DNA from: a virus | IMG/VR virus record: IMGVR_UViG_3300045988_165047 | Direction: 5' to 3' (one strand) | DNA: 64,000 bases | Shown here: positions 1-64,000 of the stretch, in pieces | How positions within the stretch are numbered: position 1 is the stretch's first letter | How the letters are laid out: every line of letters begins with the position of its first letter | Notes under the pieces: model-generated | Told to the model about the DNA's origin: nothing | Databases searched by the model: none | What the model saw: only the letters and a program-made list of their open reading frames with translations | Translations under genes and position numbers: made by a program

Positions 1-1472
1 CCCATCATCAGCTGTTGCATAAACGAGCCGTTAAGAGCGTCCTGCATCTTTTCGTCTACTATCTCCTTCATAAGTTCGGGGATATTAGACTTACCGAGAC
101 GCTCCATAACCTCACGCTTAGAAGCGATACCCATAGACAGCTCCACCTGCGAGCGTTGAAGTTCGTCCATTCTATCCTTGGGGAACCCAAATGCAAACAC
201 GGGGCATACCTTCATATCATTGATGAAGTCGGGGTCAATCTCAAAGATTTTGTTGAGACGAGTATTCTCGGGGTCCTCAATGCTGAGAATTTTGAGTATC
301 ATCGTATTGAGCTTAGTGATACCATCCCCGTAGGTCATAGCCTTAATGTTCGCCTGTTGGATGAGAGGCTGGTAGGTAATCTGGAGAGCTGCCGCAGAAG
401 TGTTACTGATAGCTTGAATCTTACCTAGAGCGTTCTCGGGAACATCCGACAACTCGTGCATAGCCGTCTTCAAATCCTTAGCGAAGTTAAGGCTCGCAGA
501 AATATCCACGTCCAACCCGAGGTTAAATACGTTAGCTTCGGGTGGAAGACCTGACCAAATCTGACCGAGACCTCTCTTCAAGGACTTAGCCGATGCGCCC
601 GTGATAATAGTCGTAGGGGTAGCGTGGTAGTCAAGGATAGCCTTGATTTGCTGAATCATTTCATTGTACACCTTGTTAATCTTTAAGATGTCGTTTGAAT
701 CTGACTGACCATAGTACCCCGAGGAGTTAGGCTTGTTCTTGATATGCACCACGGGGATAAACCCATAGCGGTTTTCCTGCTTTACGTGGTTGTGTTTAAC
801 GATACCCTTCTCGTCTGTGGAGGTTGTCGTCTGATACCAAGTTTCGGTATGTGTCTTGGTCCACTTAGTTACGAATAGGGCGTACTCATTGTCACCCTTC
901 CTATCAAGGGGCATTCTAGTTAAGAACGACTTTACCTTCTTGTAGTTCCCGTTCTCAAACTCCACAAAGCACTGACGGCTGTCAAATACATTGATACGGC
1001 AGAAGCGGTCTAGGTCATCATCAACCCATTCAACACCTACCCAGCAGTCACCCGTGATACTACCCATCTGGAGCATTTCGTAAGCCAGCTGTAACTTCTC
1101 CGACTTGGTCCAGTGGTACATAAGCAACTCCTCTACAAGACGCTCAAGGTCTTGAGGAACTTGCGTAGAGTATAAGCTCTGTGTGTGGAAAGAGAACGCT
1201 TCACTACCTAGCAAGAACATATTGACCTTGTCAATAAACGCTCTGAGGTAGTTAAACGAGAGAAGCCCATCATTGAAGTCCTTATAGTGGAGACCTTCAT
1301 AGAACTTCCAGAACAGATAGTACTTTGTAATTCGGTCTATCTCCCATTGGTTATCCTGAACAATGTTGTTCATCACAAACGACCTAATGGTGTTTGTGGC
1401 TTCAGTTAGTTGTCGGCTATCGGCACTCCAATGTGGGGAATCTGGGTACCCATTATATCCTGCGTAACTCAT
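1..1472 (-). CDS. Portal protein, partial (runs off window start)
   Basis: The minus-strand frame is open from the ATG at 1470-1472 to position 1. It is absent from the ORF track because there is no stop in the window. My translation starts MSYAGYNGYPDSPHWSADSRQLTEATNTIRSFVMNNIVQDNQWEIDRITKYYLFWKFYEGLHY. It lies 1 nt after the TerL stop. The portal call rests on position plus general resemblance to portal N-termini. Confidence 0.6.
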   Translation of the reverse strand, partial: MSYAGYNGYPDSPHWSADSRQLTEATNTIRSFVMNNIVQDNQWEIDRITKYYLFWKFYEGLHYKDFNDGLLSFNYLRAFIDKVNMFLLGSEAFSFHTQSLYSTQVPQDLERLVEELLMYHWTKSEKLQLAYEMLQMGSITGDCWVGVEWVDDDLDRFCRINVFDSRQCFVEFENGNYKKVKSFLTRMPLDRKGDNEYALFVTKWTKTHTETWYQTTTSTDEKGIVKHNHVKQENRYGFIPVVHIKNKPNSSGYYGQSDSNDILKINKVYNEMIQQIKAILDYHATPTTIITGASAKSLKRGLGQIWSGLPPEANVFNLGLDVDISASLNFAKDLKTAMHELSDVPENALGKIQAISNTSAAALQITYQPLIQQANIKAMTYGDGITKLNTMILKILSIEDPENTRLNKIFEIDPDFINDMKVCPVFAFGFPKDRMDELQRSQVELSMGIASKREVMERLGKSNIPELMKEIVDEKMQDALNGSFMQQLMM

Positions 1473-1473
1473 A

Positions 1474-3138
1474 TTAGTATGAACTTCTTCTAATAGTGTT
1501 TATTTCGTCAATAACTCCAGCGTAGAGGGGGTTATCAAGGACTTCCATTTCTTCCTCAACCTCTCCACCGACTTCTCTTGAGGCGGCTAGACTCATAAGT
1601 GCCGCACTATCCACGAAGTCGTCAAAGTACCCATCCGCCTTCTGACACACGAGGTAAGGTCCGTTAAAGAACTTGGTGCAGTTCAGCATCTGTTCCTCAA
1701 ACTTCTGATACTCCGTTGTAGCTCTGACGCTAGGGTTTGCTGGAACAATAAGTCGTCTAGTCTGAATATCAGATATGAAGTTAAACCACATATCTGACTT
1801 ACTCTGCGTTGTGAAGGTGTAAGGAACAATGTCCACATACTCACCACAAGCGTAAGAAAGTCGGTCTACTACTGCTCTACCTACCCCCGTATAGTCTGCA
1901 AAGATAACAGATATATTGTACTCTATGATAGCGTCCATTATGATATGGTGTTGCGTCTCATAGTCCGCTGTACCGAGAGCTAGCCACGCAAGTATCTGTT
2001 TGTAGGGCTTACCGAATGGGTCTTCCTCATCATTCCATACTTTCGCTATCGTTAAGACTGTCTCAGCAGGAGATTTTGCAATATCAAGCCCAGCCACGAC
2101 AAAGTCATTAACTCTGGGTTCTTGTAGCCCCAGCTTTCTATTGATGATACGAGCATACTCCTTATCGGTAAGAAGCATACCGCTCTCAACGTCCCATATC
2201 AGAGCAAAAGCAAGGCGGAAGGCTTGGGAGTCTTCTCCCCATCGGTCTCTCTTACGGAGAATGTCCGCTTCATAGTTAAGGTGAAAGCGTTTCCCGTCTA
2301 TGGAGAACTGCTTCCTTCGGTCCTTTATGATGTCCTTGTAGTTGTACTCATAGTGTTTGCGTGTTAGAGGGTTCTTACTCTTAGCGTCCTCCTTTCGGTT
2401 GTTCACAATCTCGTAGTAGAAGTGGTTCTTGGTTGTACCCGTAGTTCCCACCTTAACAAGAGTACCTGCCGTAGAAGAAAGCATAGGCTCAATAGACTTA
2501 CTCACAATAAGGTCATCTACGTCCTGCGCTTCTTCAACTATTACAAGGTCATACGTCTTTGATTCAATCTTACTCTGCTTACTCGCTACCTGTCCTGCAA
2601 GGAAAGACCCATTAGTAAGCACGAGTTTAGCGGAGCTATCAAGCCCTACATCAATATCGGGGTCGTCCATAACCATTTCAGCGTTGGCAGACCTAAGACG
2701 GCTAAGCGCACGGGAGTACGTAGTAACCACCTGGTCAGACTGCGGAGCAAACAACCCTACACGGAAACCATCCTTGAACTGCTCCAAGTCTGGAATGAAC
2801 TTAGCAAGAGCTGGTAATAGTACTACGAGGGTGTCAATAACGAACGCCATAGCCTCCGATTTACCACTCTGTCGGGAGAGAAGGACGGTCTTAACGTCCC
2901 CCGAGAAGGTAATTACGGAGTGAATAATCCCATAGGCGATAGCCTCTTGGTAGTCATACAGACTAATACCCGTGAGTATCTTCCCAAACTCCATTATCTT
3001 GTTGGTGACATCGTGGGCATCAAAGGACACCTCTTTGGATATAACGGACAGGTCTATATCGTCAATACTTCCTCCTGTCGCAGGGAACACATATCCCTCG
3101 TCTGCTACCTTAGTTTGATTTTTCTTCTTTTTAGACAT
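1474..3138 (-). CDS. terL: Terminase large subunit (TerL)
   Basis: ORF 1474..3150 trimmed to the ATG at 3136-3138 (MSKKKKNQ). Walker A-like LLSRQSGKSEAM, Walker B-like DLVIVEEAQD, and a C-terminal nuclease-like half (GLDIAKS, FADYTGVG). The portal lies directly downstream. Confidence 0.9.
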   Translation of the reverse strand: MSKKKKNQTKVADEGYVFPATGGSIDDIDLSVISKEVSFDAHDVTNKIMEFGKILTGISLYDYQEAIAYGIIHSVITFSGDVKTVLLSRQSGKSEAMAFVIDTLVVLLPALAKFIPDLEQFKDGFRVGLFAPQSDQVVTTYSRALSRLRSANAEMVMDDPDIDVGLDSSAKLVLTNGSFLAGQVASKQSKIESKTYDLVIVEEAQDVDDLIVSKSIEPMLSSTAGTLVKVGTTGTTKNHFYYEIVNNRKEDAKSKNPLTRKHYEYNYKDIIKDRRKQFSIDGKRFHLNYEADILRKRDRWGEDSQAFRLAFALIWDVESGMLLTDKEYARIINRKLGLQEPRVNDFVVAGLDIAKSPAETVLTIAKVWNDEEDPFGKPYKQILAWLALGTADYETQHHIIMDAIIEYNISVIFADYTGVGRAVVDRLSYACGEYVDIVPYTFTTQSKSDMWFNFISDIQTRRLIVPANPSVRATTEYQKFEEQMLNCTKFFNGPYLVCQKADGYFDDFVDSAALMSLAASREVGGEVEEEMEVLDNPLYAGVIDEINTIRRSSY

Positions 3139-3172
3139 AAAAATACCCAAGAGGCTTGTTGCCCCTTGGGTA
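3139..3172 (-). terminator. Stem-loop plus U-run abutting the TerL start codon
   Basis: On the minus strand this reads TACCCAAGGGGCAACAAGCCTCTTGGGTA followed by TTTTT and then ATG. The stem is 8 bp (3144-3151 / 3165-3172). Confidence 0.55.
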
Positions 3173-3180
3173 CAAAGATA
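3173..3180 (-). promoter_or_regulatory. -7 box TATCTTTG (Bacteroidota TAnnTTTG type)
   Basis: Plus-strand caaagata lies immediately upstream (in the minus sense) of the TerL leader hairpin. Confidence 0.4.
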
Positions 3181-3224
3181 ACTAGTTCTTAGTTATTCGT
3201 TAGGAAGTTAGTTCGGAGATTCTA

Positions 3225-3539
3225 TCAACTACGACTTTTCAGTCTCTTGCTCTTAAGCTCTGACCCTCTAGGAGTTTTTGCCCCTCCACTACTTGGGTTT
3301 GTTTTTGTCTTCCTCCTAGTGGTGTGGGCCTTTACGGTTACAGTCTTCCCACTCTTGGTTTTCCTAGTGTAGGCCTTCACATGGACCTCCTTTTCTGCGC
3401 CACTCGCAATGGCCTCTTTACGAGCTCTCTCCTTTTTACGGAGAGCTACACGCTTGTTGTGCTCTTTACGCTCTTTTTCTTCTTGTCTAATCTCTTTCCA
3501 GACACGTCTTTCAATGTCCGCACTTGTTACTTGGTACAT
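3225..3539 (-). CDS. Highly basic K/R-rich protein with a shared KTKSGKxVTVKAHT module
   Basis: 104-aa ORF directly upstream of TerL. It contains EKEVHVKAYTRKTKSGKTVTVKAHTTRRK, which is nearly identical to a module in the next gene. Confidence 0.7.
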   Translation of the reverse strand: MYQVTSADIERRVWKEIRQEEKERKEHNKRVALRKKERARKEAIASGAEKEVHVKAYTRKTKSGKTVTVKAHTTRRKTKTNPSSGGAKTPRGSELKSKRLKSRS

Positions 3540-3560
3540 ACTCTTTAGTTATTATAGTGA

Positions 3561-4337
3561 TTAATCTTCAGTGGACCCGTTAATCTTTAGGAAACTTAAT
3601 CGGGATACCCGTCTTGAGTATTTCCTTCTTTTTAGGTCTCTAATATCTTTTCTAATCATAGAGTTATTATGAGACTGTATATCGAGGTTGTTCTTGTGAA
3701 GTAGTCTTTTTAACTCATAGTCTTTATCAAGATCTGTATGGGTGCTTGCGCTACGCCGAAGTTCATCTCTAACATATTCAGGAACACTCCTCATAGAGCC
3801 TCTTAGCTTCTTCTTAACTCCAGAGCAGACCGCCTTGTAGAAGTGAGTAGTAAATTGACCTCGGCCATTTATTAAGGTATCGTATATCGGAGACTCATCG
3901 GAAAACCCATACTTACCCTTCTCAGTGGTACACAAAGCGCTTATAGCGTTTAATAGTGTATCAAAAGAGTTCTTCCCCTTCTTATATTCAAGAGTACCCT
4001 CAGTGAGAGTCTCAAGATACCTCACATCCAGTTCGTTTGACTCATCAAACAACTTTTCAGCCTTCAGTTGTCTGCGTTTTTGTTCTTTTTCCTCAGCGGA
4101 GGATTTTACTCCGCTACCTAGGGGCTGTTTTGTGGTTGTGTCTAGCTTAGCCGCCTCTCGTTTAGCTGTATGGGCTTTGACTGTGACGACTTTTCCACTC
4201 TTAGTTCTACGAGTGTGCGTCTTTACCTGAACGTCTTTCTTCATACCGCTACCACTACTGGGCGATTTACTCTTCGTTTTGCTTCTAAGAGCTTTGTCTC
4301 TCTTAGCCTTCTCTTCAGCAGTTAATGCTCGTGCCAT
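3561..4337 (-). CDS. Basic protein with an N-terminal KTKSGKxVTVKAHT module
   Basis: 258-aa ORF. It contains KKDVQVKTHTRRTKSGKVVTVKAHTAKR near the N-terminus. The rest is unrecognised. Confidence 0.7.
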   Translation of the reverse strand: MARALTAEEKAKRDKALRSKTKSKSPSSGSGMKKDVQVKTHTRRTKSGKVVTVKAHTAKREAAKLDTTTKQPLGSGVKSSAEEKEQKRRQLKAEKLFDESNELDVRYLETLTEGTLEYKKGKNSFDTLLNAISALCTTEKGKYGFSDESPIYDTLINGRGQFTTHFYKAVCSGVKKKLRGSMRSVPEYVRDELRRSASTHTDLDKDYELKRLLHKNNLDIQSHNNSMIRKDIRDLKRRKYSRRVSRLSFLKINGSTED

Positions 4338-4342
4338 ATCCG

Positions 4343-4870
4343 TTATTTATTAGAATAATTCATAGTTCCCTTGTCAAGCCTCCACTCTTGGAGTCTCTTC
4401 AAAAACTCTTCGGTCATCTTGTACACTGGTGGTTCCGAGGTGTCCACCCAGCAGTTGGGAGTCTCATAGAGTCTGATGTTCTCAAGAGTTAGCAACTTCT
4501 CAGATTTCATCAACTCCTTAATGATGACAAACAGCTCGGCGCTGATATTTTCAGCGGTCGGGTTGCAGTACCCCTCATTACCGAGACCCATAGGGAATAA
4601 CCTCCACCCCTCTTTCTTACACATATCAATTAACCCCGTGTCTTCTGGGTTAAAGATACCTGCGTGGTCCAAATGCTCGTCAATCCACTGACAAGCGATG
4701 CGCTTGATTTCCTTGAAGTCAATAGCGTACCCGATTTCCTCGGTCTGTTCAAAGGAGAACGTTATCTCCACCTTGAACCTATGCCCGTGAAGGTTGTAGC
4801 ACTTGACCCTCTCATTCATCACTCTGTGAGCCGCATCAAACTCACAAATTCTAGTTATCGTCTGTCTCAT
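4343..4870 (-). CDS. queD: 6-carboxy-5,6,7,8-tetrahydropterin synthase (QueD / PTPS family)
   Basis: ICEFDAAHRVMNERVKCYNLHGHRFKVEITF carries the Cys-x3-His-Gly-His PTPS/QueD signature. The start is trimmed to the internal ATG (MRQTITR) that abuts the stop of the upstream ORF. Confidence 0.85.
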   Translation of the reverse strand: MRQTITRICEFDAAHRVMNERVKCYNLHGHRFKVEITFSFEQTEEIGYAIDFKEIKRIACQWIDEHLDHAGIFNPEDTGLIDMCKKEGWRLFPMGLGNEGYCNPTAENISAELFVIIKELMKSEKLLTLENIRLYETPNCWVDTSEPPVYKMTEEFLKRLQEWRLDKGTMNYSNK

Positions 4871-4871
4871 T

Positions 4872-5102
4872 TTAAGGATGCTTCTTAGTTGTTCTTTTGT
4901 AGGGGAACACGTCTCGGATATTGTGAGAGAAGTACGTCCCCTTACTTTCGGAGCGAAGAAACTCACCCCACACTCTGAGAGATACACCGCTATACGTGTA
5001 CACCCACGTGGGTCTGTTTATGAACACCATAGTCAGCTTTAGTGTACGTCTATCGTACTCGGCTGATTTTATGTTGGAAGAGTTTACTAACATAGTCTGC
5101 AC
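4872..5102 (-). CDS. KTSC-domain-like small protein
   Basis: 76 aa. The pattern SSNIKSAEYDRRTLKLTMVF...WVYTYSGVSLRVWGEFLRSESKGTYFSHNIR resembles the KTSC domain. Confidence 0.55.
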   Translation of the reverse strand: MQTMLVNSSNIKSAEYDRRTLKLTMVFINRPTWVYTYSGVSLRVWGEFLRSESKGTYFSHNIRDVFPYKRTTKKHP

Positions 5103-5111
5103 AAAGTTATT

Positions 5112-5154
5112 AAAAAAGGGGGAATGTCAGTCGCCCGAACACCCCCCCCTTCGG
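5112..5154 (-). terminator. GC-rich stem-loop followed by a U-run
   Basis: The minus strand reads CCGAAGGGGGGGGTGTTCGGGCGACTGACATTCCCCCTTTTTT. It lies between the stop at 5157 and the next start at 5102. Confidence 0.5.
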
Positions 5155-5156
5155 TA

Positions 5157-5438
5157 CTACTTCTTATTACTCTTACTCTTTGACTTATGCGTCTTCAAGT
5201 AGTACCTAACATTTCTAACTACCTCCACCTTCTTAGTGAGTGAACCTATCTCAAACATTTGGCAAAGTGGGGCCAAGGCTACTAAGCTGTTGTTACCCTT
5301 ATCGTACAGATACGTTCTTAGTTTAACACCCCCGTACTTTTGAGAGTCCTCGTGCTTGATGAAGTTAGCAACAGAGCCATAGCGTTCCTTGATAGCTTCT
5401 CTTAGTTGCTGTTTTACGTCTTCTATCTGTACTTCCAT
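5157..5438 (-). CDS. Hypothetical protein
   Basis: ORF 5157..5456 trimmed to the ATG (MEVQIED) that abuts the upstream stop. Part of the tiled operon. Confidence 0.6.
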   Translation of the reverse strand: MEVQIEDVKQQLREAIKERYGSVANFIKHEDSQKYGGVKLRTYLYDKGNNSLVALAPLCQMFEIGSLTKKVEVVRNVRYYLKTHKSKSKSNKK

Positions 5439-5439
5439 A

Positions 5440-5814
5440 TTACCACCAAAAGTCAATTAGTACGATTTCACCTTCTTGGACTTTCTGAAGGAGTTCCTCC
5501 AACACCTCCTTGGTTCTGTCTACCTGATAAAGGTAGTCCTCGCCATACTCCGTGGACCCGAAGAAGAAACCACCTTGTGTTGGAAGGGTGACGGAAGCAT
5601 ACTCTATGAACTCTGCGGTTAGCCCCAGCTCCTCGTGTTTGGTGAGAACATTGTTACAAAGCTCTACCAGCTCAGCAAGGTCTTCCTTCGTTACTCGTGC
5701 GTTCTCCTCATCGTCAATCACCTCAGCGAAGTGTGCGTACACGATGTTACACTTACGAAGATACCCGAGTTCGGTCTGTCCGTCTTCCGTGTTGAAATAA
5801 ATGTCTAGTCCCAT
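5440..5814 (-). CDS. Hypothetical protein
   Basis: 124-aa ORF, tiled, acidic. Confidence 0.6.
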   Translation of the reverse strand: MGLDIYFNTEDGQTELGYLRKCNIVYAHFAEVIDDEENARVTKEDLAELVELCNNVLTKHEELGLTAEFIEYASVTLPTQGGFFFGSTEYGEDYLYQVDRTKEVLEELLQKVQEGEIVLIDFWW

Positions 5815-5834
5815 AATCTTTATTTGGTTGTGGG

Positions 5835-5855
5835 GGGGAGGAATTTCACCTCCCC
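5835..5855 (-). terminator. Intergenic 7-bp GC stem-loop (no U-run)
   Basis: ggggagg-aatttca-cctcccc, between the stop at 5865 and the start at 5814. Confidence 0.35.
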
Positions 5856-5864
5856 GTTATTTTA

Positions 5865-7151
5865 TTAGAGCTTAATCCACTTGTGGAACTTGGTAAGTCC
5901 GTACCCACCTGAGATTTCAATACCCTCGCTGGTGTCCTTGACTTTGGTGGTGCGCCACTCATCGTTAGCCATATCGTAGAACAGAATCTTGTCACCGACA
6001 TTAAGGCTCTCATCAAAGAGTATATCCTGTGGGGCAACTACTCCGAGTGCTTCAGCGAAGGCACTAAGGAGCTGTGCGTTTTCAGCCGTGTTGGGGAGAG
6101 CCTTATTAGAGTACTCAATGTAGGGGTCTACATATATGGGGTCCTCAAGGAGTTCCAGCTTCGTGCACATTCCCTTTGCGTAGCGCATAAGTTGTGGCAT
6201 ACCTTTTGGCTCGTAGTGTAGTATATAGTCCGTCATAAAGGGGACGGCATCAATGAGACCTCCATCTACTTCTAGCTTATCACCGAGGAGTCGTCCGATG
6301 GTCTTAAATCCTGGGAGAACTGCTCCCTTGAACTTAACCTTCTTTTGTGTGACCACTACGAACTCCATTTCTTCTGTCATCGTGCGAAGCTCCTTTAAGA
6401 ACTTTGCGTAGCGAATTTCCTTGTTCGCCCATTGGCGGAGTAGAGCCTTAGCTCGTCTGTTCCACTTGCGGAAAGGTATCATACCTACGAACTCTGCTGG
6501 GTCAAACTTAGGTTCTACCTTTTCCAAGATGCGGTCAATCTGACGGATAACCTTCTTGCGCAGGTTTTCATAGTCCACCTCTTCCTGCTCTTCGGGGAGG
6601 TCCTCTGCCTTCTTAGTCAAACTCTTCCCGAGTTCGTATGCGGCTGAGAGTTCCTCTGGTGTGTGGGAACGCTTAGAGCTTTTCTTCTCAAACCAATCAC
6701 CCAATTCTTTCGGAGTAGGGATGCCCTCCATTTCAGTATCTACCACAGCGTATCTATTATAGGTATCTTCTACGAGGAAACCATTTTCGCTGGTGCAGGA
6801 GATACGATAACCACGGAAATGTAGCTTGCCCTTTTTGATAGGAGCGTCCTCGTTGTTGAAGCGGTCTTTGAGGTATCTCTGATAGGTGGTCATACTCATT
6901 TCCAGCACGCTGATGTCCTCGGGTATCTCGTCAAAGGAATTCACGATACGGCTTACTTTACGGCAGGTTCTCTTTACAGGGTCTACGATGTAGTCCTCCC
7001 CTTTGGTGCTACGAGCGTACTCATACGTAGGCTCTTCTTCGCTTGTGGTTTTGCGTGGCTTAGTCACCTTGGGAGCTTTTACTTTCACTGGGGCAAAGGC
7101 TTCATCAAACCATTGCTGTACTTCTTGTGGGGCTGTTGCTTGAGTATTCAT
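5865..7151 (-). CDS. Hypothetical protein (428 aa)
   Basis: Long uninterrupted ORF. No motif recognised. Confidence 0.75.
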   Translation of the reverse strand: MNTQATAPQEVQQWFDEAFAPVKVKAPKVTKPRKTTSEEEPTYEYARSTKGEDYIVDPVKRTCRKVSRIVNSFDEIPEDISVLEMSMTTYQRYLKDRFNNEDAPIKKGKLHFRGYRISCTSENGFLVEDTYNRYAVVDTEMEGIPTPKELGDWFEKKSSKRSHTPEELSAAYELGKSLTKKAEDLPEEQEEVDYENLRKKVIRQIDRILEKVEPKFDPAEFVGMIPFRKWNRRAKALLRQWANKEIRYAKFLKELRTMTEEMEFVVVTQKKVKFKGAVLPGFKTIGRLLGDKLEVDGGLIDAVPFMTDYILHYEPKGMPQLMRYAKGMCTKLELLEDPIYVDPYIEYSNKALPNTAENAQLLSAFAEALGVVAPQDILFDESLNVGDKILFYDMANDEWRTTKVKDTSEGIEISGGYGLTKFHKWIKL

Positions 7152-7153
7152 CT

Positions 7154-7357
7154 TTATAGAGAGATTAGTTTGTTTAGTAGTTCGTTAGTTAGTGGGGCTG
7201 TTACCCGATACTTTGGACCTCCGAAGATGTCAATCTTTTCTATCAGTTGGGTTTTCTTTAGGAGAGCTTCCATCTTCTTTTCAGCGGACCTCCAAACAGA
7301 ACGCTTGTAGAGCTTGGGGTCGCTAAGACCGATTTCTATTAGTTGCTTGTCACTCAT
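7154..7357 (-). CDS. Hypothetical small protein
   Basis: 67 aa, tiled. Confidence 0.5.
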   Translation of the reverse strand: MSDKQLIEIGLSDPKLYKRSVWRSAEKKMEALLKKTQLIEKIDIFGGPKYRVTAPLTNELLNKLISL

Positions 7358-7360
7358 AGT

Positions 7361-7591
7361 TTACTTAGCTAGTTTGTTACGGAGCTTTCGGTACGAGCGC
7401 ATCACCTTGACGAGCCAGCGTTTGTCAGTGTCCATCTTGTAGCACACCCACATAGCGAGGGGTGATACTACGCCGAAGAGTTGCGCTACTGATGTTCCGC
7501 CACTAAGGCAGATGGTGAGAAGCCATACAGCTTCAAAGAATAGGAGGGTGGTTGCGACAAGGATGTCGCCGATGATACGTTGCTTGTTCAT
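7361..7591 (-). CDS. Small membrane protein
   Basis: 76 aa with two hydrophobic helices (ILVATTLLFFEAVWLLTICL, AQLFGVVSPLAMWVCY). Confidence 0.55.
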   Translation of the reverse strand: MNKQRIIGDILVATTLLFFEAVWLLTICLSGGTSVAQLFGVVSPLAMWVCYKMDTDKRWLVKVMRSYRKLRNKLAK

Positions 7592-7595
7592 TGCT

Positions 7596-8363
7596 TTATC
7601 GCTTTTTGGGTTGAAGTTGTCTTAGTTCTTCTAGGTAGTCCCACAGAGCAGAGTCTATGTAGCTTACCTTGCAAACACTGGGGGTATTATTGAGGTGTTC
7701 GCTAACGTAGGTAGCTACCTCTTTAACCTCTTCACGACGCTGTTTTTTGGTCGTTGGAAGTTCCCTTTCAAGGATGTCCTTTACAGCATCCCACGCTACG
7801 ATGTTTGCCCGTAGCGTTCTAAAGTCTTTTGGGGTAAACGTGTTACCCACGTACTTCTTGACAAACTTAGTAAGTTCATACGCCGTTATGTCAAAGATAG
7901 TTTCCGCTTCATAACCATTAAGAAGCGCACGAACCTGCTTAGAGAGCGTTTTGTCTAGTTTGAAGGAGTTTTCAACCTGCTTCTTTCCAAGAAAGTGCAG
8001 GTATACAACACCACGTTTTACCTCCACGTGCTCACGAAGGAGCGTAGTAAGCCCATACGTTTGTACAAACTCAGGTTCTTTAGAGCTGTTTGGGTGTGGC
8101 TGAGTAACATAGCCCTCAGAGCTACCTTCGTTACCTATACGGATACCCGTGTACATCATCAGTTTGCACGCTAGTGCGAGTCTTGCGGTGTCAGAAGTGT
8201 TCCGACCACGCTCAATCATCCCATCAAACTTCTCAGAAAGCTCGTCAAAGCGATAGGCTAGCTTGACGGAGCGGTTAAATTTGTCCGTATTTCTCCCCTT
8301 TAGGGAGCGGAAAAACTTATACTCCTCCCCACACAGCTCTATAATCGTAATTGTTTTAGCCAT
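7596..8363 (-). CDS. Type IB DNA topoisomerase (poxvirus/bacterial TopIB type)
   Basis: Ordered TopIB catalytic motifs are present: TGIRIGNEG, LHFLGKKQV, TPKDFRTLRAN and LNNTPSVCKVSYID. The last carries the active-site Tyr in an SY(I/V) context. Confidence 0.8.
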   Translation of the reverse strand: MAKTITIIELCGEEYKFFRSLKGRNTDKFNRSVKLAYRFDELSEKFDGMIERGRNTSDTARLALACKLMMYTGIRIGNEGSSEGYVTQPHPNSSKEPEFVQTYGLTTLLREHVEVKRGVVYLHFLGKKQVENSFKLDKTLSKQVRALLNGYEAETIFDITAYELTKFVKKYVGNTFTPKDFRTLRANIVAWDAVKDILERELPTTKKQRREEVKEVATYVSEHLNNTPSVCKVSYIDSALWDYLEELRQLQPKKR

Positions 8364-8665
8364 CGTTGGATGTAATTAGTGATTTTATCAAGGTCTTTCG
8401 TTTTTAGTACCTCTTGGTCCAGCTGTTGGTATACAACGTACCCGTTGCTTGTCTCATCAACTGCGACCTCAAGCACAAAAAGACCCTTACGAAACTCATA
8501 CGAGTAGTCCCCATATCTAGCACGGAGCTTGTGTTTACGCAAAACAGCTTCAAGGGATGCGAGTAACCGCATTTTTCGCCGTTCTTTGCGTGTAAAGCGG
8601 ACCTCATAGCCACGAGGGCACGTATCCGCCAGAACACTGGGGTCATAAGGCTCAATTACGCCCAT
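8339..8665 (-). CDS. Hypothetical protein
   Basis: 108 aa. An AAATTTTG box lies 4 nt before the ATG. Confidence 0.55.
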   Translation of the reverse strand: MGVIEPYDPSVLADTCPRGYEVRFTRKERRKMRLLASLEAVLRKHKLRARYGDYSYEFRKGLFVLEVAVDETSNGYVVYQQLDQEVLKTKDLDKITNYIQRWLKQLRL

Positions 8666-8774
8666 AAGTCAAAATTTTTAGTTGTTACTAACTGATATTT
8701 GCCTCTTGCAAACATCATTGTTCCCAGCTGGGGTGTCGCTCCCCACTAAGGCTTCATCAGCGCTGGGAAAATTT

Positions 8775-9470
8775 CTACCGCTTTTTGAGGGGGTAGAAAT
8801 TAGAGAAAGAGAATAGGAAGAGGTCATTTTCAAGAGCAGAGCCCTTTTTGAGCTTGAAATTCTCAAAGTCACCATTAAACGTGGCTAACTTTTTCAGCTC
8901 TTTAAGAGTCTTCTTATCAAGTGCACTCTCATACTTAGAGTACTCAAGATTGAAATTCACCGACATACCGCCTCGCCACCATACGTTGTCTTTAGCGTGG
9001 TTAGCGTATTGATACGCCGACACCCAGTTGGCTGCACGGAGGAGAGCTTCGGTTTCGGGGTCCTCTTGAGCGGTTGCACGCTTCTTGTCACGCAAACGAT
9101 AATACAGCGTATTATCAAGCTTTTCAAGTAACGTTTTAGCATCATCGCTGAGGTAGCAGTCGTTGTCCCAATAGCCTCGTTCTCTCAAGTGTATCATTTC
9201 AAAGGACTTCGTAATGGAGTCCATGACTTTGTAACCATTGAGACCGAGTTCCTTTAGGGTACTTCTTACCTTAGTGAGTAAAGCCTTGAGTGACTCGTCT
9301 GGAGTTTCCTTTTTGGGGACACTCTTAGTTACGAATGTCACAGGCTTTTCTAGAAGGTTGTAGCGTTCCTTTGGGAAATTTCCCTTGTTCTTCTCCACAC
9401 GGATGCAGAACATTAAGGTAGTTAGCGTCTCGTGGACACCGACAAACACTCTTACGTCTTCTGTACGCAT
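8775..9470 (-). CDS. Tandem paralog A (unknown function)
   Basis: 231 aa, clearly homologous to 9592..10254 (VFVGVHE..LMFCIRVEK...LRAANWV). A TATATTTG box lies 5 nt before the ATG. Confidence 0.75.
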   Translation of the reverse strand: MRTEDVRVFVGVHETLTTLMFCIRVEKNKGNFPKERYNLLEKPVTFVTKSVPKKETPDESLKALLTKVRSTLKELGLNGYKVMDSITKSFEMIHLRERGYWDNDCYLSDDAKTLLEKLDNTLYYRLRDKKRATAQEDPETEALLRAANWVSAYQYANHAKDNVWWRGGMSVNFNLEYSKYESALDKKTLKELKKLATFNGDFENFKLKKGSALENDLFLFSFSNFYPLKKR

Positions 9471-9540
9471 AATTTCAAATATATTTAGAGTTAGTAATAA
9501 GTTACTACAACAGAATAGAGTACACTGCCCATTTATAATA

Positions 9541-9578
9541 AGTAATAGGTGTTACACACGTGTGTAACACCTATTACT
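9541..9578 (-). terminator. Perfect 38-nt palindrome between the paralogs (terminator and/or operator)
   Basis: agtaataggtgttacacac|gtgtgtaacacctattact. In the minus sense it is followed by TTATTATAAAT. The core GTTACACACGTGTGTAAC recurs upstream of paralog B. Confidence 0.55.
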
Positions 9579-9591
9579 TTGACTACCACCG

Positions 9592-10254
9592 CTACTCCTT
9601 TTCAAGAAGATAGCTGTTTAAGGATGAAAATAGGTAAAAATCATCGTGCAGGCGTGATTTTGGCTTAAGTTTGAAAGAAGAGAAATCTTTTTCAAACGTA
9701 GCCATCGTTTTCAGCTCAGCAAGGAGAGCTTCATCAAGTTCCTTGCGTCGCTTAGCGAGTTTTTGCTCAGACAGCCCCATTGCCCCCTCTTCAGAGAGAC
9801 ACTGATGCTGTTTAGCATAAACCCAATTAGCCGCACGTAGAATGGCGTCAGCCCCTGGGTCCTCGGATGCGTACTCCAACTCATGCTCGTCAATATACGT
9901 AGATAACGCATAACGGAGCTTTTCAAATAGAGAAGCCCCTTTACCATTATAAGCATACGCATCAGGTCTTCCTAGGTCGTACAGAGAGCCATAGATTTCA
10001 TAATCTACGTCTTCTGTGCTGTACCCCTCCAAACCAAGTTCTTTTAGGGTATTTTGTACCTCGGAAAACATGAGCCTGAGCGTTGGGAGGTCATCCTCCA
10101 GCCTAGGGATGGTCTTAGTGACGGATGCGATGGGCTTTTCCTTGAGGTTATAATACTCCTCTGGGAAACGGAACTTCTCCACACGAATGTGGAACATTAG
10201 TCCCTCATGCACCTCGTGGGCACTAAGGAACACCTTTACATTTTTGGTACTCAT
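9592..10254 (-). CDS. Tandem paralog B (unknown function)
   Basis: 220 aa, homologous to 8775..9470. A TATAATTG box lies 4 nt before the ATG. Confidence 0.75.
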   Translation of the reverse strand: MSTKNVKVFLSAHEVHEGLMFHIRVEKFRFPEEYYNLKEKPIASVTKTIPRLEDDLPTLRLMFSEVQNTLKELGLEGYSTEDVDYEIYGSLYDLGRPDAYAYNGKGASLFEKLRYALSTYIDEHELEYASEDPGADAILRAANWVYAKQHQCLSEEGAMGLSEQKLAKRRKELDEALLAELKTMATFEKDFSSFKLKPKSRLHDDFYLFSSLNSYLLEKE

Positions 10255-10327
10255 AATTCAATTATATTTAGGTTAGTATTTACTACGCTAAATCGTGTAA
10301 GCCGCTTGCTTATCACCAGTGGAGGGC

Positions 10328-10343
10328 GTTACACACGTGTAAC
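10328..10343 (-). promoter_or_regulatory. Palindromic element GTTACACACGTGTAAC in the leader of paralog B
   Basis: 7-bp arms. It shares its core with the 9541-9578 palindrome. Confidence 0.4.
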
Positions 10344-10418
10344 ATTTACCACTACATTGACCATCATAACCACTACTTCTGTCACTTAGTCGTTATTGGT
10401 TGGTCATTGATTACATTA

Positions 10419-10449
10419 CAAAGATAGTAACTTTTATTGAACTAACAAA
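10419..10449 (-). promoter_or_regulatory. Near-consensus Bacteroidota promoter TTTG-N19-TATCTTTG
   Basis: The minus strand reads TGTTTGTTAGTTCAATAAAAGTTACTATCTTTG. It is the first promoter-like element leaving the gene-free region and points at paralog B. Confidence 0.6.
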
Positions 10450-10531
10450 CATTTTAGGGCGTTTGGGTGAAACTTTTTTATAAGTAGTTAGTTTATAAGC
10501 ACTTACAAGTAGAAAATTTTTTCATCAGCAA

Positions 10532-10607
10532 GGGCAAACGGGGTACATACGGGCAAAAGTAGGGGCAAAGCAAGGGGTAAAACGGGGCGTTTTGGGGGCG
10601 TTTGGGG
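10532..10607 (+). repeat. Eight phased G3-5 tracts (about 10.3-nt period)
   Basis: G-tract starts at 10532, 10540, 10551, 10562, 10574, 10584, 10594 and 10604, separated by A/T-rich spacers. Confidence 0.8.
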
Positions 10608-10697
10608 CGTTAGGCACGTTGCACCACGGGGCATATTTATACGTAGGCACACACGTATGCACACGCACGAGGGAGCAGCGTTGTACACTTACATAGT

Positions 10698-10798
10698 ACA
10701 CCACCACACGAACGAACCACCACACCACCATATCAAGACACCACACCACAGAAGCACACCACGACACCACCATACCATACCACCACTATACCACCACA
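10698..10798 (+). repeat. About 100-nt CA-rich low-complexity tract (CCACC/ACACC words)
   Basis: caccaccacacgaacgaaccaccacaccacc...ataccaccacaat. The track ORFs that overlap it translate to low-complexity sequence. Confidence 0.8.
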
Positions 10799-10881
10799 AT
10801 AGTACGCACATATACACTAACTAAAAATGTCCATGTTTCTAATTTCTATTTTCTAATATAAGCGGACTACCGCTGAGTAAC

Positions 10882-10908
10882 TTCAATTCATCCCCCTCTT
10901 TAAGGGGG
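10882..10908 (-). promoter_or_regulatory. Stem-loop followed by TGAATTGAA (partial copy of a conserved leader element)
   Basis: The minus strand reads CCCCCTTAAAGAGGGGG-ATGAATTGAAG. Compare 28072-28105 and 53995-54028. Confidence 0.35.
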
Positions 10909-11340
10909 TGGGGAGCAACCACTAGCACAAGGGTGCCATAATTCTGGGCATTCTTTGCCACGCACCCCAGGGTCTCCCTCCATAAAAACACCCACACGGG
11001 GGTACCTTTGGCGTTTTCGTTTACTTTTCATCCGTTACCTATATGGTATTATGTATGTTCTTACTCTTATAATAGTATTATAGGTGCTTATTAAGCGTTT
11101 CACCGCCGAAATTTTTCCTTTCTATGCCACGCAGTGTGCTCCATCAGCATATATTATATACTTATACTATGATATTACGCTTACCTAACTACATTTTCAT
11201 ATTGCGCCCAATGATTTCCCAGCGCTTTTACCGCTTTTATGCCACAAACGCTATTACCTAAGTTAGTTTTCAGATGAATTGCATACATATACTACTTACC
11301 TACTACTATAATTCAGCTCTTATACTACTATTATATAGCT

Positions 11341-11375
11341 CTAACTACATAAATAAGTGTGCTAACTACATAAAT
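11341..11375 (+). repeat. Direct repeat CTAACTACATAAAT x2, 21-nt spacing
   Basis: Copies at 11341-11354 and 11362-11375. Confidence 0.8.
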
Positions 11376-11414
11376 GAGCATCTAATTTCAGTTTTACTCC
11401 GCAATTCTAGTTGC

Positions 11415-11447
11415 AAAACTACTCTACCTACAAGTAAAACTACTCTA
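11415..11447 (+). repeat. Direct repeat AAAACTACTCTA x2, 21-nt spacing
   Basis: Copies at 11415-11426 and 11436-11447. Confidence 0.8.
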
Positions 11448-11637
11448 TGCGCCCAAAAATTAGAATGCGCTTTGTAGTTTACGAGCATCTTGAGCTAAAA
11501 TTAGTAGTGTATCTACGTGTAATAGTAGTTACCTAATTAGAAAATTAGATTTCTGAGCAGAAAAATCATTCTAATCTGCGTGTAAATTAGAATGCACCAA
11601 GAAAAATTAGAAGAAATCTAGTTCAAGACCGCAGTTC

Positions 11638-11664
11638 TATATAATATATATAATATATTATATA
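11638..11664. other. 27-nt A/T-only tract (possible DNA unwinding element)
   Basis: tatataatatatataatatattatata, embedded among the 8-mer repeats. Confidence 0.5.
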
Positions 11665-11897
11665 GTTTTCTCCGCCAAATTGCAAACACAACTTCTAATT
11701 TCAAATTACGCACGCTAATTTCAAATTGCGCCTTGTAGTTTTTAGACGCACAAGCTAATTTTTGGGAGCAAATTCTAATTTCCGCAGTAGTTTTTAGTTG
11801 CTGTTTCTAATTTCAGTACGTAATTCTTATTGTAGTTATACTCTAACTAGAAAACTACGCATCTAATTTCAAATTAGAATTGCACATACAAATTACG

Positions 11898-12065
11898 CTA
11901 GTTTTTCTGCGTTGAAAACTAGAATTAGAACGCTAGAAACTAAGTTACTCTAATTAGAAACTAAATTAACCTAGTTACTAACTAAAATTAGAACGCCGAA
12001 ATCTAAAATTACGCAGTTAGAAACTAAAATAACGCCTCTAAAAACTAAATTAGCGCCGATTACAA
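11898..12065 (+). repeat. Eight tandem degenerate 21-bp units (iteron-like)
   Basis: Units start at 11898, 11919, 11940, 11961, 11982, 12003, 12024 and 12045. Each begins CTA(A/G). Examples: ctagaattagaacgctagaaa, ctaaaattagaacgccgaaat, ctaaaattacgcagttagaaa. Confidence 0.8.
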
Positions 12066-12314
12066 TGAAAACCCATTCAGAAAAAGTACCTCTAATTTCG
12101 TAACTACCTGATAATGGGGTGTTTGACCCCCTATAAAAACGACACTTTGATACACAAAAACCACCTAAAAACTACCTAAAAACGCTATAAAATGCAGTTA
12201 CTCTAATTTCTAATTACTTACACGTATATACCTATATAGTAATAAGCAAACCCTTCGCAAACCCAGTGGCTACGGGCTTTTCGCTATGCCAAAACCCAAA
12301 GGGCTTACCCACAC

Positions 12315-12389
12315 ACATAGTTACATACACTTTGTTTCGCCTATGTACATAGTTACACACGTATATAAATACCCACGTACATAGTTACA
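12315..12389 (+). repeat. Direct repeat ACATAGTTACA x3, 32-nt spacing
   Basis: Copies at 12315-12325, 12347-12357 and 12379-12389. Confidence 0.8.
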
Positions 12390-12640
12390 TATAGATAAAC
12401 ACGCATTTAAGGCCGCGAATCTGTTTCCTTTTCAGCACCGCTTTCTGCGTATTACAACCACAACCGCCGATTTTGTTATTGTTCTATTGGTTGCACACAG
12501 CTACCTTATACAGATGTTATACTATTACTACCTAGATATAGAGTAGATTTTGCGCCCTTTTGTTACCCTTACCGCCTATAAGCAGTTTTACCCGCCAAAA
12601 TTTTACCCGCAACAAATTGAATTTCTAGGTTGCATATACC

Positions 12641-12665
12641 AAAAACGAAAGGGAGCCTGTCTCCC
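12641..12665 (-). terminator. Rho-independent-type terminator
   Basis: The minus strand reads GGGAG-ACAGG-CTCCC followed by TTTCGTTTTT. It lies about 95 nt after the stop at 12760 and closes the long upstream operon. Confidence 0.6.
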
Positions 12666-12759
12666 GACAAACTCCCTTCCTACTACTAATACTAACCCAT
12701 TATAGGCAGGTTCATCACTCCTACCTATGAGTTTACCACAAAGATTTTATGTGGTATTT

Positions 12760-12969
12760 CTAGTCTACGCATTCGTAGATTTCTTCACAGAGGGTTTTTG
12801 GTAGCCACTCTGTAAAGGCGACTTCATTGTTAGCGTTCTTATACAGAAGGCACACCCCCTCTCTGTCGCCGTTTTCATAGGGTGTTGGGTCTCCGTAGTA
12901 CTTTTCAAGATACTCTGAGTAAGTCATCAGCTCTGCGTCAATGACTTGTCTAGCTTTTAGTTGCAACAT
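12760..12969 (-). CDS. Hypothetical small protein
   Basis: 69 aa, the last gene before the gene-free region. Confidence 0.5.
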   Translation of the reverse strand: MLQLKARQVIDAELMTYSEYLEKYYGDPTPYENGDREGVCLLYKNANNEVAFTEWLPKTLCEEIYECVD

Positions 12970-13285
12970 AGTTCAATGCTCTCTTATAAATTAGTATTGT
13001 GTTAGGGTACTTGTTCTCTTCGGAGAAGATGGCTCCCGATGCTGACCATACTATTGTAGGTACACCTGAGTAAACACACTTCTCTTGTTTTACTTGCAGG
13101 ACCTCTACGGTTTCATCGCCCTTCTCCCGATAGAAAGCGGACACCCAGTTCCCGTTTTCAACTCGGTTTGCAGTGCGCTGTCTCCACTCGGGGTAGTGGA
13201 TGGCTGTCTCCCTAGAGGCTTCCTCTAAGAGGGTTTGCAGAGTTTTAGCAAGCTCCTCTTCTACGTGATTTGTTTCTCTGTTCAT
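12950..13285 (-). CDS. Hypothetical protein
   Basis: 111 aa, tiled. Confidence 0.55.
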   Translation of the reverse strand: MNRETNHVEEELAKTLQTLLEEASRETAIHYPEWRQRTANRVENGNWVSAFYREKGDETVEVLQVKQEKCVYSGVPTIVWSASGAIFSEENKYPNTILIYKRALNYVATKS

Positions 13286-13286
13286 A

Positions 13287-13577
13287 CTATATCATTATGT
13301 CTACTGAATAGATTTCGTACTCGTCTAGCGTTGTTTTGTACTCTGGAGTGTGCATATCATAATACCACTCTGTGAAGAACACCTTATCCTGAGCGGAGTA
13401 CTTATCACTATCCTCGGGGACGACATTAAAGTACTCCAAAGATACTTCAAATACTTCAAACTCCTTATGGTACTCAACCTCTTTCGCTGAGCACCCCATG
13501 TACTTCGCAAGGACCTCCGCCCTTCGTTCAAGTTCTACCTCGTTCATTTTGCGTTTCGCCGCTTTAGTAATGCCCAC
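13287..13577 (-). CDS. Hypothetical protein
   Basis: 96 aa, tiled. Confidence 0.55.
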   Translation of the reverse strand: MGITKAAKRKMNEVELERRAEVLAKYMGCSAKEVEYHKEFEVFEVSLEYFNVVPEDSDKYSAQDKVFFTEWYYDMHTPEYKTTLDEYEIYSVDIMI

Positions 13578-13822
13578 TTATATAGGGCGGACATATTGCC
13601 CCCGTCCAAGATTTCGTAACTCTTCACGTCACCGATTGCTTGGAACTCAAACTCGTACCTATACACCCTAAGAATGAGACTACCTCTAACATAGTCAGTG
13701 TAGAACTCATTCTTGGGTGCGGTTTTCTCTCGGAGGTGTCTCCAATACCCGATAACCATCATCAAGGCTTGCCCAAGAACGATGATTATCATAATGCCGA
13801 GACAGACTACTTCTTTACTCAT
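13544..13822 (-). CDS. Small membrane-anchored protein
   Basis: 92 aa with an N-terminal hydrophobic helix VVCLGIMIIIVLGQALMMVIGYW. Confidence 0.5.
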   Translation of the reverse strand: MSKEVVCLGIMIIIVLGQALMMVIGYWRHLREKTAPKNEFYTDYVRGSLILRVYRYEFEFQAIGDVKSYEILDGGNMSALYKWALLKRRNAK

Positions 13823-14157
13823 ATAGTTGGAATCTTGTTGTAATACTCATTTATGTGTTCATCTATGAGCTTCATAACCACGTAAGGGTTTTGGTAGTCC
13901 TCTCCACAGATGAAGTTTTGCAAGATAGCCTCCGTGGTCCCGTAAGGCACTTGTTTAAAAGAAGTGTCCCCTTCCTTCATATAGATGATAGAGCCGTCTA
14001 CGGCACGTGGGAGCGCTCTTGTTGGTTGATACTCCCCATGCCCCGTAGAGGTTGGAACACCCATTACATCTCCAGAGGTCTCATATATGACTACCAAGGA
14101 ACCTCCCTTAGCCATAACTATGTCACCCTTCCTGGCTACAACTACGTCCTCCTTCAT
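13819..14157 (-). CDS. Small paralog family member 1 (KGDIV...YETS N-terminal module)
   Basis: RKGDIVMAKGGSLVVIYETSGDV matches KKGDIVHVKTGVLEIMYETSDDI in the next gene. 4-nt overlap. Confidence 0.65.
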   Translation of the reverse strand: MKEDVVVARKGDIVMAKGGSLVVIYETSGDVMGVPTSTGHGEYQPTRALPRAVDGSIIYMKEGDTSFKQVPYGTTEAILQNFICGEDYQNPYVVMKLIDEHINEYYNKIPTI

Positions 14158-14498
14158 ATTGTAACAGCTCGCTCATACTCCCTAAGTAGTGCCTCGGTAG
14201 GTGCGGACCTCTTCCACCTGTACGAAATACCCTTTATAGTCGCTACCTCAGTAATGTACCGCCTCTGGTCGTCAAACACGACAGGCTTAAAATCCCCAAT
14301 AGGGGTGTTACCTCTTATTGAGCGAGACACCTCAGAACCCCTTACGGGTAGCGGAGCGATTTCATCCCCATCTATTATGTCGTCGGAGGTCTCATACATA
14401 ATTTCAAGGACACCAGTCTTCACGTGAACTATGTCTCCCTTCTTAAAGAGAATGAATCTTACCCCTTTGGGAGACTTCACAACCTTCTTCTCAATCAT
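14154..14498 (-). CDS. Small paralog family member 2 (C-terminal PTE..Y.E tail)
   Basis: It shares the N-terminal module with member 1. C-terminus: SAPTEALLREYERAVTI. Confidence 0.65.
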   Translation of the reverse strand: MIEKKVVKSPKGVRFILFKKGDIVHVKTGVLEIMYETSDDIIDGDEIAPLPVRGSEVSRSIRGNTPIGDFKPVVFDDQRRYITEVATIKGISYRWKRSAPTEALLREYERAVTI

Positions 14499-15187
14499 AC
14501 TGAACTTGCTTCTTCATACCACGTACGTTCTTCCTCTGTGGGGGAAAAGTAGTATATGGTACTAACCCCCACAGCCTTTACCCCACTTACAAGCACTTCC
14601 TCTATATCCCCAAGGAACGAAGAAGCCTCACACCCATTTACGGGTTCACCATCCAACATACTGAGGACCCTACCTGAGTGCTTGCTCTTCACCAATACCA
14701 AACTACCCCTTACCAAGGGGAGCTTCTCTGGGGTGTGTGGGTCTATCTTATCGTATAGTTGGAAAACTCCTCTGTACCACTCCCAAATGTCATCGGGGTT
14801 CTTTAAGTAAACCTCCACTCCGAAATGGTCATCAGCCTTAGCTACTTTGTGTGTTGTAGTCTCCGTTGGAGCACACACCTTTTTATAGGCACTAAGGGTA
14901 GCTTCTTTCCTCACAACTGAAAAGTACAGATGCTCCTCACTAAAGGTTAGATGCTCAATAAAGCGTTTAAGCAACTCGGGAGCTTTGAGCATCCCCTTTT
15001 CCGTGCTTATGACAATACTATCGGGTGATGGGATAAGAACGTGCCTCCCGTCACCAATAGTGTAGTCGCTATTTAAGGAGAACAAGACCTCCGATACTCC
15101 ACTAATCCTGTGGCGGAGGACAGTCCCCTTCTTAAGAGCTGTTTCAGTGACAGAGAACCCATTAGAAATCGAAAAGGGTAATCCCAT
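14495..15187 (-). CDS. Paralog family member 3 (longer form, 230 aa)
   Basis: C-terminus: FSPTEEERTWYEEASSV. There is an internal VRGSLVLVKSKHSGRVLSMLDGEPV module. Confidence 0.6.
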   Translation of the reverse strand: MGLPFSISNGFSVTETALKKGTVLRHRISGVSEVLFSLNSDYTIGDGRHVLIPSPDSIVISTEKGMLKAPELLKRFIEHLTFSEEHLYFSVVRKEATLSAYKKVCAPTETTTHKVAKADDHFGVEVYLKNPDDIWEWYRGVFQLYDKIDPHTPEKLPLVRGSLVLVKSKHSGRVLSMLDGEPVNGCEASSFLGDIEEVLVSGVKAVGVSTIYYFSPTEEERTWYEEASSV

Positions 15188-15845
15188 TTACCTTGTTTTT
15201 GAAGATGTTGTACGATAGCGTGATGTTCTTGCTCTCCATTTTCAGTGGTGCGCCAAGTACTTTGAGGAGTTTGTCTAAGGCTTCTACTACCTTGGTGCAA
15301 TAGATGCAGTCCTCGGGAGAGTATTTAACCCCTTCACCTAAGTACGAGTCAATCTTACGGGCTACCTCTCTATCAAAGGTTATAACGTACCCAGCTATGT
15401 CACGTGCGGTATAAGTGATACGAGCAACGTGAGCTTCCTCCTTGGTTAGGGGTATGCGGTTTTTCAGCAAAAGCTCATCATACTGAAATTGGTGTATCAT
15501 TATATCCTTCTCTATGGAGGAGAGGAACTCCGTGGCATCCCTATGTACCTTTCGGTATAGGTCCGCCTTCATAACATTGATAGAGTCCCTTTCGTGTTGT
15601 GCTATGGCTTCACGGAGTTCACGACTGATAGCTTTCGTCTTCTCTATACGGGCGTAACTAAGAGCGTCCAAAGCACTACCCAATAGTTGGAAGCACACGT
15701 CTATCAGAATTTGGGGAATGTACGTGAAGCGAACCCTCTCCTCCATCGGAACACGTTCGGCTATGATTCTGTACATTTCACTTTCAGTGAGCCTTTTTAC
15801 TCCGCCACTCTGAAAAGGTAGGTTAGTTGTAGTCATCTGTTTCAT
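15162..15845 (-). CDS. Hypothetical protein (227 aa)
   Basis: Uninterrupted ORF that breaks up the paralog array. No motif recognised. Confidence 0.65.
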   Translation of the reverse strand: MKQMTTTNLPFQSGGVKRLTESEMYRIIAERVPMEERVRFTYIPQILIDVCFQLLGSALDALSYARIEKTKAISRELREAIAQHERDSINVMKADLYRKVHRDATEFLSSIEKDIMIHQFQYDELLLKNRIPLTKEEAHVARITYTARDIAGYVITFDREVARKIDSYLGEGVKYSPEDCIYCTKVVEALDKLLKVLGAPLKMESKNITLSYNIFKNKVNGITLFDF

Positions 15846-16114
15846 ATCGTGCAGGCTTCATTGTAGAGTTTTAGCTGTTCCTCTGTTGGTTTTCGGGAGT
15901 TACCCAAGGTGAAGCATAGCTTCATAGCGTCAGCGTCGCTTACAACATAGACAAAAAGTCCTGTGTGCCCTATTCGGATAACTGAACCGCCAACAAAACC
16001 AATGATGGTCCTTGGGTTTGTGTCGTAGACCCCCTTGGGAACCTCAAACATATAGTCTATGGTGTTTACTCTTGCTACGAGTATCTCACCTTTCAGTACT
16101 TCTGTTAAACTCAT
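15842..16114 (-). CDS. Paralog family member 4
   Basis: KGEILVARV near the N-terminus. C-terminus: SRKPTEEQLKLYNEACTI. Confidence 0.6.
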   Translation of the reverse strand: MSLTEVLKGEILVARVNTIDYMFEVPKGVYDTNPRTIIGFVGGSVIRIGHTGLFVYVVSDADAMKLCFTLGNSRKPTEEQLKLYNEACTI

Positions 16115-16434
16115 ACTACCTTAGCTGTTTCGTTATACTTAGCGAACTCCTCTTTCGTAGGAACTCTACACTGCGATAGAATTATCCTAAGAGGGTACTC
16201 ATCTGGGTACAACTTACTTCCTGATACAGATTGTAGAGACCCCTCTACGTACGTAAGCTCCTTCTCAAGAAAGTAATTTACCTTGATGCGACAACCTAAC
16301 TGAAAGAATACCTCCTGTGCGAGACTACCTTCATAGATTAGGACCGACCCTTCCTCTATTATTGCCCCTTGTAGGGAACTCAACATCAGTCTTTCACCCG
16401 TTTTTGCTACGGGGTCTGTCGTTACTGACTCCAT
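16111..16434 (-). CDS. Paralog family member 5
   Basis: C-terminus: CRVPTKEEFAKYNETAKVV. Confidence 0.6.
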   Translation of the reverse strand: MESVTTDPVAKTGERLMLSSLQGAIIEEGSVLIYEGSLAQEVFFQLGCRIKVNYFLEKELTYVEGSLQSVSGSKLYPDEYPLRIILSQCRVPTKEEFAKYNETAKVV

Positions 16435-16718
16435 TGTCGTATGATTTCTTTTAAGTAGATGGTGTCCCCTCCCACACTAACAGCGGTGGATAGTGCTTTT
16501 AGCAGGACCTCCATCACGAGGGTTTTTTCAGTAGATGATGATGGCCTTTGAATGTTGTTGCACCCAAAGGCGTAATGTGGTGTAGTGACCTTTGCGAACA
16601 TCCTCCAGCAGGTGTCTTGCTTAACACCCCTAACGGATATGCCTATGGTAGCGTTGCTCCTTTCAAAGAGGAACTCCCCAGCACCCAAGGTGTTGAGGAG
16701 TACCACTACGTCCATCAT
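16422..16718 (-). CDS. Hypothetical protein
   Basis: 98 aa, tiled. Confidence 0.5.
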   Translation of the reverse strand: MMDVVVLLNTLGAGEFLFERSNATIGISVRGVKQDTCWRMFAKVTTPHYAFGCNNIQRPSSSTEKTLVMEVLLKALSTAVSVGGDTIYLKEIIRQWSQ

Positions 16719-17383
16719 ATTTTGATAGCTTGTAAGAACTCAGCCCTAAGAGGTCCATTAAAGAATACCCCACCGAGCTTAGAGGTTAGTGTATCACCGC
16801 CCTCGTCTTCCTTACCTCTGAAACTAACACAGAAATGTTCCGCCTTGATGACAACGGCAACATTCTCAGTCTCTAAGAGATAACTAAGCGTGTGGTAAAT
16901 CTGCTCTACTAAGCGTTCTTGTACCTGGGGTCTTCGGCAAAAGAACTCCACAACCCTATTAAGTTTAGAGAGTCCAATTACCTTCCCCTCGGGAATGTAC
17001 GCTACATAAGCCTGACCACGAATGGGCATCCAATGATGCTCACACATAGACTTCACACTGATGCCTCTCTCAAGTACCATACTACCATACTCCATAGAGT
17101 TACCGATGGTCATAATCTTGGGGAAGTTTTTGTAGTCCAATCCCCAAAATAATTCAGAGTGATACATCTTAGCCAATCGGCGAGGTGTCTCCATAAGAGA
17201 CTCATCTGTTAGGTCCAGACCAAGATTATGGTGCAGTAGGCTGAACAGCTTTTCAGTGTCTTCTCGTAGAGTATCCTCCTCCTTAATAAGGCGCACCATA
17301 GGTGTCTCCACTCCCATAGACTTTAAGTGTTCGTGAACCTCTCTACCTAATGCAAGGTCGGTTTTGTTTTTGTCTAATGCCAT
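16715..17383 (-). CDS. folE: GTP cyclohydrolase I (FolE)
   Basis: SMCEHHWMPIRGQAYVAYIP and RRPQVQERLVEQI are canonical FolE motifs. 222 aa. Confidence 0.9.
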   Translation of the reverse strand: MALDKNKTDLALGREVHEHLKSMGVETPMVRLIKEEDTLREDTEKLFSLLHHNLGLDLTDESLMETPRRLAKMYHSELFWGLDYKNFPKIMTIGNSMEYGSMVLERGISVKSMCEHHWMPIRGQAYVAYIPEGKVIGLSKLNRVVEFFCRRPQVQERLVEQIYHTLSYLLETENVAVVIKAEHFCVSFRGKEDEGGDTLTSKLGGVFFNGPLRAEFLQAIKI

Positions 17384-17673
17384 TATAAGTTGTTTATTGC
17401 TTCAAGGGTTACTTTTAGCTGGTCCTCAGATAAGTGCTTGCCGAGGATAAGTTTCACCTCACGCAGAGAGACCTCTCGGTCCTCCAAGCTCTTTCGTGTA
17501 GTAAACATTGGGTTGTTGCTACACACATCAAGAGGGTAGGAAACTGCTACCACCTTTGTGGTATCATAGAAGCGTGCTTCATTCCCGACAATGGCTGCAC
17601 GAGTACCAGCCTGCACAACCCTACTCCAAGAGTCTCCGTGAATAAGCACCGAGGAGTTTATCTGTATCTCCAT
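17383..17673 (-). CDS. Hypothetical protein
   Basis: 96 aa, tiled. Confidence 0.55.
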   Translation of the reverse strand: MEIQINSSVLIHGDSWSRVVQAGTRAAIVGNEARFYDTTKVVAVSYPLDVCSNNPMFTTRKSLEDREVSLREVKLILGKHLSEDQLKVTLEAINNL

Positions 17674-17861
17674 TAGTCACGATGGATGCCTAAATCAATG
17701 AGAGCCGTTTCAAGGTCTTCCTTGAATGCTTCGGACGTTAGTTCTCTCATTCGGTTAGCTACTCTCTTTACTAGTTTGTCACTGATAAGTTCAGAAGGAA
17801 CGCCAGCCTCTAAAAGGTCATCCTCTCCGAGGGAAGTTACCACAACCTTTTCACTATTCAT
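17673..17861 (-). CDS. Hypothetical small acidic protein
   Basis: 62 aa, tiled. Confidence 0.45.
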   Translation of the reverse strand: MNSEKVVVTSLGEDDLLEAGVPSELISDKLVKRVANRMRELTSEAFKEDLETALIDLGIHRD

Positions 17862-19062
17862 AGTCTCTAATAGTTATTGCGGAGGGGAAACGAGGTATGC
17901 CATCATCGGATAGTCCTTGGTACTGAATGGTGGCTACCTTACCGATAATCTCCTCCTTGTTTGTAAAGTACTTAGTGCGCAGTTCTCTAGTCCCTTGTGG
18001 TTTCACATTGAACCTTCCACCTGCGCATTCACATACAAAGATAGCAGTTCCTTCGTCTCTACCTGATGCCTCTACTACATCAACTATTGGGAACTCCTCA
18101 GTATCAAACCTTTTCAGCTTGATTAGGTCATTGCTTCGGAACCCAAACTCATAAAGACCTCGGGTGTTTCGGATGATTGCCCCTTCGTAACCTTGTCCTA
18201 CGAATTGGTCGTGTTTGTTCTGAACCTCCTCAAGCGTATCAGCGGTATATGTGGGACTAAGGTACACGATAGAGTCCTCGGAGACCCCCTTGAAGTCCTC
18301 ACACAAACTCTTCTGTCGTTCAGAGTAGTTAGCACCCTGAATAGGTTTATCATAAACTACAAACCTAATTTTAGAGGTGAGTTCAGATACCTTCTTGACC
18401 GCAGAGATTATCTCTTGGAACGTAAGCTCCTTGTGGCAGTACAGCTCTCCGTCTAAGGGTAACTTGTCAAGGTTGTCCTTAGCCCACTTTTCAAGGTGGG
18501 GAATTTTATACGGCTTCCCATTACGTGATAGGATATGCACACCCTCGTCATCTGAGAAGATAATACAGCGCACGCCATCATACTTGGGCTGTACGAAACA
18601 AGGGAACACAATCTTCTGCTGAGAGAAACCACAAGCAAGCATAGGCTTCATTCTCCCATTTGCGTCAGTGTTGTGTTCTCCCTTTGGAGGTTCATAAGAG
18701 AACCCTTTATCGTGCAACCTCTTTACGAGAGACTCTGCGTCAAACACCGCCTTCTCTTCGGGAGACTTATAGTTGGACTTTCCTTCGTTCACTCCCTCTG
18801 TGTAAGCATACCTATCAAAGGTGCTCTTTCCACCGATGGTCATTATCTTCTCAGTCTCCAAAATAGGAACACCTCCTTGCATATATACACGCACGTAATA
18901 CGTGCGTACATTTCCATTTTTAGAGAGGGCATAAAGTGGGGGAGAAGAGTACAAGCCACCACGGGGCAGAATGGGGTCCTTACACGTAGGCTGTTCCTCC
19001 TTGATTGTTGTTCCCTCTAGGGCATCACCCGAGGGGAAAAGTATGGGTATAAGTGTTAGCAT
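17854..19062 (-). CDS. ATP-dependent DNA ligase
   Basis: Nucleotidyltransferase motifs in order: I QPKYDGVRC (adenylated Lys), III LPLDGELY, IV EGAIIRN, V LIKLKRF. A C-terminal OB-like region follows. Confidence 0.9.
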   Translation of the reverse strand: MLTLIPILFPSGDALEGTTIKEEQPTCKDPILPRGGLYSSPPLYALSKNGNVRTYYVRVYMQGGVPILETEKIMTIGGKSTFDRYAYTEGVNEGKSNYKSPEEKAVFDAESLVKRLHDKGFSYEPPKGEHNTDANGRMKPMLACGFSQQKIVFPCFVQPKYDGVRCIIFSDDEGVHILSRNGKPYKIPHLEKWAKDNLDKLPLDGELYCHKELTFQEIISAVKKVSELTSKIRFVVYDKPIQGANYSERQKSLCEDFKGVSEDSIVYLSPTYTADTLEEVQNKHDQFVGQGYEGAIIRNTRGLYEFGFRSNDLIKLKRFDTEEFPIVDVVEASGRDEGTAIFVCECAGGRFNVKPQGTRELRTKYFTNKEEIIGKVATIQYQGLSDDGIPRFPSAITIRDYE

Positions 19063-19082
19063 ATTCGGTACTTATTTATACT

Positions 19083-19114
19083 TTAATATACGCATAACTA
19101 ACGAGAAAAACAAA
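19083..19114 (-). promoter_or_regulatory. Promoter-like TTTG-N20-TATATTAA upstream of the ligase
   Basis: The minus strand reads CCATTTGTTTTTCTCGTTAGTTATGCGTATATTAA. It closely resembles the element at 41122-41153. Confidence 0.5.
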
Positions 19115-19165
19115 TGGAGCTAAGATTGCTCTTAACCCCATCTGTCGTTCTACTAAAGCAAACAG

Positions 19166-19663
19166 CTACGCCAATATCGTGGCAAGCGTTAGGTACAAAG
19201 AAAGTAACACGCCTAACTCTACAAAGAGTAACCAGCATTTCGGCTTAACTACACACAAAGATAAGCATACCCCTAGTACTATGCAAGACAGATACCAATA
19301 CTCTGTGCTTAAGCACCAAGAGAAGGATGACACACAAGCAACTACTGCCGCACCAAAATGTACCTCATAGGTTAGGGGCATATTGTAGTTAGGGGCTACC
19401 GCTACGAAGATAGTCGCCGCACAAGTTAAGTAGGCAAGGAACTCTGTACCCTCCGAAGAAGCACCTAGCAGGATGGGCATAATGGTAGCCGCACATACAG
19501 CGAGTACTGCTGTGAACAACCAAGCCCCTTTACCCCGCTCTTTATGGTAGTGGTACGTGTCGGAGATACTAGGAGTTAGCTCCTTAAACACTATGAAGGA
19601 GTACACTAAGTACCCGATTAGAAGCCCTAGAGAAGCTAGGACTATGATAAGCTTTACACTCAT
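19166..19663 (-). CDS. Polytopic membrane protein
   Basis: 165 aa, about five hydrophobic helices. Confidence 0.65.
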   Translation of the reverse strand: MSVKLIIVLASLGLLIGYLVYSFIVFKELTPSISDTYHYHKERGKGAWLFTAVLAVCAATIMPILLGASSEGTEFLAYLTCAATIFVAVAPNYNMPLTYEVHFGAAVVACVSSFSWCLSTEYWYLSCIVLGVCLSLCVVKPKCWLLFVELGVLLSLYLTLATILA

Positions 19664-19684
19664 AATCTCTTTAATTGAATAGAA

Positions 19685-20164
19685 TTAAACCAAATTCTCG
19701 TACTTGCTCCAATCAATGGACGCTCTAGCCTGCCACCATTTCTGATAGACCCCCTCCACAAACTTTAGTGTGGTGAGGTAGAACTCCGTGAACTCCTCAA
19801 GCGTTGTAAACTCGTGGAATTGTGGTTCCGTATCTGTACCAAACTTGATAGTCGTAGGAAGGCTTTTACCTTGGGTCTGATAGGCGATGTCGTAGAGGAC
19901 CTTGTAGTTCAGTTTATCTTCGTTAGTGAGGTTCACAAACAACCCCTTCCACTCAAAACCCCGAAGGACCTCATCGTCCGTCATCGTCTTATACCAATCA
20001 ACCACCACTGCCTTTATCTGGTCAATGGTAGGTTTATAAGGGAGCACCGCTTGAATTAAGTCGTTTCCGAATACCCAAGAAAGTATCCACTCACCTTTTA
20101 CCTCGTTATAAGGAAGTAGAGAGGGGGTTGCCCCCTCTACTCCTTTAGTTACTAAGTATTCCAT
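19685..20164 (-). CDS. Fibre-associated protein (possible DUF4376-like chaperone)
   Basis: 159 aa, immediately after the giant fibre gene. DWYKTMTDDEVLRGFEWKGLFVNLTNEDKLNY resembles DUF4376. The function is inferred from position. Confidence 0.45.
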   Translation of the reverse strand: MEYLVTKGVEGATPSLLPYNEVKGEWILSWVFGNDLIQAVLPYKPTIDQIKAVVVDWYKTMTDDEVLRGFEWKGLFVNLTNEDKLNYKVLYDIAYQTQGKSLPTTIKFGTDTEPQFHEFTTLEEFTEFYLTTLKFVEGVYQKWWQARASIDWSKYENLV

Positions 20165-23100
20165 TATAAGAAATCTGTTATGTTAATGAACTCCTGTACA
20201 CTCTTCACCTCACGGATTTCTCCAGTGAACATAGGTCTTACCGCTTGTTCGGTGTTGGAGCTTTCTAGGATTTCAAACCATATTAAGCCTTTATCGTGGT
20301 GTCTATGTCCTATATAAATAGGAGAATCTGTATCTCCAACGCTCCAAATCTTGGAACCTGTGGTATAGAACGTAGAATTAGAACCACCTGAGAATTGATA
20401 TGGTGTAAGACCTATGATGTCCATGTACTTTTCGTGTCTAACTCTAAGTATGTTGGTCTCGTGGTTACGAACAAACCTCCATAAAGTGGTTTCTCCATTC
20501 TCTCTGCGAGCCTTGAAAATGGGGGCATCGCCATTCATGGACACCGAACTTCCTGTAAGAGCACCCCACCAGCCAGAGTCGAAGTACTCGTACCCCATCG
20601 TCTTTAGGGCTTGCTGACCTACCCATTCTCGGGATATACCACTAACCTTCCAGAAACCCCAATCTCCTGATGTACCATTCTTACGGACGTTATCTGACAT
20701 ACCACTTTCAAGGCATCTTCCCATAAAGTGTGCCCAATTACTCTCGCTCGTAAGTGACCCATGGTCCCAGCTCGTTATTGAACCGTCCCTCACATACTTC
20801 AAGTTTACTATATTCTTGTACTCCTCATAGGATATTATTTCCATACCCCTACTCGTCATAAGTGTCTCAAAGCTCTCCCTGTTTCTACCCGTAACGTGTC
20901 TATTAGACTGAATAAAATCCTTGAGAACTCCCGAGCCTATCTTCCCATTGACAGAGCATAGTTTGAAAGCCCCTACAAGTTTCGCCTTATGGCGAACCCA
21001 ATCAGTCTCTACATCTACTATATTACTCGTATTAGACACTACGGCGTATATGTCGGGAGAAGTCGCCCTAGGTGCCTGATTAGGTATGGAGAAGTAACAC
21101 CATTCTGCCCCATCTGGGATGTCAAGTACTACATACATTCCCTCTTCAAAGTACGAAGAATTGGTAGAAGGGGAGTAGGACTCTACAACCCCCCCATCTT
21201 CTCTTACTATGATTACACCTTCAGCGTTGCCAGATGTTGGAACCCTTACCTTCTTACCTCCTCGTACTTTAACCCTATAAGCTACTCTTGACGTGTCTTG
21301 AACTATGGAGTTTTTAGTAGTGCTTCCGGCCACTACCTTTTGGTTCACAAGCTCATTACCGCTACTACGAAGTTCTTCAAGAGTGAATTTAGTCGCATCT
21401 GGAGCGTCTGGTTTTACCCCGTACGCATAGCAGAAGTACTTCTTCATACTCTTTACGTCATTTACCCCCTTGTACCAATACTCTGGCTCATATATCATCA
21501 GGTCTCCCTGTGAAAGGTCTACCGCCGCATCGGTACAATTACTCTGTATCTCGTTGTCGTCATACTTCAAGAAGGTATCTTTTCTAAGACGGCAGATACT
21601 CATAACCCCCTTAGACTTTCGCTCCTGCTTAGCTAAACAAGGGAAGCGAGCGTTAAGGATAGCCGCAATATGCGCAGAGGGCTTATAGGCATTACCGAAC
21701 TTATACCCCGTCTTGTTGTCAAGGTTGGAGAGCTTAGCTGGAGTTGCCACCGCATCGTCAAGCTCAACAACTGTGTACTGAGGCTGACGAATGTTAAGCT
21801 CATCAAAGCGTTCTCTGTACTTCTCAAACACAGCTTCGTCAAGGTACTTAGTGAGCTGGTAATTACCTAGGAGCTTACACTTAGAAACGTTCTCCGTTCC
21901 ATCAGCGTTGATACCTCCAAGACCCTTAGCATACCAAGCCTCAAGTTCAGACCCGTCACCCGTAATAGAGCCGATATTGATACGGACATACTTCAAGGAG
22001 TTATTACCCGAAAGTATTTCCTTGAGGAGGTCCGTCCCCGATAGCTTGGGGCAATTTTCAACTCTAAGACCAACAAGGCGACTAACGTCCCCAAATACAA
22101 TACCCGCTCTCGTGATGTTTGGTAACGACACAAGAGACAGAGTCTGGTAGTTATTAGGGAGTTTCACCACCTTGACAGCGGAACTTTCTCCAAAGAGAAT
22201 AGACGAAAGAGAGTTACACCCACGTGCATCAACCTCTTCAAGTCTAGAGCACCCTGTTAAGCTAAGTGAAGGAAGGTTCTCATACCCATTAAGAGCGAGC
22301 TTTCTGAGCATAGGCAGGTTATCTCTAATGGCGAACTCTGTCAGACCATAGGACTTTCCTTCCTTACCCATAATCAGTTCCTCAAGAACGGGCATATTGG
22401 GGATGTCCAAATTCGTGAAGCCACCCCAATCAGAGAGGTCAAGTTTCGTTATCCACTGCCCACCATATAGATGGAAGATGGTACCGATATTAGCCACCTG
22501 AGTGTAGCGGTACACGAACTCTTCTCCCTTCTGTACCTTCTTATGAACCATAGAGGTTCCCTCTCTCTTGAACTCAAGATAGAAGTCTCTACCCGTTACG
22601 GCACGAATAGTAGCACCTGCTTCGGAGTTACCCTTCCAAGCGATGTCCGTTGCAGTGTACTGACCCGTAGCCGCCCAAGCATCAAACAGAGCCATTCGGT
22701 TATAGATGAACCACTCTCTGTGCGACTTTCTGTTCCCCTGCATACTTTCAAGGTAGGAGTACGTCTGCGTAGTAACTCTCCCGTCACGGATAACAGAGAC
22801 ACCCTTAGTCTTGGGGTCAATGTACTTTCTAAGAGAGTCCACATTGAATACTCGCTCACAGAAACGCTCACTCTGTTCGTCATTAAACATACGAAGGATG
22901 TCCGCATTAGAGAGTTTTGCTCTGATACGGAGATATGCCTTCTTGATTTCATCGGGGAACTGCTCACGCAGGTTCTTCCACAGAACACTATCGTGCCCAG
23001 CGAAAGCATAGACGGTCTTTCCTCCTACGGACAGCTCTGTGTCAATAGTCTCCTCGTTAATGTCCCAATGATAACGAAGTCTCCCGTCATTTCGGACACC

Positions 23101-26100
23101 TAGGATAGTATCGTTATCATAGAAAATCATATAGGCGAGTACCTTGTCACGCTTAGGCTCGTAGAAGAAACTCATCATCATATTCTTCACACGCTGGTCA
23201 CAGCAAGCGAACATATCCGTGAACACATAGTAGTCACAGAGGTAGTCTATATCAAAGTAGTCACCAAGCTCTCTCTTAAACTTAGTTTTTCTCTGAGTAA
23301 TTGCACTTGCAGAAAGCCCACTAGCGAGAGTGTCCGTAGAGTGTACCCACTTGACAAGAGGCTCAAGATACTTAGGTTTCAGCGTCCCATCAGCATACTT
23401 AGCGTTTATCCCCTTGTCATCGGGGAAGCGTGCTTCAAACACCTTCATCCAATTAGGAGTACCATCAGATGCCTTAGCGTCAAAGTCAGAGTCCTTAAAG
23501 CTACCCATTGGGTAGTCGTTATTAAGGAACTCCCAACATTCAGTAGGGTTCTTACCGCCAAACTTAGTCGTTACCCAAGTAGCATCGTGGTATCCAGGAA
23601 TACCTAAGAACCCGAAGACATCCTCGGTGCTCTTGTCGTTGTTAAAGTTGAACTTCCCTAGGAACTTAGGAGTCTCATCTACTGAACCACGATAGAAGAG
23701 CAAGCAAGGCTCTCCGTCCACGGTGGTACGCACATCCTTATCGTAGCGTTTTCTATCTACGTGCTTCTGAGGAGGAGTAAGTTCCCCTGCCTTAATGAGA
23801 GTGTTGTGGACAAGGCGAGCCATCCCCGTATTATGGGAGCTGGAGCTTTCAGCAAAGTCCGCTTTAAGACAGAAGCAATTTACGTCTGCACCAGCAGGCA
23901 TACCATCCTTAGCAATTCGGAACGTCCACTTACCACTTTCTCTGAGAGTACCACCTGCACCATTCTCATCACAACCTACAAACAACTGCCCCAACTTTTT
24001 CTCCTTAGAGCTATCGTAGGTGTAGATGCGGTAGTTCTTAGTGGGGTAAGCAAGAGACGAAGTTCCTTGAAGAGCTATACTCCCACCAATAAGACGGAAG
24101 TTCTGTTCGGGGACACCACCCTTCACAAAGGTGAAAATCTCAGATACGTCAAACTTCGTCTTCTTGTTATTATTCACTGCCGCATAAAGAGCGGTAGGCA
24201 TCCCACTTGAGTGAGTGCCTGTAATGATTACAACACGAAGTCCAGCAGGAGCACTTTCAACGCTAATGTCCCCTTCGGAGTTAAGGACATCATTCTGCTT
24301 GTACTCTGCGATAAGGTCGTCCACCTTGGGCTGACCAAGAATGTACAAGGAGAGTACCTGGTCATCAGTTAGGAACGTATTGTACGCTCTAATAGAATTA
24401 ACATCTATCGTAGCCTTCGTTGAACCTATCTTAATAGGCATAGGAGTGGCTTGATAGACACTATCAGTAGGACCTCTCTGCACCCCTGCGCACATTACCC
24501 CATTGATATAGAGGTAAACCATTTCAGAGTTATTCTTCTCGTACTCTGAAGACTCTGACTTACTTTGTGGGAACGACACAAACGTAACCTCGTAGGGAAC
24601 GTCTGAAGCCATCTTCATAGCGAGTTTGCTATTACCGCTCGTGATTAGCCTAGCTTCACTAGGAGTGATTTCAAACCCCGTTCCTCTAGAGTCTACGCAA
24701 GACACAACTACTGCATCGTGGTCTACTACCTCACTACACTTGTATCTGATAGAGAACGCAAACGCATTAGTTGTTGGGAGTACCTGCTGAAGAGGCTTGT
24801 AGTTTACTACTGATATAGCGTCCCCCTTGTGACGGAGTGCTCCGTTAATCCAACCATCACCACCAAAGTTGAAGCCTCTAAAGTCAGTAGTTACTCCGTT
24901 GTACGTCCAAGAGTCTCTCTTAACATCAGAGTTGCTTCTACCTTGTGCGGATAAGTGTAGCTTCAAACCATCGGTGGGTTCCGTAAGGTTAAGGTCCGTC
25001 TTACCTACCTGTAAGGTATAGGTGTACGTGGTATCGCCACAAGCAATTTTGCAGGAGCGTTCCCCTTCCCTATTACTACGTAACTGAAGCTCATTGTCCA
25101 CGAAGGAAACCTTAGCAGAAGCAACTACCTCGTCACCCTCATATACCGCAACAGCCGTTGGAGTCTCAAGAGGGTTGTACACAGCATAGCTTAACGTATA
25201 GGTGTCAAACTGCTTAGTGACCAATTCAGGTCTCTGTCCAGCGGTGTAAACTCTCCCGTCCGCATAGTCAAAACGGGTACAAACAATAGGTCTGTTAATA
25301 CCCTTAGTGACTACGGCTACATCAAAGTAGATGCTGTTTGACTTAATAGTCCCACCGCCTAGAACTTCAAGCTCCGCAACTAATTGTACAGAGTTAGAGC
25401 CGTGAGACATTCTGCTTGTGTCAATCGTAAACGCCCCGTTAGCCGAGGATGCGGTAATAGTTCTGTCTTCGGTGGGTGCGCCATTGACGTAGCAACGAAG
25501 AACCTTACTACCACTACCCGACAAAGCATAGGGAATGGACAAGGACTGACCTCTCTCCGTGAGAGTGGAGATAGAGTATGAGCTGGTAAGTTTCAGCTGA
25601 ATTACATTCACCGTCCACGAAGCCGAAGCAACCTGTCTATCACTACCCGAGCCAACCTCTAAGCGCACTCGGATATTATTAGCACCGACACCCACAAACT
25701 TAGTAGCGTCAATCTTCTGTGTGCTCCCAGCAGGTACGTTTGATTCAAAAGAGTACGAAGTAGCCCCTCTAGTAATAGTTACGACAGCCTTAGCAGGGTT
25801 ACCCGTAGTGTCCTTGGTCTCCGTATTGATTTGGTCATAGGAGTAGACAAGTGCAACCTCATCCCCAGCCTTTACATTAAGGTTGGGAGTTACACGAGTA
25901 AGGACAATCTTGGTTGCACTTTGAGAACCTCCACCGCCACCTGTGATGGGACCTTCGGTAGAGATTTCTTCCCCAAGCATATTGTTCACTACAATTCGGT
26001 AGACCTTATCAGCGCCTTCCCCTTCTTCCTCAACCTTGATACCACCAACGGCTTCCTTCTTGAGCTGTTGGATAGCGGAATGAACCGCCCCACTCTGAAC

Positions 26101-27804
26101 CGCATTGGTAGAGTTAGGAGTTACACTATTCTCCACAGCAACCTCGGGGATAGAGATAGTAACCTCACCGCTAGCGTTTGGAAGTTTCTTCTCAGCAGGT
26201 CTAGTACCTACATTAAAGCTGATAGAGCGCACAGCACCCTTAGCACCATACTTTTCCCAAGAGCTTTCTACGAAGAAGCTAGTAAGAGAAGTACCTGCGA
26301 AGCGATAATCTTCCCATACACCACTCTTAGTTTCAAAGGTTATGATTGCGCCCTTCTTTCTGTCATCGGGGTACTCGGCATCCTGCATAGCTTGGAGAGC
26401 TGTCGCTAAGGTGTAGAAACCGCTACCAAGAGGAATTTCCGTGGTGACGTTATAGAAACCGCTACCACTACCATCCCCCGAACCACCCTTAGACGCACCA
26501 AGGAGGTCAAGATGGGACCCGTTAAAAGCATAGAACTCTTGCCCTACTTGATAGAGTACTCCCTTTTTAGGTGAAGCAACAGAAGTAGAACCTGTCTCCA
26601 TCGTGACGACCTCAGAGACTTTACCGCCTGCGTTCTTTCGGAGATACACACCATCAGACGAAGGAGGAACACCTGCCTCAAGCACCGACTTACACCCTAT
26701 GATAGGAGCGGTCTTACTCTTGAGTGCCTCCATAGAGGTTAGTCTCTCATCAAGAGCGGTAAGAAGTTCCTTCGTGTTTTTGCCCACAAGGGTGAACACC
26801 CCAACAGAGTTAAACACATAGAGGTCCTCACCCATCCCATAGATAGCTTCTCTATTGGGGCGGTTGTTGTCCATATAGAAGAGGGCAGTGTCCCACTTAG
26901 CGTAGTAGTTACTATCCTTTTTAGCCGCAAATGCGTCAAGGTCTTTTAGGTAAACTACTAAGTGCCCCGAGGGAGCTTCACTCTGTAAGATATTGGGGTA
27001 CCCTCCCTCTAGAGCGGAGAAGGTATTAAACACTCTCTTGGAGGTAGTAGCAAGAAGCGAAGAGGTCTTTCCAAGAGTTTTAGTCGTCTCTTCGTGTCCC
27101 TTAGTTACGTCCTCTAAGCCCTTCTTAACCTTCTTAATCTCCTCACCCTGCCCAGACTTTAAGGTATCTACTGCCTGTGTTACTTGGTCAGTCAGTTCTC
27201 TAAGAGCTGTCGTAACAGCCGCCTGAGACATTACCGAGGACGTAGATGTTCCCTTCGTCTGAGAGATTGTAATGTTAGAAGCCGCAACGGGAATTTCCTT
27301 ATGTGACCAATAAGTAGCCCCAGCTTCTCGGTACATAATGATGAGAGCCGAAGCATCCGTAATGGTTATAGGCCTACCATCAACCCCGATGAAGTTCTTA
27401 TAGGTCCCAGCACCTGCCGCAAGAAGAGTTACAGATTTATTGCTGGGGAAATTTGGTTCGTAATTAACGTCCGTAGCAAACCCCGATACACCACCTGATA
27501 CAGAGTTCACGTAGCGTACCATATTAGCGACCTCTCGGTCAATCTTATCCATCAGAGCGATATTGTTATCTCTCTGAGTATCTCTAACCTGTTGTGCGAG
27601 AGTAGTGGCGTTATCCACATTGGTGGAACTCTCAGTAAGAGCTTCCCACAATTTCAACAGCCCCTTGTCCCCCTTAATAATGGCGAAGAGCATTTCATTG
27701 ATTTTCGTCCTCGCCTCTAATCCAGAGTCTCCCTGCTGTATTCTCTTTATATCTTGTATATCCATATTCTCAAAACAAATAAAGGGCAACCTACATTTCT
27801 GCAA
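20164..27804 (-). CDS. Giant multidomain tail fibre / host-recognition protein (2546 aa)
   Basis: Single uninterrupted ORF (alternative start at 27765, MDIQDIK). It contains beta-rich Ig-like repeats and a LamG/ConA-like lectin region (MVYLYINGVMCAG...IRAYNTFLTDDQVLSLY, about 24.3-25.0 kb). There is a possible CotH-like region (FCLKADFAESSSSHNTG...DYYVFTDMFACCDQRVKN, about 23.0-23.9 kb) and leucine-rich repeats (about 21.9-22.45 kb). Confidence 0.8.
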   Translation of the reverse strand: MQKCRLPFICFENMDIQDIKRIQQGDSGLEARTKINEMLFAIIKGDKGLLKLWEALTESSTNVDNATTLAQQVRDTQRDNNIALMDKIDREVANMVRYVNSVSGGVSGFATDVNYEPNFPSNKSVTLLAAGAGTYKNFIGVDGRPITITDASALIIMYREAGATYWSHKEIPVAASNITISQTKGTSTSSVMSQAAVTTALRELTDQVTQAVDTLKSGQGEEIKKVKKGLEDVTKGHEETTKTLGKTSSLLATTSKRVFNTFSALEGGYPNILQSEAPSGHLVVYLKDLDAFAAKKDSNYYAKWDTALFYMDNNRPNREAIYGMGEDLYVFNSVGVFTLVGKNTKELLTALDERLTSMEALKSKTAPIIGCKSVLEAGVPPSSDGVYLRKNAGGKVSEVVTMETGSTSVASPKKGVLYQVGQEFYAFNGSHLDLLGASKGGSGDGSGSGFYNVTTEIPLGSGFYTLATALQAMQDAEYPDDRKKGAIITFETKSGVWEDYRFAGTSLTSFFVESSWEKYGAKGAVRSISFNVGTRPAEKKLPNASGEVTISIPEVAVENSVTPNSTNAVQSGAVHSAIQQLKKEAVGGIKVEEEGEGADKVYRIVVNNMLGEEISTEGPITGGGGGSQSATKIVLTRVTPNLNVKAGDEVALVYSYDQINTETKDTTGNPAKAVVTITRGATSYSFESNVPAGSTQKIDATKFVGVGANNIRVRLEVGSGSDRQVASASWTVNVIQLKLTSSYSISTLTERGQSLSIPYALSGSGSKVLRCYVNGAPTEDRTITASSANGAFTIDTSRMSHGSNSVQLVAELEVLGGGTIKSNSIYFDVAVVTKGINRPIVCTRFDYADGRVYTAGQRPELVTKQFDTYTLSYAVYNPLETPTAVAVYEGDEVVASAKVSFVDNELQLRSNREGERSCKIACGDTTYTYTLQVGKTDLNLTEPTDGLKLHLSAQGRSNSDVKRDSWTYNGVTTDFRGFNFGGDGWINGALRHKGDAISVVNYKPLQQVLPTTNAFAFSIRYKCSEVVDHDAVVVSCVDSRGTGFEITPSEARLITSGNSKLAMKMASDVPYEVTFVSFPQSKSESSEYEKNNSEMVYLYINGVMCAGVQRGPTDSVYQATPMPIKIGSTKATIDVNSIRAYNTFLTDDQVLSLYILGQPKVDDLIAEYKQNDVLNSEGDISVESAPAGLRVVIITGTHSSGMPTALYAAVNNNKKTKFDVSEIFTFVKGGVPEQNFRLIGGSIALQGTSSLAYPTKNYRIYTYDSSKEKKLGQLFVGCDENGAGGTLRESGKWTFRIAKDGMPAGADVNCFCLKADFAESSSSHNTGMARLVHNTLIKAGELTPPQKHVDRKRYDKDVRTTVDGEPCLLFYRGSVDETPKFLGKFNFNNDKSTEDVFGFLGIPGYHDATWVTTKFGGKNPTECWEFLNNDYPMGSFKDSDFDAKASDGTPNWMKVFEARFPDDKGINAKYADGTLKPKYLEPLVKWVHSTDTLASGLSASAITQRKTKFKRELGDYFDIDYLCDYYVFTDMFACCDQRVKNMMMSFFYEPKRDKVLAYMIFYDNDTILGVRNDGRLRYHWDINEETIDTELSVGGKTVYAFAGHDSVLWKNLREQFPDEIKKAYLRIRAKLSNADILRMFNDEQSERFCERVFNVDSLRKYIDPKTKGVSVIRDGRVTTQTYSYLESMQGNRKSHREWFIYNRMALFDAWAATGQYTATDIAWKGNSEAGATIRAVTGRDFYLEFKREGTSMVHKKVQKGEEFVYRYTQVANIGTIFHLYGGQWITKLDLSDWGGFTNLDIPNMPVLEELIMGKEGKSYGLTEFAIRDNLPMLRKLALNGYENLPSLSLTGCSRLEEVDARGCNSLSSILFGESSAVKVVKLPNNYQTLSLVSLPNITRAGIVFGDVSRLVGLRVENCPKLSGTDLLKEILSGNNSLKYVRINIGSITGDGSELEAWYAKGLGGINADGTENVSKCKLLGNYQLTKYLDEAVFEKYRERFDELNIRQPQYTVVELDDAVATPAKLSNLDNKTGYKFGNAYKPSAHIAAILNARFPCLAKQERKSKGVMSICRLRKDTFLKYDDNEIQSNCTDAAVDLSQGDLMIYEPEYWYKGVNDVKSMKKYFCYAYGVKPDAPDATKFTLEELRSSGNELVNQKVVAGSTTKNSIVQDTSRVAYRVKVRGGKKVRVPTSGNAEGVIIVREDGGVVESYSPSTNSSYFEEGMYVVLDIPDGAEWCYFSIPNQAPRATSPDIYAVVSNTSNIVDVETDWVRHKAKLVGAFKLCSVNGKIGSGVLKDFIQSNRHVTGRNRESFETLMTSRGMEIISYEEYKNIVNLKYVRDGSITSWDHGSLTSESNWAHFMGRCLESGMSDNVRKNGTSGDWGFWKVSGISREWVGQQALKTMGYEYFDSGWWGALTGSSVSMNGDAPIFKARRENGETTLWRFVRNHETNILRVRHEKYMDIIGLTPYQFSGGSNSTFYTTGSKIWSVGDTDSPIYIGHRHHDKGLIWFEILESSNTEQAVRPMFTGEIREVKSVQEFINITDFL

Positions 27805-27831
27805 GTTACCCTTTCTTTGACATATTCAGAT

Positions 27832-28053
27832 TTAGTTCAGTGCCGTCCAGTCAGCTACGGCCTTATCAGCTGCAGTGCGAACGTAGAACTTCTTACCCGT
27901 GGTGTCAGTGTACTGAGAGCCGATAGGGAACTTTTTGATATCCTGTACAAGCTCATCGGTTGCATCACTGATTGCGCCTTCACCCGTGACTACGGAGTAG
28001 TGGCGAACCTTGTCCGCAGAGTTAAGCACTCGGAGGTTTTTTACCTTTGCCAT
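27832..28053 (-). CDS. Hypothetical small protein preceding the fibre gene
   Basis: 73 aa, preceded by the conserved leader element. Confidence 0.6.
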   Translation of the reverse strand: MAKVKNLRVLNSADKVRHYSVVTGEGAISDATDELVQDIKKFPIGSQYTDTTGKKFYVRTAADKAVADWTALN

Positions 28054-28071
28054 TGTTTATACGTTTATATT

Positions 28072-28105
28072 GTTTGTTTCAATTCACGCTCCTACGAGAG
28101 GAGCG
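28072..28105 (-). promoter_or_regulatory. Conserved 18-mer GCGTGAATTGAAACAAAC (minus sense) with adjoining stem-loop
   Basis: Plus-strand gtttgtttcaattcacgc (28072-28089) is identical to 53995-54012. The 7-bp stem cgctcct/aggagcg lies at 28087-28105. Confidence 0.5.
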
Positions 28106-28123
28106 ACAAAAGGTTGTCCGTAG

Positions 28124-28131
28124 CAAAGATA
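28124..28131 (-). promoter_or_regulatory. -7 box TATCTTTG
   Basis: Plus-strand caaagata, just downstream of the QueE stop and upstream of the conserved leader. Confidence 0.4.
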
Positions 28132-28140
28132 CGACTTATT

Positions 28141-28866
28141 TTATAATTCCCGTGGGACAACTAGTTTAGTAGCTTCCTCCTTGTACTTATCATACATAAC
28201 CGCCATCTTATGCGTCTGCATGTTTAAGTACGCCTTAATCCCGAGGGAAGAGAGAACCTCATCAGTGTGCATATATTGCATAAGAGCTTGGTAGGTAATT
28301 GCGGACCCCCAAAATACCCCAACGGCAAGATTAGTCTTGCTGTATTTAAGGTAGCTTTCTGCAAACTCCTTAAGGCTAGTTAAGTCGTCTTCGTCATCTA
28401 CCACAACTTTCACGAAGTCGTCCTCATTAAGCAGGTGGTAGTTGTTGTATTTCATTCGTAGGTTCTCCCCCGTGCTGGGAAGTTTGTAGTCTACGATGAA
28501 TGATACATTACGGAAGTGTCTGTAAGGGAGAATATCCACACAACCACTAGTCTCAATGGCTACGTGATACCCCTTAAGAGTAGCGATTCTAAGGAACTCG
28601 GAAACATCTTGGAGTAGCGGTTCCCCTCCTGTAAGACAGATAAGGTTATACCCATAAGAGTCTACTGACTCTAGAATATCCCACTCATCCATTGGGTGTC
28701 CGCTTTTACCTTCAAGTGCTTCGGGTGTATCACACAGAATACCCTTAGTTTTTAGGTAGCACCGAAGAGGGCACTTACTAAGTCTAACGAACACACAAGG
28801 CGCTCCAATCCCGAACTTGTTTACCTCGCCCATAAAGGCTGGGTAGATAGTTTGTACGTTTAGCAT
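28141..28866 (-). CDS. queE: 7-carboxy-7-deazaguanine synthase (QueE, radical SAM)
   Basis: N-terminal FMGEVNKFGIGAPCVFVRLSKCPLRC...CDTPEA aligns with the QueE cluster loop. The SAM-binding motif CLTGGEPLL is present. The Cys spacing is atypical (see findings). Confidence 0.8.
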   Translation of the reverse strand: MLNVQTIYPAFMGEVNKFGIGAPCVFVRLSKCPLRCYLKTKGILCDTPEALEGKSGHPMDEWDILESVDSYGYNLICLTGGEPLLQDVSEFLRIATLKGYHVAIETSGCVDILPYRHFRNVSFIVDYKLPSTGENLRMKYNNYHLLNEDDFVKVVVDDEDDLTSLKEFAESYLKYSKTNLAVGVFWGSAITYQALMQYMHTDEVLSSLGIKAYLNMQTHKMAVMYDKYKEEATKLVVPREL

Positions 28867-29294
28867 ACGGCTCTATATTGTTCTCTTGTTAAGTACTTCT
28901 TGAAGTTAAGAACTCTACTCTTATACACTCCCAAGAAGCACTTAACAGCTGTAATAGTAGAGTTATTATCCCCCTTCTTTAAGAGGGAGATTAGGTTCTG
29001 TTGTCTTCCGTCTATGTCGGTGGTGTCTAGGTATGCAACGATTTTACTACGTAGTCGCCCGAGGGAGAAGGCTCCCCTAATGGCTGGGTAGAAAACCTGC
29101 TTTCTGTAATAAGACATAACCTCAGCGAGTACAACAACTGCGTCCTTCTCTGATAAGCTACGTGCTCTAGTACAGATTGTGTCAATGGCTTCTCTTTCTG
29201 TCTGGAGAGTTTCATTAGCGGAACCCTCAATGACGTATTTTCCTGACTTGAACTCAACACAAGTTCCAACCAAATGTTTGGCTAAGTTATTCAT
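28860..29294 (-). CDS. Hypothetical protein embedded in the deazaguanine cluster
   Basis: 144 aa, with start/stop overlaps to both neighbours. Confidence 0.6.
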   Translation of the reverse strand: MNNLAKHLVGTCVEFKSGKYVIEGSANETLQTEREAIDTICTRARSLSEKDAVVVLAEVMSYYRKQVFYPAIRGAFSLGRLRSKIVAYLDTTDIDGRQQNLISLLKKGDNNSTITAVKCFLGVYKSRVLNFKKYLTREQYRAVC

Positions 29295-30019
29295 CGTTTC
29301 TCTTTTATTGGTTCTTTCACCTCTTCAAAGTCAGCGATTTCTGCTGAGCCTTCAAGAGACTTACTTCGTTCTGGTAATTCTGTTACCGATGGTTGGGGTA
29401 AGGAAGAAGGTCCTCCTCCGAAGAGTTTCGCTAAGATGCCTCCACCTCCCGAACTTGCAGAACCTTCTGCCTCTACACTAATACTAAGACGCTCTCTTGA
29501 GAGATTAGCCTTAGCCGCTGTTAGTCCGTTTAGGCGGTCCATTTCACTTGAGAGGTTAGCATCTGGAACACCACCATCTAGTTTTTCGTGTAGTGACGCA
29601 CGCTGAACTCTTGTGTACTGCATCTTGATGAGGTAGTCCATCATATCCTGCGGAGAGGTCGGATAACCTTCCTCCCAATCAATAGAGCAAGCACTACCTT
29701 CTTCGTAGAATGGACACTTATCTGCCACATAACAGCTGTCGCAAGACATCCCTCCAGATATACTCTCAAGAGAAACCTTATCTCGTTTTTTCGGCAGGGG
29801 AGCCGCTTCAAAGGAGGGTTCCCATACGTCCATAGGTTTCTTAAGGATGGCAGAAAGGTAATCCATCTTACACTCCTCAAAGTCATCCTCTTGTCGTAAG
29901 CAAGTTAAACACCTGGGGGCTGACCCTTTCTCATAAAAGGGGCAGAGGTGTTTGGACAACTTCTCTGGAGTGTCCGCTTCAGTAATGCTTCTAATCCTTT
30001 TTAGGATGCTTTCTTTCAT
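29291..30019 (-). CDS. Cys-rich protein with duplicated CPFYE(K/E)GSA motif
   Basis: 242 aa. Contains LCPFYEKGSAPRCLTC and CDSCYVADKCPFYEEGSAC, with a Gly/Ser-rich C-terminal part. Confidence 0.6.
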   Translation of the reverse strand: MKESILKRIRSITEADTPEKLSKHLCPFYEKGSAPRCLTCLRQEDDFEECKMDYLSAILKKPMDVWEPSFEAAPLPKKRDKVSLESISGGMSCDSCYVADKCPFYEEGSACSIDWEEGYPTSPQDMMDYLIKMQYTRVQRASLHEKLDGGVPDANLSSEMDRLNGLTAAKANLSRERLSISVEAEGSASSGGGGILAKLFGGGPSSLPQPSVTELPERSKSLEGSAEIADFEEVKEPIKEKR

Positions 30020-30992
30020 ATCTACTTACGTACTTGTTCTTGAGTTTCAGGTTTGCCATCTTTATGAACTCCTTTCGGAATCCGAGCCACCCCGTCAAGT
30101 TCATATTATTGACAGCGTATCGGTCTTCTTTCTTACCGATTACTCCTTCATAATCAACTCCTGCCGCAATAAGTTTCACTTTACGCTGTTTACGGATGCG
30201 CTCCTTCTTCTTGTAATCTAAGGTACGGAAATTCTTCCCATCGTAGTCGTAGGTAGTACCATAACGAGTACCACCAAGCCACGTTGTGGAGTCCACCGAA
30301 AAGAATGGGTATCTCTTACACAACTCAAATGCTGTCCAAGCAAATCCGTGTATTCGTGTCCCGTACTTATTCGCAATGGTGGCTACTTTATGAGCGTACT
30401 CTTTGTCACGTTGGTTTACTCCTACGTACTTATACCGCTTACAATAGTACTCTAGGTTGGTAAACTTCAAGTCGTCATTAGTTCTATGTGCAACATAGAC
30501 TATTTGCAACCCTTCGGCTTCAAGAGGTTCAAAGTATTTCTTATTCCACTTTCGTACTATCTCCTCCCCAACCACTTTATCAAGGTCAAGGTTAGCGGCT
30601 ACGAATATGTACTCCTTGTGTTTGCGCAACCAAGCTACATACTCCTCAAGGTAAGGTAGCCAAAACTCTTCCGATGTGAGTTTATCGTACTCGGGGTGGT
30701 CCTCATGAAACTGACCCATAAAGGAGAACGCTCCAGAGTCCGTCATAAAGATACCATCCTGTTCGTACACCTCTTTAAGTAACTCCTCAAAAGAGCGAAG
30801 AGACTTTCTCAGATAGTGGTAAGATACGAGGATTTCTTTTATGCCGAAGCGTCTAAGAGTTCTAGCGTCCTCAATAGAAGAAGCAGAGAAAAACACAACC
30901 GCTTTACTCCGCCTCTTATCGTATTCTAAATTCTTAGGTATCAAGGAGAGTCTGCATTTCGTTAGTGAATACCTCAGTAGAAATAGTCCCAT
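29991..30992 (-). CDS. dpdA: DpdA-like 7-deazaguanine DNA transglycosylase (TGT superfamily)
   Basis: ILVSYHYL...FMTDSGAFSF resembles the DpdA N-terminal region (LFVSH...LDSGGF). It is flanked by queC and queE. The true start may be a downstream TTG (30944) or GTG (30896), because the ATG at 30992 overlaps queC by 59 nt. Confidence 0.7.
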   Translation of the reverse strand: MGLFLLRYSLTKCRLSLIPKNLEYDKRRSKAVVFFSASSIEDARTLRRFGIKEILVSYHYLRKSLRSFEELLKEVYEQDGIFMTDSGAFSFMGQFHEDHPEYDKLTSEEFWLPYLEEYVAWLRKHKEYIFVAANLDLDKVVGEEIVRKWNKKYFEPLEAEGLQIVYVAHRTNDDLKFTNLEYYCKRYKYVGVNQRDKEYAHKVATIANKYGTRIHGFAWTAFELCKRYPFFSVDSTTWLGGTRYGTTYDYDGKNFRTLDYKKKERIRKQRKVKLIAAGVDYEGVIGKKEDRYAVNNMNLTGWLGFRKEFIKMANLKLKNKYVSRYERKHPKKD

Positions 30993-31653
30993 CAGAGATT
31001 TCTAAGAACTCTGCTAACCATTCCTTACCAGCAATTCTAGGGTCCTCGTCAAATAGCTTAGGGTCAAACATCCCGTTTACTGCGAGTGCGATGGCTTTCT
31101 GTACACACGATTTGCACTTCCCACACCCCTTAATACTATGTGCGTCATAGCATGTTCTTAGAGTTGGGATATGTGATACGTCTATGTCTCTTGAGATTGC
31201 TTCTGCGAGCATTTCCCCCTTAGTGTAGTCACGATAAGGAGTTAGGACCTTTGGGTGTACACTATCCCACGTGTCGGGAATATCTCTAAAGTAGTAGTAG
31301 TTCTGAATGAACGAAGTTAGTCCATTAAGAACATCCTCCTGCTTATCATAGTGCAGGTCATAGTGTGTCACTCCCAACAATACCTCATTAGAGAACTCAA
31401 AGGCTCTAAGTAGGTAAAAGATATTTCTCATAGGAACAATAGCATTAGCCTGTTCCAGAGATTTGAAATTGAGAGTGTGGTCCACTATAATGGAGTGTCC
31501 ATTAAGAAGACCCATACCTTTGAACTTTTCAAGTTGCTCAAGCTCTCTCTGTTCATAGCGTGCGCCCGATGCGAACATTAAGAGAGTATCTGGGGCTTCC
31601 AAGAGCCTATATAATTCAGAGTCCAACCCCGTGGAGTATAGTAGTACGCTCAT
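30934..31653 (-). CDS. queC: 7-cyano-7-deazaguanine synthase (QueC)
   Basis: PP-loop-like LLYSTGLDS at the N-terminus and the C-terminal zinc motif GCGKCKSCVQK. Confidence 0.85.
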   Translation of the reverse strand: MSVLLYSTGLDSELYRLLEAPDTLLMFASGARYEQRELEQLEKFKGMGLLNGHSIIVDHTLNFKSLEQANAIVPMRNIFYLLRAFEFSNEVLLGVTHYDLHYDKQEDVLNGLTSFIQNYYYFRDIPDTWDSVHPKVLTPYRDYTKGEMLAEAISRDIDVSHIPTLRTCYDAHSIKGCGKCKSCVQKAIALAVNGMFDPKLFDEDPRIAGKEWLAEFLEISDGTISTEVFTNEMQTLLDT

Positions 31654-31677
31654 ATTATTGTTTCCTATTTACGCAGA

Positions 31678-31701
31678 GAGGGTGGCTTTTACACCACCCT
31701 C
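31678..31701 (-). terminator. 8-bp GC stem-loop (no U-run)
   Basis: gagggtgg-cttttaca-ccaccctc, between the AK-rich ORF and the queC start. Confidence 0.35.
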
Positions 31702-31726
31702 CCTAAAATAACACATCCTGTTAGGT

Positions 31727-31850
31727 TTAGCTATTAGAGCCCGTGCCCTTAGCCTTAGCGCCCTTAGCACCCTTACCTGCTGCCTTCTTAGAGGTCTTAG
31801 CAGGCTTGGTAGCCTTCTTAGGAGCGGCTGCCTTGATCTTCTTAGCCATA
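31727..31850 (-). pseudogene. Ala/Lys-rich histone-H1-like mini-ORF split by a +1 frame change
   Basis: The ATG at 31848-31850 gives MAKKIKAAAPKKATKPA then TAA (31797-31799). The +1 frame continues KTSKKAAGKGAKGAKAKGTGSNS to the stop at 31727-31729. It has its own promoter-like box. Confidence 0.4.
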
Positions 31851-31914
31851 ATCGTATAAGATTTTTATGAACAGCGTATTATTTTATTAGCCGATTAGCT
31901 GTTAAACCGACACT

Positions 31915-31945
31915 ACAAAGATAGCAGTTTTCTTTTACTTAGCAA
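31915..31945 (-). promoter_or_regulatory. Promoter-like GTTG-N19-TATCTTTG
   Basis: The minus strand reads GGTTGCTAAGTAAAAGAAAACTGCTATCTTTG, upstream of the AK-rich mini-ORF. Confidence 0.5.
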
Positions 31946-32211
31946 CCTCGGACAATAATTTTCAGCACCACCGCTGTAATCCCGTCAGCATCCGTAAATG
32001 ATGGTCTAACATCAGATACAAGACCCTTCTTTGAAAAGTAGGTGTTACTAATAATCACTCCCTTGATTGCCTGATTGAGCGCCCCAGCCCCTACAACTCT
32101 AAGATGGATTACCCTATCGGGGTCCTCTTGGTAAATAGAATAAATGCTGGCACCCAACTTATTGGGGTCGGTAGACGACTTACACCGAATTTCCTTGTGA
32201 ACTACGTCCAT
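31939..32211 (-). CDS. SpoVS-like protein
   Basis: VVGAGALNQAIKGVIISNTYF...ITAVVLKIIV matches the SpoVS signature (GAGALNQAVKAIAIAR...TAIKLIV). 90 aa. Confidence 0.7.
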   Translation of the reverse strand: MDVVHKEIRCKSSTDPNKLGASIYSIYQEDPDRVIHLRVVGAGALNQAIKGVIISNTYFSKKGLVSDVRPSFTDADGITAVVLKIIVRGC

Positions 32212-32254
32212 ACTTCTTTCATAGTTTAATCGCCAACCAAGTAACTTTGCCTAG

Positions 32255-32262
32255 CAAAGATA
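32255..32262 (-). promoter_or_regulatory. -7 box TATCTTTG overlapping the palindrome CTTTGC-TAG-GCAAAG
   Basis: Plus-strand caaagata. The palindrome lies at 32245-32259, upstream of the SpoVS-like gene. Confidence 0.45.
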
Positions 32263-32272
32263 GGTAAAATAT

Positions 32273-32995
32273 CTAAGCTATTACAATTTTACCGACTACT
32301 TCCCCAGCTACCATCACGTAGTAAGTGCCGCTTTTTACTTTGTAGCCTACCTTCTGTACTTTAGCAATACCAGCCTCTACTTTAAGTAGGTCAAAGTAAT
32401 AAGGAAGGTAATCTTTCAGTGAAGGTTCATATACACCCTCTTCGGGAATTTCAGTACGAGTGCTATCCAAAAGTTTCCAACCAATATAGTTCATTTGGAA
32501 CTCTCGGTTAGAAGTGTTCTCCACTCTCATTGTAAGAACGAGATTTGAGAACCCGTCGGGAATAGCGTAGCTAGCGAGATTTTGGAACTGAATGTTTACC
32601 TTCCCATTTCCGTAGGTGAATGAGAGTTCGTCATCAACCCCGATTAGTTTCTCGGCAGAGATTGAGTCTTTGGATGTTGTTGTACCCTTATCGTAGGGGT
32701 CTTCTCCTAGAGGTACTGAACAACACTCCGAGGTGTCTCCTCCCCAAAGTGGGGAAACCTCATTTACGAGAATGCCTACCCAGATTAAGGTAGAGAACGC
32801 AAAAAGCGTTGTGAGAAGTGCGCTCGCTTTTTTCCCGAGGGCATAACCCAGAAGGATAGCGAACAGAATAGCCAAGATGAGGCTAACGAAGATAAATGAC
32901 ATAGCTATTATCGTTATTAAAGTTAGTATTGTCTGCACCAATATAGGCATCACCCATATCAGTACAAAGGGCTTGTTAGTTTTCGGAGAAGCCAT
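32273..32995 (-). CDS. Membrane protein with a C-terminal beta-rich (DUF4352-like?) domain
   Basis: 240 aa with three N-terminal hydrophobic helices. The C-terminal segment VLTMRVENTSNREFQMNYIGWKLLDSTRTEI is Ig-like. Confidence 0.6.
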   Translation of the reverse strand: MASPKTNKPFVLIWVMPILVQTILTLITIIAMSFIFVSLILAILFAILLGYALGKKASALLTTLFAFSTLIWVGILVNEVSPLWGGDTSECCSVPLGEDPYDKGTTTSKDSISAEKLIGVDDELSFTYGNGKVNIQFQNLASYAIPDGFSNLVLTMRVENTSNREFQMNYIGWKLLDSTRTEIPEEGVYEPSLKDYLPYYFDLLKVEAGIAKVQKVGYKVKSGTYYVMVAGEVVGKIVIA

Positions 32996-33432
32996 TACTT
33001 ATCAGTTTCAGCTTCCATTTCATGTACGAGGAGTTTCATATCCTCTGGAGCGATTAAGAACAGACACCCCTTAGCGCCTTTCTTTTTGATAGCGACTATG
33101 GGGACCTTCTTTTCTACCTTAGCCTTAGCCTTGGTGTCTTCGTAGAGTTCCCATAGAGAGAAGCTGGCACGGACCTTGCACTCAATATACACTCTCTCGT
33201 GTAAGGAGTCGCTATTAGTTCCGTGACCGCTATTACTTCCTGATAGTGGTACTCTTCTAGTAGAGAACATTGAAGCAACTTTGCGCTCAAAGGCTTTCCA
33301 CGTACTTTTACTAGTAGGGTTCTTAACCACCACATTATTGGAGCGTATTTGCTCCTTGGTCTTTCGTTTTCGTTTCGTTAGTGTGGGCATAGGCTTGTAG
33401 TTGAGAAGCCCAAAAACTTCAAAAGCATCCAA
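32995..33432 (-). CDS. PD-(D/E)XK nuclease, Hjc-like (putative Holliday junction resolvase), copy 1
   Basis: FERKVASMF..RRVPLSGS...SDSL...VYIECKV follows the E...SG...D...ExK pattern. The N-terminus is basic. Confidence 0.55.
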   Translation of the reverse strand: MDAFEVFGLLNYKPMPTLTKRKRKTKEQIRSNNVVVKNPTSKSTWKAFERKVASMFSTRRVPLSGSNSGHGTNSDSLHERVYIECKVRASFSLWELYEDTKAKAKVEKKVPIVAIKKKGAKGCLFLIAPEDMKLLVHEMEAETDK

Positions 33433-33464
33433 AATTTTGGAGTTTCGTAGTTCTTGGGCTGTTC

Positions 33465-33695
33465 CTAATCCTTAGAGGGCGTTTCCTCTATGAGAGGGTT
33501 GTTTCGGTCTCGTAGTTCTTCCAACTGTCCAGAGTCACCTGAACAGCAAGAAGAACTATACTCTTCTCTCTGCGCTTTCAACTCTGAGAGGATGCTCCTT
33601 CGGATAGCCTCTAACTTACGAGTGACCGCAAATATAACAAATACCCACACTAGAACACTAAGTGTCCATAGCGCCAATAGAGTTGCTAATGACAT
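33465..33695 (-). CDS. Small membrane protein
   Basis: 76 aa with the N-terminal helix LATLLALWTLSVLVWVFVIFAV. Confidence 0.5.
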   Translation of the reverse strand: MSLATLLALWTLSVLVWVFVIFAVTRKLEAIRRSILSELKAQREEYSSSCCSGDSGQLEELRDRNNPLIEETPSKD

Positions 33696-33697
33696 AT

Positions 33698-33817
33698 CTA
33701 TTCTTTACTACATAAGTGAATTACAGCTATCACAAGAAAGATTACAGATACAATGATTATGCCGAGGCAAATATCTTGTATCAGCGCATCCTCTTGGAGT
33801 TGGTCGTAAGGTAACAT
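33698..33817 (-). CDS. Possible 39-aa membrane peptide
   Basis: Not in the ORF track (under 60 aa). My translation is MLPYDQLQEDALIQDICLGIIIVSVIFLVIAVIHLCSKE. Its stop lies 2 nt before the next ATG. Confidence 0.35.
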   Translation of the reverse strand: MLPYDQLQEDALIQDICLGIIIVSVIFLVIAVIHLCSKE

Positions 33818-33834
33818 ACTTCTATATCCCTCAG

Positions 33835-34413
33835 TTAGTAGGTCTTCCCGTGAAGGGGAGGACGTGTCTTGTTGTAGCGCATCTTCAATTCAATATGACC
33901 CATAAGGTCTATACCCATAGAATCTGCGATGGAGAATATGCTGGCTATCGTTGTAGTTACTTCCTGTCCCTTTATAGGGTAGCCCTTAGTTAGGTCAAGA
34001 GTGACTACCCAAAGAAGGTGTGCAAGAGTAGGTCCTGCTAAGAACTCCTTACGGGTATCCATTGCCTCATTGATGTCAGCAACGTTTTCCGCTCCGTAGA
34101 CCTCGATAAAGTAACCATAAAGGTCAAGAAGTCTAATAACAGCATCAGCAAGTTCATCTTCCACGGAATCCTTAACACCCCAAAGGAAAGCCTGAATAAA
34201 CTTGGACCCCGTAAGAGGGTAGATGTCTACTAGTGGCGTTCTAGAGCGTTTCTTAATTCGGTCGGAAGCAATAGCCTCACTAAGCTCTGTTACTACGAGC
34301 ATATAATAGTGGGCTAAGTGTTGGGGAGGAGTCCAGAACCCTTTAGCGACTGAGTCTGCGTGGGCGATTATGGCTACCTCCTTTAGGTTATCCCTCTTAA
34401 ATGGAGTCTCCAT
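33835..34413 (-). CDS. MazG-like nucleoside triphosphate pyrophosphohydrolase
   Basis: VVTELSEAIA and SVEDELADAVIRLLDL resemble the MazG E-x2-E / E-x2-D metal motifs. The start is trimmed to METPFKR, which abuts the upstream stop. Confidence 0.6.
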   Translation of the reverse strand: METPFKRDNLKEVAIIAHADSVAKGFWTPPQHLAHYYMLVVTELSEAIASDRIKKRSRTPLVDIYPLTGSKFIQAFLWGVKDSVEDELADAVIRLLDLYGYFIEVYGAENVADINEAMDTRKEFLAGPTLAHLLWVVTLDLTKGYPIKGQEVTTTIASIFSIADSMGIDLMGHIELKMRYNKTRPPLHGKTY

Positions 34414-34414
34414 A

Positions 34415-34627
34415 CTATTTGTGGTGGTACGTTGGGTCTTCCTCTGTGTATGCAAGGTACACACCCAGCAGTAGGAAAACTGCCTGTAATACTAAGAGCA
34501 GAAGACCTACAAGGCGTAGGTAGTAATAGTGGAAGAGTTCCGCCATAGCTATGAATGCTACCCCTAAAGAGAGGAAAAACAAGAATAGCACAAGAAGAAC
34601 TATTGAGAAGTTAAGTCTGTTGTTCAT
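34415..34627 (-). CDS. Small two-helix membrane protein
   Basis: Trimmed to MNNRLNF. Very hydrophobic. Confidence 0.5.
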   Translation of the reverse strand: MNNRLNFSIVLLVLFLFFLSLGVAFIAMAELFHYYYLRLVGLLLLVLQAVFLLLGVYLAYTEEDPTYHHK

Positions 34628-34628
34628 C

Positions 34629-35078
34629 CTATTGTGAGATATAAACACCTCTACGAGTAAGCTCTCTACTAAGAATAGCGAGAACGTTCCCAAAGGAGGT
34701 GAGTTTCTGTGAGAGTAGAGATTGGTATATCTCCGCCTCGGTTAGTTCTTTTGATAGTCGTTGTACCTCGGGGTTGGACCTTGCACTTGCTTTACGCTCG
34801 GTAACGGTGTCCCCCGTTGCATTGAGGAGACTTCTATCCTCTGCGTTGTCGTACTCAGACTTAATCTGAGCATAAACAGCGCACGCTTCTAGATGCCTAT
34901 CTTCTGTGTATTCTCTCCAAGCGGAGTACCTACACATCATATCACCCAAAGCATCAGAGGGAAGCTCTGAGATACGTGTGGGCATTGTAGGAAGACCTCC
35001 TTTCGGAGGCTCTACTGCTGTAAAGACACTTCTGAAAGACTCAAGAGGTGTCTTAGTTGGAATTTTTTTAGTGGGCAT
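34629..35078 (-). CDS. Hypothetical protein
   Basis: 149 aa, tiled. Confidence 0.6.
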   Translation of the reverse strand: MPTKKIPTKTPLESFRSVFTAVEPPKGGLPTMPTRISELPSDALGDMMCRYSAWREYTEDRHLEACAVYAQIKSEYDNAEDRSLLNATGDTVTERKASARSNPEVQRLSKELTEAEIYQSLLSQKLTSFGNVLAILSRELTRRGVYISQ

Positions 35079-35087
35079 AGTTACTTG

Positions 35088-35654
35088 TTACTTATAGTGG
35101 TCTACACTCCGATACTTTACTAACCGCTCTTTGTAGTGGTCAGTGCTATCATAACCACAGCATTTTTCCTCGGGGCAAAAGCCTCGGTAAATACACTCTG
35201 GTACGCACTTCTCAGCGAGGATGGGGTCTTGTTTACCTATCTCCTTGACTACCATTTTCCACGTCTTTCGTGTTTCCTTAGAAGAGAGGTAGCAAAGTCT
35301 CTTACGAGATATGTTAATGAGAGCTTGAGCATTGCAGGTCATTTCCATATCGTTCAGACTTCCTTGTGGGAGTTCGTCTCTCGGAACTTCAAGAGTAGTT
35401 CTATCCTCTCTCTGAGTGCGGACAAACTTCTCTACTCCGATATGGTGACGAACAAGATGTACCGACACCCATTGACGAATATCCTCAATAGAAATGTCGT
35501 ACTCTATCAAACGTATGGGGCTATGTTCGGATAGGAGCATTCGTGCCCTCCATCGGTCACTTGGTTCCTTCCCAATATCACCCTTTCCGACCGTCTTACG
35601 AGCCATACGTAAGGCACGTCTCCAAGGTGTTACCTGCTCAACACTAACTTTCAT
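35088..35654 (-). CDS. ThyX (Thy1)-like flavin-dependent thymidylate synthase family, divergent
   Basis: LSEHSPIRLIEYDISIEDIRQWVSVHLVRHHIGVEKFVRTQR resembles the ThyX core, but it has RHH instead of RHR and lacks the usual Ser. It is short (188 aa). Confidence 0.5.
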   Translation of the reverse strand: MKVSVEQVTPWRRALRMARKTVGKGDIGKEPSDRWRARMLLSEHSPIRLIEYDISIEDIRQWVSVHLVRHHIGVEKFVRTQREDRTTLEVPRDELPQGSLNDMEMTCNAQALINISRKRLCYLSSKETRKTWKMVVKEIGKQDPILAEKCVPECIYRGFCPEEKCCGYDSTDHYKERLVKYRSVDHYK

Positions 35655-36006
35655 ATTCTTCTTTTATGATTTCTTTCAGAACTGCTTCCACTCTCCACCA
35701 CATACGATGTACTACAAAGCGGATAACAGAGGTTTGCTTCTCGGAGAAGTTATTCTGCGTAGTAAATTCCTCCACTACGTCATAGAGTTCTTTACGTACT
35801 GATAACCCTTTAGTGAGTTGCTCTCCGAGTTGGGCGTAATGTACTGCCTTCTCAAGGTCAATTCTACCGCCCTTGTTCTTGTACCGACTTACATACTTGA
35901 CTATGCTCCCTTGCACAAAGTCAAGGTTAGTCTCGGTTATGAACTTTATAGGTTCGTAGGGGAGCTTATAGTGGCTTCCCCCAACTTGTTTATCTAAAGC
36001 GCTCAT
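35644..36006 (-). CDS. DUF3310-like protein
   Basis: VGGSHYKLPYEPIKFI...GSIVKYVSRYKNKGGRIDLEKAVHY follows the DUF3310 pattern. Confidence 0.6.
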   Translation of the reverse strand: MSALDKQVGGSHYKLPYEPIKFITETNLDFVQGSIVKYVSRYKNKGGRIDLEKAVHYAQLGEQLTKGLSVRKELYDVVEEFTTQNNFSEKQTSVIRFVVHRMWWRVEAVLKEIIKEEYES

Positions 36007-36875
36007 TCCTTAAAGCATAAATCACGGAAGATACAGCTAAAGGCTCTATCACACCTAGGGGTATCACAAGAGCGTTTAGGCAAAGTACCCTCCTTGATAT
36101 GGTTAATCACGTTGTCCATCTTTTTGTCCGCCACAGCGAGTTCTTCCTCATTGATAGGCATAAGGAACTCTTTTATTTCAGAGGTGTCCTTATTGATGTA
36201 CAGATAGAGGACCTTCTTAATACCGAGTTCTCTAGCATATAGAGAGGCTTGAAACTCGTGCTTCTTAAAGGGGCGGAAAACGGCTCGTTGGTAAGACCAA
36301 CTATTCATAGTCTTAATCTCTAAGACCACACGTTCACCATACACGCTCTCCTTAATAACTCCGTCCGCTTTACCATTGATATAGCGTTCCTTGTTAATCA
36401 CGGGAACCTCCGCTTGTTCAAGCACCCCCTTTGCATACAAGATATTCTGTATGTAGATGTGATACCACGTTCCCGTATCAAAGATACGTTGTAAGGAGGG
36501 GCTTATCGTAGAGAGCACCTTATTACTAGGAGGTGTTCCACCAAGCTCATAAGCAAAAGCACGCTCACACCCATCAAGAAGTTGGGAGGGGTGAAATACC
36601 CCGTAGCTTCTTTTATCGGGAGCCATCACTAAGGAGTATAGCTTACTGAACTCAGCGAAGAACTCTTCTCGTTTGAAGTCGCCCTCCTCCAATGTTCGGA
36701 GCATCTTCTTCATAGCCCTTCGTACACCGATAAGAGAGAAAGCTCCAACAGCGGTAACCCCTTCAACGCAGGCAGAGTCTATGGTGTCTACTATCGTTGG
36801 TTTCTTTCCTTCGGTCTTTTCAGATATTCTCCGTAGGACTTTTCCCAACCCCTTTCGTGAACTACTCATTGCCAA
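36003..36875 (-). CDS. PD-(D/E)XK exonuclease, Cas4/RecB-like with a C-terminal Cys cluster
   Basis: GKADGVIKE...VVLEIKT (D...ExK) plus C-terminal CDTPRCDRAFSCIFRDLC. An N-terminal Cys may complete a 4Cys Fe-S site. Confidence 0.7.
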   Translation of the reverse strand: MAMSSSRKGLGKVLRRISEKTEGKKPTIVDTIDSACVEGVTAVGAFSLIGVRRAMKKMLRTLEEGDFKREEFFAEFSKLYSLVMAPDKRSYGVFHPSQLLDGCERAFAYELGGTPPSNKVLSTISPSLQRIFDTGTWYHIYIQNILYAKGVLEQAEVPVINKERYINGKADGVIKESVYGERVVLEIKTMNSWSYQRAVFRPFKKHEFQASLYARELGIKKVLYLYINKDTSEIKEFLMPINEEELAVADKKMDNVINHIKEGTLPKRSCDTPRCDRAFSCIFRDLCFKE

Positions 36876-37134
36876 CCACCTCGTAGATTTTGTAAGAGCT
36901 GATTTGGGGATGCTTCTTACGATAGCACTTTACAAAATCACGCATACACTCTCTAGCGGTAAAGGAGCCTCCGTACGTAGGGTTCTTAGGCTCACCATTA
37001 AGCAGGATTCTGTAACCATCGTTAAGAGGTTCTGTTGTGATATTTTCTTTACGGATGATGAAGTCAAATACAGAAGCGAGGTCCTCGGCTTCCATCTGGA
37101 CTATATTGAATCTGATAAGGAGATATTTTCTCAT
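36862..37134 (-). CDS. Hypothetical protein
   Basis: 90 aa. Confidence 0.5.
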   Translation of the reverse strand: MRKYLLIRFNIVQMEAEDLASVFDFIIRKENITTEPLNDGYRILLNGEPKNPTYGGSFTARECMRDFVKCYRKKHPQISSYKIYEVVGNE

Positions 37135-37248
37135 AAGATTTCTAAGCTAGTATTTAGGTAGGGTGGTTGGAGTTGCACCAACACAGCCTATTGGCACCCA
37201 CTTTAAGTAGGCTCGCTTACTACGTGCGCCACACCCTACACATTAGGC

Positions 37249-37315
37249 AACCCCATAGAGGACTTGAACCTCAATCTTTCCCGTCGGACTGCTCTAGCCA
37301 TTGAGCTAATGGGGG
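37249..37315 (-). other. Degenerate tRNA-like sequence (too short for a canonical tRNA)
   Basis: The minus strand has a good D-arm (GCTC-AATGGCTA-GAGC) and T-arm (GAGG-TTCAAGT-CCTC) and an acceptor stem CCCCCAT/ATGGGGT. Only about 16 nt lie where the anticodon arm and variable loop should be. Confidence 0.3.
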
Positions 37316-37479
37316 TAACGTAGGTACTTAGGAATTTGTTCGGTAACCTACTTGGTTGAGTATTAAAGTGACCCGAGTACTAACATATAGCTAATACAAT
37401 CTCAACACCGACTATCTACTTAACCCTCCTATGGGTCGTAGACCAGCAACCTTTAATAGGAATTATGTTGCATATTTTG

Positions 37480-37552
37480 TCACCTCAGCAGGACTTGAAC
37501 CTGCGACCCACGGGTTAAAAGCCCGTTGCTCTACCGACTGAGCTATAAGGTG
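37480..37552 (-). tRNA. tRNA-Lys: tRNA-Lys (anticodon UUU)
   Basis: Hand-folded cloverleaf. Acceptor CACCTTA/TGAGGTG, D-arm GCTC-AGTCGGTA-GAGC, anticodon arm ACGGG-CTTTTAA-CCCGT, T-arm GCAGG-TTCAAGT-CCTGC. No encoded CCA. Confidence 0.85.
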
Positions 37553-37650
37553 AAGTGGTGGTTTGAATTTTGACCCAACTCCTCCCAACCACCAAAGAGG
37601 AAGGTCCTACCAACTTAGCTTGATAGTGCTTGGCGACTGACAACCGCTCG

Positions 37651-37724
37651 TTTAGGAGGTGGGACTCGAACCCACGACCGATAGCTTAGAAGGCTATTGC
37701 TCTATCCAACTGAGCTACTCCTAA
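37651..37724 (-). tRNA. tRNA-Arg: tRNA-Arg (anticodon UCU)
   Basis: Hand-folded cloverleaf. Acceptor TTAGGAG/CTCCTAA, D-arm GCTC-AGTTGGATA-GAGC, anticodon arm ATAGC-CTTCTAA-GCTAT, T-arm GTGGG-TTCGAGT-CCCAC. No encoded CCA. Confidence 0.85.
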
Positions 37725-37768
37725 ATAATAGGTGGCAGAACTAACTCTGTAATTGTATATCTGCACCT

Positions 37769-37880
37769 CCCAGCAGGCTTCCAAAATGCTGGGCGTTCTA
37801 ATTAAACTACACCTAACAGCGTGGGAAATCCCAAAACCCACGCTACTCACTCAAGCAACGTAGCACCCAGACGGCTACGT
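37769..37880 (-). terminator. Three consecutive 7-8 bp stem-loops between the vWA gene and the tRNAs
   Basis: Stem-loops at 37769-37793 (cccagca/tgctggg), 37818-37844 (agcgtggg/cccacgct) and 37858-37880 (acgtagc/gctacgt). None has a clear U-run. A TAACTTTG box (37884-37891) precedes them. Confidence 0.4.
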
Positions 37881-37888
37881 GTGCAAAG

Positions 37889-39697
37889 TTAGGAAATTCT
37901 TACCGAAGCGTTATCAACCACAGCCTTTTTAATTATCCTTCCGAGGTCTATCGCAAGCGTAGACATATTCTCTAGGATAACATAATGCTTGAACATCTTA
38001 GCTGGGTCGTAAACGTGGTTAATACAAACCTGAATAACGCTAAAGTTCATCTTCTCCACAAGAGAGACCTTATTACGAACGTCTCTTACAGCTTCGTCCC
38101 CACCATAACCTCCAGCGCAAGGAGCACCATCTGAGATTACGAACATTATTACGGGGGTCTTAGTCATAGAGCGTACTCGCTTTGCAGTCTCATATATGGC
38201 AGTTCCGTCTCTATTCTGATAACGTTCACGAGAAGTTCCCAAAGAGTACTTAGGGCGATAGCGTCCCTCTCGGTAGATGAATATCTCTGTTGTTCTATCA
38301 CGTAAATCGTCTCCCGAGTGCCCATAGATGAATAACTCAACTTGTGGAACACCTCCTACGGCTTCATTGATTAGCACAGCAGTATCTCGTGCACTTTGTA
38401 TTCTACTACCACACATAGAACCACTCTCGTCAATAAGAACGCAGATGGCTATCTTGTCGGTTTTCACCTCGCCCTCTCTGATGTAGACACTAGGAACTCC
38501 TTGTACCGCCTCAGCGAGTTTGTTAGTATCAAGAACACCGCTTCGCATAGACCTATGTATCAGCTTATACTCTTTGCAGTGTCCCTTGATTACTTTAGCT
38601 ATGGCAGGAATATACCTTTTCACTCTATCAAGAGAGACTAGATAAGTGGAGGCATCTTCGGGAGCCTTAATGAACACAACGTCCTTTGTAGTCTCCTCCA
38701 TAGTCCCCTCAATGATGTGAGAGGAAACCGCATCACGAAGTGCCCCACACTTATCAACGTCCTTAGAGGACTTAGTGGGCTTAATCTCTCGTAAGATTTC
38801 ACGGAAGGTTTCTTCGGACGCATCCATATCCTCCGACATACGTTCCTCCGCACGGGCGATTTCTTCTTCGGTGGGTTCTCCTTCTCCCGAAGCACCACCA
38901 CTCTTCTCCCTTTCATCCTCAATGTAGAGGTCACGAATAATCTCAAAGATGTCTCTTGCCAATTCAAGGCAGTCATCATTATTCGTGGGGTAAGGTAACG
39001 TTACCTCCTTAATCCGCACCATATAGTCATAGAACTCTATGATGTCCTTTTCCTCTATGTACTTTGGATAACGGATAATCTTTAGTAGGAGATTTACCGC
39101 CTTTTCGTAGAGGTTCAACTCTCTCTTCATTGACTCCAGAGTGTCTATGTAAACGTGGTCAAACACGTAGTACTTAACCTTCTCTAGGAAGTTTGCGAGA
39201 CCTGGTTTTTCCTCTCCGATTAGTCGCTCAATTCGTTCATCTTCTACGATGTTCCAAATCGTGTGGATAGGTTTAGGAAGAGTACCTAAAGAGGAGAGGT
39301 CTGTGTAAAGTAGATGTGCCGCTTCGTGTACCGCAATACCAATAAACACGTCTACCTTTTCTCCCAAGGATAACTCTGGTTCGTCAAACACCTTAGTGGA
39401 GCAATGTAGTAGCTTCCCGTCAGTATAGCTATCAGAAGAGGAGGACACCTTAATAGATACCTTAAAAGGAATGTCCATACTGATGACAGTCTCACTCGCT
39501 AATGAGTAGGCACGTTTGAGAACGTCCATTTCACTAAGCGTGGTATCTAAGAAGTAAGAGGAGTAAGAAGTACCCTCTAGGCGTTCCTCCCAACCAAGTC
39601 TTCCAGTAGTTCTCTTATGAACGTAGGTCTCACCATCTCGGTCAAACCAATCGTCCATAAGAGCGTCTACCATTTCATCGGTGATTATCTTGCTCAT
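37889..39697 (-). CDS. vWA-domain protein with an N-terminal HExxH region (CobT-like / DUF2201-like)
   Basis: C-terminal MIDAS motif VLIDESGSM, N-terminal IAVHEAAHLLY (HExxH), and a central acidic linker EDEREKSGGASGEGEPTEEE. 4-nt overlap with the upstream AAA+ gene. Confidence 0.75.
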   Translation of the reverse strand: MSKIITDEMVDALMDDWFDRDGETYVHKRTTGRLGWEERLEGTSYSSYFLDTTLSEMDVLKRAYSLASETVISMDIPFKVSIKVSSSSDSYTDGKLLHCSTKVFDEPELSLGEKVDVFIGIAVHEAAHLLYTDLSSLGTLPKPIHTIWNIVEDERIERLIGEEKPGLANFLEKVKYYVFDHVYIDTLESMKRELNLYEKAVNLLLKIIRYPKYIEEKDIIEFYDYMVRIKEVTLPYPTNNDDCLELARDIFEIIRDLYIEDEREKSGGASGEGEPTEEEIARAEERMSEDMDASEETFREILREIKPTKSSKDVDKCGALRDAVSSHIIEGTMEETTKDVVFIKAPEDASTYLVSLDRVKRYIPAIAKVIKGHCKEYKLIHRSMRSGVLDTNKLAEAVQGVPSVYIREGEVKTDKIAICVLIDESGSMCGSRIQSARDTAVLINEAVGGVPQVELFIYGHSGDDLRDRTTEIFIYREGRYRPKYSLGTSRERYQNRDGTAIYETAKRVRSMTKTPVIMFVISDGAPCAGGYGGDEAVRDVRNKVSLVEKMNFSVIQVCINHVYDPAKMFKHYVILENMSTLAIDLGRIIKKAVVDNASVRIS

Positions 39698-40917
39698 CGG
39701 CTCATAATGATTTTATTGACGATACCTCGTTCTCCTTCAGCCTTTGAACCTTCAAACATAGGCAGTATGCACAGGTCCATAGCGGTTATCGTGTCCCACC
39801 CATCAGAGATTAGCTGAGCGGTCATCAAGGTCTCTCTCGTGGAGATTGTTGTGGAGAGTTCTCCCTTTCGGAACAGACTTCTTATTGAGGTAGCCACCTT
39901 AACGATATGTTCCGCATTTTCAAAGGGGATGCGAGCACGCTGGACTAGAACCTTCTCCTCTTCCTTGGGGGGTAGGTAGTCTAACTCAATAGGGAAGAAC
40001 CTACCAACGAGTGCTCGGTCAAGGGACATAGTTCCTGAGTACTCACTACCCACGTTAGCGGTAGCTATAAACACACACTCCTTATGGACCTTGACACTTC
40101 GTAGGTCATCACCACCTGCGAGTTCCACGGGAAGCGTTCGCCGACTATCCAAGCAGGGGAATAAGATGTTATTAGTAGTTACGGGCGCACGGCTAAGTTC
40201 GTCCAGAATGATGACGCAGGGCTTCTGAATATCCTGTGTAAACTTTGCGTAGTCAAACACACTCTCTCCACCCTTCTTCAAGCGGTGAACACCTAAGAGA
40301 CCTGCGATTGGGTCGTACATACTACCCATATCGTACACACAGCACTCCTTCTCCAGCTTTTCACAAGCGAGCATCACAAGCTCCGTTTTACCAGACCCCG
40401 TAGGTCCAACCATTAGAGTGTTCGTACCTGTTATGATGTTTCGGAGAAGAAGCTGCCAATCGTTTTTACTTACGAAGAACCCATCATCTAAGATAGTAGG
40501 CCTATGGTACTTCAGCGAACTGAGCGTTTCTCTTACGGGGGTGCGCTTTCTTGGGCGGTAGATAACCTCCTCACCAACCTCCATAACAGAGGCTTCCTCA
40601 GAAGAGGAAACAGATGATACTCCGATGTATGCTTCATAAGCACGTATCATATCAGAAGGAGGTCTGTGCATTTCTTCCTTGTACTCGGTAACGTTCATAG
40701 GGTAAATCCTATCACTCGTTCCGTAGTACCCAGAGTGTACTTGCAGTCCTTCACCACCGAAGATGGTTCCGATAGGGTAAGCTATGCGAACGCTCTTATC
40801 TGCCTGCACATTGAGTGTAGTGTTTACAGCAGAGCCGTCCTCAAGGGTCTGTCCAGACAAGGCTCTAAGTCTTGTTCTGGCTCCGTCATTGACGGTCTTG
40901 AAAAAGTAGTACTTCAT
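39694..40917 (-). CDS. AAA+ ATPase (MoxR/CobS-like)
   Basis: Walker A LMVGPTGSGKTEL and Walker B CVIILDELSRA. About 150 aa at the N-terminus are unrecognised. Confidence 0.8.
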   Translation of the reverse strand: MKYYFFKTVNDGARTRLRALSGQTLEDGSAVNTTLNVQADKSVRIAYPIGTIFGGEGLQVHSGYYGTSDRIYPMNVTEYKEEMHRPPSDMIRAYEAYIGVSSVSSSEEASVMEVGEEVIYRPRKRTPVRETLSSLKYHRPTILDDGFFVSKNDWQLLLRNIITGTNTLMVGPTGSGKTELVMLACEKLEKECCVYDMGSMYDPIAGLLGVHRLKKGGESVFDYAKFTQDIQKPCVIILDELSRAPVTTNNILFPCLDSRRTLPVELAGGDDLRSVKVHKECVFIATANVGSEYSGTMSLDRALVGRFFPIELDYLPPKEEEKVLVQRARIPFENAEHIVKVATSIRSLFRKGELSTTISTRETLMTAQLISDGWDTITAMDLCILPMFEGSKAEGERGIVNKIIMSR

Positions 40918-40938
40918 TGCTTGGGATTTCTTTAGATG

Positions 40939-41118
40939 TTATTTCTTGAAGCCTTTCTCTAAGCGGTAGACTAAGTCCTCAGCTTCATTATGAAGGAGGT
41001 CCTTATAAAGAGTACGTTTTCGGACGAAGTCTCCCACCTGATAGAACTCCTCTATTTTATACCGCCCGTGTAGTTGTTTACGTATGCGGTAGTAGAGGAC
41101 TTTTCGGTTTTTGTTCAT
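40939..41118 (-). CDS. Possible 59-aa basic protein
   Basis: Not in the ORF track. My translation is MNKNRKVLYYRIRKQLHGRYKIEEFYQVGDFVRKRTLYKDLLHNEAEDLVYRLEKGFKK. The promoter-like element ends 3 nt before the ATG. Confidence 0.45.
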   Translation of the reverse strand: MNKNRKVLYYRIRKQLHGRYKIEEFYQVGDFVRKRTLYKDLLHNEAEDLVYRLEKGFKK

Positions 41119-41121
41119 ACA

Positions 41122-41153
41122 CTAATATAGGGGTAACTAATGAGACTTCCAAA
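41122..41153 (-). promoter_or_regulatory. Promoter-like ATTTGGAAGT...-N-TATATTAG (phage promoter class)
   Basis: The minus strand reads CCATTTGGAAGTCTCATTAGTTACCCCTATATTAG-TGT-ATG. TTTG and the -7 box are separated by 20 nt. Confidence 0.55.
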
Positions 41154-41167
41154 TGGCTTATTATGAG

Positions 41168-41530
41168 CTACTTGTCACTCTCAATGAGCCTTAGAAGGTG
41201 CTCAAAGTCATCGTTAGTCATTATCACGAGGGTGTCCTTAGACTTTTCAAAGTCCAGCATAAAGATGGGCATCTTCCTGCGGTCACACTTTTTTCGTAGC
41301 ATACGCCAATCAGCGAGCTTCAACGTGTACGATTCTTTAGAAGTGGTTTTAGCTTCCACCTCACAAAAATCAGAGATTACATCGTTCTGTCCAAGAGTAG
41401 CACCCGAGTTAATCGTAGCGTACCCTTTTAGCGATTTAGCGATACGGCTCTCTTGACGCTTTGACCTAGCACGTGTAGTTTCGCCATCAAGTTTAGCGAG
41501 GTACCCATAAGTTTTACCCTTCATAACCAA
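41168..41530 (-). CDS. PD-(D/E)XK nuclease, Hjc-like, copy 2
   Basis: QESRIAKSLKGYATINSGATLGQNDVISDFCEVEAKT has the same E...SG...D...ExK layout as 32995..33432. Confidence 0.55.
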   Translation of the reverse strand: MVMKGKTYGYLAKLDGETTRARSKRQESRIAKSLKGYATINSGATLGQNDVISDFCEVEAKTTSKESYTLKLADWRMLRKKCDRRKMPIFMLDFEKSKDTLVIMTNDDFEHLLRLIESDK

Positions 41531-41912
41531 ACTCCTTTAGTAGTTCATCTTCCCGAAGGTTCATAAGGTGGTCTTTCCACTTAGTGACCTTCTTAACTAA
41601 GGACGGCTCACTATGTCGGGTCATTTGGTCCAAGGCTAAATCTATCTCACGTTCCACAGCCTTGTGAATTGTTGGATAGACGAAAGAACCTCTCCATACC
41701 CCGTGACTAAGTCCCCAATTTTTGCAGGCTAGGGAAGACCCCGACCCCCAAACACCTTGTTTACGTGCGACACGTATTTCAAGGTGGAGGTCTCTACTAC
41801 GTATTTCAGTAGTTATGGGAGATAGTAAAACCCCGTAGGGGTTAAACTCTCCTCCAATATCCTTGGGGGTAAGTAAAACCACTACGGGGAACTCCGTGTT
41901 GTATGCGTTCAT
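41514..41912 (-). CDS. Hypothetical protein
   Basis: 132 aa, tiled. Confidence 0.6.
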   Translation of the reverse strand: MNAYNTEFPVVVLLTPKDIGGEFNPYGVLLSPITTEIRSRDLHLEIRVARKQGVWGSGSSLACKNWGLSHGVWRGSFVYPTIHKAVEREIDLALDQMTRHSEPSLVKKVTKWKDHLMNLREDELLKEFGYEG

Positions 41913-41913
41913 C

Positions 41914-42135
41914 TTATTCAGTTACATCGGGTCCACGAAAACCTAGATAGTAGCGAGCGTCTTGTAGAGTTCTAAAGGCTCTACCTTCTCGGTAAAACTT
42001 AGCGTCTACTAAGGGAGTTTCTCCCCAAGAGAGTTTAAGGATGGTCATACCATCATCGTCAATCCCCCAATAGGTTTCTCCGTTAGCAGGAAACTCTTGT
42101 AGAGGGGTTCCTATCTTTTCCTTGTCTAGTTCCAT
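41914..42135 (-). CDS. Hypothetical small protein
   Basis: 73 aa, tiled. Confidence 0.5.
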   Translation of the reverse strand: MELDKEKIGTPLQEFPANGETYWGIDDDGMTILKLSWGETPLVDAKFYREGRAFRTLQDARYYLGFRGPDVTE

Positions 42136-42143
42136 AGTTATTA

Positions 42144-43307
42144 CTAGTCTACGTCCGAATCCTCTAGGAGGGCATATACCTCCTCTTCAATATCCTTAAT
42201 CTGTTTGGTAGAGACAACCTCGGAAACGAAGTTTTCAATACCACTGACCTTGGTGTCCTTGTAGTAGTACCAAGCGCCTTTTCTCTCTACGATACCGAAG
42301 CGCATTGCTAGGTCAATTACCTGACCCTCTGCATCGGTAGTGTACGCCTTAGTAGCTCCGTAGTCAGTGAAGGCGTAGAAGAAGTTTGACCTTCTACCTG
42401 GACGACCACACTTGTTCTTGATACAATGGATAGAGATATTCTTCCCAACAGCGATGTCTCCTTCATCAGTCTTACCGACAATCTCCTTCAAGGGCTTGAA
42501 CTTTACAGATACCGACTTAGTGCGTTTCAGCTGTTCCCCGTTTCGTATCACCTCGGGGTCTCCGTAAGCAATACCCGTCTTTTGATAAGCGGAATTGATT
42601 ACGATAAGAGTAGCCTGCCCGTGAGGGTTTCTATTCATTGCAGACTGAAACTTTCGGAAGGCTTTGTTCCAGAAGCGAGCACCGCTAGCCATCTGTTGTT
42701 CCTCCATTGACTTTTCAACCTCGTCATCAGTACCGACTGCTGAGAGACTATCAAACACTACAAGCCCGATATTCTCATCACAGAGTAGTGCCTGCACAAT
42801 GTCTACCGCTTCAGTTAAGAGAGAGGTGCGGATGAGAATTAGCCCATCGTTGTCAATCCCGAAGCGTTCACCCCAATCGGGAGTGTAAGTACTCTCCAAG
42901 TCTACTAGAGCTACTCGGCGATATTCAGGCTCGTTCTCTGGTTTGTACCCCTTACGAAGAGTGTACCCGATAATCTCCTTGAAGCCTTCATCATCGTCAT
43001 CGGAGTACTCAAACTTAGAGAAAGCGTTAGGCTCGTTATTCGCCCAATCGTACCGCTGAAACCTTGCTATGGCATCGTAGGATAGATAGCTCTTAAGCGA
43101 ACCATTCTCTCCGTAATGCTCAATAACTCTACCAACGGGGAAGCCCCCATCAGTTACGTAGTTATAGGCAGGGACAGAGCTTCGTACCTTAATGCAGTCT
43201 GGGGTATGTGAGGCTGTGTGAATAACACCCTCCCCCATTACATCACGGAACTTCTTGAGTATTGCGCCGAGGCTAGTACCCTCAGCAGATTTCTTTTTCT
43301 TTGCCAT
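42144..43307 (-). CDS. UvsX/RecA-like recombinase
   Basis: P-loop HYGENGSLKS (compare UvsX-type GPSKSFKS) and Walker B LVVFDSLSAV. It has a RecA-core layout. Confidence 0.7.
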   Translation of the reverse strand: MAKKKKSAEGTSLGAILKKFRDVMGEGVIHTASHTPDCIKVRSSVPAYNYVTDGGFPVGRVIEHYGENGSLKSYLSYDAIARFQRYDWANNEPNAFSKFEYSDDDDEGFKEIIGYTLRKGYKPENEPEYRRVALVDLESTYTPDWGERFGIDNDGLILIRTSLLTEAVDIVQALLCDENIGLVVFDSLSAVGTDDEVEKSMEEQQMASGARFWNKAFRKFQSAMNRNPHGQATLIVINSAYQKTGIAYGDPEVIRNGEQLKRTKSVSVKFKPLKEIVGKTDEGDIAVGKNISIHCIKNKCGRPGRRSNFFYAFTDYGATKAYTTDAEGQVIDLAMRFGIVERKGAWYYYKDTKVSGIENFVSEVVSTKQIKDIEEEVYALLEDSDVD

Positions 43308-45154
43308 TACAGAATTAGTATGAGTGGGTCAAAAACTCTCTTAGAGTAGGAGGGTACATCATCTAGCTTAGCCTCCCACCAATTTTTAAGTATCTTCCCG
43401 TCTACGTCAAGAGGTACTTCTAACTTGATGGTGTTGCTCATCGCATCAATGATTATCTCTTCAGCGAGTAACATCTGGTCCTCCCTACATTCAAAGAGGA
43501 GTTCATCGTGAACCTGTAATAGGAAGTGACAATCAAGCCCCTCCTTTTTCAGTCGTTCAACTGCTCGGATAGTAGACACCTTTACGATGTCAGCACCCGT
43601 GCCTTGCACTTTCGTGTTCACAGCCTGACGCATAGCCGCATAGTACTTTCCCTTGTTCGTTGGTTTAAGTGCTTCGGGGAGTCTTCGCATTCTACCGAAC
43701 AGCGTGCGCACATATCCCTTAGCGGAAGCATCTTCTTCGGTAAAGTGCTTCCATTCAGCGAACCCCTTATAAGTGGTCATATAGTCCACCTGAATGATTT
43801 TGTTAGCGGTGGCTTCATCAACGTCAATGGTCTTGGCTAACTTACCACCGCCCATCCCGTACAGAACACCGAAGTTTACCACCTTAGCACCCTTACGAGT
43901 TATACCCAATCGTTCAGCTACGTCAGAGTGGGGGTCTCCTCCCGAACGGAACACCTCCAAGAAGTGGGGGTCCTTACTAAGGTGCGCCATAACACGAAGC
44001 TCTAGCTGAGAGTAGTCGTAGTTAATAAACACGTAACCTGGACGAGGGATGAATGCTTGACGAATAGGAAGGTCCTTGTTATTAGGCTGGTTCTGGAGGT
44101 TAGGGTTAGAACTACTTGCTCTACCCGTTTCAGTACCGCAACTATTGATGTCACCTCTAAGTACTGCGTGTTCGTCACACATACGAGGGATAGCCGTGAT
44201 ATATCCGCTTAGGAGTTTATTAAGCGTAGAGAACTCTTGCAGGCGTTCACCAATTTCGTACCCCATTTCAGCCCACGCTTCGTAGGTAGCTGCATCAGTA
44301 CTCGGCTCTCCCTTCTTAGTCTGCGATATTACGGGCAAACCCATCTTATCAAAGAACACCTCTTTCTTCTGTTTCGGGGAGTTCAGATTAAACACGCACC
44401 CTGTGGTCTCGTAGATGGAGTTCAGAGTTTCCTCTAGAAGTTGGTTTGCACGTTCCTCCATTTCACTAAGGAGGGGGATGTCTATGAGAACTCCTCTAAT
44501 CTTCGCATCACGTAAGATGGGTATCATAGGGAGTTCAATCCTATCGTGTATCTTCCACGCATAGGAATCCATAAGCGCAGAGTACTTCTTGAAGAGTTCG
44601 GTAGTCCAACGAGTATCTTCACCAGCATACCCAGCGAGTATCTCTAGAAGTTCGTCACCCTTAACACTCCAATTCACTTTGTCCCACGAGAGTCCCGTCA
44701 ATTCCTTGAACGTGGACTTCTCATAACCGAAGTCAGCCTTTACTCTTTGCTCTAGGTTTTTGTTTAGGCTAGGGTCGTACAGATGTATCATAACGAGGGT
44801 ATCTGCATACAGCGTATAAGAGCTGTCCTCAATACCATTCATTAGGTTTATCATCGTGTCAAACTTTGCATTGTGCGCAATCATTCTAAAGCGGTGAAGC
44901 TCTTCGTTGCACACATTAGCAATCTCGGTGATGGGAACACCCTTAGAGAAGAAAAAGTCTGTGGGGCAAAACACGCTATCGTGTCCATCAGAGTGTACCG
45001 ACAGACCTAAAGGTAGAGCATCGTAGCTAAGACCTGTTGTTTCCCAGTCAAAAGACACGATACTATCCGCCTTAATTCCTTTAAGGTAGTCACGAAGTTC
45101 AGACGAACTCTCAAGAAGTCTAACGACCCCTTTATAAACAGGTAGCTTTTTCAT
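43307..45154 (-). CDS. Family A DNA polymerase with a 3'-5' exonuclease domain
   Basis: ExoI VSFDWETTGL, motif A INYDYSQLELRVMAH, motif B RKGAKVVNFGVLYGMG, motif C LLQVHDELLFE. Confidence 0.95.
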   Translation of the reverse strand: MKKLPVYKGVVRLLESSSELRDYLKGIKADSIVSFDWETTGLSYDALPLGLSVHSDGHDSVFCPTDFFFSKGVPITEIANVCNEELHRFRMIAHNAKFDTMINLMNGIEDSSYTLYADTLVMIHLYDPSLNKNLEQRVKADFGYEKSTFKELTGLSWDKVNWSVKGDELLEILAGYAGEDTRWTTELFKKYSALMDSYAWKIHDRIELPMIPILRDAKIRGVLIDIPLLSEMEERANQLLEETLNSIYETTGCVFNLNSPKQKKEVFFDKMGLPVISQTKKGEPSTDAATYEAWAEMGYEIGERLQEFSTLNKLLSGYITAIPRMCDEHAVLRGDINSCGTETGRASSSNPNLQNQPNNKDLPIRQAFIPRPGYVFINYDYSQLELRVMAHLSKDPHFLEVFRSGGDPHSDVAERLGITRKGAKVVNFGVLYGMGGGKLAKTIDVDEATANKIIQVDYMTTYKGFAEWKHFTEEDASAKGYVRTLFGRMRRLPEALKPTNKGKYYAAMRQAVNTKVQGTGADIVKVSTIRAVERLKKEGLDCHFLLQVHDELLFECREDQMLLAEEIIIDAMSNTIKLEVPLDVDGKILKNWWEAKLDDVPSYSKRVFDPLILIL

Positions 45155-45170
45155 ATAGTAGTTTTACGAA

Positions 45171-45201
45171 GATAGGGGAAGCGTCTTAAGCCTCCCCTAT
45201 C
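45171..45201 (-). terminator. 9-bp stem-loop between the SSB and polymerase genes
   Basis: gatagggga-N13-tcccctatc. Its 3' arm overlaps a TATCTTCG -7-like box. Confidence 0.4.
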
Positions 45202-45210
45202 CATTAGTGG

Positions 45211-45915
45211 TTAGTCCTCGGTTTCGTAACCACGTTCATCTATCTCGTCATCGGAAGGTGGCTGACAGAGTTCTTCGCAGTCGGGGTACTTCTCCTTCCA
45301 ACGAACAGGCTTCATTGGGGAGTCGTCCTCCTCGGCACGCTCAAAGTTGTAGGTACTATCCTTCCCCGAACCCGAGCGAGTAACCTCAAGAACTAACTCG
45401 GAGAGGTCCTTACCCTTCTTGTCTACGTACTGCTTGAGAGCGTTTGCGATGACCGTCCCGACCTTCCAGATTTTTTCGTGAGGTTCATCGTTCTTGAAGC
45501 GCTTCTTATCCTTGTCCCAATTACCACGATAGTCAAGGAGTTTGAATGCCGCTCTCCACGTTTGTTTCACACCCTGCGAACACAGAGTGCAATGTCTTGA
45601 CGTGTTAAGCTGGCAGGGAACTACTTGCCAATTACCTCGCTTGTCCTTGACCTGATGTGCGTCAAAGCAATAAGGCTCGTCTTGAAGGAACTGAATAACT
45701 GCCGATTCACCTGGCTTCAACCAAAATTCTCGGCACTGATTTTCAAGTTCGCTCTTGCGCTCTTCCATCTCCGTTTGTCTTCGTGCAACGGCTCCCCACC
45801 CTTGTGAAGAACCACGCTTTTCTGACTTCGCACTGCGACGAGGAGTTACCTCTTCATCGTCATCGTCAAGGTCTGCGGAGCGACCTAACTTCTTACTCTT
45901 GAATTTACTAGGCAT
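45211..45915 (-). CDS. gp32-like single-stranded DNA-binding protein
   Basis: The Zn-site-like spacing FDAH-x13-C-x8-C-x2-C is comparable to the T4 gp32 His/Cys3 site. The C-terminal tail is acidic (DDEIDERGYETED). It sits among replication genes. Confidence 0.6.
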   Translation of the reverse strand: MPSKFKSKKLGRSADLDDDDEEVTPRRSAKSEKRGSSQGWGAVARRQTEMEERKSELENQCREFWLKPGESAVIQFLQDEPYCFDAHQVKDKRGNWQVVPCQLNTSRHCTLCSQGVKQTWRAAFKLLDYRGNWDKDKKRFKNDEPHEKIWKVGTVIANALKQYVDKKGKDLSELVLEVTRSGSGKDSTYNFERAEEDDSPMKPVRWKEKYPDCEELCQPPSDDEIDERGYETED

Positions 45916-45970
45916 ACTATTTTTTTGTTTAGTGTCATTGTATTGACATTATGAATATACGGAGAGCTAA

Positions 45971-46927
45971 CTAATAATCCAAATCGGTCTTGCGTGCTCG
46001 TACTTCTCGTAGAACCTCCTCTTTCATATCAAGGTACTCATCCCACTCTGTGGTCATAGTTAGCGAGTACTCAAGGTAGTCCGAGTAGTTGCTGAAAGCA
46101 CTTTCCCATTCAGATTTTTCTATGCAGTCTCCTGGGTCTTTAGTAGTATAAGGGACAAGACGAATCTCGGTGTGATTACGTAATAGCTCATACACAATCT
46201 CCGTGGCTCGTCTTCCTGCTAAGTCATTATCAAGGGCGAGATACACCCTTTCAAATTGAGCGAGTTGTTCTACCTGCCACGGACTAATATCTGCACCCAT
46301 TAGAGCGCACGCATTATATCCGTGTTGGTAAAGTCTCCACACATCAGACTGACCCTCCACAACCACTACGTAAGAGTAAGAGGTGTCCAAATTGTAGAGG
46401 TATTCCTTTTTGTTGAACCCTCTGCTATTTCGGACACCTCTCTCTGGGTAGTACCATCTTCGCTGGTAGCCTAATAGAGTTATGGGGGAATTGAAGTCCT
46501 TGTAGTAAGGTATCAATATCTCCCCATCATCAGTAAGCCCCACACGAAAATGTTTTAGTGTCTCCTTAGAGAAACCTTTCTTGAGAAACTCCTTCGGTAG
46601 TTTGTTAATGCTCCAAGAAATATCTAACTCAAACTCCTCCGATTTTTTGGTGTAGTCTCCAAGGCGAACCATACCGACCGCCTCAAAGTAGTTCACGTCA
46701 AATCTTCTTGTCAAAAGGGGAATTAGAGACCCCTTAGCACCACAGCTAAAGCAATGATAAGCGTTTATGCTGGGTGTAGCAAAGAATGACATCATACCGC
46801 TTCCGTCCTCGTGGTTTTCTCTAAATGGGCATTGCATTCTTATCTGCCCATTAGACATCAAGCGAGGAGAAAGCTCGGAGAAAATCTCTGTCAAGGTTCT
46901 CTCCGACTCTTTCCTCTTGGTAGGCAT
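45971..46927 (-). CDS. DnaG-like DNA primase (CHC2 zinc finger + TOPRIM)
   Basis: CPFRENHEDG...YHCFSCGAKG zinc finger. TOPRIM motifs VVVVEGQSDV and YLALDNDLAGR. Confidence 0.85.
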   Translation of the reverse strand: MPTKRKESERTLTEIFSELSPRLMSNGQIRMQCPFRENHEDGSGMMSFFATPSINAYHCFSCGAKGSLIPLLTRRFDVNYFEAVGMVRLGDYTKKSEEFELDISWSINKLPKEFLKKGFSKETLKHFRVGLTDDGEILIPYYKDFNSPITLLGYQRRWYYPERGVRNSRGFNKKEYLYNLDTSYSYVVVVEGQSDVWRLYQHGYNACALMGADISPWQVEQLAQFERVYLALDNDLAGRRATEIVYELLRNHTEIRLVPYTTKDPGDCIEKSEWESAFSNYSDYLEYSLTMTTEWDEYLDMKEEVLREVRARKTDLDY

Positions 46928-46929
46928 CG

Positions 46930-47178
46930 TTACTTGTCTCCTTCGTGTTCGGTGCTTTCAGGCTTTTCGTCCTGTTCGTCATCCTCCTTGGGAGCTTCGG
47001 GACCCTGTGCGGAGAACTTAATGCAGTGCATAGTGTGCTGTTTCTCAATAAGCTCTTGGATAGCTCTACCGAGAGTTACAGCAGGGGAGAACCCCATAGT
47101 CTGTACACTGATACGTGTGGCGAACTTGGTGGCTTCCTCAAAAGCCGACACCTCCATTGTTAGGTCATACTTGAGCAT
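46930..47178 (-). CDS. Hypothetical protein with an acidic C-terminus
   Basis: 82 aa, tiled. Confidence 0.5.
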   Translation of the reverse strand: MLKYDLTMEVSAFEEATKFATRISVQTMGFSPAVTLGRAIQELIEKQHTMHCIKFSAQGPEAPKEDDEQDEKPESTEHEGDK

Positions 47179-47181
47179 AAT

Positions 47182-47535
47182 CTACTTAGTTTTATCGTTT
47201 GACTTCTTGACCTCTGCGGTCATTTTTTCGGTTGCACTAACATTACGTGAAAGCCCTCTATACAGAGAAGCTCCCACTTGTTGCATCTTGGGCATAGAGC
47301 GTAAGAGTTCTTTAAGACCTCCGACAGCTCTGATTAGATACCCGCTATTTGCTACCACCGCATTGTACAATCTCAGTAAAGAGAACGTACAGATAGCGAG
47401 CAATAACAAGGCTACTCTACAATAGAAGTGGAATAGCTTGCCCTCAAAGTAGGGGAGGACCACCCACGTTAGTACTGAAAGGGCAACTGCAACAGCTCCT
47501 GCGATAGCCCATTTATAGCTACGACTACTTTCCAT
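47182..47535 (-). CDS. Membrane protein
   Basis: 117 aa with two or three hydrophobic helices. It overlaps the upstream ORF by 67 nt, so the start is uncertain. Confidence 0.5.
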   Translation of the reverse strand: MESSRSYKWAIAGAVAVALSVLTWVVLPYFEGKLFHFYCRVALLLLAICTFSLLRLYNAVVANSGYLIRAVGGLKELLRSMPKMQQVGASLYRGLSRNVSATEKMTAEVKKSNDKTK

Positions 47536-47888
47536 AGGTTGTTTCTTGAGTACATATTATGTGTCTTAGCGTCTAGCCTATGGTTATCAGCGATAACCTC
47601 TGCTATGGGCTTCTTAGCCTTCTCTATCCTATCAAGAAGAGTTTCCACCCAAGTTTCCACCGAGCGAGACTTCTTGATAAGTTGGTGTTCCTGCACCGCA
47701 TTTACCCGAGTTGATAACTCAATTATGCGGTCCATCTTGCCCTTTTCAAAAGAGCCGAGGACGAAAAACGAACCATCCACCTCAATCAACCTCTTTGAGT
47801 AAAAGGTACAGAGTGAGACAACGCCGTTTATTATCCTCTCAAAGGTGTACTCCGACTTATCTTGTCGGACAGAATAGTTAGAACTCAT
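47469..47888 (-). CDS. Hypothetical protein
   Basis: 139 aa. Confidence 0.55.
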   Translation of the reverse strand: MSSNYSVRQDKSEYTFERIINGVVSLCTFYSKRLIEVDGSFFVLGSFEKGKMDRIIELSTRVNAVQEHQLIKKSRSVETWVETLLDRIEKAKKPIAEVIADNHRLDAKTHNMYSRNNLWKVVVAINGLSQELLQLPFQY

Positions 47889-49158
47889 CTAATACCTCCT
47901 CAGTTATCTCGGGTTTATGTTTCTCCACGGGCTTCGTTATGGAGTGCACCATATTGGTAAGGTCGTTCTGGAAGGTAAGCGTTGTTCCTGCTGGAGCACG
48001 TCTACCTTTAACCACTTCAAGACCTACCAATTCGTTGTACTTCATATCAGCCGTTTGGAACATTCGTATAGCGATGTCCGAATCTTGTACGAACGAACTA
48101 CCATAAGCAAAGTCATCCTGACCATCAAGAGCGAATTTACTACCCGTTTTACCACTACCTCTACGGAGCTGTGTGGTGTTTATGATAGGTGTCTTAAAGC
48201 TCTTGGCAATTCGTTTCAAGTTTCGTGTGATGTAGGCTATCTTCTCCCACCCTTCGGTTTGTCGGCTTTCCATAAGGTAGGACCCGTCCAAGAACACTGC
48301 GCTCGGTTGGTAGATGCCTAAGAGTGTTGTAAGCTCATCAATAGACTGACAGCTGGGGACTATTCTAATCTTGGATGGGGTCTTCTCCAACCCTTCAAGA
48401 CCAGCATAGTAGCGTTTCTTCTCTCTAGAGGTTAATGAACCTCCGTTGAAACGTTCAAAGGGTAGGGAGAACCTTATGCAGTCCATCCGCTCCTTGATTT
48501 CGTCATCCGACATTTCGTTAGTGACGAACAGAATATCTCCATAGGTTTCACCCGTCTCCTTCTCCTTAGCAAGGACAACACGTTCCAATTCAAGAGCGAG
48601 GAACACGATACACCAAGTTTTACCTTGACCACTCTTACCACCTATGGTGATTAGGTCCTCCCTTCGGTACCCAAAGAAAACACTATCAAGGTCGTCCTGT
48701 CCCATACTAAGGTAGACAACACCGCCTGTTTTCTCTCGGTCCTCATACTCCGTCTTTCGCTTTTCAGTGTTTTCAGAGTAAAGGGTATCTCGTGACCCCG
48801 TAGTGTCACCACTGAGAGAAGATACTAACTCTTGTAAGTCAGAGAGTCTCTTGCGAGGTTCATCCCTAACGCCCTTTAGAAGTCGGGGAACCTCCTCCGA
48901 AATGGTGGCAAAGATGTAACGCTCTTGTAGTTTGGTGAGGTAGTGGGCTGGTTTAGCATCCACCTCAGAGGAGGACACCTTGAACTCTCTACAAAAGGTT
49001 CTTATACCTACGTGTTCACCAAACTCTTTGTAGTAGTCAAGAATAAACTTATGCTGTTTCAGCTCTACACCATCAAGCCACTTCTTGTTTATCGCAGAGA
49101 GTGTGCGACTATCTCTAGTTTTTAAGCACGCTATAAGTAGTTGTTCTCCGATTGTCAT
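47878..49158 (-). CDS. DnaB-like replicative helicase
   Basis: Walker A IGGKSGQGKTW within a RecA-like C-terminal domain. The N-terminal domain is helical. It is adjacent to the loader and primase. Confidence 0.8.
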   Translation of the reverse strand: MTIGEQLLIACLKTRDSRTLSAINKKWLDGVELKQHKFILDYYKEFGEHVGIRTFCREFKVSSSEVDAKPAHYLTKLQERYIFATISEEVPRLLKGVRDEPRKRLSDLQELVSSLSGDTTGSRDTLYSENTEKRKTEYEDREKTGGVVYLSMGQDDLDSVFFGYRREDLITIGGKSGQGKTWCIVFLALELERVVLAKEKETGETYGDILFVTNEMSDDEIKERMDCIRFSLPFERFNGGSLTSREKKRYYAGLEGLEKTPSKIRIVPSCQSIDELTTLLGIYQPSAVFLDGSYLMESRQTEGWEKIAYITRNLKRIAKSFKTPIINTTQLRRGSGKTGSKFALDGQDDFAYGSSFVQDSDIAIRMFQTADMKYNELVGLEVVKGRRAPAGTTLTFQNDLTNMVHSITKPVEKHKPEITEEVLDEF

Positions 49159-49817
49159 AGTATCTTCTTCTTGTTTCTTTCCTGAATAGCCCTACGATAA
49201 TCCTTTCCCCGAACGGGAACGGCAACAACCGCCTCTCGGAGAAGTGAAGCAACATCCTCAGTGAAAACCTTAGTGACGTTCTCGGGTGCAGTATTAGAAG
49301 CTATCCATATTGGTAGCTTCATCTGAACTCGGTAGCGAATGATTGACTCTATGGCACGCTTTACAACGTCTGGAAGGTAATTAGGCTCTCCCTCACGGGA
49401 AAGGTCCTTACCAAATTCATCAATACCCAAAAAGTCCACCGCTCTCAGAATATCGTAGAACTCCTTACGCTGTTCATCAGAGTACCAGCTAGCAGTAAAC
49501 TTATCTACTATCTCGTCAAGGGTGTAGTTTTGTACACTATACCCGAGAGAAAGTAGTGCCTTAAAAGAGCAGTTCAGTAGGTGCGACTTACCCGTCCCAT
49601 TTGCTCCATAAAGGTACAGCCCTATCCCGTCCTCTTTGTTATCAGTAGCGTTAAGGAGATACTTCTTGACAACCTTGAGAGCTTGTGGGTCGTTTGTGTA
49701 CTCATTCAGACGCTTATCGTGCCATCCAGATTTGATACCACAGCTGAGTAAGTATTCCGTCTTAGAAATCTCCTTGCTCATATTCTTCTTCTCGCATATA
49801 CTCCTTACTACCGCCAT
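49155..49817 (-). CDS. DnaC/IstB-like AAA+ helicase loader
   Basis: Walker A LYLYGANGTGKSHLL and Walker B-like FLGIDEFG. Alternative start at 49781 (MSKEISK). Confidence 0.75.
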   Translation of the reverse strand: MAVVRSICEKKNMSKEISKTEYLLSCGIKSGWHDKRLNEYTNDPQALKVVKKYLLNATDNKEDGIGLYLYGANGTGKSHLLNCSFKALLSLGYSVQNYTLDEIVDKFTASWYSDEQRKEFYDILRAVDFLGIDEFGKDLSREGEPNYLPDVVKRAIESIIRYRVQMKLPIWIASNTAPENVTKVFTEDVASLLREAVVAVPVRGKDYRRAIQERNKKKIL

Positions 49818-50523
49818 TACTCTTTAGACCACGAAGAACCTCGTCCTTCATTGTGGCGACATTGGTAATAGTAGGCAGTCCTTTTTTCCTGTATGTGTCG
49901 TAGTTTAGGGTTCCCTCAACTAGTAAACAGAAGGTGGTAGCTCTATCGTACGCCTTAAGCATATTGTTGGTCTGAAACGCCTCCACTTTATTGCGCAGGT
50001 TATAGACCTCACCACCTGTGTAAACTTCATAGAGGTACCCGTGAACCTCTGTTAGTTCAGAAGCTGTGATATTGTTGATACCTCTGTCAATGAGTTCCCC
50101 TATGCGCTCCTTGATAAAGCGACTACGAGATTTGACCTTTGCAGACTTTGACCTACCGAAAAGGTCAAGGGCGGTTTTAAGCACCCCTAAGCACTTATCA
50201 AGAAGGGAGCACTCACCCTCAAACGGGAAGAACTTCCTACCACGATACTCACCTACGTAGATACTATCTTCATCGGTAAATATCAACCCGTCATCGGTTA
50301 GTTCCTCTAAAGCTAGACGGACCTTACACCTATTAGGGTTCCTGTGGGCGAAGTCCTCAAAGGTTTCACATAAAGAGGCTATTGTGTAAGTGGACACCCC
50401 ATACTTAGTATCGTCCGTCCACTTAGGGGAAACATCGGAGAGGAGAACAACGTATAGGAATGTCTTAAAGTCCATAAGGTCCAGAAGGGAAGCACCCTCC
50501 TTAACCCTTAGTAAGGCGTTCAT
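49762..50523 (-). CDS. Hypothetical protein (possible replication initiator / wHTH)
   Basis: 253 aa. Its position upstream of the loader and the segment VRLALEELTDDGLIF suggest a winged helix. Weak evidence. Confidence 0.4.
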   Translation of the reverse strand: MNALLRVKEGASLLDLMDFKTFLYVVLLSDVSPKWTDDTKYGVSTYTIASLCETFEDFAHRNPNRCKVRLALEELTDDGLIFTDEDSIYVGEYRGRKFFPFEGECSLLDKCLGVLKTALDLFGRSKSAKVKSRSRFIKERIGELIDRGINNITASELTEVHGYLYEVYTGGEVYNLRNKVEAFQTNNMLKAYDRATTFCLLVEGTLNYDTYRKKGLPTITNVATMKDEVLRGLKSNGGSKEYMREEEYEQGDF

Positions 50524-50524
50524 A

Positions 50525-50785
50525 TTACTTGTCCTCTAACAGCTCTTTTACTTGCAGTTCAAGCTCCTCTGTGGTTATTCTATCAGCGATTTCTATGGTC
50601 TTGTTAATAGCGTCCACTTCCTCGGAGGTAGGGTTAATCGGAAGAGTAACCCCAACGGTAATCTTGGCACTTTCGTAGTTGCCGAGGTTCTTGGTAAGTG
50701 ACTTCTCGTAGTAAACCACGCACCCCTTATCTCGGAGTTCGGCAACAACCGCTGGGGAAGAACTTTTAGATTTGGGCTTAGGCAT
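50525..50785 (-). CDS. Hypothetical protein
   Basis: 86 aa, tiled. Confidence 0.5.
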   Translation of the reverse strand: MPKPKSKSSSPAVVAELRDKGCVVYYEKSLTKNLGNYESAKITVGVTLPINPTSEEVDAINKTIEIADRITTEELELQVKELLEDK

Positions 50786-51092
50786 ATTTGTTTATCTCTT
50801 CGTTAAAGACCCGAGTTATCTCTACAAGAAGCTCGGGGTCTGGTTTTGTATGACGGGGTAATCTCGCTATAAGTGGCTTTAACTTTTCAGCAAGAGAAAG
50901 GGGGTAGTAGCGGTAGTTCTCTATCTTAAGAAACGCAGGAGGAATTACTCCATTGCGCTCGTATCTTAGAAGAGTATCTCTGGACTTACCGACAATGTCA
51001 GCTAACCCAGAAATGGTAACTACACTTACTACTACCCCCTTAATCTTTACCTTTCGTTGTTTGCGAGAGTTCCCCTTAGTGGGGGTCTTCAT
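50778..51092 (-). CDS. MerR/excisionase-type HTH DNA-binding protein
   Basis: VTISGLADIVGKSRDTLLRYERNGVIPP is a helix-turn-helix pattern. Confidence 0.55.
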   Translation of the reverse strand: MKTPTKGNSRKQRKVKIKGVVVSVVTISGLADIVGKSRDTLLRYERNGVIPPAFLKIENYRYYPLSLAEKLKPLIARLPRHTKPDPELLVEITRVFNEEINKYA

Positions 51093-51531
51093 CAGAGAAA
51101 CGTTGTTTTACGTCTACGGAGAAAGCATTGCTAACCTTCTCCTCATATAAGCGTTGGACCACCTCATCGGGGAGTTCCCCTCGTAGTATCATTTCTGAAA
51201 GGATGTCGTCTCGTACCACCTCAACAGATTCAATGCAGTCCTTAAGACCCATTTCCTTAAGAATGTCTAAGGCTTCTGGGCGGAGAATAGCAGTGGACCT
51301 GCGAGTACGTTTAAGATGAACGTCCTTATCAGCGTAAGGAACTACTACGAGTTTGTGTCCTTGTGGGGTGTCCATTCCCTCAGCGTCAAGGTACGCTTCT
51401 AAAGGCTTTCGTGTTTCCTTAAGGGACTTTTCAATCTCGGAGATTTGTTGCTTCCCTTGGTAGTACTGAAAACCCTTTAGGGCGATTTCCTCGGCATTCT
51501 GAGGGAACTCGGAAGCCTTCTTCTTAGGCAT
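51076..51531 (-). CDS. Hypothetical protein
   Basis: 151 aa, tiled. Confidence 0.6.
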   Translation of the reverse strand: MPKKKASEFPQNAEEIALKGFQYYQGKQQISEIEKSLKETRKPLEAYLDAEGMDTPQGHKLVVVPYADKDVHLKRTRRSTAILRPEALDILKEMGLKDCIESVEVVRDDILSEMILRGELPDEVVQRLYEEKVSNAFSVDVKQRFSDEDPH

Positions 51532-51808
51532 TGAGTTCTTCCTTTACGCTGGCAGACTCCTTGAAGGAGAGAGCCACAGATGCAGGAATTTCAATAGCCT
51601 GCTTAGTAAGAGGGTTGAACCCCTTACGTGCGGTACGCTGGCGTGGTGCGAACTTACCGAGCTGGGGGATGGACACGCTTTCCCCTTCCTTAGCGGCTGT
51701 GAGGATAGCAGAGGAGAACCCCTTGAGTACTTCCTTTACGACATTCTGTGATTGACCGCTTCTCTCAGCGATGAGACGGACAAAGTCCGCATAAGACATC
51801 TTATTCAT
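51524..51808 (-). CDS. HU/IHF-family DNA-binding protein
   Basis: GKFAPRQRTARKGFNPLTKQAIEIPASVALSFKES matches the HU beta-arm signature (R-x-G-R-N-P-x-T). Confidence 0.9.
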   Translation of the reverse strand: MNKMSYADFVRLIAERSGQSQNVVKEVLKGFSSAILTAAKEGESVSIPQLGKFAPRQRTARKGFNPLTKQAIEIPASVALSFKESASVKEELNA

Positions 51809-51833
51809 AACGTTATATAGTTTTTATTAGTAA

Positions 51834-51870
51834 GGGGGAACACCTCAACACGTGGTCTAAATGTTCCCCC
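51834..51870 (-). terminator. 9-bp GC stem-loop after the acidic-protein gene
   Basis: gggggaaca-N19-tgttccccc. Confidence 0.4.
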
Positions 51871-51884
51871 ACACCGACAATCGG

Positions 51885-52811
51885 TTACTTGATTACCTTT
51901 ACTGCCTGTTCAGCGTCAAGGGCTTCTTCGGTGCCATCATCGTAGGTGATAACTACCTTGCCCTTCTTGGTGGACTTGACAACGCCCTTGAACCAACCTT
52001 CGGGGTCCTCCCACTGAACGGCAACCTTGTCACCCTTCTGGAGGTCTTCGTGGTCTACCTTCTTACCCTTGGGTTCGGAGGTGTCCTCGTCGTCATCATC
52101 GTCTTCGTCATCGTCCTCTTCGTCATCAGACAGCTCACCCCCGTTAAGGAGCGTAGAGAACTTTTCTGCGTAGTCATCGAAGTCGCCTTCTTCGTCATCC
52201 TCAAACGTGGTGAGGAGTTCGGAGACAGCGTCCTCGTCAGCGTCCTTGTTGAGAGCAAGGATAGCCTTCAGTGCCTTCTTGGAGGAGAGCTTTCCTTCGT
52301 CAAGTTTTTCAAGGATGCTCTTTACCTCGTCAGAGTAGTCGGTTTCGTCACCTTCTTCGTCCTCGTCACCTTCTTCATCGTCCCCACCTTCCTGAGCTTC
52401 AAGGATAAGGTTACGGAGCTTCTTGTTGGTGTTCTTGCCGTCCGTAGCGTCTGGGTCAATGCCCATCTTCTTACAGAGAGCGAGGAGGTCCTTGGTGCTC
52501 ATTTCACTGAGTTCTTCCTCAGTGTAGAGACCGCCCTCTTCTTCGTTGTCGTCATCGTCGTCCTCGTCAGCAGGTTCCTGCTTCTTTGCCTTCTTAGAAG
52601 GTGCAGGTTCTGGAGCAGGTTCGGACTTCTTCTCCTTCTTAGGTGAGGGAGCTGTTTCCGTAGGAGTTTCACCCGAGACACCGATACCGAAGTCTGCGAT
52701 GTTGATTACGGGGAGGAAGACCTTACCATCGTGGTTGATGGCTTCTACTTCTACTCCTGCGAAGAACTGAGCGATGAGCTGAGTTGTTGGTTTAATCTTT
52801 CCGATTGTCAT
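51885..52811 (-). CDS. Extremely acidic protein with an HeH/Rho_N-like motif and a C-terminal Tudor/SH3-like module
   Basis: 308 aa with D/E runs (DEDDDDDNEEE, DDEEDDDEDDDDDED). Contains LSEMSTKDLLALCKKMGI. C-terminus: GDKVAVQWEDPEGWFKGVVKSTKKGKVVITYDDG. Confidence 0.75.
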   Translation of the reverse strand: MTIGKIKPTTQLIAQFFAGVEVEAINHDGKVFLPVINIADFGIGVSGETPTETAPSPKKEKKSEPAPEPAPSKKAKKQEPADEDDDDDNEEEGGLYTEEELSEMSTKDLLALCKKMGIDPDATDGKNTNKKLRNLILEAQEGGDDEEGDEDEEGDETDYSDEVKSILEKLDEGKLSSKKALKAILALNKDADEDAVSELLTTFEDDEEGDFDDYAEKFSTLLNGGELSDDEEDDDEDDDDDEDTSEPKGKKVDHEDLQKGDKVAVQWEDPEGWFKGVVKSTKKGKVVITYDDGTEEALDAEQAVKVIK

Positions 52812-52879
52812 AGCGATTTACTATTAGTAGTTAATATGATTTGATTTGTACTTACTATGTTCGTTTGTAAGTTCAAGGG

Positions 52880-52911
52880 TAAATATAATAGGAGTTAATT
52901 AAACTTCCAAA
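52880..52911 (-). promoter_or_regulatory. Promoter-like GATTTGGAAGTTTAATTAACT-N-TATATTTA
   Basis: TTTG (52908-52911) and the -7 box (52880-52887) are separated by 20 nt. The extended -33 region is 21/21 identical to 54.07 kb. Confidence 0.6.
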
Positions 52912-52929
52912 TCGTTCTGTTAGAGCCGT

Positions 52930-53160
52930 TTACTTTTCGTTTTTGGTTACAACGATATGATTAGGCCCGTAGGTAGTAAAGAGTTTAGTACCTGGAGTGA
53001 TTTCGGTAGTTTCAAACCCCTCGGGTGCACCCTCGTTAAGGAGACGAATTACTCGCTCATACTCGGGGGAGTCCACTTTGATGATAGTACCCTTTGGTGA
53101 AACGTAGACCTCTTTGAGTTGTTCGGGGCTACTTTCGTGTGTTAGCTTAACTAGCGTCAT
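52930..53160 (-). CDS. Hypothetical small protein
   Basis: 76 aa. Confidence 0.5.
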   Translation of the reverse strand: MTLVKLTHESSPEQLKEVYVSPKGTIIKVDSPEYERVIRLLNEGAPEGFETTEITPGTKLFTTYGPNHIVVTKNEK

Positions 53161-53782
53161 ATTTATTGAAGCATTTTATACCCGTGTATGCAAGCACCGC
53201 CCAAAACTTTCGGGTGGCTATGTACTCGGTGTTATTCTGATGAGAGTTTGCCTCCAGCTCAAAGCAGGTAAGTTTGCGTACCTCATTGAAAGTTACCTTC
53301 GGCAGTAGTTTGTCCTTGTAGGGACTACGCATTGCTCTGATGAACACCCTAAGCATATCCAGCCCGTAGAGGAGCGTAGGGATAAAGGGTATCATAAGGA
53401 GGTAGGGGAGGGGGTTAAACTCACCCGTCAGCTCAAGGATAAGGCAGAGCACCAAGAGAGGTAAGCTGATGGTGAGGTGAATATCCCGTTGCTGTCTGAT
53501 GTGGATGCGCTCGTGATTGAGCATTGGAATTACCCCCTTGCTTGGTAGTGTCGCCTTCACGAAGAAGAACGGATAAAACGCCCAAGCGTTATACCACAGC
53601 CGTTTTAAGGTCACGGGGAACCCATTTCGGAAACACCCATTAACGATGTTCACAAAGGAGGACAGCTGTGCAACACGCTTGTATCGGTACTCATTACCGA
53701 GGTTGTCTGCGTAGAGTTGTTCCTTCCACTTCGTTTCCCCCTTTCGTAGGAGGTATCTTCTTTCTCGTCTACTTTCGCTCAT
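53147..53782 (-). CDS. Membrane protein with an HExxH motif (putative metallopeptidase)
   Basis: Trimmed to MSESRRE. Contains MLNHERIHIRQQ followed by hydrophobic helices. Confidence 0.4.
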   Translation of the reverse strand: MSESRRERRYLLRKGETKWKEQLYADNLGNEYRYKRVAQLSSFVNIVNGCFRNGFPVTLKRLWYNAWAFYPFFFVKATLPSKGVIPMLNHERIHIRQQRDIHLTISLPLLVLCLILELTGEFNPLPYLLMIPFIPTLLYGLDMLRVFIRAMRSPYKDKLLPKVTFNEVRKLTCFELEANSHQNNTEYIATRKFWAVLAYTGIKCFNKYDAS

Positions 53783-53987
53783 AGTCTGTAAGTATTCTCC
53801 ACAGGGCTTGATAGTGTCCCCACAAAACGATTGAGGTATATAAGCTCCCAAGCAGGAGCAGGAGATACCACATATTGTCCGTATAGCGTGCAACGCACAA
53901 GGGGATAGCCCAAATGATTATGAATTGAATTGCCTTCACGATTTCCATTACCACGGATATGAGGGCTATATAGTTTCGCACTTGCAT
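53769..53987 (-). CDS. Small membrane protein
   Basis: Trimmed from the GTG at 54014 to the ATG (MQVRNYIALISVV). Two hydrophobic helices. Confidence 0.5.
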   Translation of the reverse strand: MQVRNYIALISVVMEIVKAIQFIIIWAIPLCVARYTDNMWYLLLLLGSLYTSIVLWGHYQALWRILTDYERK

Positions 53988-53994
53988 AAAGTTC

Positions 53995-54028
53995 GTTTGT
54001 TTCAATTCACGCACCCTAGGAAGGGGCG
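53995..54028 (-). promoter_or_regulatory. Second copy of the conserved 18-mer plus stem-loop leader element
   Basis: gtttgtttcaattcacgc (53995-54012) is identical to 28072-28089. An imperfect stem lies at 54010-54028. Confidence 0.5.
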
Positions 54029-54057
54029 ACTAAGTTCGTTTATGATTGGAACGGGAG

Positions 54058-54089
54058 TAAATATGGGGATAGTTAATTAAACTTCCAAA
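54058..54089 (-). promoter_or_regulatory. Promoter-like GATTTGGAAGTTTAATTAACT-N-CATATTTA
   Basis: TTTG at 54086-54089 abuts the helicase stop codon (54090-54092). 20-nt spacer. Confidence 0.6.
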
Positions 54090-55643
54090 TCACATTTCCT
54101 CCAAAGCGTCTGCCAAGGATAAAACCCCCTTAAAGTCCCCATTGATTTTTAGGAACTTCTTAGCATTGGTAAATACCGCCTGCGTAATAGGGAAGTTATC
54201 CAAGAGGTAAAACGCCTTCGGTTGCTTCTTCGTGGGGTGCAGGCGAGCGATACGCCCGATAGCCTGCTCGGTATCCTTCATAGGAAGGTGGATAATCAGC
54301 GTATCCAATCGGTCAATGTCAAGACCCTCCTTAGCGAGTTGCGTAACCCCAAGGACCAGCCTACATTCGTTTTGCAGGTAGTAGTCTTCCTCCTCCGTAC
54401 GTTTAGCAGTTTCGGAGACAATGACCATAGGCTTGTACTTATGAAAGTACTTAGCCAGAGTATGTAGGACCTCCTTTCGCTTACTAAGGAACAAGATTGT
54501 TCTCCCCTCTTTTAGAGCTTCCTCAATTAAGCGCACCACCATTTTACGGCGCTTTGAATGTTCGTTGAGGTAGGAGTCTAGCGTTGCGTATGGGCAGTCC
54601 TTGAGTTTGCGAGCCACCGCAAGGAGTTTGTTCCCCTCGGTTTTGGTTATCACACCTGCACCCATATCAGAGGTAATGGCATTGCAGATAGTCTTATTCA
54701 GACTTTCATTCATCGTAGCCGCCATAACCTTCTCCGTAGTGTGGTAGTGAACACCGACCCTATCTAGGTAGCTCTGAAAGGTAGGCGTAATAAGCTCCGA
54801 AGAGCATACAGAGTTTCCACTAATGTTCGTGCGCACAGCATACACGTAGGGAGGAGGGAACACCTGTGGCATCTTAGCAACCTTCCCAAAGTGGTATGCA
54901 AGTATCTTATGCACGTTGTCAGTTCTTCGGAAAGTAGCAGTAAGAGCAATACGCCAACGGGCAGGTATCTCGTCAAGGATAGGGAGGTACGTCTCTGCGC
55001 CTATACGATGAGCTTCATCAAGGATAACCAACCCGATGTTGTTTACAAGCTCCTCGGGGAGCACCCTACACGTGAAGAGGTCAGTAACGACAATGGTGAA
55101 ATCCGTATCAAGCATCACCTTAGAATCGCTTGACGACAAGATAGCAACAGATGCCGTAGTAGTTTCAGAAATTCTCGTAGCCCATTGCTTAGCGAGGTAA
55201 TAGGTTGGTACTACTACGAGTGCCTGCCTACCAACTTTGTGCGCTTGGTAGATACCAAGGATAGTTTTACCACCACCGCAAGGGGCTTCAATGAGGTACC
55301 CCTCCGAAGAGAGTTCCTCCTTATGCTCGGCAAGATATTTCTTCTGATAGTCACGTAGCGTTATAAGGCATTCATAAGAAGTCTTACGCCCGTCAATGCG
55401 CAAGTCCTTATCAAAGCCCGCTAGTTTGTCAGAATAGTATCTTGGTATTTCATACACACCATCCTTCTCCTTCAAGTAACAGATAGTGGGTTCTACCTTT
55501 CGGTAAAACTTACCCCTCCCAAATCTAAGTATGTTTTGATACTCGGGGTTTGGGAGAGATAAGTCCTTTATGAGTTCACTAAGAGAAATACCTAGTTTGT
55601 CAAGTTCCCTCTTAGTTACTTTTATGTTGCTTCCGATTTCCAT
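54090..55643 (-). CDS. Superfamily 2 DEAD/DEAH-box DNA helicase
   Basis: Motif I EAPCGGGKTILG, motif II LVILDEAHRIG, and a C-terminal helicase domain with QAIGRIARL (motif VI). Confidence 0.85.
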   Translation of the reverse strand: MEIGSNIKVTKRELDKLGISLSELIKDLSLPNPEYQNILRFGRGKFYRKVEPTICYLKEKDGVYEIPRYYSDKLAGFDKDLRIDGRKTSYECLITLRDYQKKYLAEHKEELSSEGYLIEAPCGGGKTILGIYQAHKVGRQALVVVPTYYLAKQWATRISETTTASVAILSSSDSKVMLDTDFTIVVTDLFTCRVLPEELVNNIGLVILDEAHRIGAETYLPILDEIPARWRIALTATFRRTDNVHKILAYHFGKVAKMPQVFPPPYVYAVRTNISGNSVCSSELITPTFQSYLDRVGVHYHTTEKVMAATMNESLNKTICNAITSDMGAGVITKTEGNKLLAVARKLKDCPYATLDSYLNEHSKRRKMVVRLIEEALKEGRTILFLSKRKEVLHTLAKYFHKYKPMVIVSETAKRTEEEDYYLQNECRLVLGVTQLAKEGLDIDRLDTLIIHLPMKDTEQAIGRIARLHPTKKQPKAFYLLDNFPITQAVFTNAKKFLKINGDFKGVLSLADALEEM

Positions 55644-55673
55644 CTTGCAGTTAGTTTAGTTTTTGTTCTCCCT

Positions 55674-55720
55674 CACGCGCACGCGCGCTTTATATATTAT
55701 ATATATATATTATTATAATA
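55674..55720. repeat. Alternating pyrimidine-purine tract followed by a 32-nt A/T-only tract
   Basis: cacgcgcacgcgcgc (55674-55688), then tttatatattatatatatatattattataata (55689-55720). Confidence 0.7.
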
Positions 55721-55739
55721 CTATAAGACTATTCTAAAT

Positions 55740-55758
55740 GAACTATCAAAGATAGTTC
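55740..55758 (-). promoter_or_regulatory. 19-bp perfect palindrome GAACTATC-TTT-GATAGTTC containing a TATCTTTG -7 box
   Basis: Plus-strand gaactatcaaagatagttc, about 100 nt upstream of the helicase ATG. Confidence 0.55.
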
Positions 55759-55902
55759 TTGTGTGCAGTCACTTTAGAAAAACTGACAATTTGATAGTCG
55801 TTTTTGCCCGAGTACTGCTCAGATATTTCAAGGCTAAAGCCTTGAAAATCTTCGACAGTCCTACGGGCGAGGGAGAGAGTTTAATCTTATATACTAATAA
55901 GA

Positions 55903-55934
55903 TTAAGATAATAAAAGCTAACTACAATTCCAAA
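55903..55934 (-). promoter_or_regulatory. Promoter-like GATTTGGAATTGTAGTTAGCT-N-TATCTTAA
   Basis: TTTG at 55931-55934, 20-nt spacer, immediately after the stop at 55946. Confidence 0.5.
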
Positions 55935-55945
55935 TCGTCCTAGAA

Positions 55946-57280
55946 TTAGTAGGGGTCAGTAGCCGCACTAGCTTTTCGGAGAGGGAGAATAAATTGGAAA
56001 CCTGGAAGTAAAATTCTAACATCGGGGTTACCTATGTTCTCCCAAAATTTGGTAAAGCTTACTCCGAGGAAACTCATCTTATATGAAATATCAAAGTCCA
56101 CGAAGAACCCTCCAATGGCATAGTGAGTGGTTGGTAGCCCCTTATGGTCGGTTTCTCTAAAGGGGTTTACAATCCTGATAATTCCATAGGAGAACGTCCC
56201 ATAGATGGTTTCACCCTTAGAAACCCCTGTAATTTCCTTATTTACTTTTACCGGAACTCTTATGTTGTGGAGGGGTACTACCATCTGAGCACTCCAGTCT
56301 AACGACAGACCAATAGAACTAAGAGGAGCATACTCTCTGCTGTTGATACCCTTAAAGAAGTTCCACACCTGTGGGGTTGCATCAGACGTATTAGGCTTGT
56401 ACATTTCATCAAGGAGACCCCCAATAAATGCCCCATTGGTCCAGTTATCATTACCAACATCAGTTGTTTCAGCCATACCCAAAACGTACAGAATATCTGC
56501 ATAGCGTCTTATGTAGTAGTCAAACAATCTTGAAGAGACAGTTATCCCATCAAGAGAGTCAGAGCCACTTGGTACTGCAAAGGTGGTTCCAAGTCTTCTC
56601 CAGTCTTCCTCAATAGCGAGGAGATCCTTAATAGACTTCTTAGTGAACTTGAGGTCTTTCTCAAGTTCACCTTGCTTCTGTTGTATAGGGGAGAACCCTT
56701 CATAGCTTACAGCGTCACTACTGAACGCCCCCTTCCACGCCCCATAGTTGTACACTCTAGGGGCCTTCTTACCCTCAAAGAACACACGGAACAGCGTCAC
56801 CTTATTGGGGTCTTCCTCTGCGGATGCACTGATAGTAACCACGTTGTCAAACACTATGTGCGTAGCCGCAGGTTTAGAGGTCCCGTCCTCAAAGAACGCT
56901 CCAGAGATTTCGCTGGTATTATCTAAGTCCCCATAGTCCACAGAATGCTCCACAAGAGCGCCTTGGACATAGAGGTCTCCCGTGTACTCTGCGGAGTCTA
57001 GAGTGACCTCCAAGGAGGCATCCTTGACATCAAACTCGCTCCCAAAGCAATGGAGTTTACCCCCACTAACGGTAAGGGTAGCTTTTGCGTCTTTAAGCAC
57101 CGCAGAGAGTGTGCAGGTGTGGGGGAACCCCATACGTCTCTCCAAGGAGGACATTTGCTCTTGAAGAGCCTCTATCTGTCTGTTAAGGTCAGCGGTCGTG
57201 AACAGGCTTGGAGCACCCTTAAAGAGCGCACGCTTAATGCGGTTCTTAGGGTGGTAAGTCTTCTTCTTAATTGCGCTCAT
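55946..57280 (-). CDS. Putative tail fibre / distal baseplate protein
   Basis: 444 aa. It follows the gpI-like gene, as the fibre gene does in Mu/P2 modules. Position-based call only. Confidence 0.4.
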   Translation of the reverse strand: MSAIKKKTYHPKNRIKRALFKGAPSLFTTADLNRQIEALQEQMSSLERRMGFPHTCTLSAVLKDAKATLTVSGGKLHCFGSEFDVKDASLEVTLDSAEYTGDLYVQGALVEHSVDYGDLDNTSEISGAFFEDGTSKPAATHIVFDNVVTISASAEEDPNKVTLFRVFFEGKKAPRVYNYGAWKGAFSSDAVSYEGFSPIQQKQGELEKDLKFTKKSIKDLLAIEEDWRRLGTTFAVPSGSDSLDGITVSSRLFDYYIRRYADILYVLGMAETTDVGNDNWTNGAFIGGLLDEMYKPNTSDATPQVWNFFKGINSREYAPLSSIGLSLDWSAQMVVPLHNIRVPVKVNKEITGVSKGETIYGTFSYGIIRIVNPFRETDHKGLPTTHYAIGGFFVDFDISYKMSFLGVSFTKFWENIGNPDVRILLPGFQFILPLRKASAATDPY

Positions 57281-57909
57281 ACGAATCGTCTATTTAGTTT
57301 TCTATGAATGAATTTGTCTGTTGATTTTGTGTAGTTGATTACTACCTCGGTGTCCCCGAATGGAATAAACCCTCTAACCATCCTCTTTATCGTGGGGGCA
57401 TAGTCATCCCAAAAAGGTTCGTCCAAAAGTGGCGTAGCCACCTCAATGACTATCTTAGAGGTGTTGATAAGTTGTTGATTATCAGAGATTAAGAACAACT
57501 CTCTATCCGCTGTGTTATCAAGAACATACCCGTTTGACCTTGAGTCTGGTATCACAATCTTGAGAGGTGCAAAGAACTTAGAGGTGTCTATTTCACTTTT
57601 ACCTAGCACAAGAATGCTGAGTAGAATCTCTAGTCCAACAACACTACCACGTGCCGATAGCAACGTCTCTGCGTTAAGGAGGAGCTGTTGTAATGACCAC
57701 AGAGGAGTTATATAAGGTAGGTTAAACCCGAGGTCTCTCAGCATATCTATAAGGCGGTGTTTGTTGGTAAGTACTGCCGCATTATAGCACCTGAGAGACG
57801 CTCCGATAACCTCCTTCTTCCAATCGTATGCGCCCTGCAACACCTGGATAAACTTCCAAGTGTTTGGGGACTGCATAGCGGTTTCTGGGATGTGTTTACT
57901 AAATTGCAT
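57277..57909 (-). CDS. Baseplate protein, P2 gpI / Mu gp48-like
   Basis: 210 aa, directly after the gpJ-like gene. Contains an LLSARGSVVGLEILL segment. Confidence 0.5.
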   Translation of the reverse strand: MQFSKHIPETAMQSPNTWKFIQVLQGAYDWKKEVIGASLRCYNAAVLTNKHRLIDMLRDLGFNLPYITPLWSLQQLLLNAETLLSARGSVVGLEILLSILVLGKSEIDTSKFFAPLKIVIPDSRSNGYVLDNTADRELFLISDNQQLINTSKIVIEVATPLLDEPFWDDYAPTIKRMVRGFIPFGDTEVVINYTKSTDKFIHRKLNRRFV

Positions 57910-59410
57910 TGACTCTAATTGTTAGTTCGGAGTCCTTGATAGTTCTGAAAATCTCAGATTTGTCAAGGGCAATATCTGGCATAACTACATATCTACCTCC
58001 CATATCAAGGAGGAAAGAAACAGCCTGAACTCCTCGCACCTGAGTACGGAGGATAATGTCAAGGTCCTGTTTCTTGAAACCACCACCATAGGAGGCTTTA
58101 ACTCTAGGGTTGGTGTAGTCTTTAAGGGCCTGCGCAACGGCACTACGTGTGACCTCCTGATTAGTACCAAGGGACACAACCACGTCCACCACCAAAGATT
58201 TCGCTTCGTAGTTAGCCTTAGTCAGCAGACTACGATAGTTATTAGCTTGGTATCTTCCCGTGTACCCCACAATAAGATATGGGTGGAACTCCTCTGCAAG
58301 AATTTGAAGCTCCTTAGCATTGAGTTCAAAGGTGTCCTCCGTAGGGATAACGTTATACACGACCTCCTGCCCCTCAAAGTGTACAGAAGATTTGTGTACA
58401 AAGGGGAAGCTGTTAAGAAGATGCTCCGCAGACTCCTCATTGATAGCCGCACGTCTGTTCTGATACGACATAGGGGCTTTAGCCTTGATAGAAGCGAGAC
58501 TCTCGGGGTCACTACCTCCCGTGGCATTAGACAGCATACGAACCTCTGTAACGGCTCTAGCAGGCAAGGAAGCCCCCACAGAGGCATCACCCTTATGGAT
58601 GTTCCCGTTCGCCCCCTTACAGCGTCTGTATTCAATTCGTATGGACTTATCAAGAGAGGGCTTATTACCAAACCCATCTTCACCGAAGAACACCGAGCAG
58701 GACCCGTTCTCTTCGGGTAGTACCATAAAGTGGTTACTCCCCCTAGTGGAGTCCCCAAAGTTCTTTACCTGCTCATAACGGATGTTGTCAATGATTACCT
58801 GAAGGCTATCAATGTCCACCATCGTCTTCCCTATGTACACGTTGTACCCGTTAAAGGGGATAAGTTCGGCAAGCTGATTCCCCTCTCTAAGGGTGATAAC
58901 CATAGAGGTAGTAGTGTCGCTTCTGTCTAAGCGAATATCCTCATCGTTGGAGAACTTGGTCCCATTAACCTCTACGATTAAGTCACCTCTTCGGTAAGTG
59001 ATAGCGTCCCCCTTGTCAAAGATTACCTCAAAGGAAGAGGAAGCACCCTTACACGATTGCGGATAGTAGCCTATCGTAGAAGCCAAGCTAACCGCATTAC
59101 TATACGAGCGCATCTTTCTTAGGATGCCCTCATTAGCAAACGCATTGATATACCAAAAGTCCTTCTCAGAAAAGAGCGCAAACAGCTCCAAAAGGAACTC
59201 TCCGAAGTCCGACTTGCTTCTATCTGTCCACTCGGGGAACACAGCGTCAGCAATAGAGTGCGCCTTAGTTACCATCTGCGCCATATTGGCGTTGGTGAGG
59301 AGGTCTTCCTCGGGGATAATCAAGAGCTGTGAGTACTTTTGGAGCTTTTGAAGCGTGGGGACATCCAAGTCCGAAAAGTATTTTAGGAGTTGTTCTTTAG
59401 TCTGTGTCAT
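57899..59410 (-). CDS. Baseplate wedge protein, gpJ / T4 gp6-like
   Basis: 503 aa. The N-terminal FPEWTDRSKSDFGEFLLELFALFSEKDFWYINAFANEG resembles the Baseplate_J pattern. Confidence 0.6.
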   Translation of the reverse strand: MTQTKEQLLKYFSDLDVPTLQKLQKYSQLLIIPEEDLLTNANMAQMVTKAHSIADAVFPEWTDRSKSDFGEFLLELFALFSEKDFWYINAFANEGILRKMRSYSNAVSLASTIGYYPQSCKGASSSFEVIFDKGDAITYRRGDLIVEVNGTKFSNDEDIRLDRSDTTTSMVITLREGNQLAELIPFNGYNVYIGKTMVDIDSLQVIIDNIRYEQVKNFGDSTRGSNHFMVLPEENGSCSVFFGEDGFGNKPSLDKSIRIEYRRCKGANGNIHKGDASVGASLPARAVTEVRMLSNATGGSDPESLASIKAKAPMSYQNRRAAINEESAEHLLNSFPFVHKSSVHFEGQEVVYNVIPTEDTFELNAKELQILAEEFHPYLIVGYTGRYQANNYRSLLTKANYEAKSLVVDVVVSLGTNQEVTRSAVAQALKDYTNPRVKASYGGGFKKQDLDIILRTQVRGVQAVSFLLDMGGRYVVMPDIALDKSEIFRTIKDSELTIRVNAI

Positions 59411-59769
59411 ACAAAAATAACGTCTGATGTTAATGTGTTGTCTTCATTGAGGACCTCATAAGATACTTTCAGTGTGAGGTTCTTTCGGTCGCTTCCAACG
59501 TAACCAACGTCAATATCCTTTACCTTGACAGAGGGGACGTACTTCTTGATACCTCTTTGTAGAGTACCAAGAAGAATTACCTTGTTTGATACCACGTAAG
59601 AGACGGGTCTCTGTACAAGGGTAATGAAGTTAGCCCCAAAGTTAGGGGTGTATATCCTATTCCTATCAAAGGAGCAATAGAAGTACATAGCGTCTCTTCC
59701 CCTCACAGCACCCTCTGAAAGGGAGATTTTCCCATTCACAAGGGGCAAATCAGTGTTTAATCCACGCAT
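59407..59769 (-). CDS. Baseplate wedge protein, gpW / gp25-like
   Basis: 120 aa. Contains YTPNFGANFITLVQRP. Its position before the J-like gene fits. Confidence 0.5.
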   Translation of the reverse strand: MRGLNTDLPLVNGKISLSEGAVRGRDAMYFYCSFDRNRIYTPNFGANFITLVQRPVSYVVSNKVILLGTLQRGIKKYVPSVKVKDIDVGYVGSDRKNLTLKVSYEVLNEDNTLTSDVIFV

Positions 59770-59771
59770 AG

Positions 59772-60050
59772 CTAAACGATTTTAGAGGGTTTAAGAGGAG
59801 CTACAATAGCTGGTGTTGTGGGTGTCGTGCTAGTGACCGACACGTTCTGAGGTCCGACTATTATGTCACCACTACGAACAAAAGCGTCCACAGAGGACGC
59901 AATAGTCTTAGCAAGCTCCCCAGCTACTCGGTCAATGACTGCGCTGGGGTCCTCTTGTTCATCCCCATTAAGGGCGTTATCACTTTGTTTCAAGAGAGCT
60001 TCTTTGATACCCGATTTAAGGGAACTCTCTAAAGATAGTTTATTCAGCAT
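59772..60050 (-). CDS. Hypothetical baseplate-module protein
   Basis: 92 aa. Confidence 0.5.
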   Translation of the reverse strand: MLNKLSLESSLKSGIKEALLKQSDNALNGDEQEDPSAVIDRVAGELAKTIASSVDAFVRSGDIIVGPQNVSVTSTTPTTPAIVAPLKPSKIV

Positions 60051-60465
60051 CGCCTACTTTGTTAATCAGCTTGTTAATATCCTCTAGCTTGGTAGTTATC
60101 TCAGAGAACTTCTTAATAGAGTCTGGCATAAAAGGCTGAGGACCAATGTTAGTATTGACCTTAGCCTTGCCCAGCTGTTTCAAGAGTTCAGTAAGACACT
60201 CAAGAATTTGCTCCACCACATCGTACTTCTTAGACTTCGCCGAGTTGGTAGGGAAGAACCCAATAATCATAGGGTTCTCTAAGATGTCCTTTTCAAAAGC
60301 AACTACTGCCAAAAAGTCATCTTTGTACTCCTTAATCCACTCTTCGGAGGGAGCAACAATACCACTACCTACCATAATAGGCACAAGGAGTGTCTCTCCC
60401 GTTCTAAACTTAACTCGGTAGCTGTGGTCCTTTACTTCACCAAGTATCTTAGCAAATTCAATCAT
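60040..60465 (-). CDS. Baseplate spike/hub OB-fold protein, gpV-like
   Basis: YRVKFRTGETLLVPIMV...LAVVAFEKDILENPMIIGFFP resembles the gp5/gpV OB-fold pattern. Confidence 0.45.
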   Translation of the reverse strand: MIEFAKILGEVKDHSYRVKFRTGETLLVPIMVGSGIVAPSEEWIKEYKDDFLAVVAFEKDILENPMIIGFFPTNSAKSKKYDVVEQILECLTELLKQLGKAKVNTNIGPQPFMPDSIKKFSEITTKLEDINKLINKVGDAE

Positions 60466-61796
60466 CGTATAAACTCTAGTTCAGTCCAAGTACCATCAGA
60501 GTCCCAAATGTGTTTGAGACCTCTTAGGAAGAAATGGGTGTCCAAATTCTTGGTGTGGTAACTAAGAATACCTCTAACGGGGTAAGACCTCTGAGAACGA
60601 ATATCAAGGTCCTGATTTGTCTTAGCCGACAAGGTAATACCAAAGAACGCCTTATCAAACATAGCGGTGCGCTCATCAAGTATTTGCGTACGCTTGTAGT
60701 AATAAGCCGCATTATCGGGGTTATCCTTACTACCCCACTCCATACCCGTTGGGGAGGACTCTCGTATTCTCTTAGCTCTTTCGGGGTCCGTTCTATGGAT
60801 GAAGGCTACCTTCTCCTCATCAAGTTCGTAGAACACCATATAACGCTTCCCGTCCTTCTCTTCAATTTCGGAGATAGTGGACTTTTCCTCCCCCGTAGTT
60901 TTATCAAAGTAGACCGCAGACCTAGACACTGCATGCGCCGCAGAAATGTCCTCGTCAATGGAGACGCTTCTAAGCATACGGATGCGACTAGGAGCGTCTG
61001 GGAATTGTTGTATCTCGTTCTCTCTTGGAGAGGTTATGCGCCCTTGTAAGGGGTATAAGAACCCAATCTCAGACTGCTTAGAGAACGCCTTACGCTTGTT
61101 TACGAAGTTAAGTTTCTCCACCCCATTCTCATTAGACACCCATACAGAGCAACCAAAGTCTTGGGCAAGCATATTGAGGTACTTCCAATCGGTCATCCCC
61201 TTTTGGTAAGACACCTTAATAGCGTTGAAGTCTCGCTTAACTGAGACAACGTCCTCATTAGGTGCATCAAGGTCAATAACCCCCAACTCAAAGTTGTTCT
61301 CTTCGGCAATACCCCTAATGATGTCCATAGCACTAAGGGTTTTAGCTTGGGCGAACTTACGGCTACTATGGGGGTCGGGGTACACAAAGTGTTTGAAGTC
61401 CTTGCCCAGCTTAGTAAACCCGAAGTTCATACACTCTACGCTGAAAGTAATACTCCCGTCATCCTCAAAGCGAGTTCTTAGGCGAGTGACCGTCCCCGAG
61501 AACACGTGCTTCATACTTCTCTGGCTGTCGGAGTAGTAACCGCCCATAAGGGCAATAGCTTGTCCGATATGGAAGTAGTAAAGCAAAATATCAGCGTGCC
61601 TCGTTATGGTGAAGTTGAGAGTATTGAGCAATTCAGCCTTCTCCTCGTACACAACGGGGTAACTGACGAAAGGCTCAATGTCAATGAAGTCCCCGTCAGT
61701 ATTGAAAACAACCCCCGACCCTTTAAGGTCGTCAAGGTTCTTTCTTCGCCCGTTGAATAGGCGAATCTTAAAGCTAGGTTGAATAGAATTACCCAT
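60462..61796 (-). CDS. Baseplate hub protein, gpD / Mu gp44-like
   Basis: 444 aa. Its position between the LysM (gpX-like) and spike genes fits, and the N-terminus is compatible with the GPD family. Confidence 0.5.
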   Translation of the reverse strand: MGNSIQPSFKIRLFNGRRKNLDDLKGSGVVFNTDGDFIDIEPFVSYPVVYEEKAELLNTLNFTITRHADILLYYFHIGQAIALMGGYYSDSQRSMKHVFSGTVTRLRTRFEDDGSITFSVECMNFGFTKLGKDFKHFVYPDPHSSRKFAQAKTLSAMDIIRGIAEENNFELGVIDLDAPNEDVVSVKRDFNAIKVSYQKGMTDWKYLNMLAQDFGCSVWVSNENGVEKLNFVNKRKAFSKQSEIGFLYPLQGRITSPRENEIQQFPDAPSRIRMLRSVSIDEDISAAHAVSRSAVYFDKTTGEEKSTISEIEEKDGKRYMVFYELDEEKVAFIHRTDPERAKRIRESSPTGMEWGSKDNPDNAAYYYKRTQILDERTAMFDKAFFGITLSAKTNQDLDIRSQRSYPVRGILSYHTKNLDTHFFLRGLKHIWDSDGTWTELEFIR

Positions 61797-62112
61797 TGGT
61801 GCTGTATATGTTTCGTTGAGTATCGGAGTCTCTGATGATTATCCTCGGGAGCTTGAGAACGTCCCCAGCCTGCCAATCATCGGGCATTCTAGGAGGGTTG
61901 TTGTCCGCTATAAGCGTCCACAAGTGTTCAAGACCTTCCCCAAAAATGCGCTCCGCAATAGAATAGAGTGTCTCCCCATCCTTTACGATGTACTCATACC
62001 AAGAGTACGTAACCGAAGCGTCCTTAATAGGATAATGGGAAACCTTACCGCCCAAAAACTGAGCGATAAGGTTCTTCTTGTTGTAAAAAGCGTTACTAAT
62101 CATCTTTCCCAC
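61789..62112 (-). CDS. LysM-domain tail protein (P2 gpX-like)
   Basis: YIVKDGETLYSIAERIFGEG...WQAGDVLKLP is a LysM-like motif. Confidence 0.6.
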   Translation of the reverse strand: MGKMISNAFYNKKNLIAQFLGGKVSHYPIKDASVTYSWYEYIVKDGETLYSIAERIFGEGLEHLWTLIADNNPPRMPDDWQAGDVLKLPRIIIRDSDTQRNIYSTNG

Positions 62113-63011
62113 TTAACTCGTCGCTCAAGGGTCTCGTACTCGTGAACGACAAATTCTACATTTACATTAGCTCTGATAGGGGTTAAATCTCTATCAAAAA
62201 GAGTGTACTCTACGGGGCAACTCCTCAAGAACCCTTCTAAGTAGATAGGTCCAAGAGCGAGGACAGCCGTTGCAGGGGGTCGGAATTGGTTTTCCGATAC
62301 TACCCCACCCTCTGCAAATCTTGGGGTCTCCTCACCAACGAGTTTAGCAGGGTACAGAAAGCTCTGTAAGAACTCTACCTCTGGGAGAACTCCCCTTTCG
62401 TGCACTCTAGAGACCGAGTAAGCATCCCCAACAAAGTCAAACCTATCAGGTCCAGCATTGGGAGATTTAAGGGGGTTCAAGTCTCTAAGATACCCCTCTA
62501 CACGAGACTTTATCGTGTGTCTAGGGACTTCGTACTTTTGGGTCTCCTCATTGTAGGGGAACCCTTTACCCTTATCATCAATCTCCATAGCTCTTGCAGA
62601 ACCATAGCTCTCTGGACGGAGCTGGCGGTACTTAGACCCTGGGGTATTATCTAGAAAGAGCTGGAACGTTATTACACGTTCACCTCCACCACTCCAAGAA
62701 TAGTCCTCATAATGAAGACCTGCGTAGTTTCGGTTAGCGTACGTTGTGTTCTTAGTGTCAGAGACGGTCTGTGGGTTAAACTGAAACTGATAACCTTTGT
62801 TTAGGTCAATAGTGTTAGCTGAACGCACATACTCTCTGTCAATAATAATCCCTCGGGTAGGTGTGTACCCACCTGAAAACCTGCTTGGGTCTTCACCAAA
62901 AGCTCCAGAGGGGTTTCTTCGTAGTACCGAAGCAAACTCACTCAGAGCAATGTCAGCCGCCGTAGAAACGGCTCCTGCTAAAGCAAAGTTAGTAATTCCC
63001 TTAATATCCAT
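62100..63011 (-). CDS. Tail protein between the tape measure and hub (Mu gp43-position analogue)
   Basis: 303 aa. Position only. Confidence 0.35.
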   Translation of the reverse strand: MDIKGITNFALAGAVSTAADIALSEFASVLRRNPSGAFGEDPSRFSGGYTPTRGIIIDREYVRSANTIDLNKGYQFQFNPQTVSDTKNTTYANRNYAGLHYEDYSWSGGGERVITFQLFLDNTPGSKYRQLRPESYGSARAMEIDDKGKGFPYNEETQKYEVPRHTIKSRVEGYLRDLNPLKSPNAGPDRFDFVGDAYSVSRVHERGVLPEVEFLQSFLYPAKLVGEETPRFAEGGVVSENQFRPPATAVLALGPIYLEGFLRSCPVEYTLFDRDLTPIRANVNVEFVVHEYETLERRVKWER

Positions 63012-64000
63012 TAGCCCATTCCTCCTCTTAAGCTGTTAGTTCTCTCCATATCCATAATGGTCTCTCTGACAAGATTTGCGAGCTTTCTTTCATCAAACCC
63101 ACTATCCTTACCAACGACAATCTGAATTGCGCCGTTTGCAAAGGATAGGTTGTTGGTAGTACCCGAGCCTGTGTCAAGAGACTTAGCAGAAGCTGTGGCT
63201 TTGGCATCCATAATGGGGTTTCTGTCCTTTTTACCACCGCCACCAAAGATGTCACCGAAGTTCTCAGAGAGATTTTGGAAACCATCTTCTAGTTGCTGGT
63301 TGTTAAGGACTGTCCCCTTACCGCCAGAGTTCCAACTAAGGTCTACAACCCCGAATTGTTTTGCCTCCTCACTTGTGGACTGAGCAATACTATCAGAAGC
63401 CATACCAAGGAACTTAGCCGCCTTACCGATAATCTCGGAGATTTTCTGCCAGATGTTTTTAATCCACTCAAATGCCTTTTTGATAGGCTGAATGAGTGTT
63501 TCATCAATCCATTTACCGACAGAGGAGTCCTTGAAGTATGCCCACATACGTTTGATACCTGATACGATGTTGGACCCAATCTTCTTAATACCTCTCCACA
63601 GCCTTATGCAACTAGTCATCACCTTGGTAATTACCCAAGCAACGATGTTCCACAAGAACCTCCACCATTCTACGAGGAAGACTACGGCTGAATGTACGAG
63701 GTCTCTGAACTTCTCACACTTGATATAAAGCGCAATGAATAGAGCAATAGCTATGGTAATCCACCCAACGGGGTTAGTCGCCATAATCGCCTGAGAAGCC
63801 GCCGCAAACGACCTAAGTGCGCCCATAAACAAGCTAGGAAGACTAAGGAGGAAAGACCCTGCGGACTTAAACCCGTTACCAATAGCTTGTGACGCTCCCT
63901 TTATTGACGTGAAGTTCTTGAGAACACCAGCTGTTGCAGAGTACACACTACGAGCCGAAGCCTTCATAATGTTACCAGCGTTCACAAAGAGGCTCTTAGT
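63011..64000 (-). CDS. Tape measure protein, C-terminal part (open to the window end)
   Basis: The frame stays open beyond the first Met at 63985 to position 64000. It has hydrophobic segments typical of tape measure proteins (LLSLPSLFMGALRSF, WITIAIALFIALYI) and sits upstream of the baseplate genes. Confidence 0.6.
   Translation of the reverse strand, partial: TKSLFVNAGNIMKASARSVYSATAGVLKNFTSIKGASQAIGNGFKSAGSFLLSLPSLFMGALRSFAAASQAIMATNPVGWITIAIALFIALYIKCEKFRDLVHSAVVFLVEWWRFLWNIVAWVITKVMTSCIRLWRGIKKIGSNIVSGIKRMWAYFKDSSVGKWIDETLIQPIKKAFEWIKNIWQKISEIIGKAAKFLGMASDSIAQSTSEEAKQFGVVDLSWNSGGKGTVLNNQQLEDGFQNLSENFGDIFGGGGKKDRNPIMDAKATASAKSLDTGSGTTNNLSFANGAIQIVVGKDSGFDERKLANLVRETIMDMERTNSLRGGMG

Follow-up and report, generated by a model that had tools for sequence, protein, structure and literature searches.

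The question raised by this locus is why a virus should leave about 2.5 kb of its DNA without genes. The window, i.e., the whole 64-kb stretch of IMG/VR record IMGVR_UViG_3300045988_165047 analyzed here, derives from an uncharacterised virulent myovirus-like phage of the gut/oral Bacteroides type. Its nearest isolate is Bacteroides phage BS162P1, of which our literature search found no mention. All genes of the window phage lie on the minus strand and transcription runs in one direction. These include myovirus-like structural genes (sheath, baseplate, and tape measure) and replication genes encoding a DnaB-type helicase, a DnaC/DnaA-like AAA+ loader, a primase, a family A DNA polymerase, and RecA; neither a phage RNA polymerase nor a small terminase was identified in the window phage. 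The family comprises dozens of 76–91 kb contigs and is common across human metagenomes, with one isolate known. An earlier note on this DNA had described positions 10255–12759 (hereafter the gap) as a gene-free, motif-dense mosaic and proposed an origin, a genome terminus, or a regulatory hub.

The gene-free and mosaic character of the gap was borne out. It contains only low-complexity ORFs of at most 82 aa, its three sense frames hold 205 stop codons, and no long sense-strand ORF emerges when TAG, TGA, or TAA is read through in turn; independent gene callers also left it empty. No protein or nucleotide similarity to the genes of relatives was detected, and searches of phage collections in near and distant modes gave no nucleotide match. 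Ten of the 15 tandem-repeat rows of the window fall within the gap, and its repeats occur almost nowhere else in the 64 kb. A gene-free gap of 1–2.5 kb occurs at the same position, upstream of the conserved topoisomerase IB gene, in every relative examined, and its core is kept across lineages whose proteins are only 50–67% identical. Strain-variable genes lie on both sides, and the genes flanking the gap gave no family matches. Position, core, and promoter are all conserved among related phages, and the gap is a real cis-acting non-coding mosaic rather than the decayed coding segment that the earlier note had named as a refuting outcome.

Read in the sense direction, the gap opens with an intrinsic terminator (12637..12680, minus strand). 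A terminator scan recovered this element, already marked in the earlier note, as a 15-bp stem with a 4-nt loop (12680–12647) followed by a T-run; it closes the upstream gene string and is 100% identical in the strains L006 and L019. There follows an upstream unique segment (12400..12636, minus strand) with five sense-oriented, A/T-flanked KGCGG motifs and short blocks common to distant relatives, i.e., 22 nt at 12432–12411 with BS162P1 and 38 nt at 12497–12460 with L013. The whole gap holds 10 forward and 0 reverse copies of KGCGG, and eight lineages together hold 64 forward and 5 reverse copies, where about 20 forward would be expected. The next block contains three strain-specific copies of TGTAACTATGT with 32-nt spacing (12315..12389, minus strand), where the ACATAGTTACA triplet of the earlier note is indeed present at 12315, 12347, and 12379. 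These TGTAACTATGT copies resemble the AACTAT part of the family promoter without its TTTG, and the block is replaced in strains that are 91–96% identical elsewhere (47–54% identity here). The phased A-tracts that had been claimed are five in number, spaced by 21, 11, 11, and 11 nt, and lie at 12135..12192 on neither strand in particular; they are predicted to bend the DNA intrinsically and adjoin a GGGGT-N5-ACCCC hairpin. The segment around them (12215–12054) is 94–99% identical among strains.

The middle of the gap is occupied by arrays of the motif WATTAGAW (AATTAGAA / TTCTAATT), which run in both orientations through 11380..12215. Of the array of eight 21-nt units that had been described, seven clear head-to-tail units stand at 11914–12060 with 66–74% matches, and the eighth is weak. 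The claim of 14 motif copies held: 14 of the 15 exact copies of AAATTAGA in the window fall at 10838–12209, compared with 3.3 expected in the whole 64 kb. With one mismatch allowed, AATTAGAA matches 32 times in the gap and 43 times in the other 61 kb. An argument that proteins bound to these repeats would line up on one face of the helix survives for the 21-nt array and the three 32-nt-spaced copies, but not for the motif hexamers overall, which show a resultant of 0.12 at the 10.5-nt period and a 7-nt periodicity instead.

Motif blocks on the two sides of an A/T-only element are inverted relative to each other. This element is a 29-bp near-palindrome (11637..11665, three mismatched positions) that includes the previously reported 27 nt of pure A/T (11638–11664), and it is a candidate DNA-unwinding element. 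Among all 30-mers of the 64 kb it ranks as second least stable, and it is one of only two A/T-only tracts of at least 15 nt. The other, at 55689–55720, is family-conserved and closely follows a promoter-like -7 box where the replication module begins.

The arrays vary greatly among relatives. They expand, contract, and flip even between strains that are 91–97% identical: those of L006 and L018 carry 285 extra nt, L006 lacks one 21-nt unit, and L019 has large deletions. The motif core is present in at least 10 lineages, with array number, orientation, and position relative to the A/T tract differing among them, and arrays are near-absent in L011, L021, and L008. The arrays that the earlier note had stressed are the least conserved part of the gap.

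The most conserved element lies downstream and had been noted merely as a stem-loop. The stem-loop CCCCCTTAAAGAGGGGG followed by ATGAATTGAAG is present in the gap as claimed, but the element of interest is a unique two-part DNA site, CCCTTAAAGA-N24-CGGTAGT (10866..10906, minus strand). Across the family the consensus reads CC(C)TTAA(A/G)TG-N23-GGGTAGT, with a G/C-only run before it. Apart from the window, both halves were matched in 13 lineage sequences, and in these the spacer is exactly 23 nt and free in sequence. Both the window and the complete BS162P1 genome hold a single copy, and the orientation is always sense; three lineages have the site twice in tandem. A scan of all viral contigs recovered family members together with matches in unrelated contigs, which added nothing new. 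Downstream of the site is a G/T-rich, C-poor tract (10690..10829, minus strand), which contains the most G/T-rich 100 nt of the window (0.88 vs. 0.50 ± 0.06). In 10 of the 17 gap sequences that were compared, an equivalent tract follows the two-part site at a distance of 56–195 nt, mostly 100–130 nt. On the plus strand the tract is CA-rich (up to 0.90 C+A per 50 nt) rather than CA-only as had been stated, the longest pure run being 16 nt.

The downstream end carries eight phased C-runs in the sense direction (10525..10619, minus strand), seen on the plus strand as G-runs 8–12 nt apart, which are the phased G-tracts of the original description; GGGCGTTTGGG-type repeats extend from them to 10457. 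The C-runs are specific to the window lineage: the segment is only 70% identical to L019, and no equivalent was seen in the BS162P1 gap sequence. Beyond them stands a promoter, TTTG-N19-TATCTTTG (10419..10449, minus strand), with a 164-nt leader to the ATG at 10254. It matches exactly the Bacteroides form TTTG-N19-TAnnTTTG and is the sole intergenic full match to that consensus in the 64 kb. The earlier claim of a near-consensus promoter firing into the next gene stands in this form but not as a sigma-70 promoter; read that way, 10449–10419 is not near-consensus and was not listed by a sigma-70 scan. The promoter is 87–100% identical among strains, and its distance from the two-part site upstream is 445–540 nt, or 197 nt in one lineage. 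An extended form ending AACTAT(A/C)TTTG occurs within about 100 nt upstream of the downstream end of the gap in BS162P1 and L010, and 250–435 nt past that end in L008 and L011; in all four it is duplicated 2–4 kb further downstream in gene-dense DNA. We take 10419..10449 to be the main early promoter of the phage.

Order across lineages is kept only for the two-part site, the G/T tract, and the promoter. The gap has two layers, with fast-changing arrays upstream and a conserved core downstream. That the gap has a function is indicated by its family-wide occurrence, the motif core in at least 10 lineages, the invariant spacer of the two-part site, and the conserved promoter. That it acts as DNA, rather than as RNA or protein, is suggested by motifs on both strands and by the lack of an RNA family or structure and of an ORF. 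The origin, terminus, or hub proposal stands insofar as this is a real conserved cis-acting DNA region, but sequence does not separate the three options.

Our preferred reading, which we consider plausible rather than probable, is that the gap is a DNA-level cis-acting hub in which an iteron/unwinding-element origin is combined with an early promoter. The upstream gene string would stop at the intrinsic terminator and the host-type promoter at the downstream end would restart transcription. The arrays, the A-tract bend, and the A/T near-palindrome would make up the replication origin as a fast-evolving scaffold: a sequence-specific protein may coat the WATTAGAW arrays and melt the A/T tract, onto which the DnaC-like loader would then put the DnaB-type helicase. 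A conserved protein would dock on the slow-evolving core, i.e., the two-part site, G/T tract, and early promoter. We infer protein binding at these sites, melting of the A/T tract, and a start of replication in the gap from several features. An origin is to be expected given that the phage encodes a helicase, loader, primase, family A polymerase, and RecA. The seven 21-nt units, the inverted motif blocks around the A/T tract, and the phased A-tracts, all found only here, point to the gap, as does the low stability of the tract itself. Iteron origins have at least three direct repeats of 17–22 bp at whole helical turns and an adjacent A/T-rich unwinding element, to which the seven 21-nt units and 11638–11664 correspond.

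Other observations sit less well with an origin. No initiator gene lies next to the gap, and no protein near the gap or in the replication module co-varies with motif type. The sole initiator candidate, 49762–50523, lies 37 kb from the gap; its homologues are confined to the family and none is annotated, and its structure model (pLDDT 82.6) found no fold match (best Foldseek E-value 0.19). We rejected it, as it had no Pfam, PHROG, or PDB sequence match and did not co-vary with motif type. Matches to DnaA boxes are at chance level and form no cluster. GC and AT skew, followed along the window and along the complete genome of BS162P1, inflect at the gap in neither, so that no strand-composition switch marks it, an outcome that the earlier note had said would count against its proposal. 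The variability of the arrays, and their near-absence in three lineages, also speaks against an essential origin. The A/T-only tract at the head of the replication module, 55689–55720, competes with the gap as an origin site. In favor of the gap, the replication module itself showed no iteron or A/T-rich structure.

A packaging site or genome terminus (concatemer junction, cos, or direct-terminal-repeat boundary) is doubtful in itself and nearly as likely as the origin hub. Here, terminase would recognize and cut the unique two-part site. This would place the early promoter about 0.5 kb in from the left end, an arrangement known from T7, and leave the repeat arrays an accessory role in binding or bending, comparable to cosB or pacL/pacR. 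The gap occupies exactly the interval that separates the last, terminated operon of this one-directional genome from the only consensus host promoter. An asymmetric single-copy site after a G/C-only run is the best conserved element of the gap and fits a target of conserved machinery, e.g., terminase; such a unique conserved site is compatible with packaging rather than specific to it. Strand-specific features (64 vs. 5 KGCGG copies and the one-sided G/T tract) could reflect a polar process, and the strain-variable genes on both flanks recall T5- and SPO1-type genome ends, which are flanked by such genes.

Contig ends bear on the same question. Three of about 17 long contigs break inside the gap, but most cross it, and full-length contigs start at scattered positions. 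In the BS162P1 record, the break consists of a k-mer overlap of 55 nt that lies in an A/T tract. Three contigs break likewise at the A/T-only tract that the window carries outside the gap, at 55.69 kb, so these breaks look like assembly artefacts. We therefore set aside contig ends, scattered and in some cases at A/T-only tracts, as a proxy for termini. Terminase genes beside the packaging site are typical of lambda-, P22-, and SPP1-type phages, but here the large terminase gene (1474–3150) lies 6.9 kb downstream of the gap with about 14 ORFs between, and no small terminase was identified. Assigning a packaging class from the large terminase gave no information.

We consider it unlikely that the gap serves only to control and insulate transcription, with no role in replication or packaging. 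On such an account, a nucleoid-type protein of the phage or the host, bound to the arrays, would time the early promoter, and read-through into this promoter would be blocked by the terminator and by the C-rich, G-poor phased tract, the latter acting as a Rho-loading site. A conserved terminator and a conserved promoter do bracket the gap, GGGCGTTTGGG repeats abut the -33 element of the promoter, eight sense-strand C-runs about 10–12 nt apart lie upstream of it, and the arrays behave as dispensable, which suits accessory regulation. However, 2.5 kb far exceeds what is needed, given that copies of the same promoter stand 2–4 kb downstream in gene-dense DNA of relatives, and the two-part site, at 445–540 nt upstream, is too distant for ordinary promoter control.

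It is very unlikely that the two-part site is the specific target of the poxvirus-type topoisomerase IB of the family, an enzyme that all members examined but MT835482 encode downstream of the gap, at a distance between a few hundred bases and about 3 kb. If true, this would imply a site-specific nicking or strand-transfer step that starts replication or processes genome ends; we know of no such topoisomerase IB-dependent mechanism in a bacteriophage. Poxvirus-type enzymes target the pentamer (C/T)CCTT, which is read by the N-terminal domain. The two-part site contains CCCTT in most lineages, but CCGTT in L010 and CCATT in L016, and the phage protein aligns only to the catalytic domain (vaccinia residues 141–286). 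Bacterial homologues of the poxvirus-type enzyme have relaxed sequence specificity (PMC2666729).

Two further explanations are each highly improbable. In one, the gap would be a DNA-entry pause like the injection-stop of T5: a membrane-proximal protein would bind its repeat-rich untranslated DNA and hold up entry of the genome until early genes are expressed. In T5-like phages, the untranslated injection-stop (iss) region is a conserved feature; it adjoins poorly conserved ORFs and contains paired DnaA boxes within conserved inverted repeats (10.1101/866236). The replication genes of the window phage are in part T5-like, with a family A polymerase and with a helicase for which the BS162P1 homologue carries a D10-like annotation, and strain-variable genes flank its gap too; however, the paired DnaA boxes are absent from the gap and, unlike in T5, the order of repeats differs among relatives. 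In the other, the gap would encode one or more non-coding RNAs, e.g., a protein sponge with repeated GCGG or UUAGA motifs. Restriction of KGCGG and of G>C skew to the sense strand, along with several short G/C-rich hairpins, is consistent with this. Against it, the main motif lies on both strands, a strong terminator precedes the gap and no consensus promoter lies inside it, RNAalifold predicted 0 base pairs for the conserved two-part-site block, the fold z-score was -1.58, and no Rfam match was found at an E-value of 1 or below except for two chance microRNA matches outside the gap. Least probable of all is a decayed coding segment, junk DNA, or a plasmid-type partition site: pairwise comparisons with L019 (82.6% vs. 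about 91%) and L006 (about 92% vs. 96%) show lower similarity in the gap than in the coding DNA on its flanks, and its arrays resemble plasmid centromeres, but the gap has no similarity to genes of relatives, which are gene-free at that position too, its core is conserved with a fixed spacer, no relatives turned up as prophages or episomes in two scans that covered 185,579 species with one genome each, no ParA/ParB-type match occurred among the genes scanned, and plasmid collections gave no similarity in near and distant search modes.

For work on the cultured relative BS162P1, the 40-bp two-part site, the WATTAGAW motif, and the principal early promoter provide handles, and engineering of these Bacteroides phages requires that the origin and packaging site first be found. 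If the arrays are a rapidly evolving protein-binding scaffold, they would also usefully illustrate how cis-elements turn over while the core beside them stays fixed.

Comparison with known systems places the gap near several of them. Like the T5 iss, it is conserved as a feature across a phage family beside poorly conserved small genes; the T5 region lies inside a long terminal repeat, a position that for the gap would be conjectural. The T7 left end and concatemer junction combine a terminal repeat, short-repeat arrays, and the early promoters A1–A3 about 0.5 kb from the end. The window phage differs in that no phage RNA polymerase was identified, its structural genes look myovirus-like, and its contig ends give no support for a terminal repeat. 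Its genome is likewise transcribed in one direction, with at least 1 kb of gene-free mosaic between the last and first gene, short-repeat arrays, a C5/G5 hairpin beside a TAAAG-like motif, and a strong host-type promoter about 450 nt downstream of a conserved site. Herpes simplex oriS, in which an A/T-rich palindrome lies between inverted initiator boxes, has no evolutionary relationship to the gap, and its symmetric layout is missing in other lineages, e.g., L014, BS162P1, and L039; in the window lineage, AATTAGAA and TTCTAATT blocks similarly face each other across the 29-bp A/T-only near-palindrome. Finally, R6K gamma, P1 oriR, and lambda ori are iteron-type origins of plasmids and phages. 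They are 5–10 times smaller than the gap, which differs further in having no identifiable or adjacent initiator gene, DnaA boxes, or skew inflection, and in arrays that are poorly conserved and partly dispensable across the family. What the gap shares with them is head-to-tail repeats of about 21 nt, more core copies in both orientations, an adjacent A/T-only element predicted to melt easily, and predicted bent A-tract DNA, in a phage that also encodes a DnaB helicase and a DnaC-like loader.

The gene-free gap at window 10255–12759 was borne out as non-coding, and all of the motifs that the earlier note had listed for it are present, well above chance expectation. Some of their descriptions required revision. 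The 21-nt array (11914–12060) is real, with seven clear units rather than eight; the tract described as CA-only is CA-rich; and the 21-nt array fits the proposed helical phasing, which the motif taken as a whole does not. The predicted promoter (10449–10419, minus strand) is an exact match to the Bacteroides consensus TTTG-N19-TAnnTTTG, rather than sigma-70-like, and is the sole intergenic full match within the 64 kb. The 754-nt intergenic "gap" noted elsewhere is explained by three clustered tRNA genes at 37157–37724 (Leu-TAA, Lys-TTT, and Arg-TCT).

We retrieved relatives from IMG/VR and metagenomes using the topoisomerase IB gene as an anchor. Every related locus with sufficient flanking DNA contained a gene-free gap of 1.0–2.5 kb at the equivalent position. 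The comparison of repeat architecture proposed in the earlier note showed a layered plan common to the gaps, even though they cannot be aligned over their whole length; the arrays themselves vary in copy number, orientation, and position. Two layers make up the gap, an upstream one of variable arrays and a downstream core that is conserved. The observation stands, and the region is taken to be functional.

All window ORFs with matches to relatives or protein families lie on the minus strand. They encode packaging and structural proteins (large terminase, baseplate, and tape-measure proteins), replication proteins (D10-like helicase, DnaB-type helicase with DnaC-like loader, primase, family A DNA polymerase, RecA, ligase, and poxvirus-type topoisomerase IB), and nucleotide modification enzymes (GTP cyclohydrolase I and QueD). 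The closest annotated relatives are Bacteroides phage BS162P1 (88.9 kb) and the faecal contig MT835482, with 54–60% polymerase identity; the window is collinear with both in gene order, and in the BS162P1 record the gene-free region falls at both ends. Contigs from the human metagenome project PRJEB6997 encode a protein identical to that of the first post-gap gene. A search of one genome from each of 185,579 species of bacteria and archaea found no relative, so the family behaves as virulent.

Several further genes merit mention. The presence of FolE (GTP cyclohydrolase I; 16715–17383) and QueD (6-pyruvoyl-tetrahydropterin synthase; 4343–4987), with a conserved 428-aa protein nearby (5865–7151), suggests a pathway modifying the phage DNA with 7-deazaguanine. 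A giant 2546-aa ORF (20164–27804) contains a CotH kinase-like domain (residues 1503–1629); neither BS162P1 nor MT835482 has a counterpart of it. Acidic (Asp/Glu-rich) repeats make up most of a 308-aa protein (51885–52811), and a 94-aa protein (51524–51808), missing in all relatives compared, matches a PHROG "DNA binding protein" family. The large terminase ORF (1474–3150) encodes 558 aa, compared to 907 aa in BS162P1 (L002 9334–12057), where the N-terminal part weakly matches a primase family; this size difference could reflect a fusion, an intein, or gene calling. The 238-kb metagenome contig BNJU01000003.1 (loci L033 and L045) carries the gap and topoisomerase region twice, approximately 79 kb apart, so that it seems to consist of phage genomes of about this length joined head to tail as a concatemer.

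Within the upstream layer, ten or more lineages show enrichment of the WATTAGAW core, and others carry a one-base variant, ATAAGAAT; L011, L021, and L008 contain few or no such motifs. Lineages differ in the copy number, orientation, and placement of these arrays relative to the A/T tracts. In four strains that share 91–97% identity with the window, change falls mainly in the arrays: L006 and L018 contain an additional 285 nt of TCTAATT units, L006 is also short of one 21-nt unit, L019 has large deletions, and the ACATAGTTACA triplet is swapped out entirely among these strains. In pairwise comparison with L019, identity was 82.6% across the gap and approximately 91% in the flanking coding DNA. 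An A/T-flanked KGCGG motif is strongly oriented along the sense strand: over eight lineages, 64 copies are forward, where about 20 would be expected, and 5 are reverse.

The downstream core is defined by a two-part site. Its first half, CC(C)TTAA(A/G)TG, occurs in all lineages but the most distant and usually follows a G/C-only run, and often also GAGCTGAAAT. In the 13 other lineage sequences with both halves matched, GGGTAGT lies exactly 23 nt beyond it (24 nt in the window), with unconserved spacer sequence. Such constancy of spacer length with freedom of sequence looks like a two-part protein-binding DNA site. In the window, this site corresponds to what was previously described as a stem-loop with TGAATTGAA after it, and RNAalifold found no RNA structure in the conserved block. 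There is one copy in the window (10906–10866, minus strand) and one in the complete BS162P1 genome, two tandem copies occur in three lineages, and the orientation is always sense. A G/T-rich, C-poor tract lies 56–195 nt (mostly 100–130 nt) downstream in ten of the 17 gap sequences compared, and that of the window contains the highest-G/T 100 nt of the entire 64 kb. The consensus promoter follows the two-part site at 445–540 nt (197 nt in L016). An extended form of this early promoter, TTTGGTTAT...AAAGnAATAACTATATTTG, occurs twice in BS162P1 (L002), L008, L010, and L011, near the downstream end of the gap and again 2–4 kb further downstream; the window has the gap copy only.

Several features are consistent with a replication origin. 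In the window, the iteron-like array, A/T-only near-palindrome (11637–11665), and predicted bent DNA are restricted to the gap, the replication module lacks iteron-like or comparable A/T-rich structure, and the phage encodes helicase-loading machinery. Against this, the proposed skew inflection at the gap was absent from both the window and complete BS162P1, no DnaA-box cluster was found in the gap, no initiator gene adjoins it or co-varies with the motif, and the WATTAGAW arrays are dispensable in some lineages. Origins of the T7 or T4 type comprise a promoter plus an unwinding element, and a candidate rival of this type is found at a non-coding spot (55644–55945) where the replication module begins. 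Here a promoter-like -7 box (TATCTTTG at 55754) is closely followed by a 32-nt A/T-only tract (55689–55720), the least stable DNA of the window, and then alternating GCGCGCGTGCGCGTG. The spot immediately precedes the D10-like helicase gene, and in BS162P1 and MT835482 an A/T-only tract is likewise found upstream of the helicase gene.

A packaging site or genome junction would accord with the gap's position at the seam of the transcription map, its unique conserved site, its strand-specific features, and the strain-variable genes that flank it. However, contig ends are scattered, and 6.9 kb separate the gap from the large terminase gene. BS162P1 was deposited as a circular assembly opened within an A/T tract, and the ends of the record overlap by 55 nt; since three IMG/VR contigs break likewise at the other A/T tract (55.69 kb), such breaks appear to be assembly artefacts. 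Weighing the evidence for origin and terminus, we therefore tentatively read the gap as an origin-plus-early-promoter hub, and keep a packaging or junction role as a somewhat less likely alternative.

The family's short (255 aa) poxvirus-type topoisomerase IB (7596–8363), present in every relative examined except MT835482, is encoded downstream of the gap, at a distance that ranges among related loci from a few hundred bases to roughly 3 kb. CCCTT is the cleavage pentamer of the poxvirus enzyme and is read by its N-terminal domain. Its occurrence in the conserved half-site may link site and enzyme, which we regard as a lead rather than a finding. The link is weakened by the replacement of CCCTT with CCGTT or CCATT in two lineages, by the alignment of the phage enzyme to its vaccinia and Deinococcus counterparts, which is confined to their catalytic domain and leaves out the N-terminal domain, and by the relaxed, non-site-specific sequence recognition of bacterial homologues (PMC2666729). 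The first two post-gap genes (9592–10254 and 8775–9470) belong to no known family and are fast-evolving or swapped: both match one single L006 gene at 43–50% identity, which suggests that they are paralogues, and their flanking DNA is 96–100% identical to L006.

This phage family is widespread yet unstudied, and with its unique two-part site the gap is a worthwhile target for experiments. Among known systems, it most resembles iteron origins, the concatemer junction of T7, and the injection-stop region of T5; the T5 region is an untranslated maze of repeats, 1662 bp long, that has yet to be assigned a function (10.1101/866236). The gap has some of the defining features of each and lacks others; we file it as a phage non-coding cis-acting control region that belongs to no single known family.

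Follow-up and report, generated by a model that had tools for sequence, protein, structure and literature searches.

In a tailed phage from an uncharacterized family of gut Bacteroides phages, we identified a real, strongly nonrandom, and conserved array of putative protein-binding boxes in a control region. The box is an 8-mer (TCTAATTT on one strand, AAATTAGA on the other). The rebuilt genome of 76.8 kb contains 15 copies, 14 of which lie inside positions 10838 to 12209. Judging from its sequence and conservation, a specific protein very probably binds these boxes, whatever purpose the binding serves. More tentatively, and at somewhat less than even confidence, we favor the reading that the array is an iteron-type replication origin or an origin-control array.

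The window analyzed here is a stretch of 64,000 nucleotides (IMG/VR record IMGVR_UViG_3300045988_165047). An identical ENA contig (ERZ27263099:k119_37222) supplied the 12,805 bp that the window lacks, which completed a genome of 76,805 bp. Several independent human metagenomes contain this phage, each time as an almost identical genome of 76.8 kb. Its family includes at least 40 IMG/VR contigs and one cultured relative, Bacteroides phage BS162P1, which is the closest cultured relative of our phage (terminase identity, 69%). All genes in the window are on the minus strand, and the array sits in a gap that runs from the end of one gene block up to the opening gene of the following block (Table 1). 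Open reading frames in the gap are short (82 amino acids [aa] or fewer) and apparently spurious, and its GC content is 32 to 39%, compared with approximately 45% elsewhere. Of all 200-bp stretches in the window, the three with the lowest stability fall within it. From its sequence, the promoter in the gap is predicted to drive the first gene past the gap, which has its ATG at 10254. The gap was essentially identical in four independent metagenome assemblies. No DNA similarity to it was detected in GenBank phages or PLSDB plasmids, no DnaA-box cluster was found, and our literature search returned nothing on the gap of this Bacteroides phage family. A scan for sigma-70-type promoters, with a consensus that is not the one relevant to Bacteroides, gave fewer matches than shuffled sequences did.

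The array was first noticed in an initial annotation made from the sequence alone, which reported 14 exact copies of the box, in both orientations, between 10838 and 12209. All 14 coordinates matched exactly, as did the one-mismatch variants that it had listed (GCTAATTT at 11714 and 11754, and TAATTAGA at 11951). The annotation had also argued that far less than one copy would be expected in 1.4 kb by chance. This was borne out by 1,000 dinucleotide-preserving shuffles of the region, in which 0.19 copies were expected against the 14 observed. Even the most frequent 8-mer of any sequence reached a mean of only 3.4 copies, and a maximum of 9, in the same shuffles. An even spread of the box over the genome, which the annotation had named as evidence of a plain compositional effect, was not what we found. 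Chance alone would produce 3.4 exact copies per 64 kb, and the sole further exact copy in the window is at 8797 on the minus strand, with none in the missing 12.8 kb. When one mismatch was allowed, the 2.5-kb gap contained 27 sites and the remaining 61.5 kb of the window contained 30, corresponding to densities of 10.8 and 0.49 per kb, respectively. Among all clusters of repeated 8-mers in the window, the box array was the strongest and no other was comparable. When the sites were aligned, a core of roughly 10 bp emerged, T-TCTAATTT-(C/T), and its flanks were weakly conserved.

Table 1. Features of the box array, the gap, and the surrounding phage genes (window coordinates)
Feature	Position	Strand	Description
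Large terminase	1474-3150	-	
Topoisomerase IB (TopIB)	7596-8363	-	Poxvirus-type
Gap	10255-12759		2.5 kb; sole large stretch of the genome without a convincing gene (ORF lists, composition)
Promoter (predicted)	10419-10449	-	Best full Bacteroides-type promoter in the window; TTTG at 10449-10446, 19-nt spacer, TATCTTTG at 10426-10419
Outlying box triplet	10838-10859	+	7-bp spacing; TCTAATTT, TCTATTTT, TCTAATAT
Exact TCTAATTT (starts)	10838, 11381, 11694, 11774, 11806, 11862, 12091, 12202	+	
Exact AAATTAGA (starts)	11457, 11542, 11584, 11604, 11871, 11985	-	
Core box array	11381-12216	Both	13 exact copies of TCTAATTT/AAATTAGA and 11 one-mismatch copies
Single box	11381	+	Lies before block A
Block A	11457-11611	-	Six boxes (11457, 11498, 11534, 11542, 11584, 11604); immediately to the left of the A/T tract
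Dyad	11567-11594		ATTCTAAT-N10-ATTAGAAT; inside block A
A/T-only palindrome	11638-11664		27 bp, TATATAATATATATAATATATTATATA; candidate DNA-unwinding element
Block B	11694-11869	+	Six boxes (11694, 11714, 11754, 11774, 11806, 11862)
Imperfect 25-bp palindrome	11860-11884		GCATCTAATTTCAAATTAGAATTGC (TCTAATTT-C-AAATTAGA); junction of blocks B and C
Block C	11871-12054	-	Boxes at 11871, 11916, 11922, 11951, 11985, 12047
Block D	12091-12216	+	Boxes at 12091, 12202, 12209
Intrinsic terminator	12647-12680	-	Strong; 15-bp stem, then T run; ends the upstream operon, start of the gap in the direction of transcription
ATP-dependent ligase	17854-19062	-	
UvsX-like recombinase	42144-43307	-	
DNA polymerase	43307-45154	-	
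Primase	45971-46927	-	
DnaB-like replicative helicase	47878-49158	-	phrog_19, E = 2e-39
DnaC-like helicase loader	49155-49817	-	phrog_50, E = 5e-25; weak matches to IstB and DnaA ATPase domains
253-aa protein	49762-50523	-	Candidate replisome organizer/origin binder; just upstream of the loader gene
104-aa MerR/HTH_17-like helix-turn-helix protein	50778-51092	-	Second candidate binder; MerR_1 match (Pfam; 22.2 bits, cutoff 21.6)
Baseplate wedge protein	57899-59410	-	

The boxes of the array are grouped by orientation. The A/T-only palindrome is flanked by six minus-strand boxes on one side and six plus-strand boxes on the other, and it ranks second among the least stable 40-bp stretches of the 64 kb. 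Within the flanking blocks, some of the spacing is regular: the first four boxes of block B (11694 to 11774) form a 20/40/20-bp ladder with units of roughly 20 bp, and block C contains a 21-bp periodic array of 5.5 units of TAGAAACTAAAATTACGCAGT between 11934 and 12049. The blocks of orientation were modestly nonrandom in a runs test (P = 0.02 for sites with at most one mismatch, P = 0.12 for exact sites alone). Helical phasing over the whole array, in which orientations are mixed, was not significant (P = 0.05 to 0.08). A conserved CCCTTAAA box neighbors the array in the gap. We also considered a hairpin telomere or concatemer junction and rejected it, since the inverted repeats do not share one common center.

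The boxes have been retained while the DNA around them has changed. In a sister strain (L003; IMG/VR contig 3300045988_156346) that is approximately 94% identical to the window across the gap, none of the 112 box-core positions differ, whereas the 797 neighboring positions carry 47 substitutions and 21 gaps (Fisher P = 0.0025; with gaps, P = 1.6e-4). The same strain carries a 275-bp insertion just left of the palindrome at 11860, which adds approximately 10 boxes. An exact search of IMG/VR with a 17-bp palindrome returned, besides the sister strain, single chance matches in unrelated contigs. Change in copy number between close strains is what might be seen if the array were a nonfunctional, self-expanding, minisatellite-like repeat in an AT-rich spacer, and the array is in fact partly tandem. 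We give this explanation only a very slight chance, because the box cores are invariant while the spacers diverge, because the boxes are irregularly spaced and lie on both strands, and because related boxes persist in lineages with flanking DNA that can no longer be aligned.

The arrangement recurs across the family. Approximately 25 related contigs have an AT-rich gap of 0.85 to 2.4 kb, located 1 to 2 kb upstream of their topoisomerase IB gene. Of the 13 genomes that we examined, 9 showed an enrichment of WAATTAG of at least 19-fold in the equivalent gap; these 9 represent six lineages with TopIB proteins 51 to 67% identical to that of the window (100% in the near-identical L003). Two clades carried TTAGTTA instead of WAATTAG, and two had few boxes. 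The cultured relative BS162P1 (OP172706) and the IMG/VR relatives share with our phage the order of terminator, gap, promoter, and TopIB gene 1 to 2 kb downstream, together with AT-richness, WAATTAG boxes, TA-rich palindromes, and the CCCTTAAA box. Pairing of boxes with a TA-rich tract was likewise seen in BS162P1 and in contigs L011 and L104. The two phages differ in the details. BS162P1 prefers TAATTAG[A/C] over the AAATTAGA found here, its flanking DNA cannot be aligned with ours, and it has fewer copies of WAATTAG in the gap (12 versus 23); those 12 are part of 32 copies genome-wide, in a gap of 2 kb.

Over-representation, presence on both strands, location in gene-free DNA, invariant cores in the sister strain, and recurrence in the family are all features of binding sites, and the boxes are therefore most likely recognized by a single DNA-binding protein with sequence specificity. 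A role at the RNA level is unlikely, given their presence on both strands and the lack of a match to any known RNA family; an Rfam scan of the gap gave two subthreshold chance matches to microRNAs alone, both outside the array. The initial annotation had proposed that the boxes might titrate host sigma factor or RNA polymerase through their likeness to the Bacteroides -7 element, TAnnTTTG, and their core (TAATTT) does have TA..TT in common with that consensus. Closer comparison leaves this idea barely credible. None of the 14 copies completes TAnnTTTG, the two matches to that element within 10838 to 12209 do not overlap a box, and the host-type promoters of the phage carry the final G, mostly as TATCTTTG. 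Sites on both strands without downstream genes are also unlike promoter use.

The annotation had further described the imperfect 25-bp palindrome, which is present at 11860 to 11884, as a classic dimer operator. That description does not extend to the array, in which two or three of approximately 27 sites form dyads (11862/11871, and TCTAATTAGA at 11534 and 11949) and most sites are single. A broader version of the idea is that a regulator, either a host protein or a phage helix-turn-helix protein (for instance, the 104-aa MerR-like one), silences, insulates, or times transcription at the junction where the long operon ends and the early promoter follows. It would form a filament or loop that represses, and would not act through a single operator. 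This version draws on the helix-turn-helix protein encoded by the phage, on the location of the array, which has a terminator on one side and the strongest host-type promoter on the other, and on the few dyads (TCTAATTT-C-AAATTAGA at 11862 to 11878 and the two TCTAATTAGA sites), which are of the kind that dimeric helix-turn-helix proteins prefer. We consider it fairly unlikely, however, because no box overlaps a -33 or -7 element, because the nearest recognizable promoter (-7 box at 10426 to 10419) is 0.4 to 1.8 kb away, and because 27 mostly single sites are far above the number in known operators.

An iteron-type origin fits the array best. The boxes are present in many copies, opposed boxes surround an easily melted A/T center, some units repeat every 20 to 21 bp, copy number changes between strains, and the phage encodes both a helicase and its loader. 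As in iteron origins, copies of one short sequence are clustered next to an AT-rich tract of the DNA-unwinding type. Under this reading, a phage initiator would bind the boxes, with the 253-aa protein as the best candidate and the MerR-like helix-turn-helix protein as the second. One protein could coat approximately 0.8 kb of the gene-free region and build a large protein-DNA complex around the A/T palindrome. The stress of binding might open the easily melted A/T tract, where the DnaC-like loader would place the DnaB helicase, and the more distant blocks of boxes may serve as extra or copy-control sites. The enrichment and layout of the boxes, their unchanged cores, their recurrence in the family, and the loader and helicase genes are observations, from which we infer protein binding, the identity of the binder, and replication initiation as the outcome.

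The gene of the 253-aa protein is conserved across the phage family and occupies the place of lambda O or SPP1 G38P relative to the loader. The protein had no sequence match in Pfam, PHROG, or PDB. Its AlphaFold model (pLDDT 84.5) has helix and strand elements at the N terminus and a helical C terminus. A Foldseek search of the model against PDB and BFVD gave no significant match, with weak hints to winged-helix proteins; another weak hint was to a "phage conserved hypothetical protein C-terminal domain." Repeats were sought in and near the gene (49000 to 52000) and none were found, so the target of the protein must be elsewhere. Box type did not covary with whole-protein identity for either the 253-aa or the MerR-like protein. 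We also considered the small genes that flank the gap as encoding the box binder and rejected them, as relatives that have the box do not conserve them.

Several features count against an origin. In size, irregularity, and mixing of orientations, the array exceeds known phage origins. Lambdoid origins lie inside or beside the initiator gene, whereas the array is 38 kb from the gene of the candidate organizer. GC skew does not support the origin reading; it is ambiguous and, if anything, points in the wrong direction. GC3 skew showed no step at the gap. The detrended cumulative GC skew was lowest near the replication genes and peaked at the gap, without a clean V, and by the usual convention that maximum would make the gap a terminus and not an origin, in a curve that is confounded by one-way transcription and by the composition of the gap itself. 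The window also contains a second origin-like layout at 55689 to 55760, a promoter followed by a 32-bp A/T tract, which is a rival candidate for an origin of the T4 oriF/G kind.

The skew maximum bears on a different set of functions. The array could be a centromere or similar partition site, could trap replication forks, or could act as a decoy for a host DNA-binding protein during carrier-state infection. Opposed blocks of orientation resemble groups of Ter sites and parS or centromere arrays. We nevertheless find these functions decidedly improbable, given that the skew is weak and confounded, that there are four alternating blocks and not two opposed groups, and that no ParA, ParB, Tus, or RTP-like protein was recognized among approximately 70 proteins scanned. 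A long shot of a related kind is that the array belongs to a new type of phage chromosome-organizing element, in which a protein would polymerize over the alternating blocks. Such an element would not be an origin; it could act as a fork trap or terminus, at which the skew maximum hints, or could work with the CCCTTAAA box and the poxvirus-type TopIB in resolving or processing replicated genomes.

Packaging offers another possible explanation for the position of the array. On a gene map that runs in one direction, the gap marks the "start" and directly precedes the early promoter, a position at which T7- or T5-type genomes have their ends, and the GenBank record of BS162P1 begins inside the equivalent gap. 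The gap could then be a pac site or hold the physical genome ends (a terminal repeat), with the boxes serving as sites for the terminase small subunit or for end processing. We view this as quite unlikely, because BS162P1 circularizes across the gap with a 54-bp overlap and because the break points of metagenome contigs are scattered and not concentrated in the gap. In addition, the terminase gene is 7 kb (approximately 10 genes) away, with no small subunit recognized beside it.

Although the array may not surprise a phage biologist, it is a useful experimental handle. Together with the A/T palindrome, it is the clearest cis-acting landmark of this family and a route to the origin or control region and to the protein that reads it. 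Such knowledge would aid the engineering of gut phages, the construction of shuttle replicons, and the titration of phage replication. The switch between clades from WAATTAG to TTAGTTA provides a natural experiment on the joint change in specificity of a protein and its DNA site.

When compared with known systems, the array shares most with iteron origins. Those of lambda, the Stx phages, and the plasmids P1, F, RK2, and pSC101 likewise consist of clustered short repeats beside an easily melted AT-rich tract, and iteron number differs among relatives, with four in lambda and six in Stx phages, inside the O gene (PMC7466680; reviewed in PMC4980987). As in those systems, a helicase loader and DnaB helicase are encoded by the same genome, and some units here recur locally every 20 to 21 bp, in an array whose overall phasing was not significant. 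The differences lie in scale and placement. The array has approximately 27 sites over approximately 830 bp, compared with 4 to 9 over 100 to 250 bp in iteron origins. Its conserved core is 8 to 10 bp, and, unlike in iteron origins, blocks of alternating orientation lie on both sides of the A/T tract. While iteron origins lie inside or beside their initiator genes, the array is 38 kb from the presumed one, for which no homology to an initiator was found.

Other systems resemble the array in its center or its location. In archaeal ORB/DUE origins, the SV40/polyomavirus core, and herpesvirus oriS, inverted initiator sites flank an AT-rich center, and the initiators are of the AAA+ or SF3 helicase type. 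Opposed boxes also face each other across a short A/T tract here, where the tract is an A/T-only palindrome; in contrast to those origins, there are many more sites, extra blocks, and no linked AAA+ or SF3 protein. Dense short repeats are known from genome ends as well. They flank the T7 terminal repeat (SRL/SRR), form hexamer clusters in the P1 pac site, and occur in the T5 injection-stop region. Like the array, these repeats lie in a gene-free "start" near early promoters; here, in contrast, assemblies circularize across the gap. Origins of lactococcal and streptococcal phages (c2, sk1, and Sfi21 types) are gene-free and AT-rich, contain direct and inverted repeats, and lie away from the initiator gene, and when cloned they titrate replication factors. 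The putative origin described here is alike in location, in a host of a different phylum and without sequence similarity. Overall, the element resembles known iteron-like or operator-like arrays, and it is unusual in its size and block-wise layout.

A type IB topoisomerase of the poxvirus/eukaryote type is kept throughout the phage family (see the table), and the gene-free, AT-rich gap upstream of its gene contains a conserved box, CCCTTAAA(TG). Of 10 relatives, 8 carry exactly one copy of this box in their gap, including L001 (Bacteroides phage BS162P1), L092, L104, L091, L090, and L087, and in every case the topoisomerase gene lies 1 to 2 kb downstream. In the window, the copy sits inside a hairpin, CCCCCT-CTTTA-AGGGGG (10895-10915). 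Within the box is CCCTT, the pentamer cleaved by poxvirus-type topoisomerase IB. The box could be a specific target of the phage enzyme.

The gap carries other motifs. Eight runs of G3 to G5 on the plus strand form a quadruplex-prone tract. After it comes a CA-rich tract that repeats every 21 bp. The latter is GT-rich when read in the gene direction, and relatives have GT-rich tracts at the equivalent position. Boxes of GGCGG/CGGCG with an A/T-rich tail recur in the window and in the gaps of all relatives, oriented in the gene direction without exception, and are often adjoined by TATATTATATA-type palindromic elements that are rich in TA. These boxes and palindromes add two further classes, the second and the third, to the gap motifs shared across the family.

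Features located in the window
Feature	Position	Strand	Match
Terminase large subunit	1474-3150	-	
QueD/PTPS	4343-4987	-	
Topoisomerase IB	7596-8363	-	Pfam Topoisom_I, E = 9e-20
Paralogue, first of pair	8775-9470	-	
Paralogue, second of pair	9592-10254	-	
G-run tract	10530-10612	+	
CA-rich tract	10715-10786		
TTTAAGGG copy of conserved box	10899-10906 (within 10895-10915)	+	
GGCGG/CGGCG boxes	11100-11116, 11670-11680, 12461-12477, 12591-12605		
GTP cyclohydrolase I	16715-17383	-	
2546-aa ORF	20164-27804	-	PHROGs 14959 and 24896, both of unknown function
Radical-SAM gene, QueE-like	28141-28866	-	
QueC	30934-31653	-	
SpoVS-like small protein	31939-32211	-	
CobT/VWA-domain protein (paired with MoxR-type)	37889-39697	-	
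MoxR-type AAA+ ATPase	39694-40917	-	

In the sister strain L003, which is 94% identical, the gap contains a 275-bp insertion (L003 5034-5308, near 11850 in the window) consisting almost entirely of extra AATTAGA boxes in one orientation throughout. The first two genes past the gap are paralogues without a known family; they match one and the same L003 gene at 43% and 50% identity. BS162P1 retains all three of the MoxR-type ATPase, CobT/VWA-domain, and SpoVS-like proteins and lacks a counterpart of the 2546-aa ORF. Its terminase large subunit is 907 aa long (L001 9334-12057) versus 558 aa in the window, and the match between the two is broken into two pieces, which together suggest an insertion in the BS162P1 gene, such as an intein or homing element.

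GTP cyclohydrolase I, QueD/PTPS, QueC, and the QueE-like gene constitute a 7-deazaguanine pathway, the presence of which suggests that the phage DNA contains modified guanines.

An origin-like layout that rivals the box array lies at 55689-55760. It consists of a TATCTTTG promoter, next a pure A/T tract of 32 bp, where stability over 40 bp is the lowest in the window, and then a GC palindrome. Directly downstream is an SF2 helicase gene. This arrangement of promoter plus unwinding element resembles oriF and oriG of phage T4.

Follow-up and report, generated by a model that had tools for sequence, protein, structure and literature searches.

A degenerate array of eight 21-bp units in the non-coding hub of a myophage genome: a candidate phased array of protein-binding sites

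Background

Phased arrays of protein-binding sites are known from the non-coding control regions of phages, and related arrangements occur in plasmids. Iteron origins, such as P1 oriR/incA, F ori2, R6K gamma, pPS10 and lambda ori, carry phased direct repeats of about 21-22 bp, nearly identical to each other, together with a nearby AT-rich tract and inverse copies, the number of copies varying. The small protein p6 of phage phi29 wraps origin DNA on a periodic, weakly specific array with a period of 24 bp, replication being protein-primed from the linear ends. Short repeated sites and bends are also found in packaging regions, as in lambda cosB, where the sites R1-R3 are combined with an IHF bend, and in SPP1 pacL/pacR: 3 to 7 sites are located in or beside terS, at the head of a late operon. 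The partition sites of R1 (parC) and pSK41 consist of contiguous phased direct repeats, which are cooperatively bound. Phage SPO1 encodes the HU-like protein TF1, which binds specific sites on modified DNA. The PLE satellite of V. cholerae has a non-coding region of 2.7 kb, with several repeat sets, which contains the origin, and RepA_N iterons are described as direct repeats of semi-palindromic type that converge on a poly-A tract (PMC7145576).

The locus described here lies within a stretch of 64,000 nucleotides (IMG/VR virus record IMGVR_UViG_3300045988_165047), the whole of which is called the window. A sequence-only reading had pointed out eight tandem 21-bp units, and had compared them to initiator-binding iterons or centromere-like sites, held in register by selection on spacing. 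Follow-up analysis indicates that the array is best described as a candidate member of the phased protein-binding type, an assignment made by sequence comparison and periodicity analysis.

Results

Units and periodicity of the array

The array is defined as follows; the hyphen in the core marks the junction between units.

11898..12065, no strand assigned: 21-bp array of eight in-register units, with a junction core RAAA-CTAAAWT, then a G/C-containing spacer (ACGC/GCGCC)

Re-reading of the sequence confirmed the eight 21-nt units, with the same positions and CTA(A/G) starts originally quoted. The unit consensus is CTAAAtTtACgcCGtTAaAAA. Columns 1-3 (CTA), 7 (T) and 20 (A) are invariant across the eight units, and the best conserved block spans the unit junction, where conserved columns are contiguous and form a core of 8-10 nt; the rest of the unit is spacer, in which a second motif is optional. 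The enriched 9-mer AAATTAGAA is found within only about half of the units, and its place in the unit varies.

The periodicity was compared with that of dinucleotide shuffles of the same sequence. At lag 21, the self-match of the array is 0.605, versus 0.297±0.038 in the shuffles (z=8.1). None of 5000 shuffles reached 0.605 at any lag between 5 and 63, the shuffle maximum being 0.488, and the array ranks first for periodicity among all 168-nt windows of the 64 kb. The 21-nt register is therefore far above chance, the point on which the sequence-only reading had made its claim depend. The tandem repeat finder (TRF), also proposed there as a check, reports a period of 21 (5.5 copies) and a higher-order period of 63 (2.2 copies, score 148). 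Only lags 21, 42 and 63 stand out, and no 7-nt sub-period is seen within the array.

The mean pairwise identity of the units is 0.58, versus 0.30 expected from composition. The units are about 0.65 substitutions per site apart, with no frame-breaking indel between them, a divergence which upholds the earlier view that the array is not the product of recent slippage. A coding explanation, with the 21-nt period as a heptad repeat, was rejected: stops are present in all frames, the sole open-looking frame contains both TAA and TAG, and a 1-nt indel is found close by in the relative L001, described below.

The array within a larger site field

The units are real; they do not form an isolated array and belong to a larger field of sites, about 0.85 kb long, with these parts:

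11380..12216, no strand assigned: site field in which AAATTAGAA-like sites (20, with no more than 1 mismatch) occur in both orientations, the 21-bp array being its most regular segment
11449..11612, plus strand: left cluster of AAATTAGAA(YGC) sites, oriented like the array, with AAA tracts phased at about 20.75-21 nt
11635..11669, no strand assigned: alternating-TA tract (TTCTATATAATATATATAATATATTATATAGTTTT), 30 bp, with a site cluster on each side, the two oppositely oriented; candidate for an unwinding element or a promoter
11693..11825, minus strand: irregular array of about 7 units, using the same vocabulary inverted (TTCTAATTTC / TAGTTTTTAG plus GC spacer), at a spacing of 15-23 nt

The blocks follow each other as plus sites (11449-11612), TA tract, minus sites (11693-11825), plus-oriented 21-nt array, and a few minus sites up to 12216. 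The field contains 14 copies of AAACTA on either strand, and 10 of its 7-nt form AAAACTA. Between 11350 and 12250, 17 copies of AAATTAG are present, versus 0.05 expected from the rest of the window, and the 10 copies of AAAACTA compare with 0.2 expected. The word AATTAGAA has 15 copies in the window, with 13 falling, on both strands, within 10837-12215. All over the field, words of 7-9 nt are enriched 20- to 300-fold in both orientations. Elsewhere in the 64 kb, other intergenic regions included, the motif is at chance level and, hence, is not a general promoter element; the presence of sites on both strands agrees with double-stranded DNA, not RNA, being what is recognized.

Phasing extends beyond the array. 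The AAACTA sites of the whole field phase at exactly 21.0 nt, and in the 540 nt left of the array (11350-11890) the occupancy by AAA tracts peaks at 20.75-21 nt, a result matched by none of 500 shuffles. Helical phasing was also looked for among the AAATTAGAA sites outside the array, and none was found. Contiguous motif spacings of 7 nt occur elsewhere in the surrounding non-coding region and in the relative L013. The TA tract is within the field, 230 nt from the 21-bp array and not adjoining it; it is nearly identical in L001 (1 mismatch).

The non-coding hub and the phage

The site field lies in a region free of open reading frames, called the hub, whose borders and conserved parts are listed here.

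10255..12759, no strand assigned: ORF-free hub, 2.5 kb, GC 0.32-0.39 versus 0.45 elsewhere
12647..12680, minus strand: hairpin followed by a T-run, resembling an intrinsic terminator, which ends the upstream small-ORF operon; upstream border of the hub
10419..10449, minus strand: candidate promoter of Bacteroides type (TTTG, 19 nt, TATCTTTG) for the operon starting at 10254; downstream border of the hub
10860..10916, minus strand: GC-rich island (CCCC-CCCCCTTAAAG...GGTAGTCCG), shared with the hubs of 8 relatives

The promoter candidate was called with the consensus of Bacteroides promoters. In the window, no non-coding region other than the hub is repeat-rich, and 4 of the 7 most curved spots fall within the hub, as calculated by a wedge model whose parameters are reportedly those of Bolshoy et al. 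(1991); the array itself is near the 99th percentile. In all 8 relatives the GC-rich island is downstream of the site arrays, as seen in the direction of the genes, by 0.4-1.2 kb. RNAalifold, run on the island, gave 3 pairs and no covariation. Only one other alternating-TA tract exists in the window; it shares an ordinary intergenic stretch (55688-55726) with the spot that ranks second in curvature, and such tracts may accordingly be parts of promoters.

All credible genes of the window are on the minus strand. By its gene content, which includes a large terminase as well as proteins of the baseplate and tube, the phage is a virulent myophage; its genome extends about 13 kb beyond the window. 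Genes for DNA handling include Pol I, a DnaB-like helicase, a DnaC-like loader, a primase, a UvsX-like recombinase, a ligase, a type IB topoisomerase and an HU homologue; a 7-deazaguanine DNA-modification pathway is also encoded. The closest isolate is the Bacteroides phage BS162P1, a lytic sewage phage, with 59.5% amino acid identity in the DNA polymerase; a search of the literature found no paper naming it. The name 'Salyersviridae', considered for the clade, was rejected, since it belongs to the BV01-like temperate phages.

Further similarity searches were negative: distant-mode blastn of the hub against phages gave no match, nor did blastn of the site field against 72,556 plasmids, and no relatives of the phage were found in 185,579 species-representative genomes.

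Comparison with relatives

The hub of the strain is identical in its other assemblies. The close relative available is the IMG/VR contig 3300045988_156346 (loci L001/L005; L001 in the following), which blastn shows to be 92-96% identical across the hub and flanking DNA; counted over substituted columns, the identity in the hub is about 94%. Within the array, the only difference in length is the absence of exactly one whole 21-nt unit from L001. Elsewhere, L001 has an insertion of 285 nt made up of further AATTAGAA sites, and its AATTAG copies are 36, versus 24 in the window phage. The two hubs differ by about 155 substitutions and 9 indel events, i.e. about 1 indel per 17 substitutions. At this rate, the array would be expected to have gathered about 2-3 indels that break the frame, and the probability of finding none is about 0.04-0.13; with so few expected, the preserved register, taken alone, is suggestive and not decisive.

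No intermediate relatives are present in the collections, identity falling from about 96% to 55% or less. The hub of BS162P1 spans the circular junction of its record (87681-88902 plus 1-881, with an end overlap of 54 nt) and shows no blastn similarity to the window DNA. It contains 15 copies of AATTAG/TAATTA words, versus 0.8 expected and, in the homologous place, an array of its own of about 10 units, for which the best lag is 21 (0 of 2000 shuffles) and TRF also reports a period of 21. The relative L013 has 28 copies of AATTAG, versus 1.4 expected, and a short array with a period of 19-20, and L011 a short array with a period of 24; neither array is significant in a gapless test. Five further relatives (L006, L007, L009, L010 and L015) keep the ORF-free hub and use other words. 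All together, homologous ORF-free regions of 0.85-2.7 kb are found in all the relatives examined.

These comparisons bear on the claim that selection acts on the spacing of the units. The whole-unit change in L001 and the 21-nt array of BS162P1 speak for it; the perfect register, on which it had originally been based, is suggestive only, and the periods of 19-20 and 24 in the short arrays of two other relatives weaken it. Across the clade the hub is conserved, and so is the plan of many short sites, while the motif turns over; 21-nt phasing is conserved in at least two deep lineages. The array is a clean natural case in which spacing is conserved and sequence is not. That it is more than a product of recent slippage, with a spacing that looks constrained, is supported.

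Candidate binding proteins

The three proteins named as possible binders in the sequence-only reading (the 253-aa, HTH and HU proteins) were found to be encoded within two groups of genes:

47878..50523, minus strand: replication-initiation module, composed of a 253-aa protein (49762-50523), a DnaC/IstB-like loader (49155-49817) and a DnaB-like helicase (47878-49158)
50778..51808, minus strand: other candidate DNA binders, a MerR-like HTH protein (50778-51092, weak match) and an HU-family protein (51524-51808, strong match)

The 253-aa protein, encoded directly upstream of the loader and then the helicase, shows consistent sub-threshold matches to winged-helix domains over residues 17-82, approximately. 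Nothing significant was obtained for it in Pfam, NCBIfam and PDB sequence searches, nor in a profile search of the all-against-1.84-billion type, and its AlphaFold model (pLDDT 83.6) has no significant PDB match by Foldseek; its homologues form 104 clusters at 90% identity. We infer that it is a candidate trans-acting partner of the array and the most plausible initiator. Neither it nor any other protein of the replication module, nor the hub-adjacent, HU or HTH proteins, co-varies with the AATTAG motif among the relatives. The hub-adjacent 220-aa protein is an ORFan with 3 homologue clusters; the genes flanking the hub are likewise ORFans, with no Rep domains, and no Rep_3, RepA_N or DnaD-type domain was found in the ORFs scanned.

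Repeat arrays or iterons were searched for in and beside the replication module, as well as in the intergenic region at 55.6-55.9 kb, and none was found. Since the phage encodes an initiator-loader-helicase module, a primase and Pol I, and the module has no repeats, the origin must be elsewhere.

Discussion

A probable protein-binding array, tentatively at the origin

Probably the array is a functional set of phased protein-binding sites, of the cooperative protein-DNA type. An A-tract core every two helical turns, variable spacers, sites of both orientations around a TA tract, curvature, and gain or loss of whole units are what is expected of such an array. A sequence-specific DNA-binding protein, of the phage or the host, would occupy the phased sites of the 168-bp array. 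The 21-bp unit corresponding to two helical turns, the A-tract core would recur on one face of the helix, and the bound protomers could, for this reason, touch, and a single nucleoprotein complex could form in which the DNA is bent or wrapped. New sites may be created by tandem duplication of 21 or 63 nt and by insertion of site-rich blocks.

What such a complex is for can be stated with less assurance, and the likely answers are conventional ones. Tentatively, and as the likeliest of the roles considered, we place the array at the replication origin of the phage, a reading favoured by the presence of an initiator/loader/helicase module without nearby repeats and by the hub being the sole repeat-rich non-coding region. 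The complex would assemble on the arrays, the alternating-TA tract at 11635-11669 would melt, and the DnaC-like loader would then put the DnaB-like helicase on the melted tract. The winged-helix hints in the 253-aa protein, the periodicity, the A-tract phasing, the unit-wise change in L001, the array of BS162P1, the site enrichment and the curvature lend support to this reading, as does the precedent of the PLE region. It is weakened by the low identity of the units, the lack of a Rep-type domain and of a DnaA-box cluster, the lack of a significant PDB match for the fold of the putative initiator, the failure of any candidate protein to track the motif, the distance of the TA tract, the variation of the motif among relatives and their short arrays with periods of 19-24. 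The putative initiator is encoded 38 kb from the array, which also counts against an origin, as does the GC skew, which has no inflection at the hub; the latter is weakly telling, because the one-strand arrangement of the genes would mask an inflection.

Other explanations

The small terminase, or else an accessory protein, might instead recognize the arrays, which would position the terminase near a cleavage site or the border of a terminal repeat in the hub. The hub heads the operon running into the terminase (TerL, 1474-3150) and structural genes, it is curved, with phased A tracts, and it holds a short GC-rich island kept in relatives amid unalignable DNA; either this island or a hairpin at 12116-12130 could be the cleavage site. 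In three relatives the assemblies are broken within the hub, a finding that suits a terminus at least as well as an origin. The ends of the BS162P1 record overlap in its hub, an event with a chance of about 2% if random; the scaffold MT835482 begins in TAATTAC-motif DNA; and at 12110-12123, 45 nt from the array, two contigs from a single metagenome meet, overlapping by 14 nt. Breaks of this kind, however, could stem from low coverage or repeats, and further assemblies of the same phage show circular permutation, ending at other places (window 5142 and 16262). A pac or cos site is usually found in or beside terS, but here TerL lies 8.7 kb downstream, beyond about 12 other genes; no TerS was identified, and the count of sites changes from 24 to 36 between near-identical phages. 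TerL itself has no PDB match, and its nearest phages, Bacillus BCD7 and Streptomyces BRock-like ones, are uninformative on the type of packaging. On balance a packaging role seems rather unlikely; it is, with the transcriptional role that follows, one of the two main rivals of the origin reading.

A role in transcription or DNA architecture is to be considered as well: operator-like or HU/TF1-like sites would insulate operons and time the hub promoter, or promoters, by bending or coating the DNA. The terminator (12680-12647) and the promoter candidate (10449-10419) border the hub, the phage encodes both an HU homologue and a MerR-like HTH protein, and the second TA tract, at 55688-55726, accompanies a curved spot in ordinary intergenic DNA. 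As to the parallel with SPO1 TF1, the window phage has DNA-modification (7-deazaguanine) genes as well. Yet the array and the only good candidate promoter are about 1.5 kb apart, a single promoter would hardly need over 2 kb of site-rich DNA (3% of the genome), the other intergenic regions of the 64 kb do not have the motif, and neither HU nor HTH protein tracks it among relatives. We regard this role, too, as unlikely, if worth keeping in mind.

Replication and packaging could also meet in one structure. A single wrapped complex on about 0.9 kb of phased sites would serve both the initiation of replication and the processing of genome ends, the hub being a composite cis-acting centre of a kind not described before. 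A small phage protein, which could be HU-like (as p6 of phi29 and TF1 of SPO1 suggest), would coat the 7-deazaguanine-modified DNA, and ends would be processed at the CCCTT-containing island, possibly by a topoisomerase IB of the poxvirus type, whose gene is found 1.5-2.5 kb downstream in every relative. Such a double role is improbable.

The repeats could be a decaying minisatellite, arisen by slippage duplication of 21 and then 63 nt and followed by neutral drift, with the register kept by luck and the motifs as by-products. The higher-order period of 63, the whole-unit difference from L001, taken as ongoing gain and loss, the small number of frame-breaking indels expected and the non-significant arrays of L013 and L011, with their other periods, all agree with it. 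Tandem copying, on the other hand, cannot produce enrichments of 20- to 300-fold in both orientations, and the phasing reaches outside the array; moreover, the hub is kept ORF-free in every relative examined, and the distant BS162P1 (about 60% protein identity), whose DNA is unalignable, has an independent and significant 21-nt array in the same place. Drift is, accordingly, quite an improbable source of the pattern.

Action at the RNA level, with the hub transcribed and its motifs working in a non-coding RNA as a protein sponge or structured leader, is still harder to accept. Read-through is possible, as there is no internal terminator, and minus-strand RNA from the array is somewhat better folded than shuffled versions (z=-2.7), but this signal is explained by the semi-palindromic sites; the motifs are equally present on both strands, the GC-rich island lacks covariation, and Rfam, at the gathering and E<=1 thresholds, gives no match except for tRNAs elsewhere in the window.

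Finally, the centromere alternative of the sequence-only reading, i.e. a partition site for a ParR/ParB-type adaptor, has to be given up almost entirely, in spite of the resemblance of short phased direct repeats to parC-type centromeres: Pfam and PHROG scans of the window ORFs found no ParA, ParM, ParB, ParR, integrase or plasmid-type Rep, the maintenance as plasmid or prophage that it presupposes is not seen among the species genomes and plasmids searched, and the closest isolate is lytic.

Significance

The phages of this clade, gut myophages of Bacteroides with a size of about 77-90 kb, are widespread and common in human-gut metagenomes. The hub is the sole large cis-acting region of the genome, and the array is its clearest handle. 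Should it prove to be an origin or a packaging signal, it would provide a defined fragment for phage-dependent replicons or phagemids in Bacteroides, for interference constructs based on origin titration, and for identification of the binder.

Comparison with known systems

Iteron origins, as usually defined, have at least 3 direct repeats of 17-22 bp, spaced by about two helical turns, near-identical to each other and adjoining a gene for an initiator of the Rep/O type. The array, with 8 units of 21 nt, corresponds to the first part of this definition, and shares with P1, F, R6K, pPS10 and lambda the inverse copies and the varying copy number. Iterons also adjoin an AT-rich unwinding element, often with DnaA boxes, for which the alternating-TA tract, in the site field and 230 nt from the array, is a candidate. 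In contrast to the nearly identical classical iterons, its units are only 58% identical, and are embedded in a much larger field of 7-9-bp sites; the adjacent genes are ORFans rather than Rep/O-type genes, and DnaA boxes are at chance level, without any cluster. The array is not filed under classical iteron origins, because near-identical repeats and an adjacent Rep gene are both lacking, and the iteron label of the earlier reading is dropped.

The repeats of R1 parC and pSK41 are alike in being phased and direct; the window phage, however, has no gene for a partition NTPase or adaptor and shows no sign of an episomal lifestyle. Lambda cosB and SPP1 pac are similar in their short repeated sites, bends and position at the head of a late operon, and differ in that here over 30 sites are present, 8.7 kb from TerL. 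The degenerate, strictly spaced units and the phased A tracts fit the phi29 p6 arrangement in kind, with a period of 21 rather than 24 bp; no p6 homologue was found and the window phage, as far as its genes show, is not protein-primed. No RepA_N domain is present in the window, but the semi-palindromy of RepA_N iterons matches the CTA-AAAT-TAG start of the unit, and the non-coding region of PLE resembles the hub in size, about 2.5-2.7 kb, and in containing several sets of repeats (PMC7145576).

Other sequence elements and assembly breaks in the hub

The plus strand of the hub, the ORF-free region that contains the array of 21-bp units, carries nine successive G3-G5 tracts that could fold into a G-quadruplex. 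This run is adjoined by a CACCAC/GGTGG repeat block, to which TRF assigns a period of 21 as well, with 3.4 copies; together, tracts and block occupy positions 10527-10615 and 10690-10806 of the window. GGTGG-rich blocks are found at the position matching the CACCAC/GGTGG block in the nearest isolate, Bacteroides phage BS162P1, and in two further relatives, L013 and L009. Three copies of CATAGTTACA, spaced by exactly 32 nt, lie at 12316-12389, and nowhere in the hub is divergence from L001, a close relative, greater than in the 100-nt stretch containing them (44 mismatches).

Long alternating-TA tracts occur only twice in the 64 kb, at 11635-11669 and at 55688-55726; both could act as promoters or unwinding elements. 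The second one, an intergenic tract upstream of the helicase gene (54090-55643), ranks second in the window for curvature.

Assemblies break within the hub (at 12110-12130 of the window, at the ends of L002/L003 and at the start of L027). Two contigs from sample ERZ27263096 meet at the window position and share 14 nt, AACACCCCATTATC; their junction is at a hairpin, GGGGT-GTTTG-ACCCC, and lies 45 nt from the array. The BS162P1 record likewise has its ends, and the MT835482 scaffold its start, in hub-type DNA. These breaks could result from physical ends, repeat heterogeneity or low coverage.

Variable genes near the hub

A paralogous pair of ORFan genes lies directly downstream of the hub:
8775-9470, first gene of the pair
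9592-10254, second gene of the pair

Their homologue clusters number only 3 among 5.8 billion proteins. The stretch 8775-10254 is about 0.8 kb shorter in L001: the first gene shows almost no alignment, and the second about 50-60% DNA identity, against about 96% for the flanking genes. The stretch is a local cassette, either hypervariable or swapped. L001 also lacks the 114-aa gene at 14154-14498, which is resembled by its neighbour at 13819-14157; the two may represent a tandem duplication.

DNA-modification and other genes

Two genes of 7-deazaguanine DNA modification are positioned as follows:
4343-4987, QueD
16715-17383, FolE

QueC, QueE and two TGT/DpdA-like ORFs are found elsewhere in the window. 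The gene set looks complete, so guanine in the phage's DNA is probably modified.

Matches to the large-terminase homologues of BS162P1 and MT835482 fall into two segments spread over 2.7 kb:
OP172706.1, 9334-12054
MT835482.1, 11123-13837

This split suggests that both genes carry an intein or other insertion, which the window's TerL (1474-3150) lacks.

A function-unassigned protein of 2546 aa (20164-27804), matching two PHROGs of unknown function, includes a CotH-kinase-like stretch at residues ~1503-1629. ARAGORN reports a tRNA-Leu(taa) at 37157-37238, not in the Rfam results at gathering threshold, while a weak Rfam tRNA (37249-37315, 35.7 bits) is absent from the ARAGORN output.

GC-rich island and topoisomerase IB

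One hub element is retained amid unalignable surrounding DNA:
10860-10916, minus strand, GC-rich island, …GGGG/CCCC-CCCCTTAAATG…GGGGTAGTMCG

The hubs of 8 relatives keep it (island set, besides the window: L002/L003, L006, L009, L010, L011 and L013). No RNA covariation was found in the island as conserved among the relatives. In every relative a type IB topoisomerase gene (7596-8363 in the window) is located 1.5-2.5 kb downstream, and in 7 of the 8 the island includes CCCTT, the target pentamer of poxvirus topoisomerase IB.
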